Shown here: piece by piece, positions 1 to 64,000 of the stretch
Numbering within the stretch: position 1 is the stretch's first letter
How the letters are laid out: each line of letters starts with the position of its first letter
Source of the DNA: Parcubacteria bacterium C7867-001
GTDB lineage: Bacteria; Patescibacteriota; Minisyncoccia; Phycocordibacterales; Phycocordibacteraceae
NCBI GenBank assembly: GCA_001189095.1
Contig: LFCK01000001.1
Coordinates: forward strand, 149,251 to 213,250
DNA length: 64,000 nt
Direction: 5' to 3'
The notes under the pieces: model-generated
Seen by the model: the letters and a program-made list of their open reading frames with translations, nothing else
The model's database searches: none
What the model was told of the DNA's origin: nothing
Translations under genes and position numbers: made by a program

Positions 1-413
1 CCCATGACGAAGTACTGGTCAGGTCCGAGTGTAGTCGTTCCACTATAGGTCGCATCTTCTGCGATGACATATGGCTCCTCAAGTGTGAGTTTTGTGCCGT
101 CAGTCTTGGTTATGTCGACTTTCCCGCGAGTGATGCGGAGCGTTTCTCCCGGAAGACCGATGATTCTCTTTATGTAGAAGATTTTAGGGTCGTTTGGATA
201 ACGGAAAACAACGACTTCGCCGCGTTCAGGCGCTTCAAAGCGGTAGGTTAGTTCGTCGACGATGAGGTAGTCGAGGTTTTTAAAGGTTGGGAACATGCTT
301 TCTCCTTCGACCACGAATGGTTGCGCGAGGAAAATGCGAATAGGGAGAACAATGACAATTGCGAGAACGATGAGGAGTAGGAGTTCCTTGGAAACGTTCT
401 CAATGAACTTCAT
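1..413 (-). CDS. lepB: Signal peptidase I (LepB), 3'-truncated at window edge
   Basis: Minus-strand translation from the ATG at 411-413 reads MKFIENVSKELLLLIVLAIVIVLPIRIFLAQPFVVEGESMFPTFKNLDYLIVDE...YIKRIIGLPGETL. It contains the SPase I catalytic Ser box (GESMFPT) and Lys box (YIKRIIGLPG). The ORF runs off the window start. Confidence 0.75.
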   Translation of the reverse strand, partial: MKFIENVSKELLLLIVLAIVIVLPIRIFLAQPFVVEGESMFPTFKNLDYLIVDELTYRFEAPERGEVVVFRYPNDPKIFYIKRIIGLPGETLRITRGKVDITKTDGTKLTLEEPYVIAEDATYSGTTTLGPDQYFVM

Positions 414-526
414 GTAGGAGTATTGTACGCTCCACTTTTTTCGATGCAAGTTTTTCAATTCGCCTGTAACGAAAAACCGCCACGCTTTCGCGCGGCGGCC
501 TTTTTCGAAGCAACTTGACTTCACCG

Positions 527-754
527 TTACTCGGTGTCGGGCTCTTCCGAAGCGGCACCTTCCTGAAGTTGCACCAGCAGCGAATAGCACTGCAGGGCAT
601 CAATCAGGCCGTCCGACTCGGCTTTAACCGTCACGAGCGCGATTTCCACCGCCTTTGCGTCATTGCGTTCCAGAGCGTCTTTCAGCTCCGTGGGGCATTT
701 GTCGCCCCCAAACGCGATGAGGCATCGAGCAATGAAGTCCTTAGAGAAAGCCAT
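527..754 (-). CDS. Small acidic hypothetical protein (75 aa)
   Basis: C-terminal part of the ORF-track frame 527..1063 starting at MAFSKDF. It lies in the intergenic gap between lepB and pth, in the same orientation as lepB. No recognisable domain. Confidence 0.3.
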   Translation of the reverse strand: MAFSKDFIARCLIAFGGDKCPTELKDALERNDAKAVEIALVTVKAESDGLIDALQCYSLLVQLQEGAASEEPDTE

Positions 755-863
755 GAGGCCCCCCTTAGCTGCACCGGAGGAATGTACCGGCCTACCTACC
801 ATAGTACGCCATATATGACGTATTGTCAAGTATGAAGGGCGCCGCGTGCTACACTCGGGACTA

Positions 864-1463
864 ATGGCATTTGTGATCGTCGGACTCGGGAATCCCGGCA
901 AGGAATATGACAAGACCCGCCACAACGCGGGTCGCATGGCAGTCGAACTTCTCGCGAAGCAGGAAGATTTCGATGATTTTGAATTTAATAAAAAAGCGAA
1001 CGCGCTGGTGACCGACGGAACTATCGACGGCGAGAAAGTCACACTCGTACTTCCCGAGACCATGATGAATCTTTCAGGGAAATCTATTCCGGCCTACGTA
1101 AAAAGCGTGAAGGCTGCAAAAAATATGCTCGTGCTCCAAGACGAGCTCGATTTGCCGCTCGGTACCTTGAAAATGGTGTTCGGGAGGAATTCCGGTGGGC
1201 ACAAAGGCATCGAAAGCATCATGCGCGCTTTGAAAACCAAGGAATTCGCGCGCATTCGCGTCGGCATTTCAGGAGAAGGGAAAAAGCATCAAGCAAAAAA
1301 GCCGAATGGTGACGAGAAAGTAATTAAGCACGTCATTGGGAAATTCAAGCCGACAGAAGAAGCGGTTCTTAAGAAAAGCCTCAAGAAGGCGGTGCTTGCT
1401 GCGCGCACGTTTGTTACCGATGGTTGTGAACAGGCGACGATGGTCGCTAATACCCGCTCCTAA
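864..1463 (+). CDS. pth: Peptidyl-tRNA hydrolase
   Basis: MAFVIVGLGNPGKEYDKTRHNAGRMAV... matches the Pth N-terminal signature (GLGNPG...TRHNAG). Start taken at the ATG at 864 inside the longer ORF-track frame. Confidence 0.9.
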   Translation: MAFVIVGLGNPGKEYDKTRHNAGRMAVELLAKQEDFDDFEFNKKANALVTDGTIDGEKVTLVLPETMMNLSGKSIPAYVKSVKAAKNMLVLQDELDLPLGTLKMVFGRNSGGHKGIESIMRALKTKEFARIRVGISGEGKKHQAKKPNGDEKVIKHVIGKFKPTEEAVLKKSLKKAVLAARTFVTDGCEQATMVANTRS

Positions 1464-1507
1464 ACTTCCGTGCTAGGATGGCCGCTTGCATCGAATAGGA
1501 GGATGCA

Positions 1508-1855
1508 GTGAATGCTCAAGCCGCGGGTGTTACGCCCGCACAAACTGTCAGCTCCGACCGGACTCAACTGGCGGAAAAGCGGAAAATCGATCTTTGTAAC
1601 GACCTCGTGACGCTTCATCGGCAATATCCGCCTTTGCGGACGCCGAGCGGCGACCCCATTCCGTGCTCTACGGTGATGAATTTCGCCGCCGAGCGCTTGC
1701 TCAAGTATGCGGGGGAGAGTGGCATGTTCATGCATCACTCTCAACACGAATGGAAGCTCCTGCTCATCAAGATGGGCGCGGAACTCCGTTACGTCTTTTC
1801 GGCGCAATCCGAAGAAGACTTCAAGATGCGGTTTGCGGCCAGTAAGTGGTCGTGA
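1508..1855 (+). CDS. Hypothetical protein (115 aa)
   Basis: GTG start preceded by TAGGAGG at 1496-1503. A hairpin plus T-run follows immediately (1871-1901). The overlapping minus-strand ORF is Arg-rich and looks like an antisense artefact. Confidence 0.5.
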   Translation: MNAQAAGVTPAQTVSSDRTQLAEKRKIDLCNDLVTLHRQYPPLRTPSGDPIPCSTVMNFAAERLLKYAGESGMFMHHSQHEWKLLLIKMGAELRYVFSAQSEEDFKMRFAASKWS

Positions 1856-1870
1856 GCTAGTACAAAACAA

Positions 1871-1901
1871 CGCGCCGGACCTTTGGTCCGGCGCGTTTTC
1901 C
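1871..1901 (+). terminator. Rho-independent terminator hairpin (cgcgccggacc ttt ggtccggcgcg + ttttcc)
   Basis: Perfect 11-bp inverted repeat followed by a T-rich tract directly after the 1508..1855 stop codon. Confidence 0.6.
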
Positions 1902-1938
1902 GTTTGCGAGAGCGGTATCCATCGGCGATACTCTACTG

Positions 1939-2709
1939 ATGAAAGATTTTCCTGACATTTTCCGCACGCGGTTCGATGACATCGTGTGCGAGTTTATTCT
2001 TCCAGCGCGTGAGTCGAAGAAAGTCATCATCCTCGCTGCAGGCGCTCCGGGGTATCCGGGCGGCAAAGACGACCTTATGCATTTCCTTTCGAAGAAAGGG
2101 TATTGGGTCTTCCTTCCGCGCTATCGCGGTACGTGGGAGAGTGATGGAAAATTCCTTGAGTTCTCTCCACACGAAGATCTCCTCCATGTCATGGACAAGC
2201 TGTCGACGGGCGACTTCATCGATCTCTGGAGCGGAACCTCGCATCAGATAGAAAATCCCGAGTTCTATCTCATCGGCGGGAGTTTCGGTGGTGCGGCAGC
2301 CATTCTAGCCTCGCGCGATCCGCGTGTCGTTAAAGCGGCGACCATTTGCGGCGTTGTTGACTGGCGCGAGCAGGAAGAGCACAGCATCGAATCACTTGAG
2401 GTTATGAGCACCTATGTGCCAGCGGCCTTTGGCCAAGCATACCGAAATGGCCCTGATGTATGGAAGAAACTCGTGATCGGGGATTTCTATAACCCCGCAT
2501 GGGAATCAGAAAGTATACTCGGTGTGAAGCTGCTCATGATGCACAACGAGGACGACCGCGTCGTTCCGATCGAAATCTCGAAGAAGTTCGCGGAGAATGT
2601 TGCCGCAACGTTCGTTTCTTTTAAGCAGGGAGGTCATCGCGCGCTTGGTGTGGTGCCTGAAGCGCGCTATTGGAATCGCATCGACAAATTTTTCCGCACC
2701 CCCCGCTAG
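1939..2709 (+). CDS. Alpha/beta-hydrolase fold serine hydrolase (esterase / dienelactone-hydrolase-like)
   Basis: GxSxG nucleophile elbow (LIGGSFGGAAA) and a later HNEDDRVVP segment consistent with the acid/His part of the fold. 256 aa. Confidence 0.75.
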   Translation: MKDFPDIFRTRFDDIVCEFILPARESKKVIILAAGAPGYPGGKDDLMHFLSKKGYWVFLPRYRGTWESDGKFLEFSPHEDLLHVMDKLSTGDFIDLWSGTSHQIENPEFYLIGGSFGGAAAILASRDPRVVKAATICGVVDWREQEEHSIESLEVMSTYVPAAFGQAYRNGPDVWKKLVIGDFYNPAWESESILGVKLLMMHNEDDRVVPIEISKKFAENVAATFVSFKQGGHRALGVVPEARYWNRIDKFFRTPR

Positions 2710-2759
2710 AGCGAGGACATTCAAAACGAGGCATTGCGGGAGCGCTCGGAAATCAAGGA

Positions 2760-2805
2760 GGCGAGTAGCAAAAACGCACTGTGTGAGCAGTGCGAGTTTG
2801 CGTTT
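2760..2805. terminator. Bidirectional terminator between convergent genes (caaaaacgca ... tgcgtttttg)
   Basis: 10-bp inverted repeat with A-run and T-run flanks, placed between the + hydrolase gene and the minus rpsA gene. Confidence 0.5.
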
Positions 2806-2881
2806 TTGCGTGAAGCGAGCCGACTATGATTTCCGTAGCGCGGAAGCAGGGTGCGTCTCGTTTTTAATGTCCGAGCGGTCT

Positions 2882-4000
2882 CTACTTCTTTCCTGCGAAG
2901 GCGAGCGTCATGCGCTGGTCCTTTGGCTCGAAGAGCTTGATGACGAACGGATAGCTCTTGCCGAGTTCGAGTGTCTCGCGGAGTTCCTGCGGACTTTCGA
3001 ATTCCGACATGTGGACGAGTCCGGCAACACCTTCCTCGATGGATGCGAGTGCGCCATGCTTGTTGTACTTGATGACAACGCCCGTAACCTCCATGCCCTT
3101 CTTGTAGCGATCGTTTGCCGACTTCCAAGGGTTCTCTTTGAGCGCCTTGATGGAGAGGGAGACTTTGCCTTCCTTTATCTCGATGACTTTGACCTTTACC
3201 GCGTCGCCCACCTTGAACATTGCGCGCGGGTCTTCAACGAGGCCCCAGTCGAGCTCAGAGATGTGCACGAGGCCTTCGAGGCCCTGTTCGAGCTTCACGA
3301 AGACGCCGAAGTCGACTGCGCCGGTGACTTCGCCGTTTACGACGTCACCAACCTGATACTTATCGACGAGTGATGCCTTCTCAGTCTCTTCCTCATCGAG
3401 ACGTTCAGAGAAGATGAGTTTTCCTTCCTTCGCGTCTGCGGTGATGATGCGGACCGGAAGCGTGGTGCCCACGAGCTTGCCGAGTTCAGAAAGGATTTTG
3501 TCCTTATCTCCTTCCGGCACGCGCGGATAATGATCCTTCGTAAGCTGAGAAGCAGGAAGGAAGCCCTTGATGCCCTGCCATGAAAGGATGAGGCCGCCCT
3601 TGTTCGCTTCTTCGACGGTGAGGTTGTAGATGGTCTGAGAAATGATTGCGGTTTCCGCTTCACCCCAGATAGCTGCCTGACGAGCTTCCTTGAGAGAGAG
3701 TTCGATGTAGCCATCGCGACCAGAAAGGTCAACGACCTTCGCCGTGATGGTGTCGCCCGGATTCGCCTTGCGAAGGACGTCCGCTGCGTTGAGGTATTCG
3801 CGGCCGTAAATGAGGCCGGTGCCGAACGGCGGAAGATCGACGTACACCTTGCCGCGGGTAAGTGCGATGATGGTGCCCTCGATCAAATCTCCCGAACGAG
3901 GCGGGGTAGCGATGCTTTCGATAAGACCGGCCATTGGGTGGCCTTCTTCGACAACGACCGTCATGGGGATGGTCGGAGTCTTTTTCTCCTCGTGCTCCAT
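2882..4000 (-). CDS. rpsA: 30S ribosomal protein S1 (multi-S1-domain)
   Basis: Repeated S1-domain patterns (GxxVxGxVxxxxxxGxFVxL, e.g. GDVVNGEVTGAVDFGVFVKLEQGLEGLVHISEL). Start assigned to the internal ATG (MEHEEKK...). Alternative start 27 nt upstream at 4027. No strong SD at either, which is typical for rpsA. Confidence 0.85.
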   Translation of the reverse strand: MEHEEKKTPTIPMTVVVEEGHPMAGLIESIATPPRSGDLIEGTIIALTRGKVYVDLPPFGTGLIYGREYLNAADVLRKANPGDTITAKVVDLSGRDGYIELSLKEARQAAIWGEAETAIISQTIYNLTVEEANKGGLILSWQGIKGFLPASQLTKDHYPRVPEGDKDKILSELGKLVGTTLPVRIITADAKEGKLIFSERLDEEETEKASLVDKYQVGDVVNGEVTGAVDFGVFVKLEQGLEGLVHISELDWGLVEDPRAMFKVGDAVKVKVIEIKEGKVSLSIKALKENPWKSANDRYKKGMEVTGVVIKYNKHGALASIEEGVAGLVHMSEFESPQELRETLELGKSYPFVIKLFEPKDQRMTLAFAGKK

Positions 4001-4441
4001 ATATATAAGACAGGCGGCCCTGCGCATCTCGGGGATTGAAGCTCTCGCCTCAAGGGTTATTCCGATAGCGTCTTACGCGGTCCCAGCCCGTAACGGGAGG
4101 ACTATAGCATTTAGAGCATGAAAAGCAAAATCCCCCGACGCTAGGCGCCGGGGGATTCGTTTCTCTCTCTGAGTCCGCGTTTTTCTCTAAACAAGGGTCA
4201 CCGTATTGCTACGGCGGTGTTCCTGAGTAGTACACGCGCACCTCCTAAGGGAGTAAAATTATCGGAAGGACTTTTTCTGCTAGCGGCGCCTACATCGCTG
4301 GCGTCGGGTCACTGCCTTCCGAACTGTGCCGTTGGCTACCCTAGCATGACATATAAAAACTGTCAAGCACGCGGGGGTAAAAAAGAAAGCGCGCTAGGCA
4401 GAGCCTAGCGCGCTTGGTACGAGAGGGTCTCGAAGCCGATC

Positions 4442-5480
4442 TTAGAAGATCAGCTGCTTCGAGTTCATGACGCGGTCGACGACTTCTTGTTCGATTGGGA
4501 AATCGCCGTATTGGACGATGATTGCCGTCGCGGAGCCGTGCCGAGTGACCACGATGGGGTCCCAGCCGGACTCGCGTTCGATGCGCCGGCGTTCCCGCTC
4601 GGCGTGTGCATCGGCTTTCATCTTGTCGTAGGCGCCCTTGCGGGTGTCGAGGAACGCGCGGATCGGATCGTCGATGAGGCGAATAGCACCGCCGACCACG
4701 TAGGTCGTGAGCTTGAATTTCGCCTCATGCGCTTTGAGCAGATTGGTTTGGGCGTCTTCCGGCGCTTCGGGGAGTTCGATTTTCATCGAGACGCTCATGC
4801 CTGTCGGTTCGACGAGATTCGGCCAGAGCGCTTTTGCGCGCGCGTCCGGATCTTTCGGCATACGCCGCTTCAGGAGTTCGTATTCGAACTTCTTCGCAAC
4901 GTCTGGTCGCTGGGTCTCGCCGTCGAAGTTCATCGAGTTGACGATTCCGCCAACAAGGCCGCCGACGACAATTGCCAAAATGACGCAGTCGATGACGGTC
5001 CAGATCATGAACCAGTGTGCGAGATAGTGGGTCAGAAAGATACCCACAGCGACGCCTGCGGCGGCGCCGATGAGACCGGCGATGGCCGCATGGTTCTCCA
5101 TGGCGTCTTTCGCGTCGTCGACGACTTGGTCGAGAAGCGCGGTATCCGCTCTCACAGCGCTGTGTTCGTTGGGTTCGAACCGGAAGAGGCCGGCCGCTTT
5201 GGTGATGGCGTCCCATGAGGTGGTCGGAACCACGGTCAGGTAGGAAACGCCAGCGGTTTCGAGCTTTTGTTTGATCGCCGCTTCATCCGCCTGATAGGCC
5301 CGAAGGGCCTGTCGGTGGGTTTCAGTGGCGCGCTCGACGACGGCACCGTCATAGACTTTGATGCCGGCGATGCGCCTGTGCGCGTTGGCCGTGTCGACGA
5401 AGGGTGTCGGGTCAGCAATCTGCTTTTCGACAGCTTTTCCGACCGCCTCGTTGATATACGCGAGATTTGTGCTCGCCATG
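4442..5480 (-). CDS. Hypothetical membrane protein (346 aa; central TM helices, charged C-terminal domain)
   Basis: Start MASTNLAYINE preceded by AAGGAGAG SD. Central hydrophobic segment (AIAGLIGAAAGVAVGIFLTHYLAHWFMIWTVIDCVILAIVVGGLVGGIV). Hairpin terminator downstream at ~4390-4420. No domain recognised. Confidence 0.6.
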
Positions 5481-5671
5481 ATTACTCTCCTTAAAAGAGC
5501 GCGCAGGGACGAATTCCCCACGATGGAGTGAATAGTATGTAAAATACGGTTTATGTCAAATTGAAACCCCGGCGCAAAGCGCCGGGGTTTGGAGGATAAG
5601 AAGGGGTGATGAAAATGCTTCCAAACAGCCTCCTTTCATCAGTCGCGAGCGGAACGTTCGCGAGGCGAGAG

Positions 5672-5872
5672 TTAGATCGTCTCGTCGCTCACCGTGCCGG
5701 GCCACGTCTCGATGGTGATCCCATCGTCGCCGATGCTGCCGCCGTCAGGCCAGCAACCACCGCCACCACCGTCGCCGAGATGGCCATGGCCGTCCGAGAC
5801 GCCCCAGCCTTCGATCGTCGTCTCCGGCTTCTTGAAAGCCGGTCGCACCCGCACCCGTTTTTGAATGAGCAT
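5672..5872 (-). CDS. Small Gly/Asp-rich protein (66 aa)
   Basis: AAGGGAG SD immediately upstream of the ATG. A GC hairpin terminator (5567-5589) lies downstream on the same strand. Sequence ...GHGHLGDGGGGGCWPDGGSIGDDGITIETWPG. The opposing + ORF 5606..5917 has no signals. Confidence 0.4.
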   Translation of the reverse strand: MLIQKRVRVRPAFKKPETTIEGWGVSDGHGHLGDGGGGGCWPDGGSIGDDGITIETWPGTVSDETI

Positions 5873-6227
5873 GACTCACTCCCTTTATTTGAATCAGGAC
5901 AGTCCCGATTCGCCTGACTTTGACGATAGCACGCATATGTAAATAAAAAAGCCCGAGCAGTGCTCGGGCCGTGGGGAGGGGCGGTGATAGCCGCCCCTCC
6001 TTCGCCGTAGCGATCCTTTATTCACCTGGGATCTAGGCGACGACGTGACCGTCCGATTGTTTGCGCATATGCAACTCCCGTGGCACACGATTGATATCCG
6101 GACCTATTGGGTTTATCTGACCCAGTTCGCGGATTAAGGGAGAATAGCATTCGAATACAGAGCCACAAGGTCACGCCCTGTATAACATTTGCATGCGGCG
6201 CCCTTCATTTTTTGCTACAATTCATGA

Positions 6228-6869
6228 ATGGTCATCACCCATCACGGCGGTCAGTGTTTCAAGGTTACCTTCGGCGACATCACCGTCGTCTTCGACCCCG
6301 TCAGCAAGAGCGGGACGCTCCCCGCGGTACGTTTTGGCGCGGACATCGCGCTCGTTTCGAGGAATCATCCAGACATGAATGGTGTCGAAGAAGTTACCTT
6401 CGGTAACAAGGAACCATTTGCTATTACCGGACCCGGTGAATACGAGTTCGGCGGCGTGACCGTGCAAGGCTTCCTCACCAAAAGCGAATACGGACTTAAG
6501 AAAGGAGAAGCGAACGCAATAAATACCGTCTACGCAGTGAAGCTTGAGAACATGACGCTTGTGCATTTGGGTGCACTCGCCGAGCCGAATCTTTCAGTCG
6601 AGGCGCGCGAAGCAATCGACGACATCGACGTGCTTTTCGTACCGGTCGGTGCCGATGGCGTGCTCGATGCCGCAGCCGCAAGCAAGATAGCGACCACACT
6701 CGAGCCGCACATCATAATCCCGATGCACTGGAGTGGCATGGGCGCCCCTAAATCGCTCGATGCCTTTATAAAGGAGGAGGGCGGCTCTTCAGAAAAGACC
6801 GATAAGCTCACCCTGAAAAAGAAGGATGCAGCAGAGAAGGACGGTGCTATCATAGTCATAACGCCCTAA
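6228..6869 (+). CDS. Metallo-beta-lactamase-fold metal-dependent hydrolase (UPF0173-like)
   Basis: N-terminus MVITHHGGQCFKVTFGDITVVFDP resembles the MKITxxGHxCF family start. 213 aa. Later histidine (PMHW) and aspartate positions typical of the MBL fold. Confidence 0.7.
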   Translation: MVITHHGGQCFKVTFGDITVVFDPVSKSGTLPAVRFGADIALVSRNHPDMNGVEEVTFGNKEPFAITGPGEYEFGGVTVQGFLTKSEYGLKKGEANAINTVYAVKLENMTLVHLGALAEPNLSVEAREAIDDIDVLFVPVGADGVLDAAAASKIATTLEPHIIIPMHWSGMGAPKSLDAFIKEEGGSSEKTDKLTLKKKDAAEKDGAIIVITP

Positions 6870-6874
6870 CGCTT

Positions 6875-7189
6875 ATGAAAGACCTCGTCGAACGCCTCCG
6901 CGCAAAGCCTGAGCACATCCGCCGCCGCATCACGCTCGGAACGAGTGTCGGCGTCACCGGCGTTGTCGCCATTGCGTGGCTCATCGCGTTGGTCACTTCA
7001 AGTCCGCTCCTGCTTCCGACTACTTCCGTAAATCTTGCAAACACCGGCCCGCAATTCCCGAATCTCCTCGGCGGAGCAGCCGCTGCGTTTGGTTCGCCTG
7101 AAGCGAACTCACTCACAATTGAAGATGGGGCTGCTTCTTCGACGCTCGATAGGAGCGAAACTGATACTCGCACCGTCATTCCGTTTTAA
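6875..7189 (+). CDS. Hypothetical small membrane protein (104 aa)
   Basis: One TM helix ([16 protein letters not shown]). Sits immediately upstream of gyrA on the same strand. Confidence 0.45.
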
Positions 7190-7191
7190 TC

Positions 7192-9657
7192 ATGGCTAAG
7201 AAGGAAGCACCGGAAACGCCTCCGCAGAATGCGGCACAGGTCATAGAGCAGAGCATTGTCGGCGAGATGCGCTCGTCGTATCTCGACTATGCAATGTCCG
7301 TCATCACGAGTCGCGCGCTTCCGGACGTTCGTGACGGTTTGAAGCCGGTGCATCGCCGCATCCTCTACTCGATGTATGAAAACGGGAACACGGCGAGCGG
7401 TCGCACGAAGAAATCGGCAACGGTGGTCGGCGACGTGATCGGTAAGTATCACCCGCACGGCGACGTTGCTGTGTACGACGCGATGGTAAAGCTCGCTCAG
7501 GAATTCACGACACGTTATCCGCTCATCATCGGTCAAGGTAACTTCGGTTCGGTCGACGGTGATCCACCGGCAGCCTACCGCTACACCGAAGCGAAAATGT
7601 CGCGCCTCGGCGGCTCTTTGCTTGATGATCTCGATAAGGAGACGGTGTCGTGGAATCCAAACTACGATGGCTCGAAGAAAGAGCCAGTGGTGCTTCCGGC
7701 GACAGTTCCGAACCTTCTCCTCAATGGCACGCTCGGCATCGCCGTCGGTATGGCGACGAATATTCCGCCGCACAATCTGCGCGAAGTGGTTGCAGCAACC
7801 ACGCACCTCATCGATGACTCGTCAGCAACCACCGACGATCTCCTTGAGTTCGTGAAGGGTCCTGACTTCCCGCTTGGTGCCGTTGCGTTCAATCAGGCGG
7901 ACATTAAGCACGCCTATGTAAACGGTAAGGGCGGCGTGGTCGTGCGCGGCGAGGCGGAAATCATCGAAGAGAAGAAGGGAACCATCATCGTCATCACCTC
8001 CATTCCGTTCCGCGTGAACAAGGCGGATCTCATCACCCGCATGGCAGAACTCGTGCATGAAAAGAAGCTTGAGGGCATCAAGGACCTTCGCGATGAATCG
8101 ACCGACGACATCCGTGTCGTGGTGGAACTCAAAGGTACGGCGCATCCGCAGCAGGTCTTGAACGCGCTCTACAAGCATACCGAGCTCGAGAGCACCTTCC
8201 ACTACAACATGCTCGCGCTTGTCGACGGCGTGCCGCAGACACTTTCTTTGAAGGGCATCCTCGAGCAGTTCATCAAGCATCGCCGCGAGGTGGTGAAGCG
8301 CCGCACGGAATACGATCTTAGGAAAGCGGAAGAGCGCGAGCATATTCTCCTCGGCCTCTCCAAAGCACTCGATCATATCGATGAAATCATCGCGATCATC
8401 AAGAAGTCGAAGGATGTTCCGGAAGCGGACGCGGCGCTCCAAAAGAAATTTAGTTTCTCTGAACGCCAGACGGCCGCCATCCTTGCGATGCGTCTCCAGA
8501 CGCTCGCTGGTCTCGAGCGCAAGAAAATCGAAGACGAACTCACGGAAATTCAGGAACTCATCAAGAAGCTGAAGAAAATCCTTTCCTCGGAAAAGAATAT
8601 CCTCGCCGTTGTTCGCGAAGAGCTCGTTGCGGTCGCTGAGAAGTACGGCGACGATCGCCGCACGAAGATCGTGAAGGGTGGCGTAAAAAATATTTCCATA
8701 GAAGACATGGTGCCGGATGAGGAGTCCGTGCTCGTGATTACTGCAGGCGGATACGTGAAGCGCACGAATCCGAATGAATACAAAGCGCAGAAGCGTGGCG
8801 GCGTCGGCGTTATCGACATGTCGACCAAGGAAGAAGATGTGGTGACGCATTTCCTCTCCACCAGTGCGCATTCGGATCTCCTCTTCTTTACCGACTACGG
8901 CAAGGTGTACCAGACGAAGATGTACGACATTCCGGAAGGACGCCGTGCAACCAAGGGAAAGTCCATTATGAACTTCCTCCCGCTTGCGGCCGACGAAAAG
9001 GTGACGAGCGTTTTGCCGGTGCCGAAGGGAGCCGAGCGCGCTGCGCTTTCGGTGGTACTTGTGACGGACGCCGGTGTCGTGAAGAAGGTCGAGGCGAAAA
9101 ATTTTGCAGACGTGCGTCGCTCGGGCATCATCGCTATCAATCTCAAAGCGCCAGACAGGCTCGTTTCCGCAAACCTTGCGGGCACGGGCGACAGCGTTTC
9201 CATCGTTACCTCCGCTGGTCAATCAATTCGTTTTGACGAAGAAGAAGTTCGCGCAATGGGACGCACGGCAGCGGGTGTCCGCGGCATGAGCGTGAAGAAA
9301 GGAGACTATGTCGTCTCAGCGGAAGTCATTCCGGCAAACGCAAAGAAAGCAGCGCTCCTTGTCGTCATGGAGAAGGGTTACGGCAAGCACACTGATATGG
9401 ATGAATATAAGGTGCAGGGTCGCGGCGGCTCCGGAATAAAGACGGCGGACGTGACCGCGAAGACGGGAAAGATTATCGGTGCGAAAGTTCTCGCAGGCGA
9501 GGATTTGAAAGTAGAAGAAATCGTCGTCATTTCGAAGAAGGGACAAGTCATCCGCGTTTCAGCATCAGAAATCCCATCACTTTCGCGCGCGACGCAGGGC
9601 GTACGCATTATGAAAATGCGCGAAGGGGATTCCATCGCTTCCATGGTCGCTCTGTAG
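7192..9657 (+). CDS. gyrA: DNA gyrase subunit A
   Basis: Canonical GyrA blocks: [37 protein letters not shown] (active-site Tyr), [14 protein letters not shown]. 821 aa with C-terminal beta-pinwheel repeats. Confidence 0.95.
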
Positions 9658-9794
9658 TTCCTCCGAAAATACGCCATCTGCTGCGTTGCGGAGCCTCCCG
9701 ATTTCTTCCAAGGAACTGATTTTTTAGTGATCGAAAATAATACAGCAAATAAGCCATACTTTTAGCACTCTGGGTGGACATTTTTTAAAAGTAC

Positions 9795-9822
9795 TTGACA
9801 AATTTAGTGGTTTGTGTATATT
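9795..9822 (+). promoter_or_regulatory. Near-consensus sigma70 promoter (TTGACA - 16 nt - TATATT)
   Basis: TTGACA at 9795-9800 and TATATT at 9817-9822. Predicted TSS around 9829-9831 (gggagaagg). Confidence 0.55.
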
Positions 9823-9829
9823 GGGAGAA

Positions 9830-10370
9830 GGTTAGTCAAGTGGGATGCCGTTTGTTTTGGAGGTACCGGGCAACCGGGAGACCACTCAAGCGCCGCACTG
9901 GCTTTGGAACTGCTGGGATGCTTCTGGGGGCACTCGTTGCCTTTTGGACAGGGGATCTTAGCGGTGAAGGAGACAGAAACGGACCGTCGTAGGGCCTCGA
10001 AACCCTCGATCAGAGGTCCGCAGCAAGAGCGGACAGCAGGCATCTGCACTCTGACGTTGTTCTTTTGAAACGTAAAACAAAAGAGGTAACCAGGTTGGAC
10101 TTCGGGCGATTTTCGCTCGGTCCGCTGCGAGGCGCTTGTCGCCCGCAGAAAATCTAACCCCTGGATGAGTCGCGTGCGACTCATGGGTAGCCGGATAAAC
10201 GCGGCGTGGGTCTCTAATGACTTGCGCACATCGCGTCCCAAAACCGGTAGGCAAATGAAACGAGCCTCGGAATCGGAAGTTGGCTTCGAACACCAACTCT
10301 GACGACGAAACAGTTCACCCCGAAGGGCCGACTCGCACTTAGTTGCGACGAGGCCCTTTATCTTTTTCTA
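9830..10370 (+). ncRNA. Candidate ~540-nt structured non-coding RNA or long leader (family unknown)
   Basis: ~700 bp without a credible ORF in an otherwise tightly packed genome. GC-rich with many local hairpins. Bounded by the promoter above and by a weak hairpin plus U-tract (cgaggccctttatctttttc, ~10325-10370). No RNase P, tmRNA, SRP or 6S signature found by eye. Confidence 0.3.
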
Positions 10371-10404
10371 TGCTAAGCTGCCCGACGGAAGAAAGGAGAA
10401 CGAC

Positions 10405-10701
10405 ATGTTTTCGGTCGAACATATCGATACGGACCGGGTGCTCGCACCCGGTGAACGCGTTATTTACTTCAGAGGCTATCTCGCCAAGTACCAACTCGGC
10501 ACGTATGGCGTGGCTGGCGTGAATCGCGAGTGGGCGTGGAAGCAGCACCGCGAAGGCCGTGCCATCCTCGTGCAGCGGCGCATGGGGCCGAATGATTTCG
10601 AATACATCGCTATTGGCCGAGCGCGTCCTGAGCGCAAGGACAATGTCGTCGACATCAAGAAGCGGCCGTACAATCGTGAACGTCGCCTTCCGGAACTGTA
10701 A
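10405..10701 (+). CDS. Hypothetical protein (98 aa)
   Basis: AAAGGAG SD 7 nt upstream of the ATG. Followed by a strong hairpin terminator at 10728-10748. Confidence 0.55.
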   Translation: MFSVEHIDTDRVLAPGERVIYFRGYLAKYQLGTYGVAGVNREWAWKQHREGRAILVQRRMGPNDFEYIAIGRARPERKDNVVDIKKRPYNRERRLPEL

Positions 10702-10727
10702 GTTCCAGTTTTCAGAAAATAACGGGC

Positions 10728-10800
10728 GCCGCGTAGCGGCGCCCGTTTTCTAAAACCTCTAAAATCGAAGTTTGTTAATTACGGGCGCCGCTACGCGGCG
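10728..10800 (+). terminator. Two copies of the same 9-bp-stem GC hairpin (gggcgccgc-NNN-gcggcgccc) 52 nt apart in inverted orientation, each followed by a T-tract
   Basis: 10728-10748 has loop gta and 10780-10800 has loop tac. The second is the exact reverse complement of the first. Confidence 0.6.
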
Positions 10801-10820
10801 CCCGTGTTATTTTTAGCGTA

Positions 10821-11354
10821 ATGAGGGGCTTTGCTGATCCTAAAGAGAACATTCTCCATCTCGGTCTGCGCGACGGGAATCGCGTTGCGGATCTTGGCGC
10901 GGGAAGCGGTCACTACGCGCTTGCGGCAGCCGCCATCGTGGGGCACGACGGCAAGGTGTACGCGATAGATCTTCAAGAAGACATTCTCACGCGTCTAAAA
11001 AATGAAGCGGAGCATCGCAAATTACGGAACGTCGACATCATCTGGAGCGACTTCGAAAAAGCAGGAGGCACAAAGCTTCGCGACAACACTATCGATGCAG
11101 TCATCCTTTCAAACACGCTCTTTCAGCTTTCGAAAAAGGAAAGTGCTATCGCCGAAATAAAGCGCATCCTGAAGCCGGGAGGGAAGTTGCTTGTCATCGA
11201 TTGGGCGGGTGCGTATGGCGGGATGGGTCCCGCACCGCACCATGTGGTTCCTGAACGAACTGCGGAAGAATTGTTTATCAATGGTGGTTTCCATAAGGTA
11301 AAATCAGTACGAGGCGGCCCGCACCACTACTCCTTACTTTTCACTTGTCCATGA
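10821..11354 (+). CDS. Class I SAM-dependent methyltransferase
   Basis: Motif I VADLGAGSGHYAL and post-I acidic residue (YAIDLQEDIL). 177 aa. Confidence 0.8.
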   Translation: MRGFADPKENILHLGLRDGNRVADLGAGSGHYALAAAAIVGHDGKVYAIDLQEDILTRLKNEAEHRKLRNVDIIWSDFEKAGGTKLRDNTIDAVILSNTLFQLSKKESAIAEIKRILKPGGKLLVIDWAGAYGGMGPAPHHVVPERTAEELFINGGFHKVKSVRGGPHHYSLLFTCP

Positions 11355-12646
11355 GACCTTTCCAAACCAGCATAATTGCAGTATTCATCATTTTCGCGCT
11401 GCTCGGTCTCTTCGTCTTTGCGACCTATAGCGGCTTTGGCGGCAGCAAGACTTCGGTGGGGAAGATACAAATCTGGGGCACGCTTCCTCAGGACGGCATG
11501 GATCAGGCAATCAGCATTCTCTCGCAAGCGAATAAAGACTATAAGGACATAACCTACAAGCAGTATCCTGCCGCATCCTTTGATGCGGAGCTCGCGAATG
11601 CTATTGCCTCGGGTGCGGGTCCTGATCTCATCATCATTACGCAGGAGCAGTTGCTCTTGGAGGCTTCAAAGCTCACCACTGTTTCCTTCAAGACGCTTCC
11701 GCAGCGTACCTATGTAAATACGTACATTCCCGAAGCGTCGCTCTTCCTTGGTGCTGATGGAACGTACGGCGTTCCGTATGTCGTCGATCCGCTCGTAATG
11801 TATTTCAATGAATCCATGCTTGCGTCTGCCGGTGTCGCGACACCGCCGACTTCGTGGGAAGCTGTGAATGCTCTTGCGCCGAAGCTCACTAAGCAATCTG
11901 CAAACCAAACCATCACGAAGAGTGCGGTCGCTTTCGGAGGTTATGGAAACGTGAACAACGCGCGTGCAATCGTTTCGCTCCTTTTGCTCCAATCGGGCAA
12001 TCAAATTTCCCAGCAAGCTTCGCAAGGTATGCGTTCAACGCTCTCAGATGCGCCGTCGGGCACCTTCGGTGCTTCTCCGGCGGAAGCGTCGCTCAATTTC
12101 TACACGCAGTTCGCAAATCCCTCGAAGACCACCTACTCGTGGAATGCGTCGCTACCGTCTGCGCGCCAAGCATTCCTCTCGGGCGATCTCGCGCTCTATT
12201 TCGGCTTTGCTTCCGAGCGCCCGTTCCTCGAAGAAGCGAACCCGAATCTTCGCTTCGACATGGCGCGGGTGCCGCAGCCGGCAGCCGCGAGCTCAAGAAT
12301 TTCTTACGCGAACCTCTACGCATTCGCGGTACCGAAGGCTTCGAAGAATCCTACCGGCGCCTACAAGACGGCGCTCGCGCTGACCGATACGGATCCGCTT
12401 CTCGCCGCGGCCTACGGCATGGGACTCGCACCCGCAAAACGTGCGCTGCTTTCTCCAGCAACAGATGATCTTTTCGGTCCAGTCTTTTATCCAGAAGCAC
12501 TCACTGCGCAGGGCTGGCTGTCCCCAGCGCCTGCAAGTACGGACCGCATCTTTGCCGGTATGATAGACACTGTAGTCACCGGCAGGGGCGATTCGCAGGA
12601 CGCGCTTCAATCCGCCGAACAATCATTCAATGCTGCATTCCGCTAA
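11345..12646 (+). CDS. Membrane-anchored extracellular solute-binding protein (ABC-transporter SBP-like)
   Basis: N-terminal TM anchor (IIAVFIIFALLGLFVFA). 433 aa with overall SBP-like composition (WEAVNALAPKL..., GYGNVNN...). Family assignment by resemblance only. Confidence 0.6.
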   Translation: MSMRPFQTSIIAVFIIFALLGLFVFATYSGFGGSKTSVGKIQIWGTLPQDGMDQAISILSQANKDYKDITYKQYPAASFDAELANAIASGAGPDLIIITQEQLLLEASKLTTVSFKTLPQRTYVNTYIPEASLFLGADGTYGVPYVVDPLVMYFNESMLASAGVATPPTSWEAVNALAPKLTKQSANQTITKSAVAFGGYGNVNNARAIVSLLLLQSGNQISQQASQGMRSTLSDAPSGTFGASPAEASLNFYTQFANPSKTTYSWNASLPSARQAFLSGDLALYFGFASERPFLEEANPNLRFDMARVPQPAAASSRISYANLYAFAVPKASKNPTGAYKTALALTDTDPLLAAAYGMGLAPAKRALLSPATDDLFGPVFYPEALTAQGWLSPAPASTDRIFAGMIDTVVTGRGDSQDALQSAEQSFNAAFR

Positions 12647-12656
12647 TATTTTCTCC

Positions 12657-13376
12657 ATGAGGAACTTCATTCTTGCGTTCGCTCTTTTGTTGGCGGTGTT
12701 CTTTTCTCTTGGTATTCCTGCGTACGCTGCTGTCGGTACCGATAAAGATCCTGCGTGTCCGACGGGCGACCCGAAGACCTGTCCTTTTCCGGGCTCTCAA
12801 GTCTGTGAGACGGGAACTAATCGATGTATTGATAGTGGAAGCTGCGATTCTTCCAATGGTTCTTGTGATCCAAAATATGCTGCTAAAACTCAGACGGTCG
12901 GCGACGGGGAATCCTGCACAAACAACGGGATGCAAAAGTGTACACCTCCCGCAACCTGCAAGATTCAGCTGGGTCATTCAATCGGTAAATGCGTCGCTCC
13001 TGCTTCAGCTGCAGGTCAGACCTCGACTGACGTAAGTCCCGATGGCCAAGTCTCTCCAGAAACAAGCACAGGCGGTCAAAAGTCTCCTGATGTGACAACA
13101 AAGGGGAGTGGAGGGAAGCTCGAAAACCCACTCAATAACATTGATTCCCTCGAGGGTCTTCTCATGGCAGTTCTTCGCGCTGCCGTGACTCTCGGCTCTA
13201 TTCTCCTTGTCGTGGCAATCGTCTGGGTTGGCGCGCAGTTCGTCTTTGCGCAGGGTCAAGAAGAGAAGATACGTGAGGCGCGTAAGGCGCTCATGTGGAC
13301 CGTCATCGGCGGCCTCGTGCTTCTTGGTGCTGAAGCTATATCGATCGTCATTCAGGCGACCGTATCGACCTTATGA
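12657..13376 (+). CDS. Secreted Cys-rich protein with C-terminal T4SS-pilin-like (TrbC/VirB2-like) two-helix domain
   Basis: Signal peptide MRNFILAFALLLAVFFSLGIPAYA. About 14 Cys in the N-terminal half. C-terminal helix - QGQEEKIREARKAL - helix resembles the downstream paralogues. Confidence 0.65.
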   Translation: MRNFILAFALLLAVFFSLGIPAYAAVGTDKDPACPTGDPKTCPFPGSQVCETGTNRCIDSGSCDSSNGSCDPKYAAKTQTVGDGESCTNNGMQKCTPPATCKIQLGHSIGKCVAPASAAGQTSTDVSPDGQVSPETSTGGQKSPDVTTKGSGGKLENPLNNIDSLEGLLMAVLRAAVTLGSILLVVAIVWVGAQFVFAQGQEEKIREARKALMWTVIGGLVLLGAEAISIVIQATVSTL

Positions 13377-13636
13377 GTTTCGCTGAGCTTGTGGGGAATG
13401 TCATTGTTCCAATTGTGGACGGAGCTATCATTCCGCTTCTCTACGCGCTCTCCTTCATTTTCTTTCTCTACGGGGTAGTGAAATATTTCTTCCTTGCTGG
13501 CGAGGAGGCAAAGAACGAAGGGAAGACCTATGCCATTTTCGGCCTCGTTGGCCTCGTGGTGCTTTTTTCTGTCTGGGGCTTTGTTCGCCTCATTCTCCAC
13601 TCTTTTCTCGATTACGCGCTGCCGTTCGGGCTCTAA
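13373..13636 (+). CDS. T4SS-pilin-like small membrane protein (paralogue 1)
   Basis: Two hydrophobic helices flanking AGEEAKNEGKTYAIFGLVGL. Start codon overlaps the previous stop. 87 aa. Confidence 0.75.
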   Translation: MSFAELVGNVIVPIVDGAIIPLLYALSFIFFLYGVVKYFFLAGEEAKNEGKTYAIFGLVGLVVLFSVWGFVRLILHSFLDYALPFGL

Positions 13637-13687
13637 GCGCTGGGCATAACGTCTTGTTCCTTCATATTCCGCTGCTACCATAGACCT

Positions 13688-14071
13688 ATGGCCACCTCAT
13701 CACTTCCTGCAGCCCTCGTCCTCACGCTCGGTCAGCCGACCGTCTGGGGTCTTATCGGACAAATCATCGCGATCATCGATCAGGTGCTCGTGCCGCTCCT
13801 TTTCGCGGTCGCGTTCATTGTCTTCATTTACGGTGTTTACCAGTACTTCATTGCGGGTGGTGCCGATGAGGAGAAGCGAAAGAAAGGCCGTGAGCTCGTC
13901 ATGTATGGCCTTATTGGCTTCTTTATCATGATTACTGTCTGGGGTCTCGTGAACGTGCTTGTGGCGTCGCTCGGCTTCGGCTCGCAGAGCCGTCCTGCAC
14001 TCCCATGCTTCACGGGCTACTGCTCAGGAGGTGGTAGCGGCATAAACGTCAATATCAACATACCGCTCTAG
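13688..14071 (+). CDS. T4SS-pilin-like small membrane protein (paralogue 2)
   Basis: Core LVPLLFAVAFIVFIYGVYQYFIAGGADEEKRKKGRELVMYGLIGFFIMITVWGLVNVL. Gly-rich C-terminal tail. Confidence 0.75.
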   Translation: MATSSLPAALVLTLGQPTVWGLIGQIIAIIDQVLVPLLFAVAFIVFIYGVYQYFIAGGADEEKRKKGRELVMYGLIGFFIMITVWGLVNVLVASLGFGSQSRPALPCFTGYCSGGGSGINVNINIPL

Positions 14072-14132
14072 AAGGGATTGACGCTGGGTTCCGGCAGACT
14101 ATCCTGTATCTATAGATTCTTAACATTCGCTC

Positions 14133-14489
14133 ATGAAAAAAATTGCTTATTTGGGTTCGATGCTCGCGCTCCCGATGCTCGCGTTTGCGGCAATCGGTAG
14201 CATTCAAGATCTCGGAAACTTCTTTATAAATCTCATCAACACGGTGCTCGTGCCGCTCGTGTTCGCGCTCGCCTTCATCGTGTTCATCTGGGGCGTGTTC
14301 ATGTACTTCATTCAGGGCGGCGCCGATGAAGAGAAGCGCGAAAAGGGCCGTGTGCTCATGCTCTACGGTATCGTCGGCTTCTTCCTCATGGTCTCGGTTT
14401 GGGGTCTTGTGAACATCCTCATCGGTACGTTCAACCTCAACAACACGACCGGTCCTTCTTCCGGCTTCCCGCAAGCTCCGACCAAATAA
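14133..14489 (+). CDS. T4SS-pilin-like small membrane protein (paralogue 3)
   Basis: Signal peptide, then LVPLVFALAFIVFIWGVFMYFIQGGADEEKREKGRVLMLYGIVGFFLMVSVWGLVNIL. Nearly identical core to paralogue 2. Confidence 0.8.
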   Translation: MKKIAYLGSMLALPMLAFAAIGSIQDLGNFFINLINTVLVPLVFALAFIVFIWGVFMYFIQGGADEEKREKGRVLMLYGIVGFFLMVSVWGLVNILIGTFNLNNTTGPSSGFPQAPTK

Positions 14490-14585
14490 CACTCTCCTAA
14501 GAAAAACGCGCCGCGCATGCGGCGCGTTTTTCTTATACCCATTCTCTTGCGCACTCGAGCGCTACGCGGTTTATACTAAAGCTAT

Positions 14586-14849
14586 ATGGAAAGCGATCCG
14601 TTCACAGAATTTTTGACGAAAGTCGCCGCGGCTATCATTGACCCCTTGATTACGCTCATCGCACTCGCAGCATTCGTGGTGTTTGTGTGGGGTGTTGTCG
14701 ATTATGTGCGTGGGGCAGGAGACGCGGAGAAGCGAAAAGCGGGGCAGCAGCACATGATCTGGGGCATCATTGGTCTCGCAGTCCTTTTCGGCGCGCGCGC
14801 TATAGTGCAAATTCTCATTGCGACGTTAAACCAGACCCTCGGAGGATAA
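14586..14849 (+). CDS. T4SS-pilin-like small membrane protein (paralogue 4)
   Basis: Core FVVFVWGVVDYVRGAGDAEKRKAGQQHMIWGIIGLAVLFGARAIV. Own promoter-like TTGCGC - 18 nt - TATACT (14548-14577) and an upstream hairpin terminator (14503-14532). Confidence 0.7.
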   Translation: MESDPFTEFLTKVAAAIIDPLITLIALAAFVVFVWGVVDYVRGAGDAEKRKAGQQHMIWGIIGLAVLFGARAIVQILIATLNQTLGG

Positions 14850-14896
14850 AAAGAAAGCCGCGCTCATTGAGCGCGGCTTGTAGTTTTTCGAGGTAG

Positions 14897-15457
14897 CTAT
14901 TCCTCTTCTTCCTCGTCGTCCGATTCGGATTCCTCCTCCTCGTCCGTCGATTCGTCTTCGGTAGCTGCGCCCGTGTTGCATTGTTCTGCGAGGTTGTACC
15001 CCACCGTAACCGGACGATCCCCGTCGAGGCCGACGAACATCATCTCGGTCACAACCGAGCCGGATTCCGCGAGACGGATGTCCCGGAAGCCGCCCGTACG
15101 CAAATCCTTGTAGAGGAGCTGGTACGACGCGTGCTGGTTCTCGGGTGATTGATACGGAAGGTCGAAGCAGAATCTGAGCTTCGTCCCGCCATCTTCTTGG
15201 CCGATCGAGGTCGTGCCGTTCTTGTTGAACGTGCAGTACCGATGTTCCCGAGAGAACGAAGGGCACACGACCTGCGCAATTGAGGTTGCTTGTTCGTCGG
15301 TAGAAGCCGTTTTTTTCGGCGACGTGTCGGAAAGAGCGAACCAAAATAGGGCTCCTGCGACAAGTACAACGCTCGCGATGAGAAGCGGGACGAACATCGG
15401 GATTTTCCCTTTGCCGCCCTTTTCCTCACCGCCTTTCTTCTTGTGGTCGTCACTCAT
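14897..15457 (-). CDS. Membrane-anchored protein with poly-acidic C-terminal tail
   Basis: AAAGGAG SD. One TM helix, then a Cys-containing ectodomain and the tail TEDESTDEEEESESDDEEEEE. Start overlaps the stop of the upstream SPFH gene by 1 nt (TAATG). Confidence 0.6.
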   Translation of the reverse strand: MSDDHKKKGGEEKGGKGKIPMFVPLLIASVVLVAGALFWFALSDTSPKKTASTDEQATSIAQVVCPSFSREHRYCTFNKNGTTSIGQEDGGTKLRFCFDLPYQSPENQHASYQLLYKDLRTGGFRDIRLAESGSVVTEMMFVGLDGDRPVTVGYNLAEQCNTGAATEDESTDEEEESESDDEEEEE

Positions 15458-16466
15458 TACGAGTCTCCTTTCGATTTGTCGCGGCCGCTAAGTCCGGCAG
15501 CGATCGCTGTTCCGATTATGGATGCTGCGTCTTTAAGGCCAGCAATGTTGACGGTCTGCGTGGTTGAGGGACGATCTGGTGTCACGATCGAATGGGCTTG
15601 GCCCATTGCGGTGACAGGATCGACGCCTTTTGCAACGAAGCCGTCCATGCTCTTTTCGAAGGTTGCTTGGAGTTTTACTCGGGCCTCCTCACGCTTTTCC
15701 GCTTCCGCGATTTCGGATGCGGCAGCTGTGACGTTTTCCGGTAGATCGAAGTTAGGAATCGCGACACTGGTGATCTCGATTCCCCAAGGATGGGCTTCGC
15801 CCTTTTCACTACCGTACTGTATATCCGGCGGGTCCTTGGTTACTTTTAGGATCTCACAGTCGTAGCCGTTCGAGCGTTTCTGCAGATGTTCAGTGATGAT
15901 TTTCTTGAGCGCTTCTGCCGGTTTGGAACCGACAAAATCCTCAAGATTGTCACATTCGCGACCAAACGCTCGCGCGACTTGGCTAACGTCCGATTTTATC
16001 CCTTGCTCGGGGTCGGCGAGGTTGCCGAAGTGGAACAGCCCACCGACGCGAGGTCGCCAAAAGATGTTGACCTCGGTCTTGATAATGGTGTCGTCGCCGA
16101 CTTCAATCTGGACTACTTGATCGCCCGCCATTTTGATCGGGCGTTCTTTCATCGAGATGTGCTCGACGCCTTGGATGTTGAACCACTTCAGAATCCAGTG
16201 CTGGCCTTCGACCAATTCCTGACCTTTCTGCCGAGTTCCGAACGAAAGAAGAATCCCGCGTTCAGTAGTCGGAATATAGACCAAGTTGCTGTTCCATACG
16301 GCTACCCACACAAAAGGGGCAGCGGCAAGTCCAGCGAGGATGCTTATCGGATAGAGGTGTAACACCTTACCCGCTACAGTTATTGCTGCTGCCGACAAAA
16401 GGGCAACGGCAGTAGAGAAGAGTGCTCCGGTCACTAAGGTGCCGTTGCGCTCCATGCTATGGGCCA
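15457..16466 (-). CDS. SPFH / band-7 (stomatin-prohibitin-flotillin-HflK/C) domain membrane protein
   Basis: N-terminal TM helices followed by TTERGILLSFGTRQKGQELVEGQHWILKWFNIQGVEHISMKERPI... (the ERGxVxxFG SPFH start). AGGAGG SD upstream of MAHSME. Confidence 0.75.
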
Positions 16467-16553
16467 TAGGACCCTCCTGTTGGTTAATTCGTACCTCGGT
16501 TCTCAAGGTACTTCTGGTACTAAATTAAACAGAAATTACGCTAAAGTCAAGTG

Positions 16554-16637
16554 TGCCGAGGGTGGGAATCGAACCCACACGAACTTTCGTTCACGACGGT
16601 TTAAGCGTCGCGTGTCTACCAATTCCACCACCTCGGC
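16554..16637 (-). tRNA. tRNA-Leu (anticodon TAA)
   Basis: Cloverleaf folded by hand. Acceptor gccgagg/cctcggc. Anticodon stem cgacg/cgtcg with loop cttaaac. Long variable arm. T-loop ggttcgattcc. Confidence 0.85.
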
Positions 16638-16784
16638 AATTTCTACAGGGTACTCGGATACCCCTTCCGTATCAAATGCTTTATTGTTAGGATTGCTAAC
16701 ATTGCGCCCATATGGAAATTCCCATATGGCCGCTCGTTCGGCGCAAAAGAATGATACGTAGTATCATTCTTTTGACCTCACTTT

Positions 16785-16857
16785 GCGCCCATAGCTCAGT
16801 TGGTAGAGCAACTGCCTCTTAAGCAGTGGGTCCCAGGTTCGAGCCCTGGTGGGCGCA
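16785..16857 (+). tRNA. tRNA-Lys (anticodon CTT)
   Basis: Acceptor gcgccca/tgggcgc. D-arm gctcagttggtagagc. Anticodon stem actgc/gcagt with loop ctcttaa. T-loop ggttcgagccc. Followed by a long perfect hairpin terminator (16858-16902). Confidence 0.9.
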
Positions 16858-16910
16858 CAAAGACAGAAAAACCTGCCCTGCGGCAGGTTTTTCTGTCTTT
16901 GTGCGAGCCG

Positions 16911-16975
16911 CAGCCATGTTTTGTCAGTAGACAAAACGGCGAGGCGGGATCGCGGAATTTTGCGAGTGTCGACGA
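16911..16975 (+). repeat. Copy A of a ~65-nt conserved non-coding element (gttttgtcagYagacaaaacSgcgaggcgg ... gagtgtcgacgag)
   Basis: Second copy at 61110-61174 with the same two conserved blocks and a variable middle. Both copies sit next to tRNA sequence. Confidence 0.6.
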
Positions 16976-17003
16976 GCAAAAGATCTGTGATCACAAAATC
17001 CAG

Positions 17004-17085
17004 TGCCGAGGAGAGGACTCGAACCTCCATCCCTTGCGGGGCCTGCTCCTAAGGCAGGTGCGTCTACCAATTTCGCCACCTCGGC
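17004..17085 (-). tRNA. tRNA-Leu (anticodon TAG)
   Basis: Acceptor gccgagg/cctcggc. Anticodon stem cctgc/gcagg with loop cttagga. Long variable arm. T-loop ggttcgagtcc. Confidence 0.85.
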
Positions 17086-17092
17086 AATCTTG

Positions 17093-17164
17093 AGGCCCGA
17101 ACGGGAATTGAACCCGTGCATAGCGGGTTTGCAATCCGCCGCGTTACCACTTCGCCATCGGGCC
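17093..17164 (-). tRNA. tRNA-Cys (anticodon GCA)
   Basis: Acceptor ggcccga/tcgggcc. Anticodon loop ttgcaaa. T-loop ggttcaattcc. Confidence 0.8.
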
Positions 17165-17202
17165 GTTTTTAGATACTAGCGCGCAGTCGCACGTTTTGCT
17201 AC

Positions 17203-17526
17203 CTAGAGATCCTTGGAAATATCGTCCAAGTGCTGGCGATTTTTCTCGCCGTAGTCAATCGCGAAGCGGACGCGCGGAAGAATAGGGAAGCGTGCTTGCT
17301 GCTTTAAATAATCACGGAAAAGGTCTTGGTGGCGAATGAGGAAGGCAAGCACGTGCTCTTCTTCGCCGTCAGGGAAAACGCTTACATAAATAGTTGCGTT
17401 CTTGCGATCACTCGCAAATTCCGCGCGCGTCGGGGTGATAAGCGTACCGCGACCAGCCTCGCGGGAAATGTATTCAGCTGCGAGGTGGATAAGAATGGAA
17501 TTCGCTCGGTCGTCGCGGATGCTCAT
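17203..17526 (-). CDS. rbfA: Ribosome-binding factor A
   Basis: 107 aa directly downstream of infB in the conserved infB-rbfA order. Sequence consistent with the RbfA KH-like family (RANSILIHLAAEYI...IRHQDLFRDYL...LPRVRF). Confidence 0.75.
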   Translation of the reverse strand: MSIRDDRANSILIHLAAEYISREAGRGTLITPTRAEFASDRKNATIYVSVFPDGEEEHVLAFLIRHQDLFRDYLKQQARFPILPRVRFAIDYGEKNRQHLDDISKDL

Positions 17527-17528
17527 GG

Positions 17529-19001
17529 CTATGATTGCGTGATGCGGAACGCGACGAGATAGTCACCGGCTGCCGGCTCCGTCTTGCTCTCCATCTCGGC
17601 ACCAAACTCGCCTTCTTTAACGTCCTTCACGTCTGCACGAGCGACTTGGAGATTCGTTATCTTGCCCTTGTCGAGCTCGATATCGCGACGCGTAAGTTTA
17701 ACTTGGTCGCCAAGCGAAAGGACGCCGGACTCTACGCGTGCGCCGATGACCTGTGTGTTACCGCTTCGGTTGAATGTTTTGAGGATTTTTACCTGTGCAA
17801 GGATTTCTTCCTTCTGCACTTTTGGTGCTCGTTCGGTAAGAAGGTCGGCGACGCGTTTATTAAGCTCGTAGATGATCGTAAAGGTTTCTATAGAAATGCC
17901 GCTGCGGTCCGCGAGGTCGCGTGCGGAAGAATCGACATCGACATGAAAGCCAATGACGATGCCTTGCGCTGCCTGCGCGGTCTTCACATCATTTTCTGAA
18001 ACTGAACCAACCCCCGAGCTGATGACGCGCAATGCCGCGTTCTCGTGCTCGATTTTCGAAAGTTCGTAAAGAATGGCGTCGAGGCTTCCCGTCACGTCCG
18101 CCTTGATAACGAGCGGGAGATTCGTTTTGTCGCCAACAGCCTGCATTTCTGCGCGGGAAGCGAGTGCGGCAGCAGCGGATGCGATTTTTTCTGCTTCCTT
18201 TTTATTTGCAGCGACGGTGAAGGGTGTGCCGGGAGGAGGAACCACGGAGAATCCGGATACGGAAACAGGCTCGGACGCTTTTCCCTCGGTAATGCGATTA
18301 CCGGCAAAGTCTTCGATGAAGCGAATAGGCGCGAAAGCGGTATCGGCAACCACAAAGGCGCCGGTGGAAAGAGTTCCTTCCTTGATGATGAGTGTCGCTG
18401 AAAGGCCGCGTTTCGGGTCCTGCGTTGATTCAAGGATGAATCCTTCTGCAGGAAGGGTAAGGTCGCAGGTGAGTTCCGCGAGGTCCGCCGTGAGGAGAAC
18501 GAGGTCGAGGAGTTCGGGAACGCCTTCACCTGATTTCGAAGACACGCCTGCAAAAGAAATCGATCCACCAAGTCCTTCCAGATAAATACCAGCCTCAAGC
18601 GCGGAAATCTTTGCGCGCTCTACATCGGCACCGTTCTTGTCTATCTTGGTGAAGGCGACGACGAACGGAATGCCAGACTCCATGATGGCGTCATAGGATT
18701 CCTTGGTTTGCGGCTTTACGCCTTCGTCTGCAGCGATAACGAGCACGGCGACGTCTGCAGCTTTCGCGCCGCGGGAACGAAGCGCGCGGAAGGCTTCGTG
18801 TCCGGGGGTATCAAGGAAGGTAATGCGGCGTTTCGTGCCTTCGTGCTCGTGTTCTGCGACATAGGCAGAGACGTGCTGGGTAATGCCACCCGCTTCAGTA
18901 GCGGTTACATTTGCTTTGCGGATGTAGTCGAGCAGGGAGGATTTCCCGTGGTCGACGTGACCCATAACAGCAACAATAGGCGGACGAGGAGTGCGAGCCA
19001 T
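17529..19001 (-). CDS. infB: Translation initiation factor IF-2 (short form lacking N-terminal extension)
   Basis: G-domain [34 protein letters not shown]-terminal domains present. Start taken at MARTPRPP directly before the G domain. ~490 aa. Confidence 0.9.
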
Positions 19002-19019
19002 AGTATTAAGGAGTACACC

Positions 19020-20246
19020 ATGGACCTTCCCGAAAATCAACGAGGACCGTATGCTCTAGGTATGTTTTCTCGCTCTCGCGTGTATCTCGATTGGGCCGCA
19101 GCGGCTCCTGTGCATCCTCATGCACGGGAAGCCTTTTCCTATGCGCTGGCGTCATTCGGGAACCCATCTTCGCCCCATGCGGAAGGCCGCGCAGCACGCG
19201 CGATACTTGAGAAGGCTCGCGCAGATATTGCGCTTCTCACGCAGGTAAAGCCCGAGGCGGTTCTTTTCACCTCCGGAGCCACCGAAGCAAATGCACTTGC
19301 TGTAGAAGGATATATTCGGGCTCTCGTGAATAAAGGGCGAGCTCTGAAAGATATGCATGTTCTGTATCTCCCGACCGCGCATGCGTCCGTATATGAGCTC
19401 ATGCAGCGCCTTGCGAAGGATGGGGTGAAAACGGAAACGATTGCCTATAAGAACGGTGCGATAGAGATGGACGCATTTCGTGCGCAGATCCGCCCAGAAA
19501 CGGTTCTGGTGTCGATAGAGGTTATTGCAGGAGAAACCGGCGTACGCACCTCAACGCGACTCGTTCGTCAGGTACTCGATGAGGCACACAAGGAGGGAAG
19601 GGAACGAATTGTGCTTCATGCTGACGCTTCGCAACTTCCACTGATTGAATCCATCGAGCGGACCCGACTCGCCTGCGATCTTATGACGCTCGATGCCGCA
19701 AAGGTTGGTGGCGTCCGCGGCATCGGTGCTCTCATTGCTCCCGTGACAATTCCGCTCGCGCCGATAATCGAGGGTGGGCGACAAGAACGAGAAGTGCGCT
19801 CGGGGACGCAAGTACCAGCGCTCGCTGCTGCATTCGCTATGGCGCTCAAGTGCACCGCGAAGACATGTGAATCATTTGCGGAGAGTGCGCGCGCAGCGCG
19901 CGCAAAGCTCGTCGAAAAGCTCCTCGCGTTTTCCGACGCAGTAGTAAACGAAGGGAAGGAGCAGGCTCCACATATTTTGAATGTATCGTTCCCGAATATC
20001 GATACTGATTATTTGGTCGCGCTTCTTGATGCCAAAGGCTTTTCGGTGTCGACCAAGAGCGCGTGCGAAACGGACGCTGTCGGGTCTCGCGTCGTCCTTG
20101 CCGAAACTGCTGATGAAAAGCTCGCCGCGTCCACCCTGCGCATTTCATGGGGCCCCTCGACGCGTCCGCAGGACCTCGAACGCTTCCAAAAGGCGCTGGC
20201 TGCTGAGCTCGATTTTCTGCATAAAAACCGTATAATGGCCTCATGA
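19020..20246 (+). CDS. Cysteine desulfurase (class V aminotransferase, IscS/NifS/SufS-like)
   Basis: AAGGAG SD at 19007-19012, ATG at 19020. ~408 aa. Sequence runs FTSGATEANALAVEG ... HADASQLPLI ... SGTQVPALAAAFAMAL, ending ILNVSFPNID...ACETDAV. Confidence 0.8.
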   Translation: MDLPENQRGPYALGMFSRSRVYLDWAAAAPVHPHAREAFSYALASFGNPSSPHAEGRAARAILEKARADIALLTQVKPEAVLFTSGATEANALAVEGYIRALVNKGRALKDMHVLYLPTAHASVYELMQRLAKDGVKTETIAYKNGAIEMDAFRAQIRPETVLVSIEVIAGETGVRTSTRLVRQVLDEAHKEGRERIVLHADASQLPLIESIERTRLACDLMTLDAAKVGGVRGIGALIAPVTIPLAPIIEGGRQEREVRSGTQVPALAAAFAMALKCTAKTCESFAESARAARAKLVEKLLAFSDAVVNEGKEQAPHILNVSFPNIDTDYLVALLDAKGFSVSTKSACETDAVGSRVVLAETADEKLAASTLRISWGPSTRPQDLERFQKALAAELDFLHKNRIMAS

Positions 20247-20980
20247 ATATAGAAGAACTCTCAAACACCCAGCTCCTTCTCCTCACGGTTCTCGTAAATT
20301 TCGTGGTCGCCATAGCGACCGGTGTTCTCACGGTGTCTTTCCTTGATCAGGCGCCGGCAACCGTAACTCAGACCGTGAACCAGATTGTCGATCACACCAT
20401 CGAGACCGTCACGCAGCAGGTTCCGGGTGTTGCAACGCCAACACCGTCTGCTGAAGACCAGCTCACGGGCGCTATCGCTGCTGCTGCAGCGCGCACCGTG
20501 AAGGTCCATCAGGAAAGTACGACCACACCAGCACTTGCGACCGGCGTCTATCTTCCGAAATCGCGCGCCATCGCAACGCTTATGGGCAAATCACTCCCGA
20601 AGGAAGTCATCGTCGAGTTTGCGGACGGTTCCTCCGCGCCAGCGTCGCTCTCACGCACAAACGAGAACATTGCAATTTACGGCTTCTCCGATTCCGCGAA
20701 ACTTTATGATGCTCCAGCCGCATCTCCTATCCCGCTCACGAGTCTCAAGGCAGGGCAGACCATCATCGCGCTTACGTCAGACGACAGCGTGGCGACCGGC
20801 ATCATCTCGAAGATAAGTGCGACGGGCATTTATACGAGCCTCTCCTCTCCTACGCCGGGCACTGGTGCGGTAAACATCTCCGGCAGTCTCGTTGGCATCG
20901 GAAGCGCGACCGCAGGAGTCTTCATTACCGCCGATCAGATTATCAGTCTTCTTTCCGCAACCAGTTCGCCGAATCAGTAA
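20243..20980 (+). CDS. Hypothetical membrane-anchored protein (245 aa, Ala/Thr/Ser-rich ectodomain)
   Basis: ATGA start/stop overlap with the desulfurase gene. N-terminal TM helix (LLLLTVLVNFVVAIATGVLTV). Confidence 0.55.
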   Translation: MNIEELSNTQLLLLTVLVNFVVAIATGVLTVSFLDQAPATVTQTVNQIVDHTIETVTQQVPGVATPTPSAEDQLTGAIAAAAARTVKVHQESTTTPALATGVYLPKSRAIATLMGKSLPKEVIVEFADGSSAPASLSRTNENIAIYGFSDSAKLYDAPAASPIPLTSLKAGQTIIALTSDDSVATGIISKISATGIYTSLSSPTPGTGAVNISGSLVGIGSATAGVFITADQIISLLSATSSPNQ

Positions 20981-21014
20981 GTTCACGTAATTATCAGCGT
21001 CATCTCTTCTAGCT

Positions 21015-23705
21015 ATGCCGCCATTCAAGAACTTCACCACCAAAGCAAAGGAAGCAATACGAAAAGCTCACGAGCTCGCTATTGAGCGCGGCCAGAATCA
21101 TGTCTCGCCGCTTCATCTTCTTACCGCACTCATCCATCAGGAGGAGTCGTTGGTTTTCTCTGTGCTTGATCGCATGGACATCGACGTCATGCTCCTTTCC
21201 GATACGCTCCTTGAGATTCTCGAGACGCCGGAAACTTCCTCTGTGCTTTCGCCGAGTTACCAGCTCTACCTCACGCCGGATCTCGCTGCAGCGCTTGAAG
21301 CTTCAGGAAAAGTCGCAGCGCGCCTTAATGATCCGTTTGTCGGTACCGAGCATTTGTTTGTCGCAACGCTTGAGCATCCAGGGCCGGCAGGAGATGCACT
21401 CGCTCGTTTCAAAATTGATCCGGAGACCGTCGTTTCTGTGCTTCGCGAACTGAAGAATACGAAAGACGGACAGGTGGTCGAGCCAAAGCGTTTCCGCACG
21501 CTCGCAAAATATACGAGGAATCTTACTAAGCTTGCGTCTGAGAACGCACTTGATCCGGTCATTGGCCGCGATCAGGAAATACATCGCGTCATCCAGATCC
21601 TTTCGCGCCGCACGAAGAATAATCCCGTGCTCATCGGTGAACCGGGCGTTGGTAAGACCGCTATCGCGGAGGGAATGGCGCAGCGCATCGCTTCGGGTGA
21701 CGTGCCGAGCTCGCTCAAGGGCAAAGAGCTTCTTTCGCTCGACTTGGGTCTCATGATTGCAGGAACGAAATATCGCGGCGAGTTCGAGGAACGCATGAAG
21801 AGCGTTATGAAGGAAGTCGAGCGCGGCGAAGGAAAGATAATTCTCTTCATCGACGAGCTCCACACACTCATCGGCGCTGGCGCCGCAGAGGGTGCGATGG
21901 ATGCTTCGAACATGCTCAAGCCGGCGCTTGCGCGCGGCGAGTTCCGCATGATTGGCGCAACAACGCTCAAGGAATACCAGCAGCACATCGAAAAGGATGG
22001 TGCGCTCACGCGCCGCTTCCAGCCGGTCTATGTCGAAGAGCCTTCGGTCGAAGACGCGATTGCGATTCTTCGCGGGCTCCGCGACAAATACGAGCTTTTC
22101 CATGGCATTCGCATCACGGACGGTGCTATTGTTTCTGCCGTCGAGCTTTCTGCTCGCTATATTTCCGATCGTTATCTTCCCGACAAAGCAATAGACTTAA
22201 TCGATGAAGCGGGATCCGGTCTGCGCATCGCGCTTGAGAATAAGCCGACGCTCCTCGAAGAGTCTGATCGCAAGATCCGACGCCTTGAGATTGAGCGCGA
22301 AGCGCTCAAGAAGGATGCTGAGAGCGCAGCTGAAACCACGGTGCGTGGTAAAGAGATTCGTGATCGTGTGCAAGCGATTGACGAAGAGGTCGCCGATTTG
22401 CGTGAGAAGACCTCGGAGCTCGAACTTAAATGGAAAAACGAAAAGGAGGTACTTGAAAGCATTCGAACCATAAAAACGGAACTCGATAAATTGCGCGTTC
22501 AGGCAGAAAATGCGGAAGCGATTGCGGACCTTGGAACAACCGCAGAAATCCGCTACGGCAAGATTCCGCTCCTCCAAAAAGAGCTCGAAACAAAGATGAA
22601 GCGCTTGAAGACGCTGCAGAAGTCGCGTCGCGTTTTGCATGAAGAGGTGACTGAGCACGAGATTGCGAGCGTCGTTTCTCGGTGGACCGGTATCCCCGTC
22701 AACAAAATGATTGAAGAGGAAGCGGCTAAGCTCTCTCGCATGGAAGAGGCGCTCAAGTCCGCGGTGGTCGGCCAAGATGCTGCAGTGAAAATTGTTTCGG
22801 ACGCAGTGAAGCGTTCTCGTGTCGGCATTAGCGATCCGAACAAACCAATCGGCTCCTTCCTTTTCCTCGGACCAACGGGTGTCGGTAAGACAGAGCTTTC
22901 CCGAAAACTTGCGGAGTTTATGTTTAACGATGCTGATGCGCTCGTTCGCGTCGACATGTCGGAGTTCATGGAGAAACACTCGGTCGCAAAATTGATCGGC
23001 GCGCCTCCGGGCTACGTGGGCTATGAAGAGGCAGGAAGCCTTACGGAGCGTATCCGCCATCGCCCGTACGCGGTCATTCTCTTCGATGAAATCGAGAAAG
23101 CGCATCCGGAAGTATTCAACATTCTCCTGCAGGTACTCGACTCCGGTCATCTTACGGACGGTAAGGGACGCAAGGTGAATTTCAAGAACACCATCGTGGT
23201 ACTCACGAGCAACATCGGTTCTGAGTTTATCGACCGCATGTCCGGAATCGGATTCACGAGCTCGGCGAGCGCCGATGCGGACCAGTATGAGGCGACAAAG
23301 GAGAAGGTCATGAAAGCGCTTAAGGATCACTTCCGTCCAGAATTCCTCAATCGTCTCGACGACACAATAATCTTCGACGTGCTCTCCAAGGAGACGTTGA
23401 TTAAGATCGTCGATACTCAAGTTGCTGATGTGGTGAAGCGTCTTGCCGACAAGCGCATCGTTCTCACGCTCACGGATGAGGTGAAGTTGTGGCTTGCCGA
23501 CAAGGGATACAACCCACAGTACGGCGCACGACCGCTCAAGCGCGCGATTCAGGACAAAATCCTCACCCCAATAGCGACCCTTATGGTGGGTCAAGGCGTC
23601 ATGGAGGGCGGTGCCGTGAATGTCTCCATAAAGGCCGGAGAGCCTCATTTTGACGTCAAAAAGAGCGTTTCTCGGGTCCGAAAAGCTCCGAGCGTTACGG
23701 TTTAG
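21015..23705 (+). CDS. clpB: ATP-dependent chaperone ClpB
   Basis: Clp N-domain repeats, two AAA+ modules (GEPGVGKTAIAEGMAQRI; GPTGVGKTELSRKLA), a long coiled-coil M-domain between them, and C-terminal GARPLKRAIQ. 896 aa. Confidence 0.95.
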   Translation: MPPFKNFTTKAKEAIRKAHELAIERGQNHVSPLHLLTALIHQEESLVFSVLDRMDIDVMLLSDTLLEILETPETSSVLSPSYQLYLTPDLAAALEASGKVAARLNDPFVGTEHLFVATLEHPGPAGDALARFKIDPETVVSVLRELKNTKDGQVVEPKRFRTLAKYTRNLTKLASENALDPVIGRDQEIHRVIQILSRRTKNNPVLIGEPGVGKTAIAEGMAQRIASGDVPSSLKGKELLSLDLGLMIAGTKYRGEFEERMKSVMKEVERGEGKIILFIDELHTLIGAGAAEGAMDASNMLKPALARGEFRMIGATTLKEYQQHIEKDGALTRRFQPVYVEEPSVEDAIAILRGLRDKYELFHGIRITDGAIVSAVELSARYISDRYLPDKAIDLIDEAGSGLRIALENKPTLLEESDRKIRRLEIEREALKKDAESAAETTVRGKEIRDRVQAIDEEVADLREKTSELELKWKNEKEVLESIRTIKTELDKLRVQAENAEAIADLGTTAEIRYGKIPLLQKELETKMKRLKTLQKSRRVLHEEVTEHEIASVVSRWTGIPVNKMIEEEAAKLSRMEEALKSAVVGQDAAVKIVSDAVKRSRVGISDPNKPIGSFLFLGPTGVGKTELSRKLAEFMFNDADALVRVDMSEFMEKHSVAKLIGAPPGYVGYEEAGSLTERIRHRPYAVILFDEIEKAHPEVFNILLQVLDSGHLTDGKGRKVNFKNTIVVLTSNIGSEFIDRMSGIGFTSSASADADQYEATKEKVMKALKDHFRPEFLNRLDDTIIFDVLSKETLIKIVDTQVADVVKRLADKRIVLTLTDEVKLWLADKGYNPQYGARPLKRAIQDKILTPIATLMVGQGVMEGGAVNVSIKAGEPHFDVKKSVSRVRKAPSVTV

Positions 23706-23832
23706 CGGGGTACGCCATATCGCCCTGCGAGTCCTCACCAACGAGACTTGTAATGGTTGCGGGCTCTCGGTCGATATGGCGTATCCCGCTCCGTTGCAGG
23801 AATTGGGCGGATTTGGTAGGGTATTCCTACAT

Positions 23833-23988
23833 ATGTCACAGGACCACCTCATACGCCTCAAGTCGACCAAGTCAACGACGGTCTACTTCACTCGCAAGAA
23901 CCGCAAGAAGGTCGAGCGTAAGATCGAGCTCAAGAAATACGATCCGGTTACCCGCAAGCACGAGGTTTTCAAGGAAGCGAAGAAATAA
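23833..23988 (+). CDS. rpmG: 50S ribosomal protein L33
   Basis: 51 aa MSQDHLIRLKSTKSTTVYFTRKNRKKVERKIELKKYDPVTRKHEVFKEAKK. The C-terminal half parallels E. coli L33 (...ELKKFDPVVRQHVIYKEAK). Hairpin terminator at 24000-24022. Confidence 0.8.
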   Translation: MSQDHLIRLKSTKSTTVYFTRKNRKKVERKIELKKYDPVTRKHEVFKEAKK

Positions 23989-24095
23989 AAGAAAAGCCGC
24001 CCACAGGGCGGTTTTTCTTTAAGTGACAAAAGGAAGGCGTCGTGTCAGTATCGGACCTAGCCGTTCATTACTTACGGCAGAAAGAGGAGGCAGAA

Positions 24096-24410
24096 ATGTC
24101 CTACAACGTTGCTCTCCGTTATACGGAGAAGGCTGGCGGGTACGCTGGTGTGATTTTCTGGAGCAGCTATCCCTCGAAGGAGGCGCTCCATGAATTCATC
24201 GGCTCTCAAGAAAAACTCGAAATTGTCGAAGAAGGCATCACCGAAGAGCTCGCTACTGCGCTCACGCGGCAAACGCCCTCTCGCAGCTACGCGAATGCGG
24301 CGCTCGCAGCCGCGACCGACCCTGAGACCGGCGAAGTCAATCCCGACCTGCTCGAACATGAAATGAGCAAGGCGGTGTTCGGCATTCGTCTTGCTGCACA
24401 GTCGGCGTAA
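24096..24410 (+). CDS. Hypothetical protein (104 aa)
   Basis: AGGAGG SD 6 nt upstream of the ATG at 24096. The longer frame from 24042 lacks an SD. Confidence 0.45.
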   Translation: MSYNVALRYTEKAGGYAGVIFWSSYPSKEALHEFIGSQEKLEIVEEGITEELATALTRQTPSRSYANAALAAATDPETGEVNPDLLEHEMSKAVFGIRLAAQSA

Positions 24411-24436
24411 TAATCCGCTTGGTAATGGAGGACGAA

Positions 24437-24610
24437 ATGTCTGAGAAACGGAAACTCGTTAAAGGAGATCCGGAGCGCTTCAAGAAGTTCTGGCCTTCGG
24501 GCCGGCCGCAGATGCCAGTGGGGTACAACGCTCCTCTCGATACTCGGCCGACGATTCAGATCATCCGCGAACGCGATGAAGCCGATGCGGCCGCTGGCCG
24601 TACGTGGTAA
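24437..24610 (+). CDS. Hypothetical small protein (57 aa)
   Basis: GGAGG SD upstream. Terminator hairpin aagccgctccc ttt gggagcggctt at 24613-24640. Confidence 0.4.
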   Translation: MSEKRKLVKGDPERFKKFWPSGRPQMPVGYNAPLDTRPTIQIIRERDEADAAAGRTW

Positions 24611-24654
24611 ATGCTAAGCCGCTCCCTTTGGGAGCGGCTTTGGATTTTGTAATG

Positions 24655-24806
24655 ATGCGGGCCCACGAGGACCGCGAGTACGCGTATCGGTCCTTACAGG
24701 ACCTGTACACGTTGCGGATATTTCAGTTCGCCTCACTCCTGAAATATGCTCGCAACATTTTCGATTCCTCGACGCAGACGCCCCGCGTCTGCGTGGGCCC
24801 GCATGC
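24655..24806. repeat. Hairpin-rich ~150-nt element closed by inverted copies of the tRNA-Trp 3' end
   Basis: gcgggcccacgagg at 24659-24672 and tcgattcctcg[22-nt palindromic insert]tgggcccgc at 24764-24806. Both match the T-arm/acceptor 3' segment of the adjacent tRNA-Trp. At least three internal hairpins lie between them. Confidence 0.5.
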
Positions 24807-24835
24807 AAAAACCGCCTTGCGGCGGCTTTGCAGTG

Positions 24836-24906
24836 CGGGCCCACGAGGAATCGAACCTCGGCCGACGGTTTTGGAGACCGACGTTCTACCATTAAACTAT
24901 AGGCCC
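24836..24906 (-). tRNA. tRNA-Trp (anticodon CCA)
   Basis: Acceptor gggccta/tgggccc. Anticodon loop ctccaaa. T-loop ggttcgattcc. Hairpin plus T5 terminator downstream on the minus strand (24808-24832). Confidence 0.85.
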
Positions 24907-24982
24907 AATATCACGCAGGGTAACAGATATGAGGCTGGGGGAAAAGCGCCTTCGAGAGGCCTCCTCGACGTATACTAGGGGT

Positions 24983-25945
24983 ATGAACTTCGTCAAAACG
25001 GCGATTCCAGTGCTTTTTGTTGCGGTCGCCCTTATCCTCCCGCAGGTATCTTTTGCGGCTGCGACCTTCTTCGATCCTATTATCCCGCCGGAATGCCATT
25101 GCGAGCAGTCGGCGCCTGATTTCGGTTGCGTGATGCAGATAATCCAGAATGTGATGAATTTTGGTGTTTCTATTTCGGTTATCGCCGTAACGCTGGCGCT
25201 CGCGTACGGAGGCATTTTGTGGATTTTGAGCCCAGTGAATCCTCAGAACCGAGAAATCGCGAAAACAGCTCTCCTCAATTCAGTTATCGGTATTGTCATT
25301 GTGCTCGGAGCGTGGCTTATCGTGGACTTCGTCATGAAGACCTTTTATGGTGGCCAATTCGGGCCGTGGAATGAAATCATTATGTCTGAGGAGGGGACTC
25401 AGTGTCTTCAAGTGAAGAAGCCTGCAGCGCCGGCAGGAACTACAACGGATGGAAAGCCAACCGACGGGGGACTCGGTACGACTGAGAACCCGAAGCCTCA
25501 GACAGGTCCTTCAGGTTCCGATAAGAAGTGGGAAGATTTCTTCTCATTCGACTCTTCGGCCATTAAAGCAGGAGCAGGAGCAATTTCTGGATCGCTCGAT
25601 ACAATGTTGGGCTGCATGGTACCAAAACTTCCTGCTGGAGTGGGCCGTATCTCTGCACTCACCGACAGTTACGTGCAAACGGATTCAACGAAAATTGCAC
25701 ACTGTGCGAAAGTTGGTAAAGAAGGAGATTCAAGCTGTAAGCATACATGGGCTTCCTGCCATTACGGCGGTAAGACGTGTGGCGAATCATATGCAGTCGA
25801 TTTCGGAGATGAAGAAAATTCAAGTAAGTTGATTGCCGCTGCAAAAGCGTGCGGAGCTTCTCGAGCAGTCGTAGAAAATGGAAATCACGTTCACGTTGCT
25901 ATGCCTAACCAATGCGGAGGACAGAAGAGTAATTCTTGTCAGTAG
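24983..25945 (+). CDS. T4SS-pilin-like domain protein with Gly/Thr linker and Cys-rich C-terminal domain (possible M15/VanY-like peptidase)
   Basis: Signal peptide MNFVKTAIPVLFVAVALILPQVSFA. Pilin-like two-helix core VIAVTLALAYGGILWILSPVNPQNREIAKTALLNSVIGIVIVLGAWLIV. C-terminal SCHYGGKTCGESYAVDFGD ... NGNHVHVA resembles the H..D / H.H zinc ligands of LAS/M15 peptidases (weak). Confidence 0.55.
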   Translation: MNFVKTAIPVLFVAVALILPQVSFAAATFFDPIIPPECHCEQSAPDFGCVMQIIQNVMNFGVSISVIAVTLALAYGGILWILSPVNPQNREIAKTALLNSVIGIVIVLGAWLIVDFVMKTFYGGQFGPWNEIIMSEEGTQCLQVKKPAAPAGTTTDGKPTDGGLGTTENPKPQTGPSGSDKKWEDFFSFDSSAIKAGAGAISGSLDTMLGCMVPKLPAGVGRISALTDSYVQTDSTKIAHCAKVGKEGDSSCKHTWASCHYGGKTCGESYAVDFGDEENSSKLIAAAKACGASRAVVENGNHVHVAMPNQCGGQKSNSCQ

Positions 25946-25946
25946 T

Positions 25947-26771
25947 CTACAAAGAAAGTTTTCGAATCCATTTCTTCTGATGCTTGGCGTACTGCCAGAG
26001 CTTTGCCGTTAAGGCAGGGATAAGGGAGTCTTCGCTGCGCTCTCCGCGTAGAAATTCTCCAACAATTCGGTATTCAAGGCCGAGTTCGTTCAAACGCGCG
26101 TCGCCGTAGGTGGCGCGCGTCCGCTCCACTTCAGTGATAAGGCCCTTTGAAAACGCATTCTTGAGCCGTGCCTCGAGACGAGGAAGCAGTTCTTCCTTCG
26201 GCGGGTCGATAACAATCCACTCGATTTCGTAGTTCTCATTCTTTACGCGTTTTGGCACCGGACCTTTTGTCTCGATGATTTCAAGCGCACGAATGAGGCG
26301 ACGGCGATTATTCGGATCGAGTTCGGCTGCTCGCTCGGGATCCTTTTCCTCTATCCGTGCGTACAGTTCCTCGTTCGAGAGCGGTTCGAATGATGCTCGT
26401 AGCTCCGGACTCGCTGGTGTTTCCTGAGGAATGCCGTTCAAAAGTGCATCGAAATAAAAATGCGTCCCCCCAGCGAGAATAGGCAGCTTTCCGCGTGAGG
26501 AAATCTCTTCAATAAGTCGCTGCGCATCAACAACAAAATCTCCTGCGCTATATATCTCGTCAACATTCCTGATATCGATAAGATGGTGGGGAATACCGTC
26601 CATATCCTCCCCAGTCATCTTTTCGGTGCCAATATCGAGTCCTCGGTACACTTGTCGACTGTCGACGGAGATAATTTCACCATTCCGAGCGAGTGCTTCC
26701 TCGACAGCGCGTGCGGATTTGCCCGAACCAGTCGGGCCAATAATGGCTAAAATCTTCACTTTCCCCCTCAT
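25947..26771 (-). CDS. miaA: tRNA dimethylallyltransferase
   Basis: P-loop IIGPTGSGKS and MiaA signature ISVDSRQVYRGLDIGTEKMT. 274 aa. Confidence 0.85.
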   Translation of the reverse strand: MRGKVKILAIIGPTGSGKSARAVEEALARNGEIISVDSRQVYRGLDIGTEKMTGEDMDGIPHHLIDIRNVDEIYSAGDFVVDAQRLIEEISSRGKLPILAGGTHFYFDALLNGIPQETPASPELRASFEPLSNEELYARIEEKDPERAAELDPNNRRRLIRALEIIETKGPVPKRVKNENYEIEWIVIDPPKEELLPRLEARLKNAFSKGLITEVERTRATYGDARLNELGLEYRIVGEFLRGERSEDSLIPALTAKLWQYAKHQKKWIRKLSL

Positions 26772-26823
26772 GGCTCGGATGCTATCATGCGCAAATCATC
26801 TTTGTTAGCCTAATCCCATCCTC

Positions 26824-27489
26824 ATGAACAAGCACGGAACCAAAAGCAACTACTGTGAGCACTGCGGCGACTTCCACGACTCAGCGAAGGAGTTCATTTC
26901 CTCAGTGAAGGTCGGGGAGACTATTCCAGACTACGAGTTCGAAGCGTATCAGGCGGACGATACGAAGACGATGAAGTTCTCTGATTTTCAGGGGAAGTGG
27001 CTCATCGTCATGTTCTACCCAGCGGACTTCACCTTTGTCTGCCCAACCGAACTTGAGGAGATGGCGAAACTCTATCCGAAATTCAAGGAACTAAGCGCGG
27101 AAGTCGTGACGTTCTCATCGGATACCGTTTTCACGCATAAGGCATGGCACGACACTTCGGAAGCTATCAAGAAAATAGAATTTCCGATGGGTGCGGATCC
27201 ATCCGGTAAAATCTCCTACGCTTTCGGCGTACTTATCGAGGGGGGCGAAAGCGCGCTCACGCCGGATGAGGGTCAGCCGATGCGCGGTACGTTCATCGTC
27301 GATCCTGCAGGCGTTCTTCGCACGATGGAAATTCATCACAACTCAATCGGCCGCTCAGCGAAGGAAACGCTCCGCAAACTTCAGGCCGCACAGTTTGTTG
27401 ACGCGCATGGCGACAAGGTATGCCCAGCTTCTTGGGAACCGGGGGACGACACGCTTGAGCCCGGCATGGACTTGGTAGGAAAGATATAA
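26824..27489 (+). CDS. Peroxiredoxin (AhpC/TSA family) with N-terminal CxxC extension
   Basis: Peroxidatic Cys motif DFTFVCPTEL. N-terminal YCEHCGDF zinc-ribbon-like extension. Confidence 0.85.
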   Translation: MNKHGTKSNYCEHCGDFHDSAKEFISSVKVGETIPDYEFEAYQADDTKTMKFSDFQGKWLIVMFYPADFTFVCPTELEEMAKLYPKFKELSAEVVTFSSDTVFTHKAWHDTSEAIKKIEFPMGADPSGKISYAFGVLIEGGESALTPDEGQPMRGTFIVDPAGVLRTMEIHHNSIGRSAKETLRKLQAAQFVDAHGDKVCPASWEPGDDTLEPGMDLVGKI

Positions 27490-27529
27490 GAAAAAAGCCG
27501 CGCCATAAGGCGCGGCTTCGGGTTTAGCG

Positions 27530-28003
27530 TTACAGGCTAAGCCAGCTGTATCGCAAAAGCCCAGCGAATCGTTCGGTGTCGTCCAGAAGAACTTGCTCGT
27601 TCGGCTGCAGCTCGTCGGGGAGCTCAGTGATGCTCGTTGAGAGCACGACCTCGATGGCGGCCTTTTCGCTTTCCACAAAGTTCAGTCTCGTGACGACCTC
27701 CTTGAGGAATGCTTTCGAGTAAATCGGCACTCGAATGACCGCGGTGCCGTCGTCGCTGCTGAAGATAACGTGCCCGTGCGGGCTGTCTTCTTTGCAGTCG
27801 ATCTTCCAGCTCGTATCAATCTTATACGAGCCTTCGCATTTTTTGCAGAAACCTGCGTGCAGCGGAAAATGATCGTTTCGCTGCAGTAGCTTCTTTTTGA
27901 GTGTCAATCCCTCGGTGGGATTTTCTGGATTCACCAAGTACATTCGCGCCCCGAGGTAATTCCAAGGGTAGTCGATACGCCAGCCGGTCTTTGTCTGCGG
28001 CAT
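27530..28003 (-). CDS. Hypothetical protein with CxxC zinc-ribbon-like motif (157 aa)
   Basis: AAGGAG SD upstream of MPQTKTGW. GFCKKCEGSY plus distal Cys/His residues. Bidirectional terminator at 27494-27520. Confidence 0.5.
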   Translation of the reverse strand: MPQTKTGWRIDYPWNYLGARMYLVNPENPTEGLTLKKKLLQRNDHFPLHAGFCKKCEGSYKIDTSWKIDCKEDSPHGHVIFSSDDGTAVIRVPIYSKAFLKEVVTRLNFVESEKAAIEVVLSTSITELPDELQPNEQVLLDDTERFAGLLRYSWLSL

Positions 28004-28123
28004 GGTATGTCTCCTTGCTGGGGGAACAATTTCCCTGAGGCAATTCATACTACAAAGCGACAGACTCCACAACGCGATACTTTCTATAAAAAGGACGCCT
28101 CGGCAGAGTCGAGGCGTTTTGAT

Positions 28124-28825
28124 TCAGTATTCTTGCGTGAGCAGTTTCCAGTCGTCTTTGGGTTTCTCAACGGGAGGAACGAGCTCGCGCCCATCCTTGG
28201 TGAACGGGTTCTTGCCCTCTTCCCACGTTTTCAATTCAGCATCGACGAGCGCGTAGATCTTCATGCTGCCGAGGTGCGTTTTACCGCTTCGATTGCAGAG
28301 CGCAAGGATGTTCGGACTGAATTGAACGCTTGGCGCGACAGCGCGAACGGCGTCTATGACTTTCACGAGGCTGCCGCCCGTCGTGATAGTGTCTTCAACG
28401 AGCAGAATTTGCTCGTGGGGCAATGGCTGGTTTCGCTTGAAAGCAAAAGCGTCGCCTTCTTTTTCAGCAAACGCCATTTTGATTTGTGGCGCGAGATCGT
28501 TGATCTTGAAGTACGCCGAAGCAACCGAGTGCGCAAACGTTATCGCGCCCATGGCGGGTCCGATAACCCTGTTGATGCTTAAGCTCTTGCGGCTCTGGTC
28601 GCCGTCGAGCATTTCGGAAACGAGTTCATGCGATACCGCGTCAAGCACCGCGGGTAGTTCGCAGAGCACGGCGCCGTTGAAGTACCCGTTTGAGATGAGG
28701 CCTGACCGGAGCCGAACGTAGGGACGCTTTGGATTACCATCGTGGTGCCAGAAGACACCGAGTTCCTCGAGGGTCTTTTTGCGTCCCGCCGAAGTTTCAA
28801 GCCATGATTTTTTACGTACTGGCAC
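28124..28825 (-). CDS. Phosphoribosyltransferase (orotate-PRTase-like)
   Basis: PRPP-binding motif ILLVEDTITTGGSL. Terminator hairpin at 28090-28122. Confidence 0.75.
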   Translation of the reverse strand: MPVRKKSWLETSAGRKKTLEELGVFWHHDGNPKRPYVRLRSGLISNGYFNGAVLCELPAVLDAVSHELVSEMLDGDQSRKSLSINRVIGPAMGAITFAHSVASAYFKINDLAPQIKMAFAEKEGDAFAFKRNQPLPHEQILLVEDTITTGGSLVKVIDAVRAVAPSVQFSPNILALCNRSGKTHLGSMKIYALVDAELKTWEEGKNPFTKDGRELVPPVEKPKDDWKLLTQEY

Positions 28826-28909
28826 GGAATTTCCTTTCTTTCCTAATCCGCTAGCACTCTACGGGAGCACAAGTGCAAAATCAAATTGTGCCAGGAGGCT
28901 CGACCAAAA

Positions 28910-29542
28910 TTATATGAGGTTTTCAATTGAGTTGATGCCGTCCGGAATTTTCTTTCGTGTACGAAGTATATGGAACGCCAACTCGATTCCGCCAAGCGCA
29001 TACGGACGCAGTCCGCGTACGGTAGTTGAAAATCCTATCTCGACATCAGCGCTGCGCAAGACGATATCGTGCTCTGCGTGGACTTTTGAATTTTTTCGTA
29101 TCGAGCGTATCTCTCGAGCGGGAATACCGGAACGTTCTGCGAGCAAGCGGGCGGTGCCAGCAACGCTATCTTTACTCTTTTGGTGAGATTCTGATAGCGC
29201 GGCCACCATCCCCATAGTTCGTAGGGTTTTTACAATGCGTGGAATATCACGCATGAAGATAAGCATAGGAATTGAGAGATTCGGTGCAAGCAGGATAGGG
29301 CAGCGTGGTCTCTTCGGTAAAAGATTTTCTTGGCCGGTCGCTGCCTGTATGAGCGGGACTCGATATTTTTCGCACCATGCTACGAGATCGGAGAATTGTC
29401 GGCCGCTACCTGTATGTATAGCGATCGCATCTATGTCCGGTTCAAGTGTCGTGGTCCAGACTGCGCTGCGCACGCGTTTACGCTTACATTCCTTGCGAAG
29501 GGCGCCTGCCAGCTTTCCATTTCCAGCGATGAAGATTTGCAT
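28910..29542 (-). CDS. Dihydrodipicolinate reductase (DapB)-like protein
   Basis: N-terminal Rossmann MQIFIAGNGKLAG. ESHQKSKDSVAGTARLLAE resembles the DapB E(L)HHxxKxDAPSGTA motif. Assignment tentative. Confidence 0.55.
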   Translation of the reverse strand: MQIFIAGNGKLAGALRKECKRKRVRSAVWTTTLEPDIDAIAIHTGSGRQFSDLVAWCEKYRVPLIQAATGQENLLPKRPRCPILLAPNLSIPMLIFMRDIPRIVKTLRTMGMVAALSESHQKSKDSVAGTARLLAERSGIPAREIRSIRKNSKVHAEHDIVLRSADVEIGFSTTVRGLRPYALGGIELAFHILRTRKKIPDGINSIENLI

Positions 29543-29543
29543 G

Positions 29544-29624
29544 TGCCGAGGGAGAGACTCGAACTCTCAATCCGTGAGGAAGTGGGTTTTGAATCCACCG
29601 CGTATACCATTCCGCCACCCCGGC
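29544..29624 (-). tRNA. tRNA-Leu (anticodon CAA)
   Basis: Acceptor gccgggg/ctcggc(a). Anticodon loop ttcaaaa with an A-C at the loop-closing pair. Long variable arm. T-loop agttcgagtct. Confidence 0.75.
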
Positions 29625-29686
29625 TTTGGATTTCACCATAGCATTTTGCGCTCCCTTTTTCACGAGCGTGATAGAATACCTGCATT

Positions 29687-30685
29687 ATGCAAGAAAAGAA
29701 TCCTAGTTTTGGCGAACCAACGCGCTACGACTCTATTTTCTGGGTCGAAGTCGATAAGATAGAGCCCAATCCATTCCAGCCGCGTAAAGAGTTCGACGAG
29801 GAGCGTTTGAAAGCACTCGCAGAATCCATCCGTCAGTACGGCGTTCTTCAGCCACTTACGGTCACACGAAAGGAGGTGGAGAAGTTCGGTGGAGGACTCG
29901 AGACTCGCTATGAGCTTATCGCCGGCGAGCGTCGTCTGCGCGCCTCAAAATTAATCGGTCTGCGTGAAGTGCCGGTCGTCATTCGTGTTGGCGAGAATAC
30001 CGATGGCATGAAGCTCGAGCTCGCAATCATCGAGAATCTTCAGCGTGAAGATCTCAACGCTATCGATCGCGCCCGCGCGCTTGCGCAGCTCGTCGAGGAG
30101 TTCCATCTCCCTCACTCAGAAGTCGCAGCAAAGATAGGTCGTAGTCGTGAATTCGTAAGTAACTCCATACGCCTCCTTGCGCTCCCAGACTCCATCCAAC
30201 AGGCCGTTGTCGATAAGGAAATCAGCGAAGGGCACGCACGTGCACTCCTTATGTTGAACGATCGCCCAGAAGAGCGCGACACACTCTTCAAGGAAATTAC
30301 CCTCAAAAAGACGACGGTTCGAATGGTGGAGCAGATGGTGCGTCGCATTGCGACCGATAAGATCCGGAAGTTCGATAAATCTCCTGAAATGATGGAGCTT
30401 GAGAAATCGCTCACTGAAACGCTCGGCACTCGTGTTCTCATCGAAAATCGACCGACCGGAGGTCGTCTCATGATCGAATTCTTCTCGCCGGAAGATCTTT
30501 CAAACATCGTTGCAGCGCTCGCGCAGAAGGAAGCGGAAGCTCGTGCAATGTCGCAAGAGGCTGCGGCTTCAACCAAGGAAATGCCAACGTATCCGAATAC
30601 GACGCATGTGGATGCGGAATCAGGCGTGGTTGCCGAGAAAGCTCCTGAAGAGGATCTCTACTCCATAAAGAACTTCAGCGTCTAA
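29687..30685 (+). CDS. parB: Chromosome partitioning protein ParB (Spo0J)
   Basis: ParB box I/II (LQPLTV ... YELIAGERRLRASKLIGLREVPVVIR), HTH region, C-terminal dimerisation region. 332 aa. Confidence 0.9.
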   Translation: MQEKNPSFGEPTRYDSIFWVEVDKIEPNPFQPRKEFDEERLKALAESIRQYGVLQPLTVTRKEVEKFGGGLETRYELIAGERRLRASKLIGLREVPVVIRVGENTDGMKLELAIIENLQREDLNAIDRARALAQLVEEFHLPHSEVAAKIGRSREFVSNSIRLLALPDSIQQAVVDKEISEGHARALLMLNDRPEERDTLFKEITLKKTTVRMVEQMVRRIATDKIRKFDKSPEMMELEKSLTETLGTRVLIENRPTGGRLMIEFFSPEDLSNIVAALAQKEAEARAMSQEAAASTKEMPTYPNTTHVDAESGVVAEKAPEEDLYSIKNFSV

Positions 30686-30687
30686 CG

Positions 30688-32328
30688 CTAGGCTTTTGTT
30701 TTTCGGGCAGAACGAGGGCGTCTTCGCAAAATGCGTGAGTCCGCTTTCGGTGCGGGGCCTGCGCCGCGCTCGGTGATTTCGAGCGAAGAACGGATGTGTC
30801 GACGCGCAAGCGAGGTGCGCGCATAGTCGAGCCATTTCGTGGTCGGGTGCGAGGACTCACGCGTAAGGATTTCAACGATATCGCCATTGTGAAGAGTGGT
30901 TTCAAAGGACACGAGTTTGCCATTCACTTTCACTCCCTGCATGTGATCGCCCAAATCGCTATGAATGGCATAGGCGAAATCAACCGGCGTAGAGTTTACG
31001 GGAAGGTCAACAACATCGCCTTTTGGTGTGAAGACGAATACGCGATGAGAGAAGAAATCTTCTTTAAGACCGGCAACGAATTCCGATGACTCCGCAATCG
31101 ACGCATGAGCATCGGCGATGTCGGTAAGCCAGCGTGGCGCCGAGTCCGTTTTCTTTTTCGAACTTGGTTTTCCTTGAACGACAGGTGGGGGAGGAGTCTT
31201 CTTGGAGAAATTGAGGAGTGTCGGAAGGAGGTCGCGAATCCACGCGAACGAAAGCACCTCGAATGCCCCTTTTCCTGCAGCTTTCCCGAGCTGCTTGTAC
31301 GACATGTGGGACGCGATACCGAACCGAGCGTGCTGGTGCATCGCTTCGGTCCGTACTTGAATTTCAACGATGCCAGCGTCTCCGGTTACCACCGTCGTAT
31401 GGAGCGACTGGTAGCCATTCGGCTTTTCGAACGCGATGTAGTCCTTGAACTCCCCCGGAAGCGGTTTCCAGAGTGAATGGATAACGCCAAGGGCGGTGTA
31501 ACAATCGTCGACGGTCTTGACGATGACGCGTAGTGCCGCGATGTCGTGAATCTGGGTGATGTCGTCGTTCTTGCGCTTTAGTTTCTGGTGAAGGCTCCAG
31601 TATCCCTTCATGCGAACTTCCGTTTTGAATTCCGTAAGGCCTTTTTTGGCAAGATTTTTCTGAAGCTCGCGCTTTACCTTGAGAAGCCCTGTCTCAGTTT
31701 CTTTGGCGGCAAGTTTACGGACTTCGACCGTGTGCTGGTAGGCGTCAGGATCAATGACGGGGAACGCCATATCCTCAAGGTCGCGCTTCACACGTCCCAT
31801 ACCGAGTCGGTCAGCGAGCGGTGCGTAGATTTCAAGTGTTTCAAGCGCGATGCGTTTCCGTTTTACTTCCGGTACATGCTCGATGGTCGTCATGTTGTGA
31901 TATCGGTCTGCAAGCTTCACAACGAGCACGCGCACATCCTCGCTCGTCGCGACGAGAAGGCGACGCAATGATTCAGCGTGACGTTCTGCTCCGCGGTATT
32001 TGTGCTTGCCCAGTTTTGTGACGCCCTCAACGAGGAAGAGGACTTCCGGTCCGAATTCTTTTTTCACTTCTTCTGCACTCGCGCGTGCGTCTTCAATGGC
32101 GTCATGGAGAAGTCCTGCGGCAACCGTCGCGGCGTCCATGCCCATTTCCGCAAGAAGTTTTGCGGTTGCGGCTGGATGTATGAAGTACGGCTCACCCGAG
32201 TAGCGGGTATGGCCTTCGTGCGCTTTTTTTCCGAACTCGTACGCACGCTCCACGAGCGCGCGGCCTTCGTCCGAAGGTGACTGCATTGCCCCCAGAATCT
32301 CCTTGACTGAGGTCATGGTTAGAAGCAT
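30688..32328 (-). CDS. rel: (p)ppGpp synthetase/hydrolase, RelA/SpoT family
   Basis: HD hydrolase domain (HPAATAKLLAEMGMDAATVAAGLLHDAIED) followed by the synthetase domain (ALRVIVKTVDDCYTALGVIHSLW...GYQSLHTTV) and a TGS-like region. 546 aa. Confidence 0.9.
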   Translation of the reverse strand: MLLTMTSVKEILGAMQSPSDEGRALVERAYEFGKKAHEGHTRYSGEPYFIHPAATAKLLAEMGMDAATVAAGLLHDAIEDARASAEEVKKEFGPEVLFLVEGVTKLGKHKYRGAERHAESLRRLLVATSEDVRVLVVKLADRYHNMTTIEHVPEVKRKRIALETLEIYAPLADRLGMGRVKRDLEDMAFPVIDPDAYQHTVEVRKLAAKETETGLLKVKRELQKNLAKKGLTEFKTEVRMKGYWSLHQKLKRKNDDITQIHDIAALRVIVKTVDDCYTALGVIHSLWKPLPGEFKDYIAFEKPNGYQSLHTTVVTGDAGIVEIQVRTEAMHQHARFGIASHMSYKQLGKAAGKGAFEVLSFAWIRDLLPTLLNFSKKTPPPPVVQGKPSSKKKTDSAPRWLTDIADAHASIAESSEFVAGLKEDFFSHRVFVFTPKGDVVDLPVNSTPVDFAYAIHSDLGDHMQGVKVNGKLVSFETTLHNGDIVEILTRESSHPTTKWLDYARTSLARRHIRSSLEITERGAGPAPKADSRILRRRPRSARKTKA

Positions 32329-32379
32329 ACTAAACGCTTCGCGCTTTTCAAAGCGTGGATAGATACGGGAGAGAAAGAG

Positions 32380-32631
32380 ATGCTCTCATGTGCTTATTGC
32401 GGTCACGAGATCGAAGACCAAAAATTCGACCGCTGTCCGAACTGCAAACGTCCGGTCAGCTACGCCTCAGTTGCTGCGTCCACCCAAACCTGCTCATGGT
32501 GCGGGGGCAAAGGCCACTCCGGTGAGGAGTGCGGAAACGCGATGGAAGGAGGCAAACGCTCCGTCCCATCAAGCTCAAAATCCGAAGGGTATGGCGAGCC
32601 GGCGAACGTGCGGAACTATCCGCTCATCTAG
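32380..32631 (+). CDS. Small zinc-ribbon protein (83 aa, CxxC-N13-CxxC plus CxxC-N7-C)
   Basis: Weak purine-rich SD-like stretch (gagagaaagagATG). Terminator hairpin at ~32655-32685. Confidence 0.5.
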   Translation: MLSCAYCGHEIEDQKFDRCPNCKRPVSYASVAASTQTCSWCGGKGHSGEECGNAMEGGKRSVPSSSKSEGYGEPANVRNYPLI

Positions 32632-32681
32632 ATTTAAACTTGTTGATTGCAGAACGCGCCGCTTTGCGGCGCGTCTTTCTT

Positions 32682-35072
32682 TTACTTCAGATAGTCAGCT
32701 GCTTCGTCTGGCGTCACTGATTCGGGTTCGGTGCCTTCGGGGAGATAGATGCGCCGCAAGCCTTTCTTAAGGAAAAGACCCTGCTTTGATTTGTAGAGTG
32801 TGAGCATTTTTCCACTCTTTGGGTGCTTGCCGATTTCGCGAATGATGGTGACGCCGCGTGGTGGCGCTTTCGGTGTTGCGAATATCTCGATAGCGCGCGC
32901 AAGCGTGACGGTATACGGATCGTCCGGCTTCTTAAGCGAGCGGAATTCGGTTTGATGCACGACAAACGGACCGAAGCGACCGATACCCGCAGTGATGATT
33001 TCACCAGTCTCTGGGTGTGGGCCAAGCGCACGCGGAAGGGAAAGGTATTTGATTGCGTCCTCAAGCGTTATCGACGCGAGATCGGTACCTGGTGGCACAG
33101 TCGCGCGCTTCACGTTCGCTTTCGGTTTCTTTGTGCGGGTTTTGCGCGGCTTCCCGCTCTTGGTGAGAGCTGGTTTCTCTTCAGCTGGCGCTTCAGATTC
33201 CGGAAGAATCATCTCGATGTAGGGGCCATAGCGACCGGTTCGTACGAAAATTGGATATCCAGATTCAGGATGCATGCCTATTGGCTCGTCACTCTTGAGC
33301 TCGGTGCCGTCTTCTTGGCGTGCGCCCTTGCATTCAGGGTAGGTGGTGCAGCTCATGAATATGCCGCCGCGGCCGAGCTTGAATTCCATAGAAGCGCCGC
33401 AGAGCGGACACGGGAATTCCTTTGGCGCTGCACCAAGCGCGGTTGCTTTCGGAAGCTTGTCGCCCTCGCCGACGGCCTTATGAAAAGGACCATAGAACTC
33501 GCGGAGTGTCGGTTCATACTTGCGTTCACCGCGAGCGATTTCATCGAGGTTGTCTTCCATTTCTGCAGTGAAGGAATCGCTAATGTACTCTGCGAAGTGC
33601 TCTTCGAGCCAGCCAGATACCACCATACCGGTAGCGGTCGGCGTGAGCGTCCGTCCGGTCTTCTCGACGTAGCCGCGGTCTTGAATGGTTTTCATAATGG
33701 ATGCGTACGTCGATGGGCGTCCGATACCGCGCTTCTCAAGTTCCTTCACGAGTCCGGCTTCCGTGTAGCGATTCGGTGGTTCGGTTTGCTTTTCTGTTGA
33801 GATAAGCGAAATGAGATCGAGCGATTCGCCGATTACGAGCTTCGGAAGTTCAACATCTTCACCGCGCGCACGTGTATCGAGCGCGAGCCAGCCGGGGAAC
33901 ATGACACGCGAACCGTTCGCGGCGAACAAAGGAATGTCTGCGTCTGCTTTTGCTTCCACCTTCGTGCGCATCACTTTCGCTGGCGCCATCTGGGACGCGA
34001 GTGTGCGAATACGGATGAGTTCGTAGAGATTTTGTTCGTCGCCCGGTGTTCCTGCGGTTTTCTTCGAGGGGTCGGTTGGACGCACTGCTTCGTGGGCCTC
34101 CTGCGCGTTCTTACTCTTTGTTTTATAGGCACGCGCCTGCACGTACTCTTTGCCAAATTCTTTCTCAACTTCGCCACACATCTTTGCGACCGCTTCCTTT
34201 GCGAGGTTCACCGAGTCCGTGCGCATGTACGTAATGTGGCCTGCTTCATAGAGCTTCTGCGCAGCGCGCATGGTGCGACTTGGCGAGAATCCAAGACGAG
34301 TCGACGCAGCCTGCTGAAGAGTCGACGTTGTGAATGGTGGACGAGGATTGCGTTCTTCAGCGCGTTCAGTCACATCTGCGACCGTCCATGCCGCTTTTGT
34401 GCCAAGCTCGACGATTTTGTCGGCCTCTTCCTTGGTTTTTGGCTGTTCGGCACACGTTGCAGGGAACTGACCTCCCTTTCCCTTAAAGAGAGCGTCCAGA
34501 ACGAAGTAAATCTCCGGAATGAAGGCTTTTATTTCGCGTTCGCGTTCGGCAAGAATGCGAAGTGCGGGGGATTGCACGCGACCGGCTGAAAGGCCATAGC
34601 GAACCTTTTTCCAGATAAGGCCGGAGAGGTCGTACCCCACGATACGGTCGAGCACGCGACGGGCTTCCTGCGCTTCGCGCAGGTTTTCATCGATATGGCG
34701 GGGATGCTTAATGGCTTCCTGAATTGCCTCCTTGGTGATTTCGTGGAAAACCACGCGCTTGGGCTTTTTGAGACCAACCGCTTCCTTTATATGCCACGCA
34801 ATGGCCTCACCCTCGCGGTCGGGGTCAGTCGCAAGATAGACCTCGTCGGCCTTTCCGGCTGCAGTCTTGATCTTCGCGATGACGTCGCGCTTGTCTGGAG
34901 AGATGACGTATTTCGGCACAAAGCCGCCCTCGATATCGACGGCGTCCTTGTTACTCTTCGGTAGGTCGCGTACGTGGCCGACCGATGCAAGAACCTCGAA
35001 TTCTTTTCCGAGATACGCACCAATCGTTCGCGCTTTCGCTGGCGACTCTACTATTAATAGTGTTTTGCTCAC
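32682..35072 (-). CDS. topA: DNA topoisomerase I
   Basis: Toprim start MSKTLLIVESPAKARTIGAYLG. Active-site region. Multiple C-terminal C4 zinc ribbons. 796 aa. Confidence 0.95.
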   Translation of the reverse strand: MSKTLLIVESPAKARTIGAYLGKEFEVLASVGHVRDLPKSNKDAVDIEGGFVPKYVISPDKRDVIAKIKTAAGKADEVYLATDPDREGEAIAWHIKEAVGLKKPKRVVFHEITKEAIQEAIKHPRHIDENLREAQEARRVLDRIVGYDLSGLIWKKVRYGLSAGRVQSPALRILAEREREIKAFIPEIYFVLDALFKGKGGQFPATCAEQPKTKEEADKIVELGTKAAWTVADVTERAEERNPRPPFTTSTLQQAASTRLGFSPSRTMRAAQKLYEAGHITYMRTDSVNLAKEAVAKMCGEVEKEFGKEYVQARAYKTKSKNAQEAHEAVRPTDPSKKTAGTPGDEQNLYELIRIRTLASQMAPAKVMRTKVEAKADADIPLFAANGSRVMFPGWLALDTRARGEDVELPKLVIGESLDLISLISTEKQTEPPNRYTEAGLVKELEKRGIGRPSTYASIMKTIQDRGYVEKTGRTLTPTATGMVVSGWLEEHFAEYISDSFTAEMEDNLDEIARGERKYEPTLREFYGPFHKAVGEGDKLPKATALGAAPKEFPCPLCGASMEFKLGRGGIFMSCTTYPECKGARQEDGTELKSDEPIGMHPESGYPIFVRTGRYGPYIEMILPESEAPAEEKPALTKSGKPRKTRTKKPKANVKRATVPPGTDLASITLEDAIKYLSLPRALGPHPETGEIITAGIGRFGPFVVHQTEFRSLKKPDDPYTVTLARAIEIFATPKAPPRGVTIIREIGKHPKSGKMLTLYKSKQGLFLKKGLRRIYLPEGTEPESVTPDEAADYLK

Positions 35073-35215
35073 GAGTTAAGGAATAACGCGATACCTTATA
35101 TATTGTCAACTCGCGCGCTTATCGAAACACGCTCGTTCGAGCTAAGAAGCTCTCGCTTTTGTGTTTCGTCGCTTGCCTCCCCATAAGAATGGGGACCCCA
35201 AAGAAAAGAAATATT

Positions 35216-36103
35216 TTAAGTACGACGCCATGCACCGAATTCTTCTTTCAAAACACCTTTTAGTTCAAGCATAACGAGTGCGGATAGCGCATCGGATGGA
35301 GTAAGTCTCGACGCACGGATGAGTTCGTCTTTTGGCACCGGTTCGTCGAGGAGTTCGTAGATAATTCTTTCGTTTCCTTCGAGTTTGATGTCAGCACGCG
35401 CGCCTTCGGCGCGCGGGTCTATGCCGAGCGCTTCCAAAATGTGCGATGATTCCGCAACAAGTCCTGCACCAAGACGAATGAAGAGATTTGCTCCGAATCC
35501 ATGCGGATCTCCGATGCGGTGCGGAACGCATAAAAGGTCACGATTGTATTCATGAGCGAGACGCGCCGTAATGAGAGTTCCGGATTTCTCCCCGGCCTCG
35601 ATAACAAGAATCGCGTCGGCGAGTCCGACCATAATCCGGTTTCGTGAAGGGAAATCATAGGCTGCTGGCTTGTAGTCTTCGGGATGTTCCGAAAGAAGGA
35701 GTCCGTCCGCTTTAAGAATGTCTTTAGCAAGTCCCACATTCGTCCGCGGGTAAATGGCGGAGTCGCCAAGACCCGAACCGGGAACCGCAATCGTATGAAG
35801 CCCAGCTTTGAGTGCAGCCCTGTGCGCTTCCGCATCTGTGCCGAGCGCGAGCCCCGAGATTATGGAAATCGGGTAACCAGCGAGTCCTGAAATAAGTTTG
35901 TGGCATGCCTCACGTCCGTAGCTCGAAAGTGCCCGAGAACCCACAACGGCAAGGCGTTTCGTTCCAGCTGCGGGCCACACTCCGCGCATCCAGAGTTTCT
36001 TTGGTGCTCCCGGAATTTCCGCGAGGCTTTTCGGGTAGCCGGTAGTTCCAAGCTCGACCGTATCCATAGGAATAGTATGCACCATACAAAAAGCGCGCGG
36101 CAA
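35216..36103 (-). CDS. dprA: DNA processing protein DprA (Smf)
   Basis: Rossmann-like DprA core (SGLALGTDAEAHRAALKAGLHTIAVPGSGL...). C-terminal winged-helix-like tail. Confidence 0.85.
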   Translation of the reverse strand: MPRAFCMVHTIPMDTVELGTTGYPKSLAEIPGAPKKLWMRGVWPAAGTKRLAVVGSRALSSYGREACHKLISGLAGYPISIISGLALGTDAEAHRAALKAGLHTIAVPGSGLGDSAIYPRTNVGLAKDILKADGLLLSEHPEDYKPAAYDFPSRNRIMVGLADAILVIEAGEKSGTLITARLAHEYNRDLLCVPHRIGDPHGFGANLFIRLGAGLVAESSHILEALGIDPRAEGARADIKLEGNERIIYELLDEPVPKDELIRASRLTPSDALSALVMLELKGVLKEEFGAWRRT

Positions 36104-36119
36104 AGCCGCGCGCTTGTGT

Positions 36120-36431
36120 TCAGTTCGGTTCCAGACCGAGCTTCTTCCGCGTGATCGGATCCTTGAGGACTCGTTCAGCGAATTTCGGACCCATTTGGAT
36201 CTTGAGTGTATATTCGGCGATCTCTTCCTTCGTTATCTTGCTGTCGAAATCAGAAAGGCCGTAGGCGCCGCTGATCTTTCCCGCAAGAAGCGAAAAGATC
36301 TGGTCTTCTTCAGTGAGTGCAGCGAAGCGTTCGTCAGCTTTCCGGCAGAGCTCCTGAATTTCCTCAGTGCTAAGACGTGGCCCGTCAGGCGCTAAGCCCA
36401 ACATAAGGCGCGTGGCTTTCTGTCCATCCAT
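36120..36431 (-). CDS. Hypothetical protein (103 aa)
   Basis: AGGAG SD upstream of MDGQKATR. Confidence 0.45.
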   Translation of the reverse strand: MDGQKATRLMLGLAPDGPRLSTEEIQELCRKADERFAALTEEDQIFSLLAGKISGAYGLSDFDSKITKEEIAEYTLKIQMGPKFAERVLKDPITRKKLGLEPN

Positions 36432-36516
36432 GGAACATTCTCCTGTGATTGCTCTAACGAAAGTATACCAGCCCACTCTTTAAGTTCGGTCAATTTTGGC
36501 TTATACTCACGAGAAC

Positions 36517-37785
36517 ATGCTCGATATTCATTTCATCCGCGAGAACGTTGATCTCGTGAAGGAGGGCGCGCGCAAGAAGCGGGTGGAGGTCGACGTTGAT
36601 CGCCTTATCGCGGTCGACGATGAGCGCATCAAGCTCCGCCAAGAGCTCGATGAGCGCCGTGCGGAGCAGAATCGCGCAAGCAAGACCATCGCGCTCGCGA
36701 AAGACGAAGAAAGGGAAAAGCTTCTTGAGGCAATGCGTCAGCTGAAGAGCGGCATGGCCGAAATAGAAGAGAAGCACACGAAAGTGATGGAAGAGTGGCA
36801 GAAGCTGATGCTCGAAATTCCGAACCTTCCGGATATTTCCGTTCCAGAAGGCGAAACGGATGCGGACAACAAGGAGGTGAAAGTCTGGGGTGAAATCCCG
36901 CAGTTCGCCTTTGCGCCGAAAGATCACATCGAACTCATGACGAAGAACGGCATGGCAGATTTCGAGCGTGGCGCGAAGGTTGCCGGATTCCGCGGCTACT
37001 TCCTCAAAGGCGATGCGGTGCTTCTCTGGAACGCGCTTAACTCGCTCGCGCTTAAGCACTTCGCGCAAAAAGGATTCGAGCCGATGATCGTTCCGTCGCT
37101 TGTTCGTCGCGAATCATTCCTCGGTACTGGTTTCCTTCCGCAGAGCGAAGAAGATCTTTATAAAACACAGGATGGCGAATATCTCGCCGGTACCGGTGAA
37201 GTTGCCACCATGGGCTACTACATGGACGAAACCATTGAAGCGGCGCAGCTGCCCCTCAAATTCGTTTCGTTCTCGCCATGCTTCCGTCGCGAAGCAGGAA
37301 GCCATAGCAAGGACACCAAGGGTCTCATTCGTGTGCATGAATTCTTCAAATGGGAGCAGGTCATCCTGTGCGAAGCGTCGCATGCTGAATCGGTGAAGCA
37401 TCACGAAGAACTCACGCAGAACTCGGAAGAATTCTTGCAGGCGCTCAATCTCCCCTATCACGTTGTGCTCAACTGTGGGGCGGATCTCGGACTTGGTCAG
37501 GTGAAAAAATACGATATCGAGACGTGGATGCCATCGCAAAATACGTATCGCGAAACGCATTCGTCGTCGTATTTCCATGACTTCCAAACACGTCGTCTCA
37601 ACACGCGCTATCGCGATGCGGAAGGGAAGCTGCAGTTCGCGCATTCGTTGAACAACACCGCTGTTGCAATGCCGCGCGTATTCGCAATGATTGTTGAGAA
37701 TTATCAGCTGGAGGACGGCACTATAAAAGTCCCAGAAATACTCGTTCCTTATGCCGGCAAAGAAGTCTTGGGACGTAAAGCGTGA
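36517..37785 (+). CDS. serS: Seryl-tRNA synthetase
   Basis: N-terminal coiled-coil arm (MLDIHFIREN...) and class II motifs (FRREAGSHSKDTKGLIRVHEF; ...GLGQ...). Start at the internal ATG at 36517. Confidence 0.9.
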   Translation: MLDIHFIRENVDLVKEGARKKRVEVDVDRLIAVDDERIKLRQELDERRAEQNRASKTIALAKDEEREKLLEAMRQLKSGMAEIEEKHTKVMEEWQKLMLEIPNLPDISVPEGETDADNKEVKVWGEIPQFAFAPKDHIELMTKNGMADFERGAKVAGFRGYFLKGDAVLLWNALNSLALKHFAQKGFEPMIVPSLVRRESFLGTGFLPQSEEDLYKTQDGEYLAGTGEVATMGYYMDETIEAAQLPLKFVSFSPCFRREAGSHSKDTKGLIRVHEFFKWEQVILCEASHAESVKHHEELTQNSEEFLQALNLPYHVVLNCGADLGLGQVKKYDIETWMPSQNTYRETHSSSYFHDFQTRRLNTRYRDAEGKLQFAHSLNNTAVAMPRVFAMIVENYQLEDGTIKVPEILVPYAGKEVLGRKA

Positions 37786-38686
37786 GCCAGTAAAAGAGGT
37801 CCGACGTACGCGCGGTAATCCGGCACGTCCGGCCACGCGCACGACGCGCGCAACGGCACGAGCTTCAGCAAAATCCCTCAAAGCCCGACGCTCCTCGGCA
37901 CGCAATGCAGTTTTTGGTGTCACTGCATGTGCGGTGCTACTTATCGTTGGGGGCTGCGTTTTTCTTTTATGGCGACCTGAAGTTCGCATACGCGAGGTGA
38001 CCGCAAACAGCGAGCACGCGTCGAGCATCCAGATGCTTGCGAAGCAGAAGCTTGGTGGAACGTATGCAAATATCATTCCGAAAAACTCAGTCTTCTTCTA
38101 TCCCGAGCACGCGCTTCGCGCAGCTATTCTTGACGCATATCCGGACATCGCTGCGGTTTCCCTCGCACGCTCAGGATTTACGGCGCTTTCCGTAAAAGTA
38201 ATTCCGCGTGTCGCCGCGTTTTGGTGGTGTGGCATTCCCTCTGCGGCAGCAGCAGAAGATACGACCTGCTACGAGGCGGATGCTGAAGGTCTCGTTTTTG
38301 CACCAGTTGTCGAAGGAGATGTGCTTGCGACCTCGACCGCTATTTCAACGCTTCGTATTTATGGTGACCTCGCAACCGCTTCGACCTCGAGTGAGTATCC
38401 ACTACGTGCTCATATGCAGCATGTCGAATCCATTCCAAGCGCGCTGCGTTTTGTGCGCATCATGAATCAGCTACAAGTGCCGGTGGTTTCGCTCGGACTT
38501 CATGACGACGAAGCGGATCTCATCACGCCGACGGGAACGCGTATTACGTATGTGCTCGGTCATGAGGAATCCGCGACGGCGCTCGCGCAAGCCGCATTTC
38601 CAACACTCAATCTCCTCGATGGTTCGATAGAGTACGTTGATCTACGATTTCCCGGAAAGGTGTACTTAAAAAGGCGTTCGGAATAA
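37751..38686 (+). CDS. Cell-division protein FtsQ/DivIB-like (basic N-terminus, one TM, POTRA-like ectodomain)
   Basis: Arg/Lys-rich cytoplasmic N-terminus, TM helix VTACAVLLIVGGCVFLLW, then a POTRA-like beta-alpha region. Overlaps the serS 3' end by 35 nt. Assignment by architecture only. Confidence 0.5.
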   Translation: MPAKKSWDVKREPVKEVRRTRGNPARPATRTTRATARASAKSLKARRSSARNAVFGVTACAVLLIVGGCVFLLWRPEVRIREVTANSEHASSIQMLAKQKLGGTYANIIPKNSVFFYPEHALRAAILDAYPDIAAVSLARSGFTALSVKVIPRVAAFWWCGIPSAAAAEDTTCYEADAEGLVFAPVVEGDVLATSTAISTLRIYGDLATASTSSEYPLRAHMQHVESIPSALRFVRIMNQLQVPVVSLGLHDDEADLITPTGTRITYVLGHEESATALAQAAFPTLNLLDGSIEYVDLRFPGKVYLKRRSE

Positions 38687-38905
38687 AGAAAAAGAAAGCA
38701 GCAACGCATTCTAGGGCGCACGAAATTCATAGTCGCGTCTTTTCGAAAAACGAAAAACTCGCTTTGCTCGAACAGTTCCGTTTTTCTCAGTCGCTCGTTG
38801 AATTTCGGCTGCTGGCATGAAGCTTTCTTTTTCTTTATTTCTCACTTGGGTGGGAGAAAGATATAAAAAAATCGGCCGGAGCGTAGCTCCGGCCGATAAC
38901 TTCAG

Positions 38906-40066
38906 TTAGCGCTTCGAGAAGATGTGCGGGACGAAGCGACCGGTATTCCCAGTCACCAGCCCGTTTCCTTCTCGAATGCCCATGCCTGCGGCCCACCCAT
39001 CGACCATCCAACTTCCGATGATCGGGTAGTTACCGCTGAAATTGGGGATTGGGTAGAGGTCTTGGTAGACGTATCCTTCTTCCCCATAATCACCCGCGGT
39101 CTCTTCGACCGCTTCGCCATTCCTGACGACGGTGATGTTGGCGCCTTCACGCGCGAGCTTCGGTTTCTTGACGTAGTCTTTCGACCGAGGCTCGAAGTAC
39201 GTGGGGAGCAAATTCGGGTGACCGGGATTGAGTTCCCAGAGCACCGGCAGAATCGCCTTGTTGCTCCACAGCATTTTCCAGATCGGCTCGATCCACTGCA
39301 TCTTGTCATAGCACTCAACGATGTGCGGACCGAAGTCCTCGTTGGCGAGCCACTCCCAAGGGTACAGATGGTAGAGCACATCGATGGGTTCGTCTTGGAA
39401 GCCGACGAATCGTTTCCGTTTCTTATCCCAACCGATGTCTTGGATGAAGACCGGCTCCGTATCGAGCCCCGCTTGAACCGCGAGATCCCGAAGATACGTA
39501 GTCGTGAGGGTGTCCTCGCCGGCAGCGTCGTTCATGTGCGTGAAATGCACGCGACGTGACTTCAGCTGCGGTGCGATATGTTGCCACCGCGCGAGCAGTT
39601 TGTCGTGAAGACTGGTGAACTGATCGTGGGTGGGGAACACCTCTTCCTTCCAATTCCACTGGACGACGGCCGCCTCGAACATCGAGGTCGGCGTATCGCA
39701 GTTGTACTCGAGTAGCTTGACCCGACCCGTGCCGTTGTAGGCAAGGTCGAAGCGACCGTGGTTGAGGGCCGGAGGCTCCTCGTTCCACGCCCGCTTGATG
39801 AGCGGGACGACGAACTCGGGGATACCGAATTCGCCGAACCGATTCTCATCGATCACGTGCTGACCGGCGGCTAGGAAGAGCTGGTGTAGCGCTTCCGAGT
39901 CACGCTCGATCTCATCGATCTGGTCGGCAGTGAACTGGTAGTAGGCTGACTCGTTCCAGTACGGCAACTCCGTTCCGTCTTCAAGACGGACCGAATGCCA
40001 CACCATCCCGAGTTCCTGTACCTTCTGCTGCCAATCCGGACGAGGCGCGATCGAATGCCGTTTCAT
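38906..40066 (-). CDS. Glutathionylspermidine-synthase-family (YgiC/YjfC-like) ATP-grasp amide ligase
   Basis: 386 aa, consistent in length and composition with the YgiC/YjfC family (tentative). Sits directly downstream of a YgiB-like gene, as in the E. coli ygiBC operon. Locally elevated GC. Confidence 0.75.
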   Translation of the reverse strand: MKRHSIAPRPDWQQKVQELGMVWHSVRLEDGTELPYWNESAYYQFTADQIDEIERDSEALHQLFLAAGQHVIDENRFGEFGIPEFVVPLIKRAWNEEPPALNHGRFDLAYNGTGRVKLLEYNCDTPTSMFEAAVVQWNWKEEVFPTHDQFTSLHDKLLARWQHIAPQLKSRRVHFTHMNDAAGEDTLTTTYLRDLAVQAGLDTEPVFIQDIGWDKKRKRFVGFQDEPIDVLYHLYPWEWLANEDFGPHIVECYDKMQWIEPIWKMLWSNKAILPVLWELNPGHPNLLPTYFEPRSKDYVKKPKLAREGANITVVRNGEAVEETAGDYGEEGYVYQDLYPIPNFSGNYPIIGSWMVDGWAAGMGIREGNGLVTGNTGRFVPHIFSKR

Positions 40067-40509
40067 CAGCCGCCGCCGAAGCCGCCGTGGGCCCCGCCTG
40101 ACGCTCCGAAGCCGCCGCGAGACGTGCTCGCGCCGGAAGCTTTCGTCGCACCAAACCCGCCACGCGAGACCACTGCGGATTCAACCGCCGCGGAGCGCGT
40201 GTAGGCCGTGCCAGCGATGGGCTGACGCGACCCGCCGGTCACCACCGAGCCGTAAGGCGGAACGGTGCCTCCGCGCGAGAGGTAGTACCAGTACGGGTAG
40301 CCGCTGCCGTGATAGAGCGAGCGGTTCGTGCACTGTTCGTCCTGAATCCGCCGACCTTGATTGTCCACGCAGGCTTGCGTGGGCCGGTCGGTGGTCCAGC
40401 TCGAGGCCGTGCTGTAGCTGTCCCCTGCGGGACCGCACGCTGTCAAAAGGGCCGCCCCCAGCATTGCTGTGGAAACGGCCGCCACCAAGGGCAATTTGAA
40501 GTTTCTCAA
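40066..40509 (-). CDS. YgiB-like (DUF1190) lipoprotein with Gly-rich RGGFG C-terminus
   Basis: TTG start 6 nt after AAAGGAG. Lipoprotein signal ending LLTAC. C-terminal SRGGFGATKASGASTSRGGFGASGGAHGGFGGG resembles the RGGFG tail of YgiB proteins. 1-nt overlap with the ygiC-like start. Confidence 0.65.
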   Translation of the reverse strand: MRNFKLPLVAAVSTAMLGAALLTACGPAGDSYSTASSWTTDRPTQACVDNQGRRIQDEQCTNRSLYHGSGYPYWYYLSRGGTVPPYGSVVTGGSRQPIAGTAYTRSAAVESAVVSRGGFGATKASGASTSRGGFGASGGAHGGFGGG

Positions 40510-40663
40510 AGTACACTCCTTTACGGACGCTAAAGTCCGTTTGTATATCATAGGACTATTGACGAAAAATGTCAACTACCTAAAACTTGCAATATATAGA
40601 GAACATGTTATTATAATCCGCGTTCTTTGACAGACGTTCATTCACCTTGAAAGGAGGTTGTTC

Positions 40664-41776
40664 ATGAACATAATCCTCCGGTTGTGGCGGAAGATGCGGG
40701 ACCTTGAATATCGGTTCCTCATTGTTGCCACGATCGCGCATTTCGTCCTCTGGTACCTAGTGTTCTGGGCTACCGAGGCTCCGGATGCTGCGATGCTTAA
40801 ACCGGTAAACTACTGGTATTTCTGGTCGACGACCGCGCTCACCATCGGCTACGGCGACTTGTCGCCTCAATCCGAATTGAGCCGTCTCATCGCTCCAGTG
40901 TTCCAGTTCACCGGCCTCATCATCCTGACGACATGGCTCACCAAAGTGGGGAGCGCAGCCGTCGAGCATATGACCAAAAAACGGAGAGGGCTCATGCCAA
41001 CGAAATTGAGCGGGCACATCCTCGTGCTCGGTGATTATCATCCTGTGCGTACGGACGACTTGTTGTCGAACGCGATCCTCGATCGCCAAGATGACGGCTC
41101 GCATCCGCATGTCGTGGGATGCTTCCGTAACACGGGAGATCGAAATCCCTTCGTGCGCCCGCAGGACTACCACGGCATCACGCCGGAATACGTCCAAGCG
41201 GCGGCGAGCGGATTTAACATGCGCATTCTCGAAGAAGCTGGCGCCGAGCGCGCGAGCCACATCTACGTGAACTGCGAAGACGACAACACGGCCATTGGCC
41301 TCGTGTGTCTCCTGAGCCGGATGCAAATCAAGGCCCGCGTGGGCCTCATCCTTCAGGAATATGCGAGCGCCGAACTCGTGCCGGCGTGTCCGCTCGAACT
41401 GCAGATCATCAAGCCGATTCAGGCGGTGCTCGCGGTTCGCGCGATGGAAGACCCCGGAACGGAGGCAGCGATTCGTATGCTGCTCACCACCGGCGGGACC
41501 AAGTCCATGCATTCGCTCGAAATCACGGGCATGCAGGTAAGCGCGGAGCACGTCTCGTTCGGCTCCGTTCGTGCTGCCTTCGAGAACCTCTTCAAGGACG
41601 GCGCCTTGCTGCTCGGCTTCACTCGCGTGGAGTCGGGCGCACCGGTGCCGTACCTGATGCCGAACTCGGCAGAACTGGTCCGGCAGAACGACCGACTCCT
41701 GTACATCGCGGACAAAGATTTCTCCGCGATGGAGGAGCAGTCCTTCAACAGCGTCTTCTCGCGCGTCGCAGCGTAA
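40664..41776 (+). CDS. Two-TM potassium channel with cytoplasmic RCK/TrkA-like domains
   Basis: Selectivity filter TTALTIGYGDL. AGGAGG SD 5 nt upstream of the ATG. ~370 aa with nucleotide-binding-like RCK regions (HILVLGDYHP...). Confidence 0.8.
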   Translation: MNIILRLWRKMRDLEYRFLIVATIAHFVLWYLVFWATEAPDAAMLKPVNYWYFWSTTALTIGYGDLSPQSELSRLIAPVFQFTGLIILTTWLTKVGSAAVEHMTKKRRGLMPTKLSGHILVLGDYHPVRTDDLLSNAILDRQDDGSHPHVVGCFRNTGDRNPFVRPQDYHGITPEYVQAAASGFNMRILEEAGAERASHIYVNCEDDNTAIGLVCLLSRMQIKARVGLILQEYASAELVPACPLELQIIKPIQAVLAVRAMEDPGTEAAIRMLLTTGGTKSMHSLEITGMQVSAEHVSFGSVRAAFENLFKDGALLLGFTRVESGAPVPYLMPNSAELVRQNDRLLYIADKDFSAMEEQSFNSVFSRVAA

Positions 41777-41857
41777 GAGAAGTTGAACCTTACAACCGCG
41801 GCACTTCGTGCCGCGGTTTTTGTTTGCGCTACCGCATAAAGACGATACTGTAGTCGG

Positions 41858-42835
41858 ATGGATTCCTTCTGGAACAAACTCCCCAAACCCTTTTTCGTAC
41901 TCGCGCCGATGGCGGACGTCACGGATCCAGCGTATCGCAGGCTTATCTCTGAAACCAAGAATCCGGACGTCATGTGGACGGAGTTCGTTTCCGCCGACGG
42001 ACTGTATGCAACGCGGGAAAAAAAGAAGATGCCGGACGTCGAGAATCCGCTCCTGCGCGATTTCCAGTTTTCGGAAAGCGAGCGGCCTGTTGTCGCCCAG
42101 ATTTTCTCAAGCAAGCCCGAGATGATCGCGTATGCGTCGAAACTCGCAGCCGAGCTTGGATTCGATGGCGTTGATCTCAATATGGGTTGCCCCGATAAGT
42201 CTATTGAAAAGCAGGGGGCTGGCGCGGCCATGATTAAAACTCCTGAACTCGCAAAGGAAATCATCGCTGCGGCGCGCACGAGTGGCTTGCCCGTTTCCGT
42301 AAAGACTCGTATCGGCTACAACGCCGTGAATCTTGAAGAGTGGCTCACCGCTATTCTTGAAGAGAAACCGGCGGCGCTCACCGTGCATTTGCGTACGCGA
42401 AAGGAAATGTCGAAGGTGGATGCGCACTGGGAACTCATGGGAAACGCAGTCGAGATTCGCAATCGCGTGAGTCCAGACACGCTCATCATTGGGAACGGTG
42501 ATGTGCAGAGTATCGAAGACGGAAAGAAGAAAATCGTAGACTCGGGTGCCGACGGCGTCATGCTCGGGCGCGCTATTTTCGGTAACCCATGGCTGTTTGC
42601 GGGTCGTGCGTCAGAAAGCCTCTCGAAAGAAGAGCGTCTGGCAGCGCTAGCTCAGCTCGCGCGCTATTTCTCCGAACTGCGCCCAGCCAAGTCCTACCAC
42701 CTCCTCAAAAAGCATTTCAAAGCATTCGTTTCGGGCTTCGATGGGGCAGCGGAATTGCGCGGCAAGCTGATGGAAACGAATTCCTATCAAGAGTTTCTTG
42801 TCCTGAGTAATTCAAAGGAGTATAGTTCCGTATAG
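41858..42835 (+). CDS. tRNA-dihydrouridine synthase
   Basis: FFVLAPMADVTDPAYRRL, catalytic region LNMGCPDK. TIM-barrel Dus family. 325 aa. Confidence 0.85.
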   Translation: MDSFWNKLPKPFFVLAPMADVTDPAYRRLISETKNPDVMWTEFVSADGLYATREKKKMPDVENPLLRDFQFSESERPVVAQIFSSKPEMIAYASKLAAELGFDGVDLNMGCPDKSIEKQGAGAAMIKTPELAKEIIAAARTSGLPVSVKTRIGYNAVNLEEWLTAILEEKPAALTVHLRTRKEMSKVDAHWELMGNAVEIRNRVSPDTLIIGNGDVQSIEDGKKKIVDSGADGVMLGRAIFGNPWLFAGRASESLSKEERLAALAQLARYFSELRPAKSYHLLKKHFKAFVSGFDGAAELRGKLMETNSYQEFLVLSNSKEYSSV

Positions 42836-42853
42836 GTAGCAACGGAGGTTCTT

Positions 42854-43042
42854 GTGCCAGACAGTCAATACGATGCAGCAATCGCCCACATCAATTCGTT
42901 ATTTCATGACGTGCGCGACCCTGTTGCCCTCGTCGCTTATTGTGCGCAGCAAGATAAAGCATTCCGCAAAGAGGGAGATGTGAGTACTGCTGAAGCATTT
43001 GCGGAAGCTGAAATCAGAGCAAAAAGGCTCATTCCAGCTTAA
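42854..43042 (+). CDS. Hypothetical small protein (62 aa)
   Basis: GGAGG SD then GTG start. GC hairpin terminator at 43050-43080. Confidence 0.4.
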   Translation: MPDSQYDAAIAHINSLFHDVRDPVALVAYCAQQDKAFRKEGDVSTAEAFAEAEIRAKRLIPA

Positions 43043-43108
43043 ATCTTGAAACGCGCGCGACCAAAGGTCGCGCGCGTCGCTCTATTAGTTTGAGGTATAA
43101 TCTCCCCT

Positions 43109-44137
43109 ATGTCGCATCAGTCCCTCTATCGTAAACATCGCCCACACTCGTTTAAGGATGTGGTCGGGCAAGACTCGGTCATTGCGCCGCTCAAGGAGCA
43201 GCTCGCGTCTGAAAAGGTGGGGCACGCATATCTCTTTGCTGGCTCGCGCGGACTTGGCAAGACGTCGATCGCACGCATCTTCGCGCGCGAGCTCGGTACC
43301 GATGAGCGTGATCTCTACGAAATAGACGCCGCAAGCAACAATAGCGTTGAGGACATTCGTAATCTCACGGAAAACGTCTACACGCTCCCGTTCGCTTCGA
43401 AACACAAAGTCTATATTCTCGACGAAGCGCACATGCTCTCGAAAGGTGCATGGAATGCATTCTTGAAAACGCTCGAAGAGCCACCAGCGCATGCAATTTT
43501 CATTCTTGCGACCACCGAGCTCTCGAAGGTGCCGGAAACCGTGCAGAGCCGTTGCCAAGTGTATGAGTTCAAGCGTCCGAGCCGCGAAACACTCGCGAAA
43601 GTCGTCGTGCGTGTCGCGAAGGAGGAGGGCGTCGTTGTTGAGCCATCAGCCGCAGATCTTATTGCACTTCTCGCAGGAGGTTCGTATCGCGATGCGCTTT
43701 CGACACTTGAGAAAGTTCTTTCTTCTACAACAGAAAAAAAGATAACCCGTGAAAACGCTGAAGAGGCGACCGGCGCGCCGCGTTCAGAGCTCATTGGGAA
43801 CTTGCTCCGCGCACTTTCCGAAGGCAATGCAGACAAGGCGCTCGCGGCAATTCGCAAAGCAGAAAAGGAAAGCATCGATTTGCCGCTCTATCTTTCGCTC
43901 TTCATTGATGCGCTTCGCGCCACGCTTCTCATCCGTCACGCGCCCGAGCTGCGCAAAGAACTCGCGGAAGAACTTGGCGAGCAGTATGCGGAATTGGAAA
44001 CCATCGCGAACGCAAAGGAATCGAAGATATCTCCTACAACACTCAAAACCTTCCTCGACGCGTCGGCGCGCATCCGTTTTTCGCCAGTACCGGCGGTTCC
44101 GCTCGAACTCGCGGTACTCGAACTTCTTGCTGAATGA
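43109..44137 (+). CDS. dnaX: DNA polymerase III subunit gamma/tau (short form)
   Basis: YRKHRPHSFKDVVGQDSV..., Walker A GSRGLGKTSIARIFAREL, DEAHML, sensor region. 342 aa. Confidence 0.85.
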   Translation: MSHQSLYRKHRPHSFKDVVGQDSVIAPLKEQLASEKVGHAYLFAGSRGLGKTSIARIFARELGTDERDLYEIDAASNNSVEDIRNLTENVYTLPFASKHKVYILDEAHMLSKGAWNAFLKTLEEPPAHAIFILATTELSKVPETVQSRCQVYEFKRPSRETLAKVVVRVAKEEGVVVEPSAADLIALLAGGSYRDALSTLEKVLSSTTEKKITRENAEEATGAPRSELIGNLLRALSEGNADKALAAIRKAEKESIDLPLYLSLFIDALRATLLIRHAPELRKELAEELGEQYAELETIANAKESKISPTTLKTFLDASARIRFSPVPAVPLELAVLELLAE

Positions 44138-45039
44138 ACGCGGTAAAGGCCGGCATCGAATACGTGCTGGTTCTTTCGGTGCTTGGCGCGACCGGCTATT
44201 TCCTCTACACGAAAGCGGTACCGCTTCTCACGCCGCCGTGCTCAACGTCAGTCGAATACTCGATTGGCAGCATTGATCCTCGCTACGGTCTCTCGACTTC
44301 AACGCTCGTTTCATATCTCAAAGAGGCAGAAGCACCGTGGAATAAAGCCGCAGGGAAAACGGTGGCAACTTATATGGAGACCGGCAGCCTCAAAGTGAAT
44401 CTGGTGTATTCAGAGCAGCAGGCGGCGACGAGTCTCGGGAAAAATATCGATGCCGATCAAAAGGTGTATGTGGCAGCAAAGGCAAGCCTTGAAAGTCTGC
44501 GCCGTGCGTTCGAACAGCAGAAGAATGCGTACGAGGCCGCCGTCGCATCATTCAATGCTGCGAGCGAAGCGTATTCGGCTGAGGTCGCGAAGTGGAATGC
44601 TCGCGGCGGTGCGCCAAAAGAAATCTTCCAACAGCTCGAGAATCAGAAGCGTTCTCTCGAAGCTCGGCAAGCAAGTCTCGCGCGAGATGCGGCCGACATT
44701 AACAGCCTCGTTACGAAAATAAATCAGGGCGTTACTGCGCTTAACGCGGCGGCGAAGAAGATAAATGCGAAGGTGAGTACGTATAATTCCGCGGTCGGTG
44801 ACGACTTCGATCAAGGAGACTATGTGAGCGATGCGCAAGGGAAGCGCATCAACGTGTTCGAGTTCACGAAGGCAGCGGACCTGAAGCGCGTGCTCGAGCA
44901 CGAGCTTGGTCACGCCATTGGTCTCGGTCATGTCGAGAATCCGGCATCGATCATGTACTCGTATAATGTTGGAAGCGGTCTCGCGCTCACGGAGGAAGAC
45001 GTAGCTGAATTGAAAGCCGTTTGCAAAATAAAATCCTAA
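44134..45039 (+). CDS. Membrane-anchored coiled-coil protein with C-terminal matrixin-like (M10 metzincin) zinc protease domain
   Basis: HExxHxxGxxH = HELGHAIGLGH, followed by the Met-turn SIMYS. N-terminal TM helix and a long Ala/Gln-rich coiled coil. Confidence 0.7.
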   Translation: MNAVKAGIEYVLVLSVLGATGYFLYTKAVPLLTPPCSTSVEYSIGSIDPRYGLSTSTLVSYLKEAEAPWNKAAGKTVATYMETGSLKVNLVYSEQQAATSLGKNIDADQKVYVAAKASLESLRRAFEQQKNAYEAAVASFNAASEAYSAEVAKWNARGGAPKEIFQQLENQKRSLEARQASLARDAADINSLVTKINQGVTALNAAAKKINAKVSTYNSAVGDDFDQGDYVSDAQGKRINVFEFTKAADLKRVLEHELGHAIGLGHVENPASIMYSYNVGSGLALTEEDVAELKAVCKIKS

Positions 45040-45057
45040 GCGGCAGGATATACAAAT

Positions 45058-45131
45058 TGGGAGATCGTCTAATGGTAGGACAGCGGCCTTTGAAGCCGTG
45101 AATCTAGGTTCGATCCCTAGTCTCCCAGCCA
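45058..45131 (+). tRNA. tRNA-Gln (anticodon TTG), CCA encoded
   Basis: Acceptor tgggaga/tctccca (U1-A72). Anticodon loop ctttgaa. T-loop ggttcgatccc. Ends ...cagcca. Confidence 0.9.
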
Positions 45132-45303
45132 GCTTATGCTAAGTCAGGTGACTGACACGCATAGCTTCTCCGCCCCGTCACAGCATACCGGCTGAGAGCC
45201 GTATTCAGACAGAAAAGACCGCTCCGAAAGAGCGGTCTTTTCTGTTATCAATATTCAAAATATTAACTAGCAAAGACAGAGCAGTAGCTGGTATTATAAG
45301 GCT

Positions 45304-45876
45304 ATGTCTCTAGAACAATACTCCATTTTTCTAACTCTCGGCCTCTTTGGAATGTTTGGCTTAGTAGTCATAAGTGCTGTTCTATATTTTTTGATTCCTA
45401 AGGTGCGTAATCACATACGTTCGCACAGCTACGCAAACTTCCTTGCGGCGATCGGTCTCATATCAGTAGCATCAATCATAGGAGCTCTTACCTATCAGCT
45501 CGTGTACCTGACTCCGGTCTGCGAACTCTGCTGGTGGCAACGTATTTTCCTTTTTCCAATAGGCGTCATTGCCGCAGTGGCATTATGGTACAAGACCAGA
45601 GAAGCGCACGTTACAATCGCAATCCTCTCAGCTATAGGACTTTTCTATGCCTGCTACCATTACTACTATCATTTCCAAGGGCTGGTTCTCGGAAATACGC
45701 TCTCGCTCCCATGCTCTTTCGTGGGTCTTCTCCCTGCGTGCACTAACTCGCCGATACTCACTTTCGGCTTTGTAACGATTCCATTCATGGGCATCCTTGT
45801 ATTTTCCAGCATGCTGATATTAGCTGCCTTTGCCCATATGAAAGCTAAACGTGACGCTAAGCCAAACACGGTATAA
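45304..45876 (+). CDS. Disulfide bond formation protein DsbB/BdbC family
   Basis: Four TM helices. First Cys pair in PVCELCWWQRIF (compare BdbC PCVLCWYQR) and second pair PCSFVGLLPAC. Confidence 0.7.
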   Translation: MSLEQYSIFLTLGLFGMFGLVVISAVLYFLIPKVRNHIRSHSYANFLAAIGLISVASIIGALTYQLVYLTPVCELCWWQRIFLFPIGVIAAVALWYKTREAHVTIAILSAIGLFYACYHYYYHFQGLVLGNTLSLPCSFVGLLPACTNSPILTFGFVTIPFMGILVFSSMLILAAFAHMKAKRDAKPNTV

Positions 45877-45885
45877 TCTTTACAT

Positions 45886-46545
45886 ATGAAAATGAACTCG
45901 ACTGCATGGTGGGTTATTGGTGTGCTCGTGGTGGCAGGAGGCCTCATATTCTTATCCAATATGCTACGCACGGCGTCTACTCCTTCAACAGAAGAGGCTT
46001 CAGAGGTGCTTACGCTTGTAGCGGATGACCACAAGAAAGGGGCAGAAGACGGAAAAGTTGTCCTTGTTGAATATCTCGATTTTGAATGTGAGGCTTGTGG
46101 CGCGTACTATCCTGTTGTTAAACAGATGGAAGAGGAATTTGGGAACCGCGTGACATTCGTCGCAAGGTATTTTCCTCTTCAGGGACACAGGAACGGCATG
46201 ACTGCAGCACTTGCAGCTGAGGCAGCGGGTCGCCAGGGAAAGTTCTGGGAGATGCACGATCTTATGTATACTCGTCAGAAGGACTGGGGTGAAAAGCAGG
46301 TTTCGACTCCAGAAGTATTCGAGGAATATGCACAAGAATTGGGGCTTAACATGGAGCAGTTCAAAACAGATGTTGCGTCAGCTTCTGTAAAGGAGCGGGT
46401 AGAACGAAATCTTAACCAAGCAATTGAACTCAAACTTCAAGGAACACCCTCGTTTTTCCTTCAGGGAAAGAAAATTGCGAATCCGCAATCGCCAGAAGCA
46501 TTTAAGGCACTTATCCGGGCAGAGCTCGAGCGCGCTGGCTCATAA
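45886..46545 (+). CDS. DsbA/BdbD-like thiol:disulfide oxidoreductase (thioredoxin fold, CEAC active site), membrane-anchored
   Basis: N-terminal TM helix. VEYLDFECEACGAYYP active site. Thioredoxin-fold spacing. Confidence 0.75.
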   Translation: MKMNSTAWWVIGVLVVAGGLIFLSNMLRTASTPSTEEASEVLTLVADDHKKGAEDGKVVLVEYLDFECEACGAYYPVVKQMEEEFGNRVTFVARYFPLQGHRNGMTAALAAEAAGRQGKFWEMHDLMYTRQKDWGEKQVSTPEVFEEYAQELGLNMEQFKTDVASASVKERVERNLNQAIELKLQGTPSFFLQGKKIANPQSPEAFKALIRAELERAGS

Positions 46546-46566
46546 GTATCAGTATCAATCTTTATT

Positions 46567-47307
46567 ATGGACAAAGAAACACACATCGCCGCATCTACCG
46601 AATCTAAGCTCTCAACGCCAGTCGCCATACTTCTCGGCGCGCTCATTATCGCCGGAGCGGTACTCGTAACGAAGTACATGCCCGCGCCAAACAGCGCAAA
46701 CGTGGCGGCGCCTGGACAGCCTCAGGCTCAATCTGCAAATCTTGAAGCAGTGCGTCCGATAGGCGCGGAAGATCATATTCGTGGGAATCCCGATGCTCCT
46801 GTAAAGGTAGTCATGTATTCAGATACTGAGTGTCCATTCTGCAAGCGTTTCCATAACACCATGCAGGAACTTATGAGCACCTATGGTGCAGAAGGTAAAG
46901 TCGCATGGGTATACCGTCATTTCCCGCTTGACCAACTTCACAAAAAAGCACGCAAGGAAGCAGTCGCTAGCGAGTGCGCCGCAGAGCAAGGAGGTAACGA
47001 TGCTTTCTGGGCATACATGGATCGCATGATGGAGATAACCCCTTCTAACGATGGTCTTGACTCGGCGGAGCTTCCGAAGATAGCGGCGTTCATTGGACTT
47101 GATGTGACGAAGTTCAATGCATGTCTTTCCTCAGACAAATACGCAAAGCGCGTGCAGGACGATGCGGACAATGCGCTTAAAACAGGGGGTCAAGGAACTC
47201 CGTGGAGTATCGTTATTGGACCAAACGGGAAGAAGTACGAGCTATCAGGGGCGCAACCAATCGACGCAGTACGTCAGCTGGTTGATATTGCGCTAGCAGA
47301 TAAATAA
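46567..47307 (+). CDS. DsbA-like thiol:disulfide oxidoreductase (CPFC active site), membrane-anchored
   Basis: VVMYSDTECPFCKRFH active site. TM anchor near the N-terminus. Confidence 0.75.
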   Translation: MDKETHIAASTESKLSTPVAILLGALIIAGAVLVTKYMPAPNSANVAAPGQPQAQSANLEAVRPIGAEDHIRGNPDAPVKVVMYSDTECPFCKRFHNTMQELMSTYGAEGKVAWVYRHFPLDQLHKKARKEAVASECAAEQGGNDAFWAYMDRMMEITPSNDGLDSAELPKIAAFIGLDVTKFNACLSSDKYAKRVQDDADNALKTGGQGTPWSIVIGPNGKKYELSGAQPIDAVRQLVDIALADK

Positions 47308-47311
47308 CCGA

Positions 47312-47845
47312 ATGAAAGAGACTCTTGCTAAGGTCTTCAAAGAAACCAGAAGCAAGATTATTGCGACAGGTTCAATGTTAGTACTTTTCAGTGCCATCGC
47401 GCTTGTTCCAAATGCCGGGGTGTTGGGACAGGTGTTTGGCTCGTCAGTGCCATTTGCTCAGAAGGTAGCTTTTTCCTTTACGTTGCTTGGCTCTCCAGCA
47501 GCCAATGCAACTATGTTCGGTTTCGTTGCAATACTTGTAAGCATCTTCCTTTCGGGTGTGGTTATCGCGCTTGCAGTCTATGCCTTTAGCAAGCGTACGG
47601 AGAATGTGGGCGCGATGGGTGTATCAGGACTTGGCATGGTATCTGCGTTTATCGGCATCGGATGCGCGTCCTGCGGATCGCTCCTTCTGTCAGCTCTCAT
47701 TCCTATCTTGGGTATAGGGGCGTTTGTAAGCATCTTGCCGCTCGGCGGGCTTGAATTCAGTATTCTTGGTGTAGTCCTCTTGCTAGTATCGATCTACCTA
47801 CTTCTTATGCAGATAGCGAAACCGAGTGTGTGTGCTGTAGCATAG
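47312..47845 (+). CDS. Polytopic membrane protein with intramembrane CxxC (GIGCASCGS)
   Basis: About 5 TM helices. Directly downstream of the Dsb genes on the same strand. Confidence 0.5.
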   Translation: MKETLAKVFKETRSKIIATGSMLVLFSAIALVPNAGVLGQVFGSSVPFAQKVAFSFTLLGSPAANATMFGFVAILVSIFLSGVVIALAVYAFSKRTENVGAMGVSGLGMVSAFIGIGCASCGSLLLSALIPILGIGAFVSILPLGGLEFSILGVVLLLVSIYLLLMQIAKPSVCAVA

Positions 47846-47852
47846 ATATAGT

Positions 47853-48725
47853 ATGAGCAAGCATTCGCACGACAGCCAGGGAAACATTAAAATAGCGCTC
47901 TTTCTCAATATCTGTTTTACGATAATTGAGCTTATCGGAGGTCTTCTCACAAATAGTCTCGCCATTCTCTCGGACGCACTTCACGACTTCGGAGATACCA
48001 TCGTTCTCTCGCTTGCGTGGTATGCCGAAAAGAAATCTAAACAGGGTCCGGATGAGAAGCGCACGTATGGATATGCCCGTCTCTCGGTATTCTCCGCACT
48101 AGCGTCAGGAGCAGTCTTGATCGGCGGCTCTCTCTTTATCGTCTCACAAGCTATTCCTCGTCTCTTCAATCCTGAAGCAGTTAATGCGCCTGGAATGATG
48201 ATTCTCGCGGTGGTTGGAATCGTATTTAATGGCATCGGCGCATACCGCCTGAAGAAGGGAAAGGGCATAAGCGAACGAGTACTTTCCTGGCATCTCTTTG
48301 AAGACGTGTTCGGATGGACTGCGATACTCATCGGTGGTGGGTTGATCTATCTCTTCGATCTGCCCATCCTCGATCCGATACTCACGATTGGCTTTACGCT
48401 CTTCATTCTGTGGGGTGTGATTCGCTCAATGGGAGAAGTGAGCAATATTCTTCTTGAAGGTGTGCCAGACCGGGTGAACCTGAAAGCTCTTAAGAACGAC
48501 ATTCAGGCATTTGAAGGAGTATTGGGTCTGCATGACGTACATGTTTGGTCTCTTGAAGGGAAGACGAACGTTCTCAGTGGCCATATCGTCATCAATCCTC
48601 AAAGTGTAGATGAGGGACGAGCTATACAGCAGAAAATAAAAGTGATGCTTAAGGAAAAGCATGATATTGAGCACGCCACCATCGAACTTGAGACGAATGG
48701 AAGCTGCGAAGGAAAACCTTGTTAG
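47853..48725 (+). CDS. Cation diffusion facilitator (CzcD/ZitB-like) metal efflux transporter
   Basis: His-rich N-terminus, TM core with LSDALHDFGDTIV (CDF signature), C-terminal cytoplasmic domain. 290 aa. Confidence 0.85.
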   Translation: MSKHSHDSQGNIKIALFLNICFTIIELIGGLLTNSLAILSDALHDFGDTIVLSLAWYAEKKSKQGPDEKRTYGYARLSVFSALASGAVLIGGSLFIVSQAIPRLFNPEAVNAPGMMILAVVGIVFNGIGAYRLKKGKGISERVLSWHLFEDVFGWTAILIGGGLIYLFDLPILDPILTIGFTLFILWGVIRSMGEVSNILLEGVPDRVNLKALKNDIQAFEGVLGLHDVHVWSLEGKTNVLSGHIVINPQSVDEGRAIQQKIKVMLKEKHDIEHATIELETNGSCEGKPC

Positions 48726-48909
48726 ATACTCTTTAAAGCTCTTACCTAAGCCATATTCTAGTCCACACTTCTTCATAAAAACATCATTGACCATGGTGCT
48801 ACCCACGCTATACTAGTAGTACTGGTTAGATACGGTTGTACTCAAGAAAAGCCTATATAGGCTTTTTTGTATTATGAAGAAACGCTGAACGTCCCTTCGC
48901 TTTCCTATA

Positions 48910-50004
48910 TTGCCTTCAATCTTTTTCTCCCGTTCTAAAGCTAATGCTAAGAAGCGCGGTACATACAAAGTTTATAGTTCGGTAGCAGCGGTTTTCGCTC
49001 TATCCTTTTTTATTCATATTGTGTCGCCGCAGTCTGTAGACGGCATTTTTCCTTTTCCACATACAGCACACGCTCAATCTGACGGCGAGGGTGGCATGAT
49101 TCATGACCCAACTATTGACCTGCTCGAAGCTGCCGTAAATTTCGACCCCAATCCAAACAAGGGTGACCATGAAATGGAACTCGCTGGAGGTATAGCACTC
49201 TTGCCTCACGGAGATATTCCGGAGGGCGAAGTCGGGGCATTAGACTCGAAAGCTTCTTCACCAAACAAAACAGGTATTGCAATCTATACCGTTAAGAAAG
49301 GTGACTCGCTCTCAGAGATTGCAGAGGAGTACGGTGTGTCTACAAAAACTATTCTGTGGGCGAACGATATACGAGATGCAAGCACTATTGGTATTGGAGA
49401 CGAGCTCATTATTCTTCCAGTCACAGGTGTTCAGCATAAAGTAGTGAGAGGGGAAACACTTCAATCTATCGCCAAGAAGTACGGTTCGGATGTAACTGAT
49501 ATTGCGCTCTACAACGGCATTAGCGAAAGCAAGGGTCTTATCGCAGGTTCCGAGATCATTGTCCCGGGCGGCGCATTCCCATCAGCTTCTCCAAAGAGTG
49601 TGGCAAGCACCGGTTCATCTAAGAAAAGTACTGCTTCAGCAAAGTCTTCAAGTACCTCTTCCTCATCAGGCAAGTTTGGGAACCCTCTCCCTGGTGGAGC
49701 TATCACGCAGGCAAATCATGGGTACAACGCCGTAGATATAGATGGTGAAACAGGAGACCCTATTTACGCTTCGGCAGGTGGTACGGTCCTTGTTGCTAAA
49801 GGAAGTGGCTGGAATGGTGGATACGGGAATTACGTAGTTATTGAACATGGAGGGGGAGCACAGACGCTCTATGCACACATGTCGAATGTTGCTGCGTCTG
49901 GCTCAGTATCTAAGGGTGATGTTATTGGGTACGTAGGAAATACAGGCAAGTCCACTGGGTCTCATCTTCACTTCGAGGTGCGAGGAGCAAGTAATCCTTT
50001 ATAA
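48910..50004 (+). CDS. LysM-domain M23 metalloendopeptidase
   Basis: Two LysM repeats (YTVKKGDSLSEIAEEYGVS...; HKVVRGETLQSIAKKYGSD...). M23 core GYNAVDIDGETGDPIYASAGGTV...HMSNVAASG...GNTGKSTGSHLHFEV. Confidence 0.8.
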   Translation: MPSIFFSRSKANAKKRGTYKVYSSVAAVFALSFFIHIVSPQSVDGIFPFPHTAHAQSDGEGGMIHDPTIDLLEAAVNFDPNPNKGDHEMELAGGIALLPHGDIPEGEVGALDSKASSPNKTGIAIYTVKKGDSLSEIAEEYGVSTKTILWANDIRDASTIGIGDELIILPVTGVQHKVVRGETLQSIAKKYGSDVTDIALYNGISESKGLIAGSEIIVPGGAFPSASPKSVASTGSSKKSTASAKSSSTSSSSGKFGNPLPGGAITQANHGYNAVDIDGETGDPIYASAGGTVLVAKGSGWNGGYGNYVVIEHGGGAQTLYAHMSNVAASGSVSKGDVIGYVGNTGKSTGSHLHFEVRGASNPL

Positions 50005-50030
50005 GCTTGATTTCAATCGGTATTTTTCTG

Positions 50031-51359
50031 TTATGCGACCGTTATTTTTTTATCTTTCAGAAATAGTTTGGTCTTGAGACATGAGAGCATCTCTCGCTTC
50101 TCGAATATCGTTCCTTCTTTCAGCAGGTACTTTGCGTAGTTCCTGATATCCACGTCTGGTGTTTGAACATCCTTCTTGTGTCCCAGCACACCCACTCTAA
50201 ATTTGTTGAATCGTGCTAGTTCTTGCTCTATCCGCGAGTGCATTCCTAGCTCATCCAGACTCAGTGTGTCCATAAGCTCCACCAGCCCGTCTATAAGTAG
50301 AGTCTCGTTGATATAGGGATTCTGGCATTCATCCCTACCTATCTTGCTACAGAAGTAGTACACATGCCGATTCACCCCTCCATCTTTAAGCTTCTTAAAC
50401 TTCTCGTCAGCAGTAATTCCTGAGGTGCAGTACCCGCATCGAATCAGCTTCGTGAAGGCGAACTCTTTACTCTCGGTTTTCGGTACGTACTTCTGGTCTA
50501 AGGCAACCTGCACCTTGTCGAACAGTTCTTTATCAATGACTGGGCTATGTCGTCCCGTGTACCAGTTACCACTCCCGACAGGGTACTCAAACTCCCCATA
50601 GTAGTACGGGTTCCGTAATATGAGGTAGATGTTTGCGAGCACGAGCGGTTTTCCGCGGTGCGTTTTGAATCCAGTATCCTCGAGCCATCGGTGTAGCTTT
50701 CTTCCGCTCCATTGTTCGTGCGCGACTTTCTCATACATCTGCCGAATCACATGTCCTCGCTTCGGATCTATTCTCGACTGGCATTTCTTATCAACATTCT
50801 TCTCATTCAAATAACCCGTGGGTGCGACTCCTGGTCGAAGTCCCATCTCACACCTCGTGCGAAGTCCACGTTTTACGTTCACCGCCTTGTTGTCATTCTC
50901 GAGCTTTGCCTGACTTCCTAGAATCATCAATAGAAACTTCTCATTCGGATTATTGGTGAATCGCTGTCCGTAGGTGCGTATTTCTACCAACTTCCCCTGA
51001 TCCATCAAATCCACCACCGACCCTAAGTCCCCAGCATTACGCGCCAGACGGTCGGGTGCCCACGTCAGGATGCCGTTGTACTTACCCTCACGAAGCTCGG
51101 CGAGCATTTCGTTGTATATCGGTCTTTGTCCAACCTCCTTAGAGGAGTGCGATTCTCGCTTGGTCTCTATTATGGTCAGTCCATCCCGCTCAGCTAAATT
51201 CAACATCTCCTTAACTTGCGATTCTATTGATAATGCCTGCTTATCCTCGGCTTCCGTCGATTTCCTCGCGTAGAGGCAGTATTTGATGGCTACTGCCTCT
51301 ATAAGAGGGACAGGTCTCGAAACCCCTTGTTTACGCTCACTTATTGCTATTTGTGTCAT
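50031..51359 (-). CDS. Large serine recombinase (resolvase-domain plus recombinase/zinc-ribbon domains)
   Basis: Catalytic AIKYCLYARKSTEAEDKQALSIESQ (Y-A-R-x-S-T serine motif), a later recombinase domain and a Cys cluster (CGYCTS...C). Start placed at MTQIAIS. The ORF track extends to 51518 but would overlap the divergent gene. Confidence 0.8.
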   Translation of the reverse strand: MTQIAISERKQGVSRPVPLIEAVAIKYCLYARKSTEAEDKQALSIESQVKEMLNLAERDGLTIIETKRESHSSKEVGQRPIYNEMLAELREGKYNGILTWAPDRLARNAGDLGSVVDLMDQGKLVEIRTYGQRFTNNPNEKFLLMILGSQAKLENDNKAVNVKRGLRTRCEMGLRPGVAPTGYLNEKNVDKKCQSRIDPKRGHVIRQMYEKVAHEQWSGRKLHRWLEDTGFKTHRGKPLVLANIYLILRNPYYYGEFEYPVGSGNWYTGRHSPVIDKELFDKVQVALDQKYVPKTESKEFAFTKLIRCGYCTSGITADEKFKKLKDGGVNRHVYYFCSKIGRDECQNPYINETLLIDGLVELMDTLSLDELGMHSRIEQELARFNKFRVGVLGHKKDVQTPDVDIRNYAKYLLKEGTIFEKREMLSCLKTKLFLKDKKITVA

Positions 51360-51516
51360 ACAACCACATTGATGACGCCGAACCCCATACGAGTCTAGAG
51401 CGGCTAAGACGCGTTGGAGTTGGCAGAGTCTGCCAGAGATTACTCTTTGTGTAGGCTGTAAATCAGGAGTAAAATGAAGCAAATGAGGCAAGCAAAAGTA
51501 AACGTATTTATTACAC

Positions 51517-52125
51517 ATGCAAGACGATCCATTTCTAGGAACTAAGGACGGGCTTAGTGTCCTAGGTGGAGAAGTATCTAATTTTTACCAATTAGGATTT
51601 GGTCAACTTGATATCAGCGAAGAGGAAATTAGTAAAGCTGGGCGATTGATACATGTTTTGTCGATTATAAAGCTTGAAGGATTACGTCCAGAAAAGTATC
51701 CCGCGAAGGGTGTAACGAATGATCATCACAGGCATTTACAAGGTGCATTATTCGCTTTTGGAACTGAAGGAGTTAATCACGAATGGAGAGAACACTCCGC
51801 ATCATCTATACGAGAAATGATTTCAGGCTTTGCTTCGTCTGAACTGGAATTTAATGAGAACGTAAGTAAGTATGGGACTAATCAGAATACTAATTCAGAT
51901 GAACTTAAAAAGATAGAATCGGCTTGTAAAAAAATAAAGAAGTACTACCAATTTTTTACTGGCGTAACACATCATCAACAGGCAGCCATTACTAATGGAT
52001 TCCGTCAATTAGAAGATTTAAGTGCAGAAAATGAAAGATGCTTGAGCGTCGATAGTTTTAAATTAGTGTTCAAACATTTCTTTATTGATTTGAAGAAAAT
52101 CATTACAGTATTTCCAGACCTATGA
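51517..52125 (+). CDS. Hypothetical protein (202 aa), translationally coupled to the next gene
   Basis: ATGA overlap with the 52122 start. No recognisable motif. AT-rich codon usage typical of the island. Confidence 0.5.
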   Translation: MQDDPFLGTKDGLSVLGGEVSNFYQLGFGQLDISEEEISKAGRLIHVLSIIKLEGLRPEKYPAKGVTNDHHRHLQGALFAFGTEGVNHEWREHSASSIREMISGFASSELEFNENVSKYGTNQNTNSDELKKIESACKKIKKYYQFFTGVTHHQQAAITNGFRQLEDLSAENERCLSVDSFKLVFKHFFIDLKKIITVFPDL

Positions 52126-55064
52126 AACAGCTTCAATTACATCGCAAAATAGATGAGTTTTTGAAAGCAGGAATTGCAACCGCGTCTGTTGATGTTGCGC
52201 AAGGGTTTATTCATGGTAACGAAGACTCAAAGCGGTATTTCTTTGCACAGGCAAATGAGTCTTGGCTAAGATGGTTCTTCGATAATGGTCTCTTTGAGGA
52301 ACTTAAGAAAAAAGCCGAAGATCCGACTAAGTACGGATACCGTCTTTCAGAACTTGAGTATCTAACAAGAATGGCGGATAAAGAGCCTCAGACTGTAGTG
52401 GATATTATTCTTTCCATCTCTATCACCAAGGACACCTTCAATCCTGAGGTAATAGATAGATTTTTCTGGATTACAGGACTACTGCCAATCACTCAAATAA
52501 AACAGATTCTACCAAAGATTCTCTCTGAAAATTGGTTGTTGCTGATGTCACCATTTAGTAAGTCTGGATACGAGTATCAGAAGATGGTCGAGAAGCTAAG
52601 TGAAGCTAAGGATTATGACGCTCTCCTTATTCTCACTCAAATCATTCTCACCGTTCGTGCAAAAGAAGAGTTCGCTGACTCGGAACGCTTTTTCATATCG
52701 GATAAATTGTTCTACCTTGGCGATATCAACGCTACGGGTATATTTGATGTAATCACAAATACTGAGAATCCAAAGAAAGAGGAGTTTTTGAAGGTTACCC
52801 TAGACACCCTCGCGATAGTTGTTGATTTGGGTAAAGAAAGAGAAGAGACTGTCTTTGATAAAACGGAACCGTTTTATTTACTCGATGTCGATATATTTGC
52901 TCTTGAACTTGATACGGGTAAGCGGTCTCATCTAAGAGAAGACATTCAAAATCTTGTTGCAACAGCTAAAGTTCTTGTTCGCTCTACAATCGGCTCTCTC
53001 TGTGAGAACGAGTTAGAAACAAGGCGAATATACGATACATATATTGCGACCCTGCCAGATAGTCTTACTTGCTGGAGATTGAAGCTCTACTCGATTACTC
53101 GTTGCCCCGAGGTCTTTAAAGTTGAAATCAAAGAGGCGTTATTCCGCGCATTCAATGTGGGAGAAAGATATTTTGAAATCGATGGAGGTGCCGAGTACCA
53201 TAGAGGTCTCATTGCTGGTTTTGGTGCACTTGATGATGCGACAAAAAGAGAGTATGTCAGCAAAGTCATTGAATATTACGGCGCTACTTTAGACGATAAG
53301 GATCGAGAGGGGTGGAGAAAGAGAGATGGTCTAGAGATATTAGGCTATATCAAAACTTATCTAACTCCAGAAGAATTCACAATCTCTGAACCAATCTTGG
53401 GAGTTATACCTACGGGTGAGGTTGTTGTACCACATCCGTCAGTCGGAAAAGTCACTAGTGGAATGGTACTCCACAAATCACCGTTTAACCCAGCAGATAT
53501 TACAATCGACGAACTCATTAATCACCTTAAAACTGACTCAACACCGAAAGCACTTAATGAGCAGTACAAGAATGACGATTTCCTCAGCCCGCGCGGAGCT
53601 GAGGGACTTAGTGATGCAATAAAAGAAGATTTTAAAATACGAAGAGTTGAGTATTTGAGCAATCTCAATAAGTTCTTTGACCGTGATGCAATTGACCCCG
53701 TGTATGTTTATGGACTTCTTCGTCAGGTAGAAGACATGCTTCGAGCAAAAGAAGCATTTAGTACTACTGAATATCTTCAGTTAATAAGCTTCTTTACTCT
53801 CATCGAACAATCTGGAACAGAGGTCGAATTTGAGCCAGCAGAGGAAAGACCTTACTGGGCTGACTGGATAACTGTGCACAAATCTATGGCAGATGTGTTA
53901 CTTGAGATTCTTGCACTAATGAAAGATTCCCAGACATTCAAAGATAATAGAGCACAAATATTCTCCTTGGTTAAATATCTTCTTTCCATCAAGAGTAGCC
54001 CTGATGCAGAGGACGATAAACGAGAATCAAATGAGCCAGCTCATGTAGCCATCAATTCCGTGCGTGGCCAGGCGTATAGAGCGTTCGTACAATTCACCTA
54101 TAACGAAGGAAATAAAACATTGTCGGAGGACGTAAAGACTCTCTACGAGCATGTGTTGGCTACTGATAGCTCAAACGCAGTCAGGTTTACGATAGGTCAA
54201 TTTTTGGCATCATTCTATTTCCGCGACATCCCGTTTATTACAAGTCTATTTCCAAAGCTATTCCCGAAAGCAGAAGCCGGTAAAGAAAAGGCTTACTTCG
54301 CGACATGGGAAGGGTATCTCGCGAGCTCGCTATACAAAGAGCTTTTTGAAGCACTTAGGGAATATTACGAATATGCAATAAACATCGATCCAGAGACGTA
54401 CCCTGATCGGAAATACCTCAAAGGATTAGATGAAACTCTTGCTGTCCATATCGCACTTGCGTACGCGCACTTCGATTTCAACATAGGTGATCCTTTGTTT
54501 GATCTATTCTGGAATACTGCTAATGAGACCCGTCATTACGAGTTCGTGTCATTTGTTGGGCGAACTTGTATCACTCGAAGTCAGGCTGGCGATGCTTGGT
54601 TTGCTGAAAATAATGTAAGCAAAGAAAAGCTCATTGAGTTCTGGAATTGGATTATTGCTACAGATATTCCGATTGAATCAAAAGCGTTTTCGGGCTTTGG
54701 GTTCTGGATAAATCCTGACAAGGAAATCATTGATGAGAAGATACTCATCCAAAACCTTTCAACTACTCTTGAAAAATCCGAGGGTGAGGTTGATTGGGAT
54801 TACGGTCTAACCCGTAGAATAAAAGTATTTGCTGAAATTGATCCAGAAAATACGCTCGAAATAATTCGACACTTCTTGTTGCAGGGTAACGAACTGAATT
54901 CGCATAGACGAGCACCTTTATTCAGTATTGATACTGAAATCAAAGAAGCTCTCGAGATTATCTATACGAACGAGCGACTAAAACAGGGTGTCGAAGACCT
55001 CATCAATCTTCTCATTGAAAGGGGTAGTAGTGTCTTCTGGGGGCTCAAAGACATCCTCAAATAG
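52122..55064 (+). CDS. Large hypothetical protein (980 aa, predicted alpha-helical, no recognisable catalytic motif)
   Basis: Single uninterrupted ORF. No Walker, HEPN, PD-(D/E)xK or zinc-finger motifs visible by eye. Weak hairpin (agggc ttcgcaa gccct) after the stop. Confidence 0.6.
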   Translation: MKQLQLHRKIDEFLKAGIATASVDVAQGFIHGNEDSKRYFFAQANESWLRWFFDNGLFEELKKKAEDPTKYGYRLSELEYLTRMADKEPQTVVDIILSISITKDTFNPEVIDRFFWITGLLPITQIKQILPKILSENWLLLMSPFSKSGYEYQKMVEKLSEAKDYDALLILTQIILTVRAKEEFADSERFFISDKLFYLGDINATGIFDVITNTENPKKEEFLKVTLDTLAIVVDLGKEREETVFDKTEPFYLLDVDIFALELDTGKRSHLREDIQNLVATAKVLVRSTIGSLCENELETRRIYDTYIATLPDSLTCWRLKLYSITRCPEVFKVEIKEALFRAFNVGERYFEIDGGAEYHRGLIAGFGALDDATKREYVSKVIEYYGATLDDKDREGWRKRDGLEILGYIKTYLTPEEFTISEPILGVIPTGEVVVPHPSVGKVTSGMVLHKSPFNPADITIDELINHLKTDSTPKALNEQYKNDDFLSPRGAEGLSDAIKEDFKIRRVEYLSNLNKFFDRDAIDPVYVYGLLRQVEDMLRAKEAFSTTEYLQLISFFTLIEQSGTEVEFEPAEERPYWADWITVHKSMADVLLEILALMKDSQTFKDNRAQIFSLVKYLLSIKSSPDAEDDKRESNEPAHVAINSVRGQAYRAFVQFTYNEGNKTLSEDVKTLYEHVLATDSSNAVRFTIGQFLASFYFRDIPFITSLFPKLFPKAEAGKEKAYFATWEGYLASSLYKELFEALREYYEYAINIDPETYPDRKYLKGLDETLAVHIALAYAHFDFNIGDPLFDLFWNTANETRHYEFVSFVGRTCITRSQAGDAWFAENNVSKEKLIEFWNWIIATDIPIESKAFSGFGFWINPDKEIIDEKILIQNLSTTLEKSEGEVDWDYGLTRRIKVFAEIDPENTLEIIRHFLLQGNELNSHRRAPLFSIDTEIKEALEIIYTNERLKQGVEDLINLLIERGSSVFWGLKDILK

Positions 55065-55378
55065 AGCTGTTGGTAAGAGGGCTTCGCAAGGCCCTATATC
55101 TAAGCTAAGGTTCTAAAAGGTAGCGCAATTTGCTATCATAGTCCTTGTACAACAAAGACCTAACCTCTAGAAAACGCTTAGTTTCCTAGAGCATGGTCGG
55201 AATAACAAAACCGCTACAGTATAGAAGGCTCCTCGTCAGAGTCACTGTAGCGGTCGTGTACTCGAAAGGGTATATGGGTTAGGCCGAAAGGTCTGATCGC
55301 AATGGCGGGGAGCCTTCTGTCCCACGACTCTAGGCTCCCTGCTACTTATTAGCAGAAGCTAAAACCGCTACAGTGCAT

Positions 55379-56302
55379 ATGAATAAAAGTATACAAATAG
55401 GCGTATTCGCCTTAGGGATATTTATATTCCAAGCAACCAACGTTCACGCAACTGACTATAACTACCTGCCTCCCGATGTTCTCATCAAACAGCAGGAAGC
55501 GCAGTCAGCTCTTGAGTACCGACTGCAAAAACTAGAAGCATCCGTTTCGAGCGATTCGTCTGCATCTATTGCGAGCCTCAAGTCTCGTATATCCCAACTC
55601 GAATCAGAGCGCACAACGGAGAAAAACTATATCTCAGGAGTGTATGCTCAGAGTGGTATTGCCAATCAGCTCGAAGCTAAGTTAGCTGAGATTGATGCGA
55701 AATACGACTCCCATATAAGTAGCCTGAAGTCACAGTTATCGAAACTCGAGAGTTCAAGTTCAAGCCAGTCAAACAACGAGTCAGAGATCCAGTCCCTAAA
55801 GCTCCAGATTGCCCAGCTCAAGGATAAGATCGCCACTCAAGAACTTCAGGTCAGTGAACAGGCGCTCGAAAAGTATCAAACAAAATACGAGTACTCAGAT
55901 GCAGAAGTGTACGAGGTCTTTACCTATATAGATGCACTTGCTCTCCAAGACTCATCCAAGCTGTTCCAGCGCATCAAAGTCAATAATCCAGAAGTAGCGT
56001 CTCGGGTTGTCGCTTTCTACAACCAGAAGTACCCACACGGGAAGCCGGGCACTGCAATTAACGATGAGTACCTCGCTTCGCTTCCAAAGACAACGGCTCC
56101 CACGCCTACAAAAACTCAGGCTGGAGTAGCACCAACTGTTGTACCGAAAGAGGTAGCAACTACCGCGAAGGATTCTGTCCCAGCAGAATGGCAGATCCCT
56201 CCCACTCCTGAACCAGTCATCACTCCACCAGTAGAACCAAAGCCAACGTTCATTCAGAAAGTAATGAGCTTCTTTAGTCGATGGTTTTTCGGAGGAAAGT
56301 AG
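55379..56302 (+). CDS. Secreted coiled-coil protein with Pro/Thr-rich C-terminal region
   Basis: Signal peptide MNKSIQIGVFALGIFIFQATNVHA. Heptad-like Ser/Leu/Gln repeats. PTPTKTQAGVAPTVVPKE...PPTPEPVITPPVEPKP tail. Confidence 0.6.
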   Translation: MNKSIQIGVFALGIFIFQATNVHATDYNYLPPDVLIKQQEAQSALEYRLQKLEASVSSDSSASIASLKSRISQLESERTTEKNYISGVYAQSGIANQLEAKLAEIDAKYDSHISSLKSQLSKLESSSSSQSNNESEIQSLKLQIAQLKDKIATQELQVSEQALEKYQTKYEYSDAEVYEVFTYIDALALQDSSKLFQRIKVNNPEVASRVVAFYNQKYPHGKPGTAINDEYLASLPKTTAPTPTKTQAGVAPTVVPKEVATTAKDSVPAEWQIPPTPEPVITPPVEPKPTFIQKVMSFFSRWFFGGK

Positions 56303-56642
56303 TAGTTGTCCACAGCCCATCTTGGGACTAGGTTTTAAATTTCCCTTAAAACATAAAGGATTTTTACAAGGGCTTTCTAATGTTCAAAGTTAGAGACCAG
56401 TGTCTGTATCATTTTTGTGATAGCGTTAGCTCTAGAAGCACCAATCACATCAGACCTGATTCTGTGAGCCTAAGCCACTCGCACAATTAAATAAGCCAAT
56501 AAGTAAATCGTGACTTTCTCTACTTGTAGAGAAAGGTATTTCGATTTCTTTGCGGTTCGTCGAAAACCCACCAGAGAGTCGAAGTTAAACTTCGGAAATC
56601 TGGTGGATTTTTGCTTCTAATTACTTAGCTAATTAGAAAGAC

Positions 56643-57971
56643 ATGAACAAGGAAAACTTGAAGATCGAGTACGTAGCCATTGATCAGTTGAATGTGAACA
56701 CGCAGAATCCCCGTAAGTGGAGTGAAGAGCAGAAGAAACAACTCAAGGAGAGTATCAAGCGGTTCGGAAATGTTGATCCGATAATCGTAAATACCCACGA
56801 AGAGCGGAAGAACATTGTCGTAGGAGGACACTTCAGGCTAGAAGCGTGCAAGGAGCTTGGGTACAAGAATATGCCCGTGGTATTCGTGAACCTCACGCCT
56901 AAAAAGGAAGAGGAGCTCAACCTGCGCCTTAACCGCAACCAAGGAGAATTCAATCTTGAGATGCTCGCTAAATTCGACAGCGCAATGCTCCTTGATATCG
57001 GGTTCGACTCGGAAGACATCGATGAGATATTCCCGTCAGTAAAGCACGACCAAGAATTCAATCTTCAGGACGAACTCGACAAGCTCGATATCACGGTCGA
57101 AGCAAAGAAGGGTGAAGTGTATGACCTCGATGGCTCGCGCCTCATGATTGGCGACTCAACCATCGAAGCAGACATGCTGAAACTGATGGGAGATAACCGG
57201 GCGGATATGGTGCTAACAGATCCTCCCTATATCTTGGACTACCTCAAAGGCAAAGGTCGAGGAAAGGATGGTGCAACAGTGGGTTTCGGTTCCAAGAAGA
57301 ATCGTAGGTACCTTGAGACTGATATTCTACCAGACAACTTCAGCGAGTTGTGGATGGCAAATGTCGCCAAGGTCCAGAAGCCTGACTTCTCAATTATCAT
57401 CTTCGAGAACCCAAAGAACCTGCGAACTATTTGGAACGCACTTGAAGCGCACTGGAAGTACCGTAATACGATAACGTGGCATGTGCCCAATCGTATGCAA
57501 GGATTCTCAGCCGCGAATAAGTTCTTCAATAAGACGGACATTGCGCTCGTAGGAGCGAAAGGTGATGTTGCGCTCAACCTAGAACCAGAAGAAGAGCCGT
57601 TCCAGAACGAGTATGAGAACGCGATCTTCGCCACTTCAGGAAAGGCGCACTTCGAGCCGTATGAGAAAGGAAAGAAGATATGCCCGACTGACTTCATCTC
57701 GCACCCAGCGGCAGATAAGAAGTCGTCAGGTCAGGAGATTATCTTCGGCACTAAGCCCATTGAACTCCTCGTTCCGTATCTCAAGGTACTCACCAAGCGA
57801 AATGACCTCATCCTTGAACCGTTCGGTGGAAGCGGGAGCACCCTCATCGCCGCAGTGAAGATGGGTCGCCGGTGCTTCGTCATGGAGAAATCCCACGTCT
57901 ATGCGGAAGTGATTATGAACCGCTGGGAAAAAGAGACAGGCAAGAAGCGTAAGAAAGTCGTAACAGTATGA
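56643..57971 (+). CDS. ParB-like nuclease domain fused to a DNA methyltransferase (N6-adenine / N4-cytosine type)
   Basis: N-terminal ParB-N-like region (YVAIDQLNVNTQNPRKWSEEQ...VGGHFRLEA). Catalytic DPPY motif (VLTDPPYILDY). C-terminal SAM-binding FGGSGST. Confidence 0.8.
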   Translation: MNKENLKIEYVAIDQLNVNTQNPRKWSEEQKKQLKESIKRFGNVDPIIVNTHEERKNIVVGGHFRLEACKELGYKNMPVVFVNLTPKKEEELNLRLNRNQGEFNLEMLAKFDSAMLLDIGFDSEDIDEIFPSVKHDQEFNLQDELDKLDITVEAKKGEVYDLDGSRLMIGDSTIEADMLKLMGDNRADMVLTDPPYILDYLKGKGRGKDGATVGFGSKKNRRYLETDILPDNFSELWMANVAKVQKPDFSIIIFENPKNLRTIWNALEAHWKYRNTITWHVPNRMQGFSAANKFFNKTDIALVGAKGDVALNLEPEEEPFQNEYENAIFATSGKAHFEPYEKGKKICPTDFISHPAADKKSSGQEIIFGTKPIELLVPYLKVLTKRNDLILEPFGGSGSTLIAAVKMGRRCFVMEKSHVYAEVIMNRWEKETGKKRKKVVTV

Positions 57972-58354
57972 CGATAAAGGAACGAACGAAGAAGGATAAA
58001 GCACGCGTACTGGAACACTTGAAAGCGATACCGATTATAGAGGTAGCGTGCAAGAAGGCGAACATTGCTCGCGCCACCTACTACCGCTGGCGTACTGAAG
58101 ACCCTGACTTCCTTAGGGACTCAGAAGACGCACTCGAAGAAGGTATCGCGCTCATTAATGATATGACCGAATCCCAGCTCATCGGTCTCATTAAGGAGAA
58201 GAAGTTCCAAGCGGTGCAATTCTGGCTTCGGCATAACCACCAGCGGTTCCTGCTCAAGGAGAAGGAACACTCGCTGTTGAAGCCCCGAAAGGATGTTGCA
58301 CTCTCACGAGACCAAGAGAAGTCACTCAAGAAAGCATTGGCTATGTACGCATAG
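57968..58354 (+). CDS. HTH protein, terminase-small-subunit-like
   Basis: ATGA overlap with the methyltransferase gene. ACKKANIARATYYRWR helix-turn-helix typical of phage terminase small subunits or transposase HTH domains. Confidence 0.5.
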   Translation: MTIKERTKKDKARVLEHLKAIPIIEVACKKANIARATYYRWRTEDPDFLRDSEDALEEGIALINDMTESQLIGLIKEKKFQAVQFWLRHNHQRFLLKEKEHSLLKPRKDVALSRDQEKSLKKALAMYA

Positions 58355-58375
58355 CTCTCTTTCAGAAGAACGCAT

Positions 58376-59434
58376 ATGAAAAAAGAAACCATACTCCAAA
58401 CCATCATCACTGACAGTGCCGTCAGACGAAGACTCGTGAAAGAATCACACGAGGCGTTTTGTAGTATCTATCTTTCGCACCACATCATGCACCCGTATGC
58501 GTTCTTCCATAAAGAGATGTTCCGCATGACTGAACGAGAAGACGAAAAGCTCTCTGTCGTTATGGCATTCCGTGGCTCAGGCAAATCAACGATTCTGAAC
58601 CTCTCCAATACCATCTGGTCTATCCTCGGTAAGCACCAGAAGAAGTTTGTGCTTATCGTGAGTAAATCAAAGCTTCAGTCTCAGGCGCACTTCCTCAACA
58701 TTAAGTCAGAGCTTGAAGACAACGAGCTACTCAAGCAAGACCTTGGTCCATTTCGGGCGAGTACCACGGAGTGGGGCGCATTCTCTATCGAGCTTCCACT
58801 CTATGGCGCGAAGATAATGTGTATCGGCTCGCTTCAGAATATCCGTGGACTGAAATACAAAAGCCAGCGCCCAGACCTAATCATCTGTGACGATATGGAA
58901 GATACACTCTCCGTGCAGGATGGTGAGACCAGATGGAATCTGTATGAATGGTTCTTGAATGAAGTGATGCCCATCGGAGACGAGAAGACACGAATCCTTG
59001 TGCTGGGAAATCTCGTTGGTAGAGTGTCCCTTATGATCCGACTCAAGAAGCTGATGATGCACGATAAATTGCAAGGCACGTACTACGCGTATCCGCTTCT
59101 TGATAACCACAACCGCATACTCTGGCCTCAACGGTATTCGATAGCCGAAGTGGAGAAACTACGTGATGCGCTCACTGATAAGGACGCACACAGAATGTAC
59201 CGACTCTTTGACCGAGACTATAAACTCAACATGTCCTGCGTACGAGATCCGCTTACCCCTATTCCATACGTATCTCATCCCGTCACCAATACCTCCACCA
59301 AGAAAGAAGACTTCCGCATAACCGCACCGCTCTGGGCGGTGGGCAATCGTGTCTTTGAGGACATGGAAAACATTGATGACCTCGACGGTTGGGACGAGGA
59401 GACGGTAGTGCCGAATGTGGGGCAGGAGTACTAA
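58376..59434 (+). CDS. P-loop ATPase, phage terminase large-subunit-like (apparently short or truncated)
   Basis: Walker A AFRGSGKST and Walker B-like DLIICDD about 100 aa later. 352 aa. No obvious nuclease domain. Confidence 0.5.
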   Translation: MKKETILQTIITDSAVRRRLVKESHEAFCSIYLSHHIMHPYAFFHKEMFRMTEREDEKLSVVMAFRGSGKSTILNLSNTIWSILGKHQKKFVLIVSKSKLQSQAHFLNIKSELEDNELLKQDLGPFRASTTEWGAFSIELPLYGAKIMCIGSLQNIRGLKYKSQRPDLIICDDMEDTLSVQDGETRWNLYEWFLNEVMPIGDEKTRILVLGNLVGRVSLMIRLKKLMMHDKLQGTYYAYPLLDNHNRILWPQRYSIAEVEKLRDALTDKDAHRMYRLFDRDYKLNMSCVRDPLTPIPYVSHPVTNTSTKKEDFRITAPLWAVGNRVFEDMENIDDLDGWDEETVVPNVGQEY

Positions 59435-59457
59435 TCATTGTCTGATAAAATACAGCA

Positions 59458-60195
59458 ATGGATTTTATCGTTATAGGGCTAGTAGCTTTCACTGCTTCCG
59501 CACTCACATTCTTTTCTGGTTTTGGATTAGGAACACTTCTCTTACCTGCATTCGCGATTTTCTTTTCAGCACCAATCGCTCTTACTGCAACTGGTATTGT
59601 TCACCTCCTGAACAATCTTTTTAAGGGAACGCTAGTACGAAAGAATGTTGATTGGCGCACGGTACTTCGCTTTGGACTACCTGCTGTCCCAGCTGCAATC
59701 TTGGGTGCATACCTGCTCACGTATTTAGATACTCGCATCGCAAGCATAGTCATTGGCGTGATACTTATTGCTTTTGCGGTCTTAGAATTCCAGCCGTGGT
59801 TTCAGCGACTGACATTCCCAAAGAAATATCTTTCGCTTGGTGGCGTAGCCACAGGATTTCTCGGTGGACTCTCGGGACAGCAGGGAGCACTACGTTCTAT
59901 GTTCCTACTGAAGTCAGATTTTGAAGCAGTGAAATACATTGCTACCGGAGTCTTCATTGCGATACTCATAGACCTTGCTCGGCTCCCAACTTATTTGCTC
60001 GGTCTAAAGAACGTTGCGTCTATAACCCAGCACGAGATTGCCCTTATCGAGTTTGGAACATTCTGTGCGTTTATCGGTGCATGGCTCGGAGCGAAGTACG
60101 TTAAGAAGACCACTATTGGTTTCATTCGATACATTGTTGCAGGACTAATGCTCTGTGTAGGTACCGCCCTTATCGTCGGACTGATCGGAGGTTAG
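59458..60195 (+). CDS. TauE/SafE (DUF81) family anion exporter membrane protein
   Basis: Two-fold repeated 4-TM architecture with Gly-rich motifs (FFSGFGLG ...GFLGGLSG). 245 aa. Confidence 0.7.
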   Translation: MDFIVIGLVAFTASALTFFSGFGLGTLLLPAFAIFFSAPIALTATGIVHLLNNLFKGTLVRKNVDWRTVLRFGLPAVPAAILGAYLLTYLDTRIASIVIGVILIAFAVLEFQPWFQRLTFPKKYLSLGGVATGFLGGLSGQQGALRSMFLLKSDFEAVKYIATGVFIAILIDLARLPTYLLGLKNVASITQHEIALIEFGTFCAFIGAWLGAKYVKKTTIGFIRYIVAGLMLCVGTALIVGLIGG

Positions 60196-60220
60196 GAACG
60201 GTACTTGTCTCGTATCTTCT

Positions 60221-60838
60221 TCATTTTCTCCTTATGTTTTTTAAGTCTTCCAGCATCTCTGCTTTTAACTTTCGTGACCACGCTTCAGCACGTTTCTTGT
60301 TATGCCTGTCGTACGATTTCCGACTTGCTGAGTATCGCTCAATTAGGGCAGGATTCTCTTTCTTCAAGAACAGGTACTCATAGGGAGTACCTGTTTCGTT
60401 CAAAATGATTCGAGGATGTAGCGTGCCCTCCTTTATATATTTCTTCGCAGTCTGATGTTTGATATCAAACCTGTATTTCAGACTCGACATTGAGAAGTAG
60501 CTATTTCGATGCAGGAAAATGTAGGTTGGTATCATTCCGTCTTTCACTGCCTTTCGGCAAAGAAGACAAGTCTGTCCGTACCAGTCATACCACCCGTTCG
60601 TCTCATCAATCCTGTTGCTACACACAAGACAGGTATATGTCCCGTCTACAGGGAAGCCGTCTGGTTCAGTCTTCAATCGCTTCTTTTTGATCGAGTCTTT
60701 CTTCGACATTTCCCATAAGAGGTCGAAGAAACCTACTAAATTCTGCGCACCCTCACGTGCGTCTTCGTCACTCATCTCCTCACCTTTCTTTCTAGATTCT
60801 TCCTTTAGTTGCTCTATAAGTTCATCGGATACTGCCAT
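60221..60838 (-). CDS. Hypothetical protein with CxxC...CxxC zinc-ribbon (205 aa)
   Basis: YTCLVCSNRIDETNGWYDWYGQTCLLCRKA. Lys-rich C-terminus. AT-rich. Confidence 0.45.
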   Translation of the reverse strand: MAVSDELIEQLKEESRKKGEEMSDEDAREGAQNLVGFFDLLWEMSKKDSIKKKRLKTEPDGFPVDGTYTCLVCSNRIDETNGWYDWYGQTCLLCRKAVKDGMIPTYIFLHRNSYFSMSSLKYRFDIKHQTAKKYIKEGTLHPRIILNETGTPYEYLFLKKENPALIERYSASRKSYDRHNKKRAEAWSRKLKAEMLEDLKNIRRK

Positions 60839-61075
60839 AGGTATCGTTGATTGGCTTGTAAGTGAGACACCGACTGATATCTCCCTTACAGTGTCTCATT
60901 TGTCTTTTTTCGTTAGAATACCCTTATTGTGCCTACGGGAGAGTAGACTGAGACGCATGGAAACGAGACAGTTTAATTCGCTCAGAAACCCTTACGGGGT
61001 CTCACTCGGGTAGGTTCGAGACTGAGTCAGTCAGCAAAATAAGCGCAGCATATTTTGCTGTGGAGAAGAACACGG

Positions 61076-61252
61076 AGTGATCGTCTAGGGATCGAACGCC
61101 GGAGCGATGTTTTGTCAGCAGACAAAACCGCGAGGCGGTGCCTAGTCCGAGCCGAGTGTCGACGAGGTGAGAGACGAAGGAGATATGGCGTATTCGCCGG
61201 CCCTAGTCTCCCAGCTTTTTTCGGAAACCGCCGATAGGGTGCCTTTGAAGCC
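61076..61252. pseudogene. Scrambled partial tRNA-Gln copies (candidate att-site remnants)
   Basis: 21-nt match to the tRNA-Gln anticodon-to-variable region (61232-61252). 15-nt match to its 3' end (61201-61215). 5'-like gtgatcgtctag and inverted T-loop ggatcgaac at 61080-61103. Confidence 0.55.
61110..61174 (+). repeat. Copy B of the ~65-nt conserved element (see 16911-16975)
   Basis: gttttgtcagcagacaaaaccgcgaggcgg...gagtgtcgacgag. Embedded between the tRNA-Gln fragments. Confidence 0.6.
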
Positions 61253-61307
61253 GTGAATCTAGCTGCATAAAAATAAAAGCGGGCGGAGCTATGCTCCGCC
61301 CGCGTTT

Positions 61308-61907
61308 TTATATGATTCGCTCCAGTGTCTGCACGTCTATGAGCGGCGTATTGCCCACCGAGTCGATGATTTCCAGAAGCACGTCCCATTTGAACAGTTC
61401 CGAACGAATGAAGAATGCTTGTACGCGACGCTCTCCGAGCGTTGTGTCGTCAGGAACGATGTCGTAACGATCTTTGTACGTATCTCGACGAACGTTTGCA
61501 GTATCGATGAGAACGTACATCCGATGCGGGTAGCCATGCTTCGCCGCGTTCCGATTTTTGAAGAAACCCTGCCAGTTGTCGCGAGGATCCGTGGAAATGG
61601 AATCGCCAAGAATGTTCGCTGGCACATGAACGTGGATTTCGCTTTGCGGTTCCCGCCAGTAGCCGCTGATAAAGCGACCCCCGAATTCGCCGAAACGTTC
61701 CTTGCGCGAGCGTACGCCCCTCGCAAGGTAGCTTTTGATGCTCCTGAGAATGTGCGCATCACTGCGATGCTTCTCAAGCCAGTCCATGTTTTTGATGACG
61801 GGATCCTCAACTGAGAGTCCCATGAATCCGGTGTCGAACGAACGAGGTCGTTCTATGCGGACCCGCTCGCGCAGTGCGGGCGGGTCCGCTAGTAGCACGT
61901 CAGTCAT
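61308..61907 (-). CDS. Hypothetical protein (~200 aa)
   Basis: Start taken at MTDVLLADPP. High-GC host-like composition. A+T-rich hairpin terminator on the other strand at 61270-61305. Confidence 0.45.
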   Translation of the reverse strand: MTDVLLADPPALRERVRIERPRSFDTGFMGLSVEDPVIKNMDWLEKHRSDAHILRSIKSYLARGVRSRKERFGEFGGRFISGYWREPQSEIHVHVPANILGDSISTDPRDNWQGFFKNRNAAKHGYPHRMYVLIDTANVRRDTYKDRYDIVPDDTTLGERRVQAFFIRSELFKWDVLLEIIDSVGNTPLIDVQTLERII

Positions 61908-61984
61908 GGTCGTACTCCTTTTGTCTGCGACAGACCATAGCACGGTGTAGACTCCCGAGGAAGCGAAACCTAGGAAAGGGTAGA

Positions 61985-62299
61985 ATGGTTATGAACACTA
62001 TGACCAAAAATCCTCTCATCAATGCGTTGGCAGGCCTCCTTTATATAGCGATTATCGCCTCGTTCCTCTTTTACGTTCCCGAACGACTTCAGATCGAAGA
62101 GACGGTACTTATTCCGATACTGATTCTTTCTATCTTCGTCTTTTCCGCAGCGATGATGGGCTACCTCTTCCTCTACGAACCACTCCGTCTTTTCCTCGAG
62201 GATAAGAAGAAAGAGTCCGTTTCGCTCTTCATGAAAACACTCCTCGCCTTTGCAGTAAGTACGGCGCTCCTCGTCGCGCTTGGCCTGTATCTCTCCTAA
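61985..62299 (+). CDS. Small membrane protein (~104 aa, 3 TM helices)
   Basis: Start at the internal ATG (MVMNTMTKNP...). The ORF-track frame begins upstream at 61874 without signals. Confidence 0.4.
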   Translation: MVMNTMTKNPLINALAGLLYIAIIASFLFYVPERLQIEETVLIPILILSIFVFSAAMMGYLFLYEPLRLFLEDKKKESVSLFMKTLLAFAVSTALLVALGLYLS

Positions 62300-62376
62300 G
62301 TAAGCGGTGCGCATATCCTTCGACTAGGGACCATGACCGCTATACTAGAGAGGTATAACTAACCCGTAGTGTAGCT

Positions 62377-62760
62377 ATGATTACGACTCTCGTTCTCGCT
62401 CAGATTTGGGGCCCCGTCCTTCTTGCCGTTGGAATCGGTATGTTCGTAAGTCGAGCGCAGTATCAAAAGGTGTATCGGGATATTGCCGAGGAGCCGCTTG
62501 CGGCGCTCACGTTTGGAGTCTTTGCTTCGGTGATCGGTATCATGCAGGTTCTTGCGTATAGTGTGTGGGATACCTTCATCGGGGCGATACTTACGCTCCT
62601 TGGTTGGGGAGCGCTTCTCAAAGGTCTCGTCTTTATCATGTTTCCAGCGTATGTTGCGAAAACTTCGCAGGCTTTTGCAAAGATAAAGGCAACCCCGCTT
62701 GCTGCGGCGCTGGTGACTGTGCTCGGTGCGTACCTCGCGTGGTACGGTTTTCTTGGTTAA
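62377..62760 (+). CDS. Small membrane protein (127 aa, 4 TM helices)
   Basis: Hydrophobic throughout. Hairpin terminator aaaaccggcgcactccgtgcgccggttttt at 62772-62801. Confidence 0.5.
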   Translation: MITTLVLAQIWGPVLLAVGIGMFVSRAQYQKVYRDIAEEPLAALTFGVFASVIGIMQVLAYSVWDTFIGAILTLLGWGALLKGLVFIMFPAYVAKTSQAFAKIKATPLAAALVTVLGAYLAWYGFLG

Positions 62761-62862
62761 TTAGCCCCTAAAAAACCGGCGCACTCCGTGCGCCGGTTTT
62801 TGTAAAATTCGCGCGGGGATGGTACCACAAGGAAGGAGACCAGAACTCACAGGAGAGTTGGT

Positions 62863-63573
62863 ATGCACCTTAAAGGCATCATTTACGATTTCGACGGTAC
62901 CTTGCTCGATTCGGGTAAGGAAAAAAGTCTGCCGCGACTTGAAAAAGTCATTCGCTCGTTCGGTTATTCGCTTGATGCGGATATGCACGAACGCATGAGT
63001 AGGGCGTGGGGCCAGTCCGGTGTTCCGTTTATTGCTGATATTCTCGGCGTAAACGAACGTACTGCGCGTGTCATCTACGATACGTGGGAAGGTATGGACG
63101 CGCACGAGCCCCATGACTTCATCGAATCAGCCATCGAGACGGTGGAATTCCTACACGCGAAGGGACTCGTTTCGTGTCTCGTCACGAGCCGCGCACGCGA
63201 GTCTCTAGTTGCCATTGCGGTTCGCGCGCCCATCTTCGATGAGTTCGCTTGCATTACCAGTGCAGACGACACTCCTCATCACAAGCCAGACCCGCGCGCG
63301 TTTAATGCAGCGTTCCTCGCGCTTAAGCGGCGCGGCGTCGAACGGCACGAGACGATTCTCGTGGGCGACACGGCGCAGGATATCCGCGCCGGCAGTGCTG
63401 CCGGACTACGTACGGTGGTCGTTGAGACAGGGCCGTATCGTGATGGGCAGCAGGAGGAGCATCCTGTTCCTGAGCACGATGTCATCCCTTCTGTGGCACA
63501 TTTGCCGCGTTGGATAGGAATGCACTGCAGATCACCAATCTTGTCAGAAAAAGAGGTTGCTAATGTCACATGA
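62863..63573 (+). CDS. HAD-superfamily phosphatase (phosphoglycolate-phosphatase-like)
   Basis: Motif I IYDFDGTLLDS, motif II VTS, motif IV LVGDTAQDIRAG. Confidence 0.8.
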   Translation: MHLKGIIYDFDGTLLDSGKEKSLPRLEKVIRSFGYSLDADMHERMSRAWGQSGVPFIADILGVNERTARVIYDTWEGMDAHEPHDFIESAIETVEFLHAKGLVSCLVTSRARESLVAIAVRAPIFDEFACITSADDTPHHKPDPRAFNAAFLALKRRGVERHETILVGDTAQDIRAGSAAGLRTVVVETGPYRDGQQEEHPVPEHDVIPSVAHLPRWIGMHCRSPILSEKEVANVT

Positions 63574-63922
63574 TCACCAGCACGACTCGGATTCATATTT
63601 TCCGGGCTCGGTGTACGAAGTCATCGTTCGAACGAAAGGAGGCTTCCTCTTGCGTTCAACGCCTTTGCTTGGAGAAGAGGTTGGTGGTTTTATTGACCTC
63701 CTCAAAAGCGAGCATTGGGAGTATTTGGGATTCCAAGTCCTTCCAACTCAAGCGGCAAAAGAGCTTCTCGAAAGAGATGCAGAACACTTGCGTACGCAGG
63801 CCGACGAGCTCGAGAAGTTCTTGGTAAAGCACCATCGAGGCTTTCAGAACAGCGTGGAAGGGATGCGAGATCGCGCCGACAATCTTGAGCGGCGCGCAAC
63901 GTTCCTTACGAGTCTCAAATGA
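63557..63922 (+). CDS. Hypothetical protein (121 aa)
   Basis: Overlaps the HAD gene's 3' end. Terminator-like hairpin aagctcccgaagcaattcgggagctc at 63925-63955. Confidence 0.4.
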   Translation: MLMSHDHQHDSDSYFPGSVYEVIVRTKGGFLLRSTPLLGEEVGGFIDLLKSEHWEYLGFQVLPTQAAKELLERDAEHLRTQADELEKFLVKHHRGFQNSVEGMRDRADNLERRATFLTSLK

Positions 63923-64000
63923 GCAAGCTCCCGAAGCAATTCGGGAGCTCTTTTTTTAGAAAACGCCAGAATTTTAGTAAAAAGTTGATTTTCTATCCTA

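What the first reader, a model, noticed from the sequence alone, without database searches (positions are those of the whole stretch)
9660..10400. ~700 bp gene-free region with a near-consensus promoter: candidate large structured RNA of unknown family
Most intergenic spacers in this window are under 150 bp, and many genes overlap. This stretch has no credible ORF on either strand. The longest are 65-145 aa Arg-rich frames with no SD. It has a textbook sigma70 promoter (TTGACA-16-TATATT at 9795-9822) pointing into it. It ends in a weak hairpin plus U-tract just before the SD of a small unknown gene at 10405. The body is GC-rich with numerous short inverted repeats, which suggests a highly folded transcript of about 540 nt. 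I checked by eye for RNase P CR-I/CR-V blocks, a tmRNA tRNA-like 3' end or tag ORF, SRP domain IV and 6S features. None were found. If it is a real RNA it may be a lineage-specific large ncRNA or a long regulatory leader.
Basis: seen in the sequence. Interest (0 to 1): 0.6.

Follow-up and report, generated by a model that had tools for sequence, protein, structure and literature searches.

The report
Orphan 540-nt structured RNA gene
The gene-free stretch after gyrA in this candidate-phyla-radiation (CPR) bacterium most likely encodes a ~540-nt non-coding RNA with its own promoter and terminator. It evolves about five times slower than neutral sites, matches no known RNA family, and is found in only two sister lineages.

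Summary
Positions 9658-10404 form the largest ORF-free stretch in the window (747 nt; next largest 340, median 64). It carries one of only two 11/12 sigma70 promoter matches in 64 kb and a strong two-tier intrinsic terminator (-21 kcal/mol). The genome is Parcubacteria bacterium C7867-001.

I found one diverged homologue, in a sister lineage (L081). Third codon positions of the flanking genes differ by 32-37%. The block from the predicted start (9829/9830) to the terminator U-tract (10368) differs by only 6.8%, with perfect runs of 59-68 nt. Its substitutions show no codon periodicity (13/13/11). All indels fall in predicted loops. Substitutions break far fewer predicted pairs than chance on the + strand (P=0.001 and 0.0004), but not on the - strand.

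Rfam (4227 families) and ARAGORN find nothing. The RNA and the downstream 98-aa gene (p98, a phage-type small protein with no Pfam family) form a 1.1-kb insertion. It lies in a hypervariable gyrA-methyltransferase hot spot and is absent from about 87 related loci.

Verdict: a real, selected, structured RNA of unknown family. It is probably a stand-alone ncRNA whose terminator read-through also feeds p98. A cis-acting leader is the main rival. Two sequences give no statistical power for covariation, so the fold is provisional.

The parts
9656..9727 (+). gyrA intrinsic terminator. Long hairpin AGUUCCU...AGGAACU followed by GAUUUUUU. It closes the upstream transcription unit.
   Evidence: Inverted repeat I8. 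Fold -17.1 kcal/mol. 9658-9709 is 100% identical in L081, which carries a 62-nt insertion in the loop.
9795..9822 (+). Sigma70-type promoter TTGACA-16-TATATT. Predicted start at about 9829/9830.
   Evidence: 11/12 match. One of two such sites in 64 kb, 0.76 expected. In L081 the -35 is identical, the -10 is TATACT and the spacing is the same, while the spacer and 9823-9829 diverge. Strong conservation begins at 9830.
9829..10368 (+). Candidate ~540-nt structured non-coding RNA (whole transcript).
   Evidence: 6.8% divergence from L081 against 32-37% at third codon positions of flanking genes. Substitution phase 13/13/11, with four 1-nt indels and one 6-nt indel. No Rfam or ARAGORN match. Structure-preserving substitutions on the + strand.
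9829..9904 (+). 5' domain. Extended imperfect hairpin capped by CCGG-GCAA-CCGG (GNRA tetraloop 9870-9873).
   Evidence: RNAalifold helices 1-5. The only loop change, C9871U, gives GUAA, still GNRA.
9910..9964 (+). Long hairpin with a variable apical loop (9933-9937).
   Evidence: Helices 6-7. Two one-sided changes keep pairing (C-G to U-G, G-U to A-U). Four of five loop bases are replaced in L081.
9986..10010 (+). Hairpin with a both-sided change at 9992/10005 (G-C to U-G).
   Evidence: Helix 10. Substitution list.
10062..10083 (+). Hairpin CUUUUG...CAAAAG with a compensatory swap at 10063/10082 (U-A to A-U).
   Evidence: Helix 13. Substitution list.
10125..10149 (+). Variable hairpin. The sequence is replaced and 6 nt shorter in L081, but a hairpin forms at the same place in both.
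   Evidence: Alignment. Independent folds of -15.6 and -11.8 kcal/mol.
10165..10320 (+). Most conserved 3' domain. Hairpin 10165-10184, then a multi-branch domain closed by GGGU/ACCC (10185-10188/10317-10320).
   Evidence: Only 4 substitutions in about 156 nt, with perfect runs of 59 and 68 nt. Covariance model R1 finds it only in the window and L081 among 1.08 Mb of related sequence.
10322..10368 (+). Intrinsic terminator of the RNA. Two-tier hairpin plus U-rich tail, 36 nt upstream of the p98 start codon.
   Evidence: dG -21.3 kcal/mol. Stems invariant in L081. Sequence conservation drops right after it (80.6% for 10369-10404).
10405..10701 (+). p98, a small basic protein of an unnamed phage-associated family. 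SD AAGGAG at 10393-10398. No promoter-like site was found between the RNA terminator and its start.
   Evidence: No Pfam, PHROGs, PADLOC or NCBIfam hit. 37 hits at E<=1e-3, including itself and two repeat-protein matches I set aside as spurious. Found in a phage early region. AF2 pLDDT 84. Best structural matches are uncharacterised Caudovirales proteins. 77% aa identity to the L081 copy.
10721..10747 (+). p98 terminator hairpin (GGGCGCCGC-GUA-GCGGCGCCC plus UUUUCU). It is a duplicate of the ancestral hairpin at 10781-10805.
   Evidence: -26.5 kcal/mol.
10765..10817 (+). Ancestral gyrA-MT177 intergenic module (TTGTTAATT-hairpin-GTGTTATTTTTA). It marks the right edge of the insertion.
   Evidence: The same module forms essentially the whole intergenic region in many relatives with short gaps and in L088.

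Best explanation
Positions ~9829-10368 (+) are a gene for a ~540-nt, highly structured non-coding RNA of a family not yet described.

Shown:
- It has its own near-consensus sigma70 promoter and a strong intrinsic terminator.
- The block between them is under strong purifying selection at the nucleotide level, with no coding signature.
- Substitutions and indels respect a + strand secondary structure: conserved stems, variable loops and one swapped hairpin.
- With the downstream p98 gene it forms a 1.1-kb lineage-specific insertion in a hypervariable hot spot between gyrA and a methyltransferase gene (MT177).
- p98 belongs to a phage-associated family.

Inferred:
- Most transcripts stop at the terminator and accumulate as a stable RNA.
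- A fraction reads through and is the only source of p98 mRNA.
- The RNA, not p98, is the most constrained payload of the cassette. It probably acts as a folded RNA or RNP (scaffold, decoy or catalyst), and not merely as a leader.
- Its molecular target is unknown.
For: - Promoter: 11/12 match, one of 2 in 64 kb. Both hexamers and the spacing are conserved in L081 while the spacer diverges.
- Terminator: -21.3 kcal/mol plus U-tract, invariant stems.
- Conservation starts at 9830 and ends at 10368, so the transcription signals delimit it exactly.
- Divergence is 6.8%, against 37/33/32% at third codon positions of gyrA, MT177 and p98. The 3' 190 nt have about 5 changes.
- No 3-nt periodicity (13/13/11, against 12/4/123 in gyrA). 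Four 1-nt indels.
- The 45-codon + ORF 10165-10302 has 4 changed bases, all amino-acid-changing, and no synonymous change.
- Structure predicted from one sequence alone, then tested with the other's substitutions: 7 of 17 touched pairs broken against 14.9+-2.3 expected (P=0.0012), and reciprocally 8 of 17 against 16.5 (P=0.0004). On the minus strand P=0.06 and 0.16.
- Consensus fold energy is -192 kcal/mol on the + strand and -156 on the - strand.
- All indels fall in unpaired columns. 10 of 332 paired columns are substituted, against 26 of 210 unpaired.
- The GNRA loop is kept (GCAA to GUAA). A hairpin is swapped at 10125-10149.
- No promoter-like site between the terminator and p98.
Against: - Only two distinct sequences exist. 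Formal covariation has no power: 148 of 166 predicted pairs never vary, and 120 of 500 shuffles reach the observed score. The fold is therefore a prediction.
- The folding z-score is ordinary for this genome.
- There is no expression data.
- No homologue was found in 80 syntenic relatives, 1.08 Mb of related loci, viral contigs, phage or plasmid collections, or JGI metagenome contigs. The element is therefore young or rare, and dispensable for close relatives.
- The position of the terminator, 36 nt before the p98 Shine-Dalgarno, fits a cis-regulatory leader equally well.
Confidence: 0.5

Rival explanations
1. The same transcript is a long cis-acting 5' leader of p98. The structured region senses a signal (a ligand, a protein such as p98 itself, or RNA polymerase in the manner of processive antitermination RNAs) and controls read-through of the terminator at 10322-10368. 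It therefore has no function apart from p98.
For: - The terminator sits 36 nt upstream of the p98 start, and no separate promoter-like site for p98 was detected.
- RNA and p98 are co-inherited in both lineages.
- The most conserved domain lies directly next to the terminator.
- A weak alternative pairing of the terminator 5' arm with 10262-10271 exists before the 3' arm is made (-59.2 against -55.9 kcal/mol).
Against: - At 540 nt it is larger than the cis-regulatory leaders I know of (my own knowledge), and no riboswitch or T-box model matches.
- The RNA is more conserved than the protein it would regulate: 6.8% nt divergence against 11% at codon positions 1 and 2 of p98, and 77% aa identity.
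- The candidate antiterminator gains only about 3 kcal/mol against a -21 kcal/mol terminator and has no comparative support.
- p98-family genes elsewhere (phage L093, loci L091 and L092) are preceded by protein genes. No homologue of this RNA was detected there or next to the other family members examined.
Confidence: 0.27
2. The low divergence is not selection. The segment was exchanged recently between the two lineages by recombination or transfer of the cassette. It would then be a non-functional spacer or decaying remnant that has not had time to diverge.
For: - The segment lies in a recombination and insertion hot spot whose content differs among nearly all relatives.
- Only two lineages carry it.
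Against: - Divergence within the cassette is strongly heterogeneous. p98 third positions are at 32%, the promoter spacer and the 10369-10404 segment are at about 20%, and the variable hairpins are close to 50%. Between them lie perfect runs of 59-68 nt. A recent exchange would give uniformly low divergence.
- The boundaries of conservation coincide with the predicted transcript start and the terminator.
- The substitutions preserve pairing on one strand only.
Confidence: 0.08
3. It is a protein-coding gene or pseudogene, for example the 187-codon open frame on the minus strand (10367-9807) or the 45-codon + ORF at 10165-10302.
For: The minus strand has an unusually long open frame in the window sequence (0 stops in 179 codons).
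Against: - Substitutions show no codon periodicity (13/13/11).
- Four 1-nt indels break every frame in L081, where the longest corresponding ORFs are 107 and 92 aa.
- The translated frame has no homologue among 5.8 billion proteins and no Pfam, PHROGs or PADLOC hit.
- No promoter-like site on the minus strand.
- The + ORF lacks a Shine-Dalgarno and has 0 synonymous against 4 non-synonymous base changes.
Confidence: 0.03
4. It is a DNA-level element, such as a recombination or attachment site, an origin of transfer or replication of a small mobile element, or a protein-binding array. It would be conserved as double-stranded DNA and not as RNA.
For: - Hot-spot location and a phage-type neighbouring gene.
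- Duplicated hairpins at the right edge of the insert.
Against: - 540 bp of near-uniform constraint bounded by a promoter and a terminator is not how the att or ori sites I know look (my own knowledge).
- There are no repeats or iterons.
- The strand asymmetry of pair-preserving changes, all six one-sided changes being interconversions between a G-U wobble and a Watson-Crick pair, points to RNA on the + strand.
Confidence: 0.05

Closest known systems
ROOL and GOLLD large non-coding RNAs (Rfam families; often in prophages or mobile contexts)
   Same: Size class (about 500-800 nt), many hairpins, independent transcription unit, accessory and patchy distribution, association with phage-type genes, and no known partner or function when found (the comparison rests on my own knowledge of these families).
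   Different: - No ROOL or GOLLD model, nor any other of Rfam's 4227 families, matches even at E<=10.
- Found in a CPR (Paceibacteria-like) bacterium.
- Only two sequences are known, so the fold lacks covariation support.
Type III toxin-antitoxin loci (ToxIN-like)
   Same: Gene layout: one promoter, a non-coding RNA, an intrinsic terminator, then a small protein gene that depends on read-through. Also the mobile and phage-related context (the layout of ToxIN is from my own knowledge).
   Different: - The defining tandem repeats of the antitoxin RNA are absent.
- p98 has no similarity to any model in PADLOC or Pfam, so none to the ToxN/AbiQ, CptN or TenpN toxins.
- The RNA is several times longer than the antitoxin arrays I know of.
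Terminator-controlling leaders (riboswitches, T-box, processive antitermination RNAs)
   Same: A structured RNA lies directly upstream of an intrinsic terminator that precedes the Shine-Dalgarno of the downstream gene.
   Different: - No family model matches.
- It is far longer.
- It is more conserved than the downstream gene.
- There is no convincing antiterminator.
Housekeeping RNAs of similar size (RNase P RNA, tmRNA)
   Same: Several hundred nt, own promoter and terminator, multi-domain fold.
   Different: - No Rfam or ARAGORN hit.
- Absent from the same locus in all close relatives, which rules out an essential housekeeping role there.

Membership tests
RNase P RNA (bacterial type A/B) | Match to the Rfam covariance models (P4 helix with CR-I/CR-V) | tested here: not met
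   No hit at gathering score or at E<=10 in 9600-10450, both strands.
RNase P RNA / other housekeeping RNA | Present in all related genomes | tested here: not met
   The element is absent from the syntenic locus in 80 relatives and in the 7 loci of the closest MT177 relatives. Only the +-6 kb around gyrA could be examined.
tmRNA | tRNA-like domain plus tag reading frame | tested here: not met
   ARAGORN finds only 7 tRNAs in the window, none here. No Rfam tmRNA hit.
SRP RNA / 6S RNA | Match to Rfam models | tested here: not met
OLE / GOLLD / ROOL / HEARO / raiA large ncRNAs | Match to the family covariance model | tested here: not met
   No match even at E<=10. These families are part of Rfam to my knowledge; the tool output does not list the families it holds.
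Group I / group II introns | Catalytic core (P7 region; domain V) recognised by Rfam models | tested here: not met
   The element also has its own promoter and terminator and is not inserted in a gene.
Riboswitch / T-box leader | Known aptamer or T-box model match | tested here: not met
Riboswitch / T-box leader | Mutually exclusive terminator and antiterminator pairings | tested here: inconclusive
   Only a weak alternative pairing (about 3 kcal/mol) with no comparative support.
Type III toxin-antitoxin (ToxIN-like) | Antitoxin RNA made of tandem direct repeats | tested here: not met
   No tandem repeats (TRF) and no direct-repeat family inside the RNA.
Type III toxin-antitoxin (ToxIN-like) | Toxin of the ToxN/AbiQ, CptN or TenpN family | tested here: not met
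   p98 has no PADLOC or Pfam hit.
Type III toxin-antitoxin (ToxIN-like) | Layout promoter - RNA - terminator - protein gene | tested here: met
   and the sequence.
CsrB/RsmZ-type protein-sponge RNA | Strong enrichment of GGA motifs in hairpin loops | tested here: not met
   15 GGA against 11.1+-2.8 in composition-matched shuffles (P=0.11). 10 of 235 genome windows have as many.
Conserved structured ncRNA (generic criterion) | Statistically supported covariation in an alignment of diverged homologues | tested here: inconclusive
   Two sequences only. 2 both-sided and 6 one-sided pair-preserving changes, 0 broken of 166 pairs, but no power. Substitution-placement tests are significant on the + strand.
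Conserved structured ncRNA (generic criterion) | Evidence of transcription with defined ends | not testable with these tools
   No expression data available. Only the promoter and terminator predictions exist.

The most novel reading that the evidence does not exclude
This is the founding example of a new class of large (~540 nt), multi-domain structured RNA. It is carried on a phage-derived mini-cassette in Paceibacteria-like CPR bacteria. It acts as a folded RNA in its own right (an RNA-only assembly, ribozyme, or RNP with the winged-helix-like p98), in the way that ROOL, GOLLD and OLE turned out to be ornate folded RNAs and not simple regulators.
Probability: 0.35. Interest if true: 0.65.

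Novelty: new variant of a known kind. Interest (0 to 1): 0.45.

Why it matters
- Large structured bacterial RNAs outside the housekeeping set are rare, and each new class has revealed unexpected RNA architecture or biology.
- The papers I searched described no comparable large structured RNA for CPR/Patescibacteria, whose genomes are small and tightly packed. A 540-nt non-coding gene kept under stronger constraint than its protein neighbour is therefore notable there.
- It also marks the gyrA-methyltransferase junction as an insertion hot spot for small phage-type cassettes.
- Its value is limited by the narrow distribution (two lineages), the uncultured host and the lack of covariation power.

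Tried and rejected
- Rfam at gathering thresholds and at E<=10: only chance-level hits (flavi_FSE 17 bits, Proteo-phage-1, Mu-gpT-DE), all rejected.
- ARAGORN: nothing.
- nhmmer, blastn and tblastn of the region and of p98 against 80 gyrA-syntenic loci: nothing.
- Covariance model of the 3' domain against 1.08 Mb of related loci: only the window and L081.
- Paralogue in the window: none.
- Exact 20-23-mers from conserved runs in viral contigs: none.
- Pseudo-protein trick: conserved RNA frames back-translated into degenerate patterns and scanned.
  - Viral contigs: no confirmed relative.
  - Metagenome contigs: no confirmed relative. Both metagenome scans returned exactly 600 candidate stretches, which I take to be a cap, and the first used poorly chosen patterns. 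This negative is therefore weak.
- blastn against the phage and plasmid collections: none.
- Protein search with the 187-codon minus frame: none.
- Folding z-score as evidence: rejected, because the genome background is similar.
- GGA-sponge idea: rejected.
- Tandem-repeat antitoxin idea: rejected.
- Known RNAs in the ORF-poor gaps of relatives: only one tRNA, in L073.
- p98 function:
  - Single-sequence AF2 model was useless (pLDDT 43).
  - The afdb50 library was unavailable.
- Literature searches for large ncRNAs in Parcubacteria or Patescibacteria: nothing relevant.
Full report
**1. What is in the sequence**

The window comes from Parcubacteria bacterium C7867-001, a CPR bacterium of the Paceibacteria/Kaiserbacteria type. 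The downstream 98-aa ORF (p98) and the neighbouring methyltransferase (MT177) are 100% identical to proteins of that MAG, and gyrA relatives are all Patescibacteria MAGs.

gyrA (7192-9657, Pfam DNA_topoisoIV plus six gyrase C-terminal repeats) is followed by 747 nt without a credible gene. Then comes p98 (10405-10701), which has no Pfam family. With the spurious minus-strand ORF discounted, this is the longest ORF-free stretch in the window. The next largest are 340 and 308 nt, the latter holding a LOOT RNA, and the median gap is 64 nt.

The promoter TTGACA-16-TATATT at 9795-9822 is confirmed. It is one of only two 11/12 matches on either strand of the whole 64 kb, where 0.76 are expected.

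Upstream of it, 9656-9727 folds into a gyrA terminator followed by a U-run.

At the other end, 10322-10359 forms a two-tier hairpin of -21.3 kcal/mol followed by AUCUUUUUCU. This is a good terminator, not a weak one. It lies 36 nt before the p98 start, whose Shine-Dalgarno AAGGAG is at 10393-10398.

- GC content is ordinary.
- The folding z-score (about -2.8 to -3.0 on both strands) is matched or exceeded by 10 of 49 background windows of this genome.

**2. Known families**

Rfam 15 (4227 models) gives nothing at gathering thresholds. At E<=10 it gives only three chance-level hits of 14-17 bits. ARAGORN finds no tRNA or tmRNA here. There are no tandem or direct repeats inside the region. GGA motifs are not enriched. 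So this is not RNase P RNA, tmRNA, SRP RNA, 6S RNA, any riboswitch or T-box in Rfam, a group I or II intron, OLE, GOLLD, ROOL, HEARO or raiA, a repeat-type antitoxin, or a Csr-type sponge.

**3. Comparative evidence**

I fetched 80 gyrA-syntenic loci from related species (75-84% GyrA identity). The order lactamase-fold gene, small ORF, gyrA, [gap], methyltransferase MT177, p433, pilin-like genes is conserved. Neither the non-coding region nor p98 has any match in these loci.

The gyrA-MT177 gap is hypervariable. It ranges from 25 to 3787 bp and holds unrelated small ORFs, an ORF family that looks like IS200/RAYT-type transposases (by eye only), and once a tRNA. Relatives with short gaps show the ancestral intergenic module, TTGTTAATT-hairpin-GTGCTATTTTTA. 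The window keeps this module at about 10765-10817. So roughly 9658-10765 is an insertion.

The closest relatives found through MT177 (85-86% identity) fall into two groups:
- L082-L087 have only a 61-nt gap.
- L088 has a p98-like gene directly upstream of MT177, but the contig is cut inside that gene.

Copies from other samples of the same species are identical to the window (L089, L090). One diverged copy exists, L081 from Logan run DRR274965, found through the only close homologue of p98 (77% aa identity).

**4. Selection**

Between the window and L081, divergence is as follows:

| Region | Divergence |
|---|---|
| gyrA, third codon positions | 37% |
| MT177, third codon positions | 33% |
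| p98, third codon positions | 32% |
| Intergenic 9738-9777 | 30% |
| Promoter segment 9795-9828 (both hexamers conserved) | ~20% |
| 10369-10404 (after the terminator) | ~20% |
| Block 9829-10368 | 6.8% |

The block has perfect runs of 59, 68 and 61 nt in its 3' half. High conservation begins at 9830, the predicted start, and ends at the terminator tail. The transcription signals therefore delimit the conserved block.

The 37 substitutions fall 13/13/11 over the three phases, against 12/4/123 in gyrA. There are four 1-nt indels and one 6-nt deletion.

The 187-codon open frame on the minus strand of the window is broken in L081. It has no relative among 5.8 billion proteins.

The 45-codon + ORF at 10165-10302 has no Shine-Dalgarno. 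It has four changed bases, all amino-acid-changing, and none synonymous.

The region is therefore constrained at the nucleotide level and is not coding.

A recent exchange between the lineages cannot explain this. Divergence inside the cassette is strongly heterogeneous: variable hairpins near 50% and p98 third positions at 32%, next to invariant runs.

**5. Structure and strand**

RNAalifold on the two + strand sequences gives 166 pairs, none broken. Six one-sided changes are all interconversions between a G-U wobble and a Watson-Crick pair. Two pairs change on both sides: 9992/10005 (G-C to U-G) and 10063/10082 (U-A to A-U). Consensus energy is -192 kcal/mol. The reverse complement gives -156 kcal/mol and has to avoid the variable positions.

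Because that structure was fitted to both sequences, I also ran an unbiased test. I folded one sequence alone and then scored the other's substitutions against it.

| Structure from | Strand | Touched pairs broken | Expected by random placement | P |
|---|---|---|---|---|
| Window | + | 7 of 17 | 14.9+-2.3 | 0.0012 |
| L081 | + | 8 of 17 | 16.5+-2.6 | 0.0004 |
| Window | - | 12 of 17 | 16.3+-2.4 | 0.06 |
| L081 | - | 10 of 12 | 12.8+-2.3 | 0.16 |

Further points:
- I expect, though I did not tabulate it, that most of the broken pairs lie in the hairpin at 10125-10149. That hairpin is replaced by a different, shorter hairpin in L081.
- All indels fall in unpaired columns.
- Paired columns are substituted four times less often than unpaired ones.
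- The GCAA tetraloop at 9870-9873 becomes GUAA, still GNRA.

Formal covariation statistics have no power with two sequences. The architecture is provisional: a 5' hairpin domain, a long hairpin, several short hairpins, a variable hairpin, a highly conserved multi-branch 3' domain at 10185-10320, and the terminator.

**6. The neighbour p98 and the nature of the cassette**

An exhaustive HMMER search returned 37 hits at E<=1e-3. These include p98 itself and two repeat-protein matches I set aside as spurious. The rest are mostly small proteins of 70-130 aa sharing the core PGE.IVY.RGYLA...AW..Y..GR..LVQRR.G..DYEYIAIGR. None has a Pfam or NCBIfam family for this core. Three are fused to domains with Cro-, LexA- or MarR-type HTH matches, the latter two weak.

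One member sits in the early or replication region of a phage, next to GcrA, an MT-A70 methylase, a DnaB-type helicase and a terminase. Others lie in the same gyrA-MT177 hot spot of other Paceibacteria (L092, L088). Where the upstream sequence is available, these members are preceded by protein genes. No homologue of the RNA was detected in any of these loci.

The alignment-based AF2 model is confident (pLDDT 84). It resembles uncharacterised Caudovirales proteins. Its resemblance to winged-helix domains is only weak.

So the cassette is of phage or mobile origin, and the RNA is not an obligatory partner of the p98 family.

**7. How it most likely works**

Shown:
- An autonomous promoter and terminator.
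- A strongly selected, non-coding, + strand-structured 540-nt block.
- No separate promoter-like site for p98.

Inferred:
- Most transcripts end at about 10365 and accumulate as a stable structured RNA.
- Read-through supplies p98 mRNA. This layout resembles type III toxin-antitoxin loci, although their defining repeats and toxin families are absent.
- Because the RNA is more constrained than p98, I consider it the main functional product (confidence 0.5).

The main rival is a cis-acting leader that controls the terminator (0.27). I found only a weak, unsupported antiterminator pairing.

Minor rivals are recent exchange without function (0.08), a DNA-level site (0.05) and a coding gene (0.03).

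**8. Novelty and limits**

The RNA belongs to no described family and occurs in a phylum where the papers I searched report no comparable large RNA. It resembles the known kind 'large accessory structured RNAs of mobile elements' without being a member of any family.

Limits:
- Only two sequences.
- A narrow distribution.
- No expression data.
- Both metagenome scans returned 600 candidate stretches, apparently a cap, so absence elsewhere is only weakly shown.

Noticed in passing
window 55157-55298 (+): Rfam LOOT RNA (RF03000) match just above threshold (50.4 bits against 46.4 gathering). It lies in a 308-nt ORF-free gap (55065-55372). A further 340-nt ORF-free gap follows at 56303-56642.
   Followed up: no
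window 9658-10820; loci L001-L088: The junction between gyrA and the MT177 methyltransferase gene is a hypervariable insertion hot spot across this Paceibacteria-like clade. The gap ranges from 25 to 3787 bp, with mostly unrelated small ORFs.
   Followed up: partly
gyrA-MT177 gaps of L015, L054, L066, L077 and L073: Four gaps share an ORF family that looks like IS200/RAYT-type transposases (judged by eye from the sequence motif, not tested against a family library). The L073 gap holds a tRNA (8681-8753, minus strand).
   Followed up: no
window 10721-10747 and 10781-10805: Two copies of a perfect 9-bp GC hairpin (GGGCGCCGC-NNN-GCGGCGCCC) lie 59 nt apart, with the loop inverted (GTA against TAC). 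The right copy is part of the ancestral intergenic module seen in relatives. The left copy serves as the p98 terminator. This suggests duplication during insertion of the cassette.
   Followed up: partly
window 10405-10701; proteins P0123-P0158; loci L091-L096: p98 defines an unnamed family of small proteins (core PGE.IVY.RGYLA...LVQRR.G..DYEYIAIGR) with no Pfam or NCBIfam model. Members occur in phage early regions and are sometimes fused to HTH domains with Cro-, LexA- or MarR-type matches. The predicted fold is confident (pLDDT 84) but has no significant PDB match.
   Followed up: partly
window 9658-9709; L081 997-1048 and 1049-1110; L058 gap: The 52 nt right after the gyrA stop are 100% identical between the window and L081, although neutral sites differ by about 35%. 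L081 has a 62-nt insertion in the loop of this terminator-like hairpin. An 87-nt stretch of the L081 gap that spans this region is 77% identical to the gap of L058.
   Followed up: no
window 12630-14071 and downstream: An array of at least three paralogous small genes with T4SS_pilin (PF18895) domains follows p433. The array is conserved, with copy-number variation, in relatives.
   Followed up: no
window 40546-40575 (-): The only other 11/12 sigma70 promoter match in the window (TTGACA-17-TATGAT). It lies at the 5' end of a minus-strand ORF, in the divergent intergenic region 40575-40658.
   Followed up: no
window 16553-17164: A cluster of four tRNA genes (Leu-taa, Lys-ctt, Leu-tag, Cys-gca) on both strands.
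   Followed up: no

Follow-up and report, generated by a model that had tools for sequence, protein, structure and literature searches.

A conserved array of T4SS-pilin-like genes behind an orphan solute-binding protein gene in Paceibacteria

Introduction

The Patescibacteria account for a large share of the uncultivated bacteria and apparently spend their lives attached to other cells. Tandem arrays of pilin genes are already known from this phylum, and the basic finding is in the literature (Wang 2023; Quinonero-Coronel 2025). Arrays of 2-11 VirB2-like genes were reported in 383 assemblies (PMC12102498), and 441 Patescibacteria pilin arrays were catalogued by Quinonero-Coronel et al. 2025. 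In other Patescibacteria classes the pilin genes adjoin virB4 in 1135 assemblies, and in Southlakia epibionticum a comparable pilin series lies inside a T4SS cluster and is essential in Tn-seq (PMC10633639). An earlier note on the DNA analysed here had called the function of such proteins essentially untested, which is outdated in part given the essential Southlakia series and the arrays catalogued in 383 assemblies. According to reviews, no pilus made of proteins of Pfam family PF18895 has been observed, and a pilus is described only as a possibility.

Here we describe a PF18895 array from the class Paceibacteria. What is new in this locus is the fixed gene order with positional orthology, a solute-binding protein (SBP) gene that is always upstream, the lack of a VirB4 gene nearby, a hypervariable Cys-rich head on the first member, a LAS-type domain on an outlying sixth member, and a conserved terminator and promoter-like site at the junction of the last two genes. 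In the literature on Patescibacteria pilin arrays we found no description of positional orthology or of members that carry ectodomains.

Results

We analysed a 64-kb stretch (the window) of the genome of Parcubacteria bacterium C7867-001 (GCA_001189095.1). Six ORFs on the plus strand, named pilins A to F below, were confirmed at their coordinates and are also called as genes on public contigs with the same sequence. The array proper consists of pilin A (12657-13376, 239 aa), pilin B (13373-13636, 87 aa), pilin C (13688-14071, 127 aa), pilin D (14133-14489, 118 aa) and, as its last gene, pilin E (14586-14849, 87 aa); the sixth member, pilin F (24983-25945, 320 aa), lies 10 kb away. The GC content of the array is that of the window outside a low-GC island. 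Orthologues of every gene are kept in the related species-level genomes that we fetched, which marks them as genuine genes rather than ORFs arisen by chance.

All six proteins have two hydrophobic segments of about 19 or more residues separated by a short loop rich in K, R and E, and in every one of them two 19-residue windows reach hydropathy peaks of 1.9-2.8. AlphaFold models of D and F show a long helix-loop-helix hairpin (pLDDT ~85-94), formed by residues 24-61 and 66-100 in D (pLDDT of the model 81.7) and by residues 47-82 and 87-121 in F. The helix-loop-helix core that the earlier note had read in the four small genes is therefore borne out, with two transmembrane segments and a charged loop in each of B to E and confident hairpin models for D and F. 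The four differ in their ends: B and E have no signal peptide, D has its own of 19 residues (putative cleavage AFA/A), and C has a C-terminal tail with Gly and Cys. C is the closest paralogue of D, and D itself is the most conserved member (identity between species at position 4, 66.7%), with 557 relatives found, many of them 60-70% identical and 115-120 aa long. The loop motif that had been proposed as common to the paralogues, [FY]xxGG(A)DEEKRxKGR, fared less well: C and D alone match it exactly, A, B, E and F have degenerate forms of it, and the accompanying WGxV occurs only in B, C and D.

Homology among the six was apparent at the profile level. An HMM of the F family matched E, C, A and D in the window at E-values of 3e-9 to 1e-7, and one of the A family matched E and F; these cross-family matches show that the proteins are homologous and speak against a set of unrelated small membrane ORFs. 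The same family searches found no seventh member in the window. Against Pfam PF18895 (T4SS_pilin; gathering cut-off 26.6 bits), A scored 35.1, C 38.6, D 37.1, E 38.1 and F 36.5 bits, and each has the hairpin of ~70 residues with a short charged loop. B, at 25.9 bits, falls just under the cut-off; it belongs to the conserved clade of position 2, and its identity to positions 3 and 4 is 36%. The T4SS-pilin-like assignment was thus upheld by score for five of the six proteins. That this family is expanded in CPR/Patescibacteria is likewise supported, both by the homologue search and by the published catalogue of arrays. (With A as the query, that search did not return the exact self-match.)

The link to characterised conjugative pilins was looser. 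None of the six reached the 27.9-bit cut-off of Pfam TrbC/VirB2 (PF04956): A, D, E and F scored 14.6-17.7 bits (E 0.004-0.04 for these four), and B and C gave no match. Among 43 relatives in the F family, 19 match TrbC/VirB2 at E <=0.01, with a best E-value of 8e-7. The 80-residue model NF045849 of NCBIfam (Mbov_0395 family, a pilin-like conjugal transfer protein of Mycoplasma ICEs) aligns full-length to all six hairpins, at E-values of 1e-7 to 5e-7 for C, D and E; since its cut-off is 40 bits and they score 14-31 bits, the six are not members by the NCBI criterion. A D-family profile searched against all PDB sequences found no solved pilin; what it did match, at E >0.05, were FliL and designed channels. 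Structure searches with the hairpin, a generic membrane-hairpin fold, were non-specific. Judged by sequence, the relation to the TrbC/VirB2 conjugative pilins is remote only.

Two members carry additional domains. In pilin A the PF18895 hairpin is C-terminal (residues 155-239; nt 13119-13373), behind a signal peptide (residues 1-24, putative cleavage AYA/A), a Cys-rich head (residues 34-112) and a Ser/Thr/Pro/Gly linker (~116-154). This layout had been described correctly in the earlier note, except that the head holds 10 Cys and not ~14. An alternative start at 12630 gives 248 aa and is the one used in the public gene call. The head has no match in Pfam or NCBIfam. In A orthologues the region N-terminal to the pilin domain spans 0 to 254 aa, with at least four Cys in 22 of 82, and the head is, from this sequence comparison, best described as a hypervariable N-terminal insert. 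The window also holds DsbB and DsbA genes, whose products could make disulfides in Cys-rich ectodomains.

Pilin F, the sixth member for which a C-terminal fusion had been predicted, indeed has one. It starts with a signal peptide (~residues 1-25) and a CxC motif, followed by the PF18895 hairpin (~47-121), a Pro/Gly/Thr linker (135-180) and a Cys/His-rich C-terminal domain (181-311). This domain matches nothing in Pfam or NCBIfam, and no member of the 43-sequence F family matches the curated peptidase HMMs (VanY PF02557 and other M15 models) at E <=0.01. Its predicted structure is a Hedgehog/DD-peptidase (LAS) zinc fold, and H254, H260, D273, H302 and H304 are invariant in 43 homologues, so that both the predicted fold and the conserved His, Asp and HxH residues agree with LAS enzymes. 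From the order of motifs known for these enzymes we infer that H260, D273, H302 and H304 are metal ligands; the SxHxxGxAxD motif of F has a 6-residue Cys-containing insertion. When the family was compared by hhalign with a VanY-bearing relative (P0207), homology between the F domain and VanY was not recovered, since only the pilin halves aligned; the LAS assignment is accordingly based on fold prediction and motif. On this structural prediction the domain is cell-wall-peptidase-like and of LAS type. It is fused to a pilin in 119 of 135 representatives, and relatives at the syntenic position of F carry a Pfam VanY domain in its place; F-type LAS, VanY and TSP3-containing ectodomains are swapped on one pilin scaffold.

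The array is preceded by two genes on the same strand. A class I SAM-dependent methyltransferase of 177 aa (10821-11354; Pfam Methyltransf_11/25/31 and related families) overlaps with its stop the start of up433 (11345-12646), a family-1 extracellular SBP of the sugar/maltose-binding type with an N-terminal membrane anchor. The window copy of up433 has no Pfam match on its own. A profile of 31 orthologues matches sugar ABC SBPs in the PDB at an E-value of 6e-12, and 22 and 20 of these 31 match SBP_bac_1 and SBP_bac_8, respectively, which places up433 in the SBP family. No permease or ATPase gene adjoins it, making it an orphan SBP. A and B share their stop and start codons in an ATGA overlap, suggestive of translational coupling, and the boundaries from the methyltransferase to B are all overlapping or almost touching. 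After the array come convergent genes on the minus strand.

We fetched 80 related loci, of which 72 span the whole array. The order GyrA-methyltransferase-SBP-A-B-C-D-E was held in all 72, with the methyltransferase directly 5' of the SBP gene and the SBP gene directly upstream of A in each of the 72 loci holding both the SBP and E genes. The operon sits among housekeeping genes (gyrA, rbfA, infB, clpB) that are conserved in related loci, and synteny in related genomes extends over the whole 20 kb between GyrA and ClpB; no phage or integrase genes were found near the operon. The earlier note had advised a search for a cognate T4SS or type IV pilus ATPase, and none came to light: VirB4, VirB6 and other T4SS or type IV pilus genes are absent from the 64-kb window, no T4SS genes lie within 10 kb of the array in the 80 related loci, whose flanks yielded no type IV pilus genes either, and the large unassigned ORFs near the arrays have no ATPase domains. 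The genome itself is entered as VirB4-positive in Table S1 of PMC12102498. With no T4SS gene near the array, its link to a T4SS is based on the name of the family and on the situation in other lineages.

The related loci contain 5-7 genes per array. In a paralogue tree built from 22 five-gene loci and the window (23 genomes), positions 1, 2, 4 and 5 were each monophyletic, and position 3, whose copy number differs between genomes, was paraphyletic with position 4. Identity was 48-67% within a position versus 18-47% between positions. Since positions 1, 2, 4 and 5 form separate clades, the paralogues are ancient, and on this phylogeny the array copies are best described as ancient paralogues in fixed order.

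The earlier note had also proposed internal terminators and promoters. One internal terminator is present, an intrinsic terminator after D (14498-14535, plus strand) with a 17-bp stem between an A-run and a T-run (-29.4 kcal/mol, z -8.97); the terminator scan of the window array found none in the B-C and C-D gaps. A second one (14855-14889, plus strand), with an 11-bp GC-rich stem and a T-rich tail (-21.4 kcal/mol, z -4.28), closes the array after E. Conservation in the related loci is given as hairpin energies only, a T-run criterion being too strict: the strong hairpin at the D-E junction is kept in 72 loci, its median energy being -24.1 kcal/mol where the remaining junctions have -10 to -13, and the one after E is also conserved. 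Ahead of E lies a promoter-like site (14547-14577, plus strand) composed of TTGCGC (14547-14552) and TATACT (14572-14577), with a spacer of 19 nt in place of the 18 first counted. Its TATACT box ends 8 nt 5' of the ATG, a geometry of the leaderless type. It fits a genome-wide pattern in which 18 of 38 gene starts have such a -10 box, whereas among random positions the share is 5.9%. A TAnnnT box is found at the same distance in 43 of 65 E orthologues, again against a background of 5.9%. In a scan for consensus sigma-70 promoters, sites were no commoner than chance and the one before E did not pass. Separate transcription of E is plausible from these conserved signals, and to that extent the proposal of the earlier note is partly right, without its reading in terms of antigenic variants.

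Discussion

The explanation that we favour is that the locus is a conserved chromosomal operon of five VirB2/TrbC-type pilins behind an orphan SBP, and that the pilins are subunits of a surface filament or channel sheath of a VirB4-type T4SS. We give this reading a probability of roughly 55%. The hairpins would be inserted N-out/C-out with a cytoplasmic loop, as expected from the positive-inside rule and as in VirB2/TraA pilins, and with this topology the head of A and the peptidase-like domain of F would both be extracytoplasmic. Subunits would then be pulled from the membrane and assembled by a monoderm-type VirB4 T4SS encoded elsewhere in the genome, yielding a heteromeric surface filament or channel sheath. 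D (and perhaps C) is a candidate for the major subunit, a purely conjectural assignment; A might be a minor subunit bearing an adhesin or specificity function, and F a subunit carrying a cell-wall peptidase that could either open the cell's own wall, in a VirB1-like role, or attack that of the host cell. We infer a pilus function for the array as a whole; the missing signal peptides of B and E and the scores of all six below the PF04956 cut-off are points against it, as are the absence of T4SS genes near the array, the D-family profile that matched no solved pilin, and the fact that reviews know of no observed pilus made of PF18895 proteins.

A rather unlikely alternative, which fits several of the observations, is that the proteins form a T4SS-independent membrane complex with the orphan SBP, either as an uptake or envelope module or as non-polymerising two-helix anchors that display ectodomains. 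The SBP gene is directly upstream in all 72 loci with both the SBP and E genes, the boundaries from the methyltransferase to B overlap or almost touch, the SBP gene lacks an adjoining permease or ATPase, T4SS genes are absent within 10 kb in 80 genomes, the fold is that of a generic membrane hairpin, and different ectodomains are found on the one scaffold. However, the entire 20 kb from GyrA to ClpB is syntenic, which makes the SBP adjacency weak evidence of coupling. The HMM links to PF18895, TrbC and the Mycoplasma ICE model all point to conjugative pilins, and in other Patescibacteria classes such genes adjoin virB4 in the 1135 assemblies cited above and are essential there. A bolder and, in our view, improbable reading would have the five-pilin operon and the SBP build a heteromeric surface fibre with working ectodomains, A providing a hypervariable, disulfide-rich adhesin head and the F-type subunit a LAS-type zinc peptidase of cell walls, powered by a remote VirB4 or independent of it. 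If true, such a pilus-borne enzyme would recognise and breach the host wall, and the released nutrients would be captured.

We consider it very unlikely that the genes are interchangeable pilin variants that are differentially expressed for antigenic or host-range variation, as with virB2 in Bartonella or Anaplasma. This idea was raised for Patescibacteria arrays generally in PMC12102498, and it would agree with E having its own promoter-like site and terminator, with the varying copy number of the C/D type (5-7 genes per array) and with the hypervariable head of A. The analogy with pilin antigenic repertoires, also drawn in the earlier note, nevertheless fails on the phylogeny. Ancient position-specific orthologues in a fixed order argue against a repertoire: positions 1, 2, 4 and 5 are monophyletic between species, identity is higher between orthologues (48-67%) than between paralogues of one genome (18-47%), and gene order and gene number change little among the related loci, the order being the same in all 72 that span the array. 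In addition, gene length, signal peptide and fused domain vary from one position to the next, which points to distinct conserved roles, and reading the region revealed no repeats, invertible segments or silent cassettes. Finally, chance or unrelated hydrophobic ORFs, or a mobile element's lysis module of the holin/endolysin type, as might be suggested by small two-transmembrane proteins, one of them fused to a peptidase-like domain, and by the mobile element at 50-59 kb of the window, were rejected as extremely improbable on conservation and context, given the mutual homology seen in the cross-family HMM matches, the conserved housekeeping context with no phage or integrase genes nearby, and an array GC content matching the window outside the low-GC island.

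The T4SS and its pilin series are essential in the one Patescibacteria species tested, and this locus shows the pilin set of the Paceibacteria to be a fixed, ancient multi-subunit kit and not a variable repertoire. The T4SS ATPase gene is not found within 10 kb of this kit in the 80 related loci, and an orphan SBP always accompanies it. Some of its members carry domains that are predicted to face outward, namely a Cys-rich head that is hypervariable and a peptidase-like domain of LAS type for which Pfam has no model. The locus therefore gives testable hypotheses on subunit roles, host recognition and wall breaching.

Among known systems, the closest are the PF18895 arrays of other Patescibacteria, such as SEML1_0006-0019 of Southlakia epibionticum ML1. 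The array shares with them the Pfam family, the small two-helix proteins, the tandem divergent paralogues (mean identity in the literature ~25%, here 18-47% between positions), the phylum and a VirB4-positive genome without a typical conjugation context. It differs from them in that virB4 does not adjoin it, in the window or within 10 kb in the 80 related loci, and in its fixed housekeeping neighbourhood behind an orphan SBP. Compared with the TrbC/VirB2/TraA pilins (PF04956) of Gram-negatives, the proteins likewise have two hydrophobic helices, a basic loop and a predicted N-out/C-out topology. Unlike those pilins, they have no long leader (a 19-residue signal peptide in D, none in B and E), the organism that encodes them is a monoderm, and VirB3-B11 genes do not adjoin them. 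The virB2 arrays of Bartonella, Anaplasma and Rickettsia are also tandem divergent VirB2-type genes in host-dependent bacteria (PMC12102498), whereas here the genes are ancient position-specific orthologues of differing architecture and not variable antigens. The Mbov_0395 protein of Mycoplasma ICEs differs in organism and context, and the scores against its model are under the cut-off.

For the domain of F, the nearest counterparts are VanY/M15 enzymes, the Hedgehog N-domain and DD-carboxypeptidases, with which it shares the predicted fold and the invariant H, D and HxH. Cell-wall hydrolases are a known part of T4SSs, examples being VirB1, TraG of pIP501, PrgK and CwlT, and those of monoderms are membrane-tethered and outward-facing. 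F resembles the latter in being membrane-tethered and predicted to face outward. Unlike these hydrolases, however, its domain is of LAS type and not a lytic transglycosylase or CHAP/NlpC-P60 domain, and it is fused to a pilin hairpin where they have a plain transmembrane anchor.

Six genes of the T4SS pilin family

Listing and translating the ORFs confirmed that all six genes proposed in the earlier note are present on the plus strand. Five lie in tandem, A (12657-13376, 239 aa), B (13373-13636, 87 aa), C (13688-14071, 127 aa), D (14133-14489, 118 aa) and E (14586-14849, 87 aa), and the fused gene F (24983-25945, 320 aa) is found about 10 kb away. An alternative start at 12630 gives an A protein of 248 aa, the version called on public contigs; the window sequence is contained in two contigs, one from JGI (173 kb) and one from NCBI (390 kb). 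Each protein has two strongly hydrophobic segments (~19 residues or more) separated by a short K/R/E/D-rich loop. The two motifs that had been described as common are more restricted: [FY]xxGG(A)DEEKRxKGR is exact in C and D but not in the other members, and WGxV occurs in B, C and D but is absent from A, E and F.

PF18895 (T4SS_pilin) was the best Pfam match for all six proteins (A 35.1, B 25.9, C 38.6, D 37.1, E 38.1 and F 36.5 bits), with B falling below the cut-off of 26.6 bits. The T4SS-pilin identity thus held up, but its TrbC/VirB2 component was matched (PF04956) only under the Pfam cut-off. For all six the top NCBIfam match, also sub-cut-off, was the Mycoplasma-ICE 'Mbov_0395 pilin-like conjugal transfer protein'. 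HMMs built from the homologues of one paralogue recognised other paralogues, the F-family HMM matching E, C, A and D at E-values of 3e-9 to 1e-7, and family-HMM searches found no seventh member in the window. The D sequence matches ABA06_00885 of Parcubacteria bacterium C7867-001 exactly, and Patescibacteria MAGs encode hundreds of relatives that share 60-70% identity with it; several of these carry the NCBI name 'pilin'. The Mycoplasma ICE pilin-like model NF045849 aligned end to end with C, D and E (E 1e-7 to 5e-7), a sequence match that may point to VirB2-like proteins in monoderm (MPF-FATA-type) systems and that bears on the origin of the Patescibacteria pilins.

Gene order and positional orthology

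Scanning a genome collection with the D family gave 80 loci at species level, with flanks of 10 kb. Compared by BLAST with the window proteins, they revealed the order GyrA, methyltransferase, solute-binding protein (SBP), A, B, C, D, E, RbfA, ClpB, unchanged wherever a locus was of sufficient length. Five pilin genes were present in 45 of the 72 loci that cover the array completely, six in 25 and seven in two, and copy number varied for the C/D type only. In a neighbour-joining tree of the hairpin domains from 22 five-gene loci and the window, positions 1, 2, 4 and 5 resolved as separate clades of 23 with zero foreign members, but position 3 did not, being paraphyletic with position 4. Identity was 48-67% inside one position across species versus 18-47% between positions. 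The clades and the higher within-position identity indicate that paralogues A-E are ancient and position-specific, which contradicts the earlier suggestion of an antigenic repertoire, that is, of a rapidly varying, interchangeable set. Many of the 80 sequence records (L006-L085) are titled 'uncultured Candidatus Saccharibacteria', 'Bacillota' or 'Hydrogenedentes'; since all have Paceibacteria-type synteny, these titles appear to be mislabels or to reflect mis-binned contigs.

Fused domains of A and F

Homologues of A have a well-conserved C-terminal hairpin in common, and the region between signal peptide and hairpin can be anywhere between 0 and 254 residues long. In this region at least four Cys, usually 8 or 10, occur in only 22 of the 82 position-1 proteins; A itself has 10 (residues 34-112), not the claimed ~14. 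This variable length and patchy Cys content mark the Cys-rich module of A as a lineage-variable head at the mature N-terminus.

About 220 relatives of F (~300 aa) share an identical layout, and H254, H260, D273, H302, H304 and several Cys were invariant in 43 of them. The C-terminal domain of F is predicted to be a Hedgehog/DD-peptidase (LAS) zinc fold; the His...Asp...His-x-His order presumably corresponds to the metal site of LAS enzymes. Pfam peptidase models did not match the F family. More distant relatives carry Pfam VanY behind an orthologous pilin domain (45% identical) and occupy the syntenic site of F, 5' of miaA. When 1.84 billion cluster representatives were scanned in full, just 279 proved to carry the F-type domain, always C-terminal, with a pilin hairpin alongside it in 119 of the 135 checked (the remainder were mostly fragments). 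In two related loci (L086 8405-10004 and L087 8424-10004), the stretch corresponding to window ~24000-24980 holds an extra PF18895 fusion protein (330-342 aa) and, just 5' of the F-type gene, an uncharacterised gene of 183-191 aa; the window has neither, and instead contains two small ORFs and tRNA-Trp (24835-24906, minus strand).

Transcription signals

The internal terminator and promoter that had been proposed are real at D/E, as shown by a conserved hairpin and a retained start box, but the B-C and C-D gaps are unstructured and lack terminator-like structures. The hairpin 3' of D has 17 bp with flanking A and T runs (-29.4 kcal/mol, z -9.0), and that 3' of E has 11 bp (-21.4 kcal/mol, z -4.3). 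Over the 72 loci, the median best-window energy was -24.1 kcal/mol after the penultimate gene and -23.0 after the last, with -10 to -13 kcal/mol at the remaining junctions. A consensus promoter scan found no sites above chance, and the promoter-like site before E has a spacer of 19 nt rather than 18. A TAnnnT box, often TATAAT or TATACT, ended 5-11 nt 5' of the start codon at 18 of 38 window gene starts (for example 43109, 45886, 20243, 24983 and 14586) versus 5.9% of random positions, and a Shine-Dalgarno-like motif was present at only 5 of the 38. These frequencies suggest that leaderless transcripts are widespread in C7867-001, where they may even be the rule. The box is present at A, C, D, E and F, and was kept in 43 of 65 E orthologues; B overlaps the A stop by ATGA.

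Genomic neighbourhood

The array is surrounded by housekeeping genes (gyrA, rbfA, infB, clpB, parB, relA/spoT, topA, dprA, serS, dnaX). Context was taken from gene calls and Pfam matches over ~3.7-64 kb and from the ORF listing in the first 3.7 kb. Directly 5' of A lies a 433-aa protein gene with an N-terminal membrane anchor (11345-12646), whose start is overlapped by a SAM methyltransferase gene. Its sequence alone had no Pfam match, but a profile of 31 orthologues matched solved sugar-binding proteins (E 6e-12) and 22 of the 31 matched SBP_bac_1, on which basis we assign it as an orphan, membrane-tethered family-1 SBP. It adjoins no permease or ATPase, and is recognisable only via the orthologue profile.

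Convergent to the array, minus-strand 14897-16506 encodes a membrane protein of 186 aa whose C-terminal tail is poly-acidic, and an SPFH/Band 7 protein (Pfam E 2.6e-9); relatives have variable ~400-470 aa membrane proteins without Pfam match here. DsbB (45304-45876) is followed by two DsbA/thioredoxin-like genes (45886-46545 and 46567-47307). Further cell-wall enzymes are encoded in the vicinity: a LysM plus Peptidase_M23 protein at 48910-50004, and a VanY-family protein whose gene starts just past the right edge of the window (L003 22671-22943). The low-GC block 50031-59434 (40-47% versus ~53%) contains a serine recombinase (50031-51518, minus strand), uncharacterised proteins of 202, 980 and 307 aa, a ParB_N plus N6/N4 methyltransferase fusion (56643-57971) and further uncharacterised proteins; it recurs on an independent 15.9-kb Logan contig and is probably an integrated mobile element.

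Gene calls and Pfam found no VirB4, VirB6, coupling protein or type IV pilus genes over ~3.7-64 kb, none of the 80 loci had a recognisable VirB4 in its 10-kb flanks, and their large unassigned flank ORFs contained no ATPase domain. Given this absence of T4SS linkage in the lineage of the C7867-001 array, and the generic nature of the two-helix fold, the chief alternative is that the proteins might form a T4SS-independent membrane module with the SBP, or be mere two-helix surface-display anchors; we consider this rather unlikely.

Discussion

With the family, the hairpin architecture, the orthology by position, the identities of the ectodomains and the signals for transcription established, we favour a role as pilin subunits. 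By the positive-inside rule the hairpins would be N-out/C-out, placing the A head and the F peptidase domain outside the cell, where the available DsbB/DsbA set could oxidise their Cys-rich ectodomains to disulfides. A remote VirB4 system would then build the subunits into a heteromeric filament or sheath. D would be the major subunit, as no other member is so well conserved, and as it carries a signal peptide of its own and has a strong, conserved hairpin 3' of it; A might act as a specificity or adhesion subunit, and F, through its predicted domain, in VirB1-like or host-directed wall cleavage.

Quinonero-Coronel et al. 2025 used PF18895 and PF04956 to screen 3,035 genomes of Patescibacteria. 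They catalogued 441 VirB2 arrays, each with 2-11 genes, from 383 assemblies (mean identity 25%) and reported virB4-proximal pilin genes for 1135 of 1948 assemblies; GCA_001189095.1 (C7867-001, Paceibacteria, 812,017 bp) is entered as VirB4-positive in their Table S1 (PMC12102498). The function of such proteins, described earlier as essentially untested, has been partly tested in another class: in the Tn-seq of Wang et al. 2023, a predicted pilin series within the Southlakia epibionticum T4SS cluster proved essential (PMC10633639). In a 2025 review, a pilus is described as an 'intriguing possibility' rather than as something observed (PMC12857230). A-F are thus real and correctly classified, and, given the 441 arrays and the Southlakia data, of a kind already published. 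Modestly new against this pilin-array literature are three points: that in Paceibacteria positional orthology is strict and the array is partnered with the SBP, that the array consistently lies apart from virB4, and that a pilin bears a predicted LAS-type domain.

Follow-up and report, generated by a model that had tools for sequence, protein, structure and literature searches.

What is the non-coding element that lies among the tRNA genes of this Parcubacteria bacterium C7867-001 locus, and what does its recurrence 44 kb away, again beside tRNA sequence, say about its nature? Our starting point was the window, i.e. the whole 64,000-nt stretch of DNA, for which a preliminary description had placed four tRNA genes (Leu-TAA, Lys-CTT, Leu-TAG, Cys-GCA) at 16554-17164; ARAGORN finds them as claimed (Table 1). 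That description also proposed a 65-nt element behind tRNA-Lys (copy A) with a second copy elsewhere (copy B), and the recurrence is real. The sequence GTTTTGTCAGYAGACAAAAC occurs exactly twice on the + strand, at 16918 and 61109, and a scan gave 4 matches (the sequence is palindromic, hence 2 copies x 2 strands) compared with 0.03 expected in shuffles. Exact matches to GAGTGTCGACGAG lie at 16964 and 61154, and a repeat search returned a common 41-nt block with 90% identity between the copies.

The element is larger than first described, and parts of it read differently. The 65 nt form part of a core that is really 88-89 nt long. The 7-bp hairpin assigned to block 1 exists, but it has 8 bp and runs on into a GCS/SGC stem, in which we found a compensatory C-G to G-C swap between copies A and B. 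What had been taken for a diverging middle forms the 5' side of a second, long hairpin (HP2), whose covarying 3' strand lies beyond the right boundary originally drawn. Nor is GTCGAC the family-wide centre of block 2: relatives mostly carry GCGACGGC, and it is the GNCG tetraloop of HP2 that is conserved instead, often above tandem GA/GA. Rather than a palindromic DNA site of GTCGAC, block 2 is the apex of an RNA-like hairpin. Overall, the initial reading is partly supported, in that the element is conserved, structured, strand-specific and tied to tRNA genes.

A tRNA-linked family in Patescibacteria

An exact pattern of 21 specified bases matched 20 genome loci, all of them in Patescibacteria MAGs (20/20), and 32 further loci in metagenomes, so that the two copies are not the isolated pair without relatives that had been considered at first. 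The covariance model R1 gave 71 matches altogether, only 2 of them in the 64-kb window. Copies A and B belong to a family of ~88 nt with an AGYA loop on the first hairpin (HP1) and a GNCG loop on HP2; this family is apparently a module of Patescibacteria (candidate phyla radiation), linked to tRNA genes and without earlier description. Several contigs stop in or near the element, as expected for a multi-copy repeat.

Searches against known families gave no match to the core. Rfam 15 scans at gathering thresholds, covering the window and six loci and taking in ribozymes, SRP, 6S, tmRNA, retron msr and attC-like motifs, returned only tRNAs plus one LOOT RNA elsewhere, and permissive scans of both copies (E<=10) returned only noise on terminator-like hairpins. 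The cores are called neither by ARAGORN nor by the Rfam tRNA and tmRNA models, and only their flanks are tRNA fragments. Two pattern scans of IMG/VR gave 0 matches, which leaves a viral origin unsupported, and literature searches by sequence and by keyword found no description of the element in the papers covered. We also rejected several specific candidates. The published group I introns of Patescibacteria tRNAs sit at anticodon-loop position 35/36 and are unrelated to the module; protein coding was rejected on by-eye translation of both strands, in which the frames are broken by an indel between the copies. A likeness to 5S rRNA or SRP RNA is limited to short motifs (GCCGUAGCG, AGCA) without model support. 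Known self-cleaving ribozymes were set aside for want of hammerhead core motifs (CUGAUGA, GAAA) and of an Rfam match, and a box C/D or K-turn would need an internal loop of 5 x 2 nt, compared with 3 x 2 nt in HP1.

Covariation of the fold

Pairing holds for 95.1% of the cells in the alignment, as opposed to 75% for shuffles and 39-47% for slid controls. The covariation check suggested earlier for the hairpin gave double changes at 24 of 25 pairs of the alignment, where HP1 is fixed by the search pattern and its covariation comes from ~11 extra model matches in the model-fitted alignment. An independent analysis with MAFFT and RNAalifold found compensatory changes at 13 of 25 pairs. G.U pairs outnumber A.C by 44:15, which identifies the folding strand as the tRNA-sense strand, and at one fixed position a G.U pair is itself conserved. 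HP1 forms a perfect palindrome (GTTTTGTC-N4-GACAAAAC), its stem sequence turns over wholly from AT-rich to GC-rich with the loop kept, bulges are conserved, and the hairpin apexes of the two arms are interchangeable among loci. The helix that closes the core (P1) is stronger with cognate than with non-cognate flanks (p = 0.0012). The core and much of its flanks are under selection for a fold of the tRNA-sense strand. A kissing interaction between the loops of HP1 (GCAG) and of the upstream hairpin HP0 (CUGC) was rejected, as loops compared by eye showed no covariation across loci.

Architecture of the units and their tRNA genes

Each core sits in a larger, protein-less unit of ~150-200 nt, and 41 of the 53 analysed units lie downstream of a tRNA gene in the same orientation. 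In order, the parts are the tRNA 3' end (X), one or more hairpins, the reverse complement of X, or rc(X), the 88-nt two-hairpin core, and X again. Two types can be distinguished. X starts at T-loop position 56/57 in type 2 (copy B) and at the discriminator in type 1 (copy A), where the core lies a constant 43-47 nt past the tRNA and this hairpin spacer is present at 15 loci. The direct repeats equal the local tRNA 3' end and measure 15-37 nt in type 2 and 5-7 nt in type 1; in L013 (32 nt) and L004 (37 nt) they take in 15-19 nt of trailer outside the tRNA. The inverted arm measures 9-24 nt and always extends 1-4 nt deeper into the tRNA than the direct arm. The arms match at least 12 different tRNAs, and a comparison of L010 with L036 shows that the direct repeat follows the tRNA of its own genome although the tRNAs differ. 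The arm is sometimes complementary by wobble only, and L036 and L040 have the arm GGGATTCGAAG in common at different targets. The left junction of type 2 falls between GAAC and GCC, whereas type-1 junctions are variable; in type-1 units AC/ACCA comes after the terminal helix, as in the local tRNA genes.

In unit A the 5' arm of HP0 is the 3' end of tRNA-Lys with its trailer (X) and the 3' arm is rc(X), while the terminal CACAAA (X') can pair with TTTGTG (16897-16902) and thereby close the core with helix P1. Copy B had been described as lying among tRNA-Gln fragments, and it does: CTAGGGATCGAAC at 61085-61097 is the exact reverse complement of tRNA-Gln GTTCGATCCCTAG (T arm, positions 53-65, 13/13), and a 3' end and an anticodon arm follow the core. 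Copy B has the loops AGCA (HP1) and GTCG (HP2), and an additional 17 nt with a small hairpin (61187-61198) stand before its X. The hairpin HP0 of unit B also stands at the homologous position in L049 and L026. The anticodon-arm fragment lies outside the core and is probably the 5' part of another truncated tRNA-Gln pseudogene. The full extent of the units (HP0, HP1, HP2 and the closing helix), as well as the tRNA-3'-end brackets around each copy, had been overlooked in the preliminary description.

Table 1. Positions of tRNA genes and of the parts of units A and B in the window.
Feature	Position	Strand	Basis	Remarks
tRNA cluster	16553-17164			Leu-taa, Leu-tag and Cys-gca without a unit of their own in the window
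tRNA-Leu(taa)	16553-16637	-	ARAGORN	
tRNA-Lys(CTT)	16785-16858	+	ARAGORN; Rfam tRNA, 73 bits	Host of copy A; final 5 nt open HP0
HP0, unit A	16854-16905	+	Repeat search	Perfect 24-bp hairpin, 100% complementary, CTGC loop
Core of copy A (type 1)	16906-16994	+	Model R1, 88 bits, E = 1.4e-17; fold; covariation	
HP1 of copy A	16907-16946	+		Loop AGTA
HP2 of copy A	16948-16992	+		Loop GTCG over tandem GA/GA
X' of unit A, CACAAA	16992-16997	+		Direct repeat of tRNA-Lys end and trailer, 16856-16861
tRNA-Leu(tag)	17003-17085	-	ARAGORN	
tRNA-Cys(gca)	17092-17164	-	ARAGORN	
tRNA-Gln(TTG)	45058-45131	+	ARAGORN	3' end copied around copy B, 16 kb off
Degenerate copy of tRNA-Gln, T arm to 3' end	61010-61037	+	Counted by hand	19/28 nt
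HP0, unit B	61034-61058	+	Read from sequence	Hairpin GCAAAATA...TATTTTGC
Left arm, unit B	61074-61097	+		GGAGTGATCGTCTA (tRNA-Gln 5'-end-like), then CTAGGGATCGAAC
Core of copy B (type 2)	61097-61183	+	Model R1, 87 bits, E = 2.4e-17	
X of unit B, CCCTAGTCTCCCAGC	61201-61215	+		Direct copy of tRNA-Gln 3' end (45117-45131 minus final CA)
22-nt exact copy of tRNA-Gln positions 27-48	61241-61262	+	Repeat search	Source 45086-45107

The neighbours of the units are tRNAs and housekeeping genes. In L007 and L033 the units lie inside probable tRNA operons, ~20 nt ahead of the next tRNA, and in these two as well as in L001 and L017 they sit between close-set, co-oriented tRNAs. All-against-all BLAST of the flanking ORFs gave syntenic pairs only, with no recurrent protein family and no adjoining integrase, and a local protein partner was rejected on this basis. 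No sigma-70-like promoter was found near either copy. By eye, HP0 of copy A resembles an intrinsic terminator in its inner part, although the terminator scan did not call it, and HP1 and HP2 are without a U tract.

Differences among relatives and the tRNA-Gln island

The tRNA genes that carry a unit differ between relatives: L012 has units at tRNA-Cys and tRNA-Leu(tag), where the window has none. Tandem arrays in L012, L014 and L020 consist of diverged cores with near-identical flanks, and in L004 a tRNA-Lys pseudogene has the core directly inside its T-loop. Some loci appear to be orthologous. The pair L002 and L019 differs by four compensatory changes, three of them in HP0, where the tRNA acceptor base covaries with its HP0 partner; window copy B and L049 differ by two, both in HP2. 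L010 and L036 show compensatory changes in HP0 as well. The partner of X in L049 is an acceptor-like 5' strand, and their pairing includes a U.G pair.

Downstream of their tRNA-Gln genes, L049, L026 and L045 have a homologous unit at ~84 nt, and of these the units of L049 and L026 closely resemble the core of copy B. Islands at tRNA-Gln are present in both the window and L049. Judging from the degenerate tRNA-Gln copy, 61010-61037 is the probable right junction of a 16-kb island between tRNA-Gln and unit B. This island, which encodes a large serine recombinase, seems to have entered separately and later, between tRNA-Gln and a unit already in place, and we consider this more likely than the island being the autonomous form of the module, a candidate that we rejected. 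Neither an excised or circular form nor an empty site was found among the contigs of the strain, all of which have the same arrangement, island included.

Explanations of the module

Of the three roles offered in the preliminary description, the small RNA and the recombinase core became the two leading explanations, and the 5' leader did not survive, given that the units always lie 3' of the tRNA. Our best explanation, held tentatively and at a little under an even chance, is a non-autonomous module whose insertion at tRNA 3' ends would run through a folded, att-like single strand. The mobile form would be ssDNA, or else a strand extruded from a DNA duplex, in which rc(X):X pairing would stack on HP2 and place a duplex half-copy of the tRNA gene beside an element-specific half-site. 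A recombinase acting in trans, probably host-encoded, would exchange one strand with the tRNA gene at the HP2/X junction, using HP1 with its near-invariant AGYA loop as a structure-specific handle, and replication of the exchange product would yield the X ... rc(X)-core-X layout with the tRNA intact. Since no protein recurs next to the units, any enzyme would have to act in trans. Crossovers in the T-loop and at the 3' end are reportedly the classical sublocations of elements that integrate into tRNA genes (Williams 2002, Nucleic Acids Research). Copy A might then be a 3'-end-type insertion behind tRNA-Lys, and copy B a T-loop-type tRNA-Gln unit displaced by the later 16-kb island, a reconstruction that falls somewhat short of being probable. 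A more specific form, a protein-less, almost wholly base-paired single-stranded circle or hairpin of ~180 nt whose own arm finds the tRNA and which a host enzyme integrates at 56/57 or at the discriminator, we consider unlikely. New systems that recombine ssDNA are rare a priori, and conserved G.U and tandem G.A motifs, which are typical of RNA, count against DNA mobility. Compensatory changes at apparently orthologous loci (the acceptor base paired in HP0; HP2 of window copy B and L049) fit a function in place, such as that of an RNA, at least as well as they fit mobility. Such a tRNA-spacer RNA is a close rival, quite possible, though clearly less than evenly so. It would arise by read-through from the tRNA promoter and be cut by RNase Z, RNase P and RNase III into a compact, persistent molecule, its ends closed by the tRNA-derived arms and its 3' end mimicking a tRNA acceptor end; the AGYA and GNCG loops would bind a putative conserved Patescibacteria factor, and the repeats would stem from local duplication of the tRNA 3' end, retained as helix-formers. 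The units always have the orientation of their tRNAs and stand between close-set, co-oriented tRNA genes, and transcription of those inside probable tRNA operons is almost certain. The strong sense-strand covariation with its G.U excess and conserved G.U pair, the stronger closing helix with cognate flanks, the acceptor-like strand of L049 and the tRNA-like AC/ACCA after the terminal helix of type-1 units all agree with an RNA. However, an RNA fold does not need perfect direct repeats that reach into unpaired trailer (L013, L004), and the arrays of diverged cores between matching flanks and the differing occupancy of a given tRNA among relatives speak against it, as do the terminator-like hairpin ahead of the core and the failure to find a promoter. 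Apexes that can be swapped between arms would be odd for a fixed tertiary fold, and we can name neither an Rfam family nor a function for such an RNA.

Three further readings carry less weight. That rc(X) is a programmable RNA or ssDNA guide, pairing with the tRNA T-loop or 3' end for a putative effector, seems quite improbable: a conserved scaffold with arms to many tRNAs would suit it, and the wobble-only arms and the arm common to L036 and L040 suggest that the arm is element-borne, but arm and X are mutually complementary and would pair with each other in cis instead of with the target, and no effector gene co-occurs among the flanking ORFs. Group II intron EBS/IBS pairing, the guide tetranucleotides of IS200/IS605 and the bridge RNAs of IS110 offer analogies in principle, and Patescibacteria already host unusual RNA-guided systems, TIGR-Tas being one (PMC12045711). 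We disfavour, as very unlikely, a functionless attL/attR remainder of larger integrase islands. Such islands usually leave direct repeats of tRNA 3' ends behind, and real islands do occur at tRNA-Gln in both the window and L049, but a scar would not be expected to keep 95% pairing and double changes at nearly every pair across phylum-level lineages, nor compensatory changes at apparently orthologous loci; moreover, no unit adjoins an integrase, and the window island was seemingly inserted between tRNA-Gln and the older unit. Least probable of all, and likewise disfavoured, is a site in double-stranded DNA, whether an operator, a nucleoid-protein site, an uptake sequence or a plain transcription terminator. 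The perfect palindrome of HP1 and the likeness of HP0 in copy A to a bidirectional terminator would agree with one, but the stems change completely while the loop is kept, G.U exceeds A.C and bulges are conserved. A terminator would have a U tract, which HP1 and HP2 lack, and an uptake sequence would be expected in far more than 2 copies per 64 kb.

In Patescibacteria, genomes are tiny, tRNA genes are single-copy and non-coding DNA is sparse, and despite this the module is kept in many copies across lineages labelled as different candidate phyla. If it is a folded-strand element, it would extend a very short list of single-strand recombination systems (integron attC, CTX-type phages) by one that targets tRNA genes, and point to a recombinase whose substrate is simple and portable. 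Should it be an RNA, it would rank among the most widespread undescribed RNA families of this large, uncultivated radiation and be tied to tRNA maturation; if it is guided, it would represent a target-programmable, nucleic-acid-guided integration system specific to Patescibacteria. The module accounts for assembly breaks beside tRNA genes in Patescibacteria MAGs, and model R1 can be used to annotate it.

Comparison with known systems

The closest parallels are integron attC sites and the attP(+) of CTX phages, which like the module combine conserved structure with variable sequence and a strand-specific fold, occur in arrays, lack an enzyme of their own within the unit and fold an inverted pair into a duplex recombination site. 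Single-strand exchange of this type predicts the observed layout, recombination of the module itself being our inference. Unlike attC, the module has arms derived from tRNA and no R''/R' boxes (RYYYAAC/GTTRRRY), intI, attI or cassette ORFs; its 'loop' is a conserved two-hairpin core, and its lineage is Patescibacteria. In the box comparison, ATCGAAC at the type-2 left junction is R''-like, no GTTRRRY follows the core, and type-1 junctions differ. Integrative elements of tRNA genes and their integrase-less derivatives (CIMEs) share tRNA-3'-end direct repeats, T-loop and 3'-end boundaries, accretion arrays and an intact tRNA with the module, which differs in its size of 150-200 nt, its extra inverted copy of the target and its conserved, covarying core, and in having no integrase in or beside the units by flanking-ORF BLAST.

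The E. coli RNAs 3'ETS-leuZ and ITS-metZW are small RNAs derived from tRNA spacers. Like them, the module occupies 3' external or internal transcribed spacers of tRNA operons in sense orientation and is predicted to be released by tRNA-processing enzymes, whereas they are short, lineage-specific sponges without a multi-hairpin fold, tRNA-derived repeats or multiple copies. Type-2 units can also be drawn, in the manner of tmRNA or YrlA/Y RNAs, as an acceptor-like stem, one side arm (HP0) and a T-stem-like helix with a large insertion. In such a drawing the 3' strand of the unit is identical to that of the tRNA, but the module has no T- or D-loop mimic and no tag ORF, and its tRNA-like part copies the upstream tRNA.

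REP/REPIN sequences and the PATEs of IS200/IS605 are likewise small, non-coding, hairpin-rich, multi-copy and strand-specific, with the enzyme elsewhere. In contrast to these HUH-moved elements, the module lacks a fixed target tetranucleotide (GAAC precedes type-2 cores only), has target duplications and is tied exclusively to tRNAs; no RAYT or TnpA was seen in the regions examined. Three related routes were rejected. For an IS91 or IS200/IS605 insertion after bottom-strand GAAC, the observed right flank differs from the expected one. For tRNA-primed reverse transcription, the direct repeats are without CCA where the gene is without it and include precursor trailer. For a right repeat copied by fold-back from the inverted arm, L004 is the counter-case: its right repeat equals the left one and not the complement of the imperfect inverted region. 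The module also differs from a MITE, as it has no element-borne terminal inverted repeats (its arms copy the local tRNA) and its duplication of 5-37 nt is not fixed, and from CRISPR or TIGR arrays, as the window copies lie far apart and the arrays elsewhere repeat the whole ~170-nt unit.

A structured core restricted to Patescibacteria in the genomes searched

The repeat that the preliminary description reported between a tRNA cluster (copy A, behind tRNA-Lys(CTT)) and a site 44 kb away (copy B) is real, because the copies share exact blocks rarely expected by chance and a longest common block of 41 nt at 90% identity. Specifically, the 20-nt palindromic block GTTTTGTCAGYAGACAAAAC has exactly two plus-strand matches in the 64 kb, and a scan for it counted each copy once per strand, 4 matches in all where shuffled sequence predicts 0.03; the 13-mer GAGTGTCGACGAG is exact in both copies. 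All four cluster tRNAs are borne out by ARAGORN and Rfam. Conservation covers a core of 85-89 nt with two hairpins, HP1 and HP2 (see the table). When both copies are folded, GCC...GGC in block 1 of copy A faces GCG...CGC in copy B, a compensatory swap that is one of the few block 1 differences between them. The middle between the two blocks, described earlier as divergent, does differ in sequence but forms the 5' strand of HP2, whose partner lies past the right boundary drawn at that time, and the GTCGAC at block 2 is present in both copies but particular to them, relatives mostly carrying GCGACGGC.

Searching 185,579 species-representative genomes for TTTTGTCNNNNGACAAAACNGCGAGG, matched exactly at its 21 specified bases, yielded 20 loci, all 20 in Patescibacteria (CPR) MAGs from Saccharibacteria, Paceibacterota or Parcubacteria, Moranii-, Veblen- and Kaiserbacteria; within this genome collection, the family is restricted to Patescibacteria. 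Metagenome contigs added 32 further loci, and IMG/VR had no match to the pattern. The copies in other genomes that the preliminary description proposed looking for exist, and the fold covaries. In the RNAalifold structure of a MAFFT alignment of 20 cores, compensatory changes occur in 13 of 25 pairs, with HP1 held constant by the retrieval pattern. From this alignment we built R1, a covariance model with rough E-values, which matched 32 times in the window and genome loci together (in the window, only copies A and B) and 39 times in the metagenome loci, some contigs being in both collections. In a 32-sequence alignment, itself fitted to R1, double changes occur in 24 of 25 pairs, and 95.1% of cells pair, whereas shuffling gives 75.0% and sliding the partners 39-47%. 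R1 matches outside the pattern have very different HP1 stems and keep the loop (e.g. CACCCAGUC-AGUA-GACUGGGUC and AUUUUGCC-AGCA-GGCAAAAU). There are 44 G.U/U.G pairs to 15 A.C/C.A pairs, with a G.U pair kept at one fixed position; the folding strand is therefore the plus strand. Two retrieved loci, L012 and L040, also hold shorter core variants with a CGACGG apex on the HP1 base and a UUUUC-AGCA-GAAAA apex on HP2, so that either apical motif can occupy either arm.

Features of the window and of retrieved loci (window coordinates unless a locus is named)
Feature	Position	Strand	Remarks
Core, copy A	16906-16994	+	GTTTTGTCAGYAGACAAAAC at 16918, GAGTGTCGACGAG at 16964
Core, copy B	61097-61183	+	GTTTTGTCAGYAGACAAAAC at 61109, GAGTGTCGACGAG at 61154
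HP1			outer GCC/GGC stem, internal loop GNA opposite GA, GCG/CGC stem, then GUUUUGUC-AGYA-GACAAAAC
HP2			long hairpin after GG linker; GNCG tetraloop, often tandem GA/GA beneath
CACAAA, copy A	16992-16997		equals 16856-16861
CTAGGGATCGAAC, copy B	61085-61097		exact complement of tRNA-Gln positions 53-65
CCCTAGTCTCCCAGC, copy B	61201-61215		copy of tRNA-Gln 3' end
16-kb island	45132-61009		after tRNA-Gln; clustered GAGAC/GTCTC repeats at ~60870-61030, close to its right end
Large serine recombinase	50031-51518	-	inside the island
LOOT RNA (RF03000)	55157-55298	+	inside the island, between 980-aa and 309-aa ORFs, both without Pfam match
Degenerate tRNA-Gln copy	61010-61037		T-arm through 3' end; just left of unit B
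Second tRNA-Gln piece	61241-61262		exact 22-nt copy of positions 27-48 (45086-45107)
tRNA-Trp	24835-24906	-	
tRNA-Trp unit	24655-24834	-	downstream of tRNA-Trp
rc(X) of tRNA-Trp unit	24770-24758	-	GAGGAATCGAAAA
core2	24757-24673	-	~85 nt
Direct tRNA-Trp 3'-end copy	24672-24655	-	
Swapped-apex cores	L012 4134-4200; L040 2119-2183, 2780-2845		
tRNA-Lys(ttt) pseudogene	L004 6659-6480	-	
Conserved segment	L040 2420-2700; L048 10520-10700		~250 nt
GC-rich arms	10722-10746, 10781-10805		25 nt each, 100% complementary, 34 nt apart
Direct repeat	13773-13959, 14233-14419		187 nt, 74% identity; over adjacent small ORFs 13688-14071 and 14133-14489

The core is framed by copies of the tRNA 3' end

A tRNA gene lies upstream on the same strand in 41 of the 53 matches analyzed, with at least 12 different tRNA species involved; in most of the other 12, the locus does not extend far enough upstream or retains just a decayed tRNA remnant. 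Every unit has the same layout: the tRNA 3' end (X), one or more hairpins (HP0), the reverse complement of X, the core, and X again. In type 1 units, such as copy A, the core begins a constant 43-47 nt past the tRNA (15 loci), the spacer is a single long hairpin (often a perfect 23-24 bp) whose 5' arm starts 5-7 nt inside the tRNA, and a short stretch of tRNA end and trailer is repeated after HP2. In type 2 units, such as copy B, X runs from T-loop position 56/57 through the acceptor 3' strand and sometimes 15-19 nt further into the trailer (a 32-nt repeat in L013, a 37-nt one in L004); the inverted arm spans positions 53-65 or more, so that ...TCGAAC precedes the core. The inverted arm reaches 1-4 nt deeper into the tRNA than the direct arm in both types, and pairing of the two arms can close the core by a helix, P1, which is stronger with cognate than with non-cognate flanks (mean -8.8 versus -6.8 kcal/mol, p = 0.0012). 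Since the direct repeats contain trailer sequence, and have no CCA where none is encoded in the gene, their source is DNA or a precursor transcript, and we rejected mature tRNA.

A second kind of unit, downstream of tRNA-Trp, follows the same logic around an unrelated core (core2), which R1 does not match: a terminator hairpin, a complement of the acceptor 3' strand and a small hairpin precede its rc(X), core2 and direct repeat. This unit suggests a broader class of such modules. Upstream of units without a detectable tRNA, L040 and L048 share a conserved segment with no Rfam match; their X repeats end in ...GGCGCCACC, resembling the way a tRNA-like RNA terminates; this RNA could be an unusual tRNA or a tmRNA that escaped detection.

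Units vary in occupancy and keep their fold in place

Tandem arrays of 2-4 units with strongly diverged cores and near-identical flanks stand behind single tRNAs in L012, L014 and L020. In L012, which shares its tRNA set and one homologous flanking ORF with the window, units follow tRNA-Cys and tRNA-Leu(tag), both of them unoccupied in the window, and tRNA-Lys(ctt) is followed by two. In L004, a tRNA-Lys(ttt) pseudogene is intact as far as the T-loop, where a small palindrome and the core interrupt it; its 3' end, which comes after them, is degenerate. A second, intact tRNA-Lys with a unit of its own lies 60 nt downstream. Several contigs terminate in or near the element. Between loci that appear orthologous, the fold is kept by compensation: four pairs between the tRNA-Ile units of L002 and L019, one joining a tRNA acceptor base to its HP0 partner; two HP2 pairs between copy B and its close homologues, the tRNA-Gln units of L049 and L026; and HP0 pairs between the tRNA-Ser units of L010 and L036, where each X matches its own tRNA. 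Such conservation speaks against a purely selfish module.

In L049, L026 and L045 the unit homologous to copy B lies ~84 nt behind tRNA-Gln; in the window, 16 kb intervene. This island encodes DsbB, two DsbA-like proteins, a CzcD-type cation efflux protein, a LysM/M23 peptidase, a ParB-N6/N4 DNA methylase, TauE and several ORFs without Pfam match, and is present in all strain-level contigs on record. It appears to have inserted between tRNA-Gln and the pre-existing unit B, and on this reading we rejected it as an autonomous form of the module. L007 also has a displaced unit, and upstream of it is a serine recombinase homologous to that of the island. At 50.4 bits, the island's LOOT RNA exceeds the gathering score of 46.4. 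The second tRNA-Gln piece, probably a truncated pseudogene, stands behind unit B's 3'-end copy, so the fragments here read '3' piece, T-run, 5' piece'. One metagenome assembly of the C7867-001 strain (L055, contig SRR2043728_5185) breaks at tRNA-Gln, ~46 nt past the peptidase gene, which fits assembly being interrupted here by repeats or by polymorphism.

Insertion module or processed RNA

No protein family recurs among the flanking ORFs compared, and no promoter-like site lies near copy A or copy B. We tentatively propose, at somewhat less than even confidence, a non-autonomous insertion module whose active form would be a folded single strand. In this form rc(X) would pair with X and stack on HP2, so that the right half of the tRNA target would be restored as a duplex next to a half-site specific to the element. 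If one strand were then exchanged with the tRNA gene at the HP2/X junction, replication would give exactly X ... rc(X)-core-X and leave the tRNA intact; the inverted arm would be 1-4 nt longer because, across the crossover, it could pair with the tRNA strand coming in. Beyond strand folding and target-derived repeats, we infer these steps. Integron attC and CTX attP(+) sites follow the same logic, and T-loop and 3'-end positions are reportedly the classical sublocations of tRNA-integrating elements. A processed tRNA-spacer RNA is a serious, if slightly more doubtful, candidate: units lie within probable tRNA operons (the next tRNA is ~20 nt on in L007 and L033), and the sense-strand fold has RNA-like features and is conserved in place, but processing leaves unexplained the perfect repeats reaching into the unpaired trailer, the arrays with identical flanks and the variable occupancy, all described here. 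We regard a guide-type module as improbable, an inert att scar as more improbable still, and a duplex DNA site or terminator as the least probable reading.

The module is real, widespread, structured and, in Patescibacteria, associated with the 3' ends of tRNA genes, and as far as our searches show it is undescribed: the literature searched contained neither the sequence nor a description of such an element, and no Rfam family matched copy A or copy B even at E<=10. It works most like folded att sites and the integrase-less remnants of tRNA islands, but it lacks the R boxes and intI of the former and the integrase of the latter. Tests of membership placed it among neither MITEs, CRISPR or TIGR arrays nor any Rfam family. 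Compared with PATE/REPIN elements, it has GAAC before type 2 cores only, and it carries target duplications. We file it with tRNA-targeting integrative or structured repeat elements, and consider it unlikely to be a genuinely new, nucleic-acid-guided, protein-less mobile element. Elsewhere, the window holds a pair of complementary GC-rich arms and a direct repeat over two small ORFs that are probably tandem paralogues.
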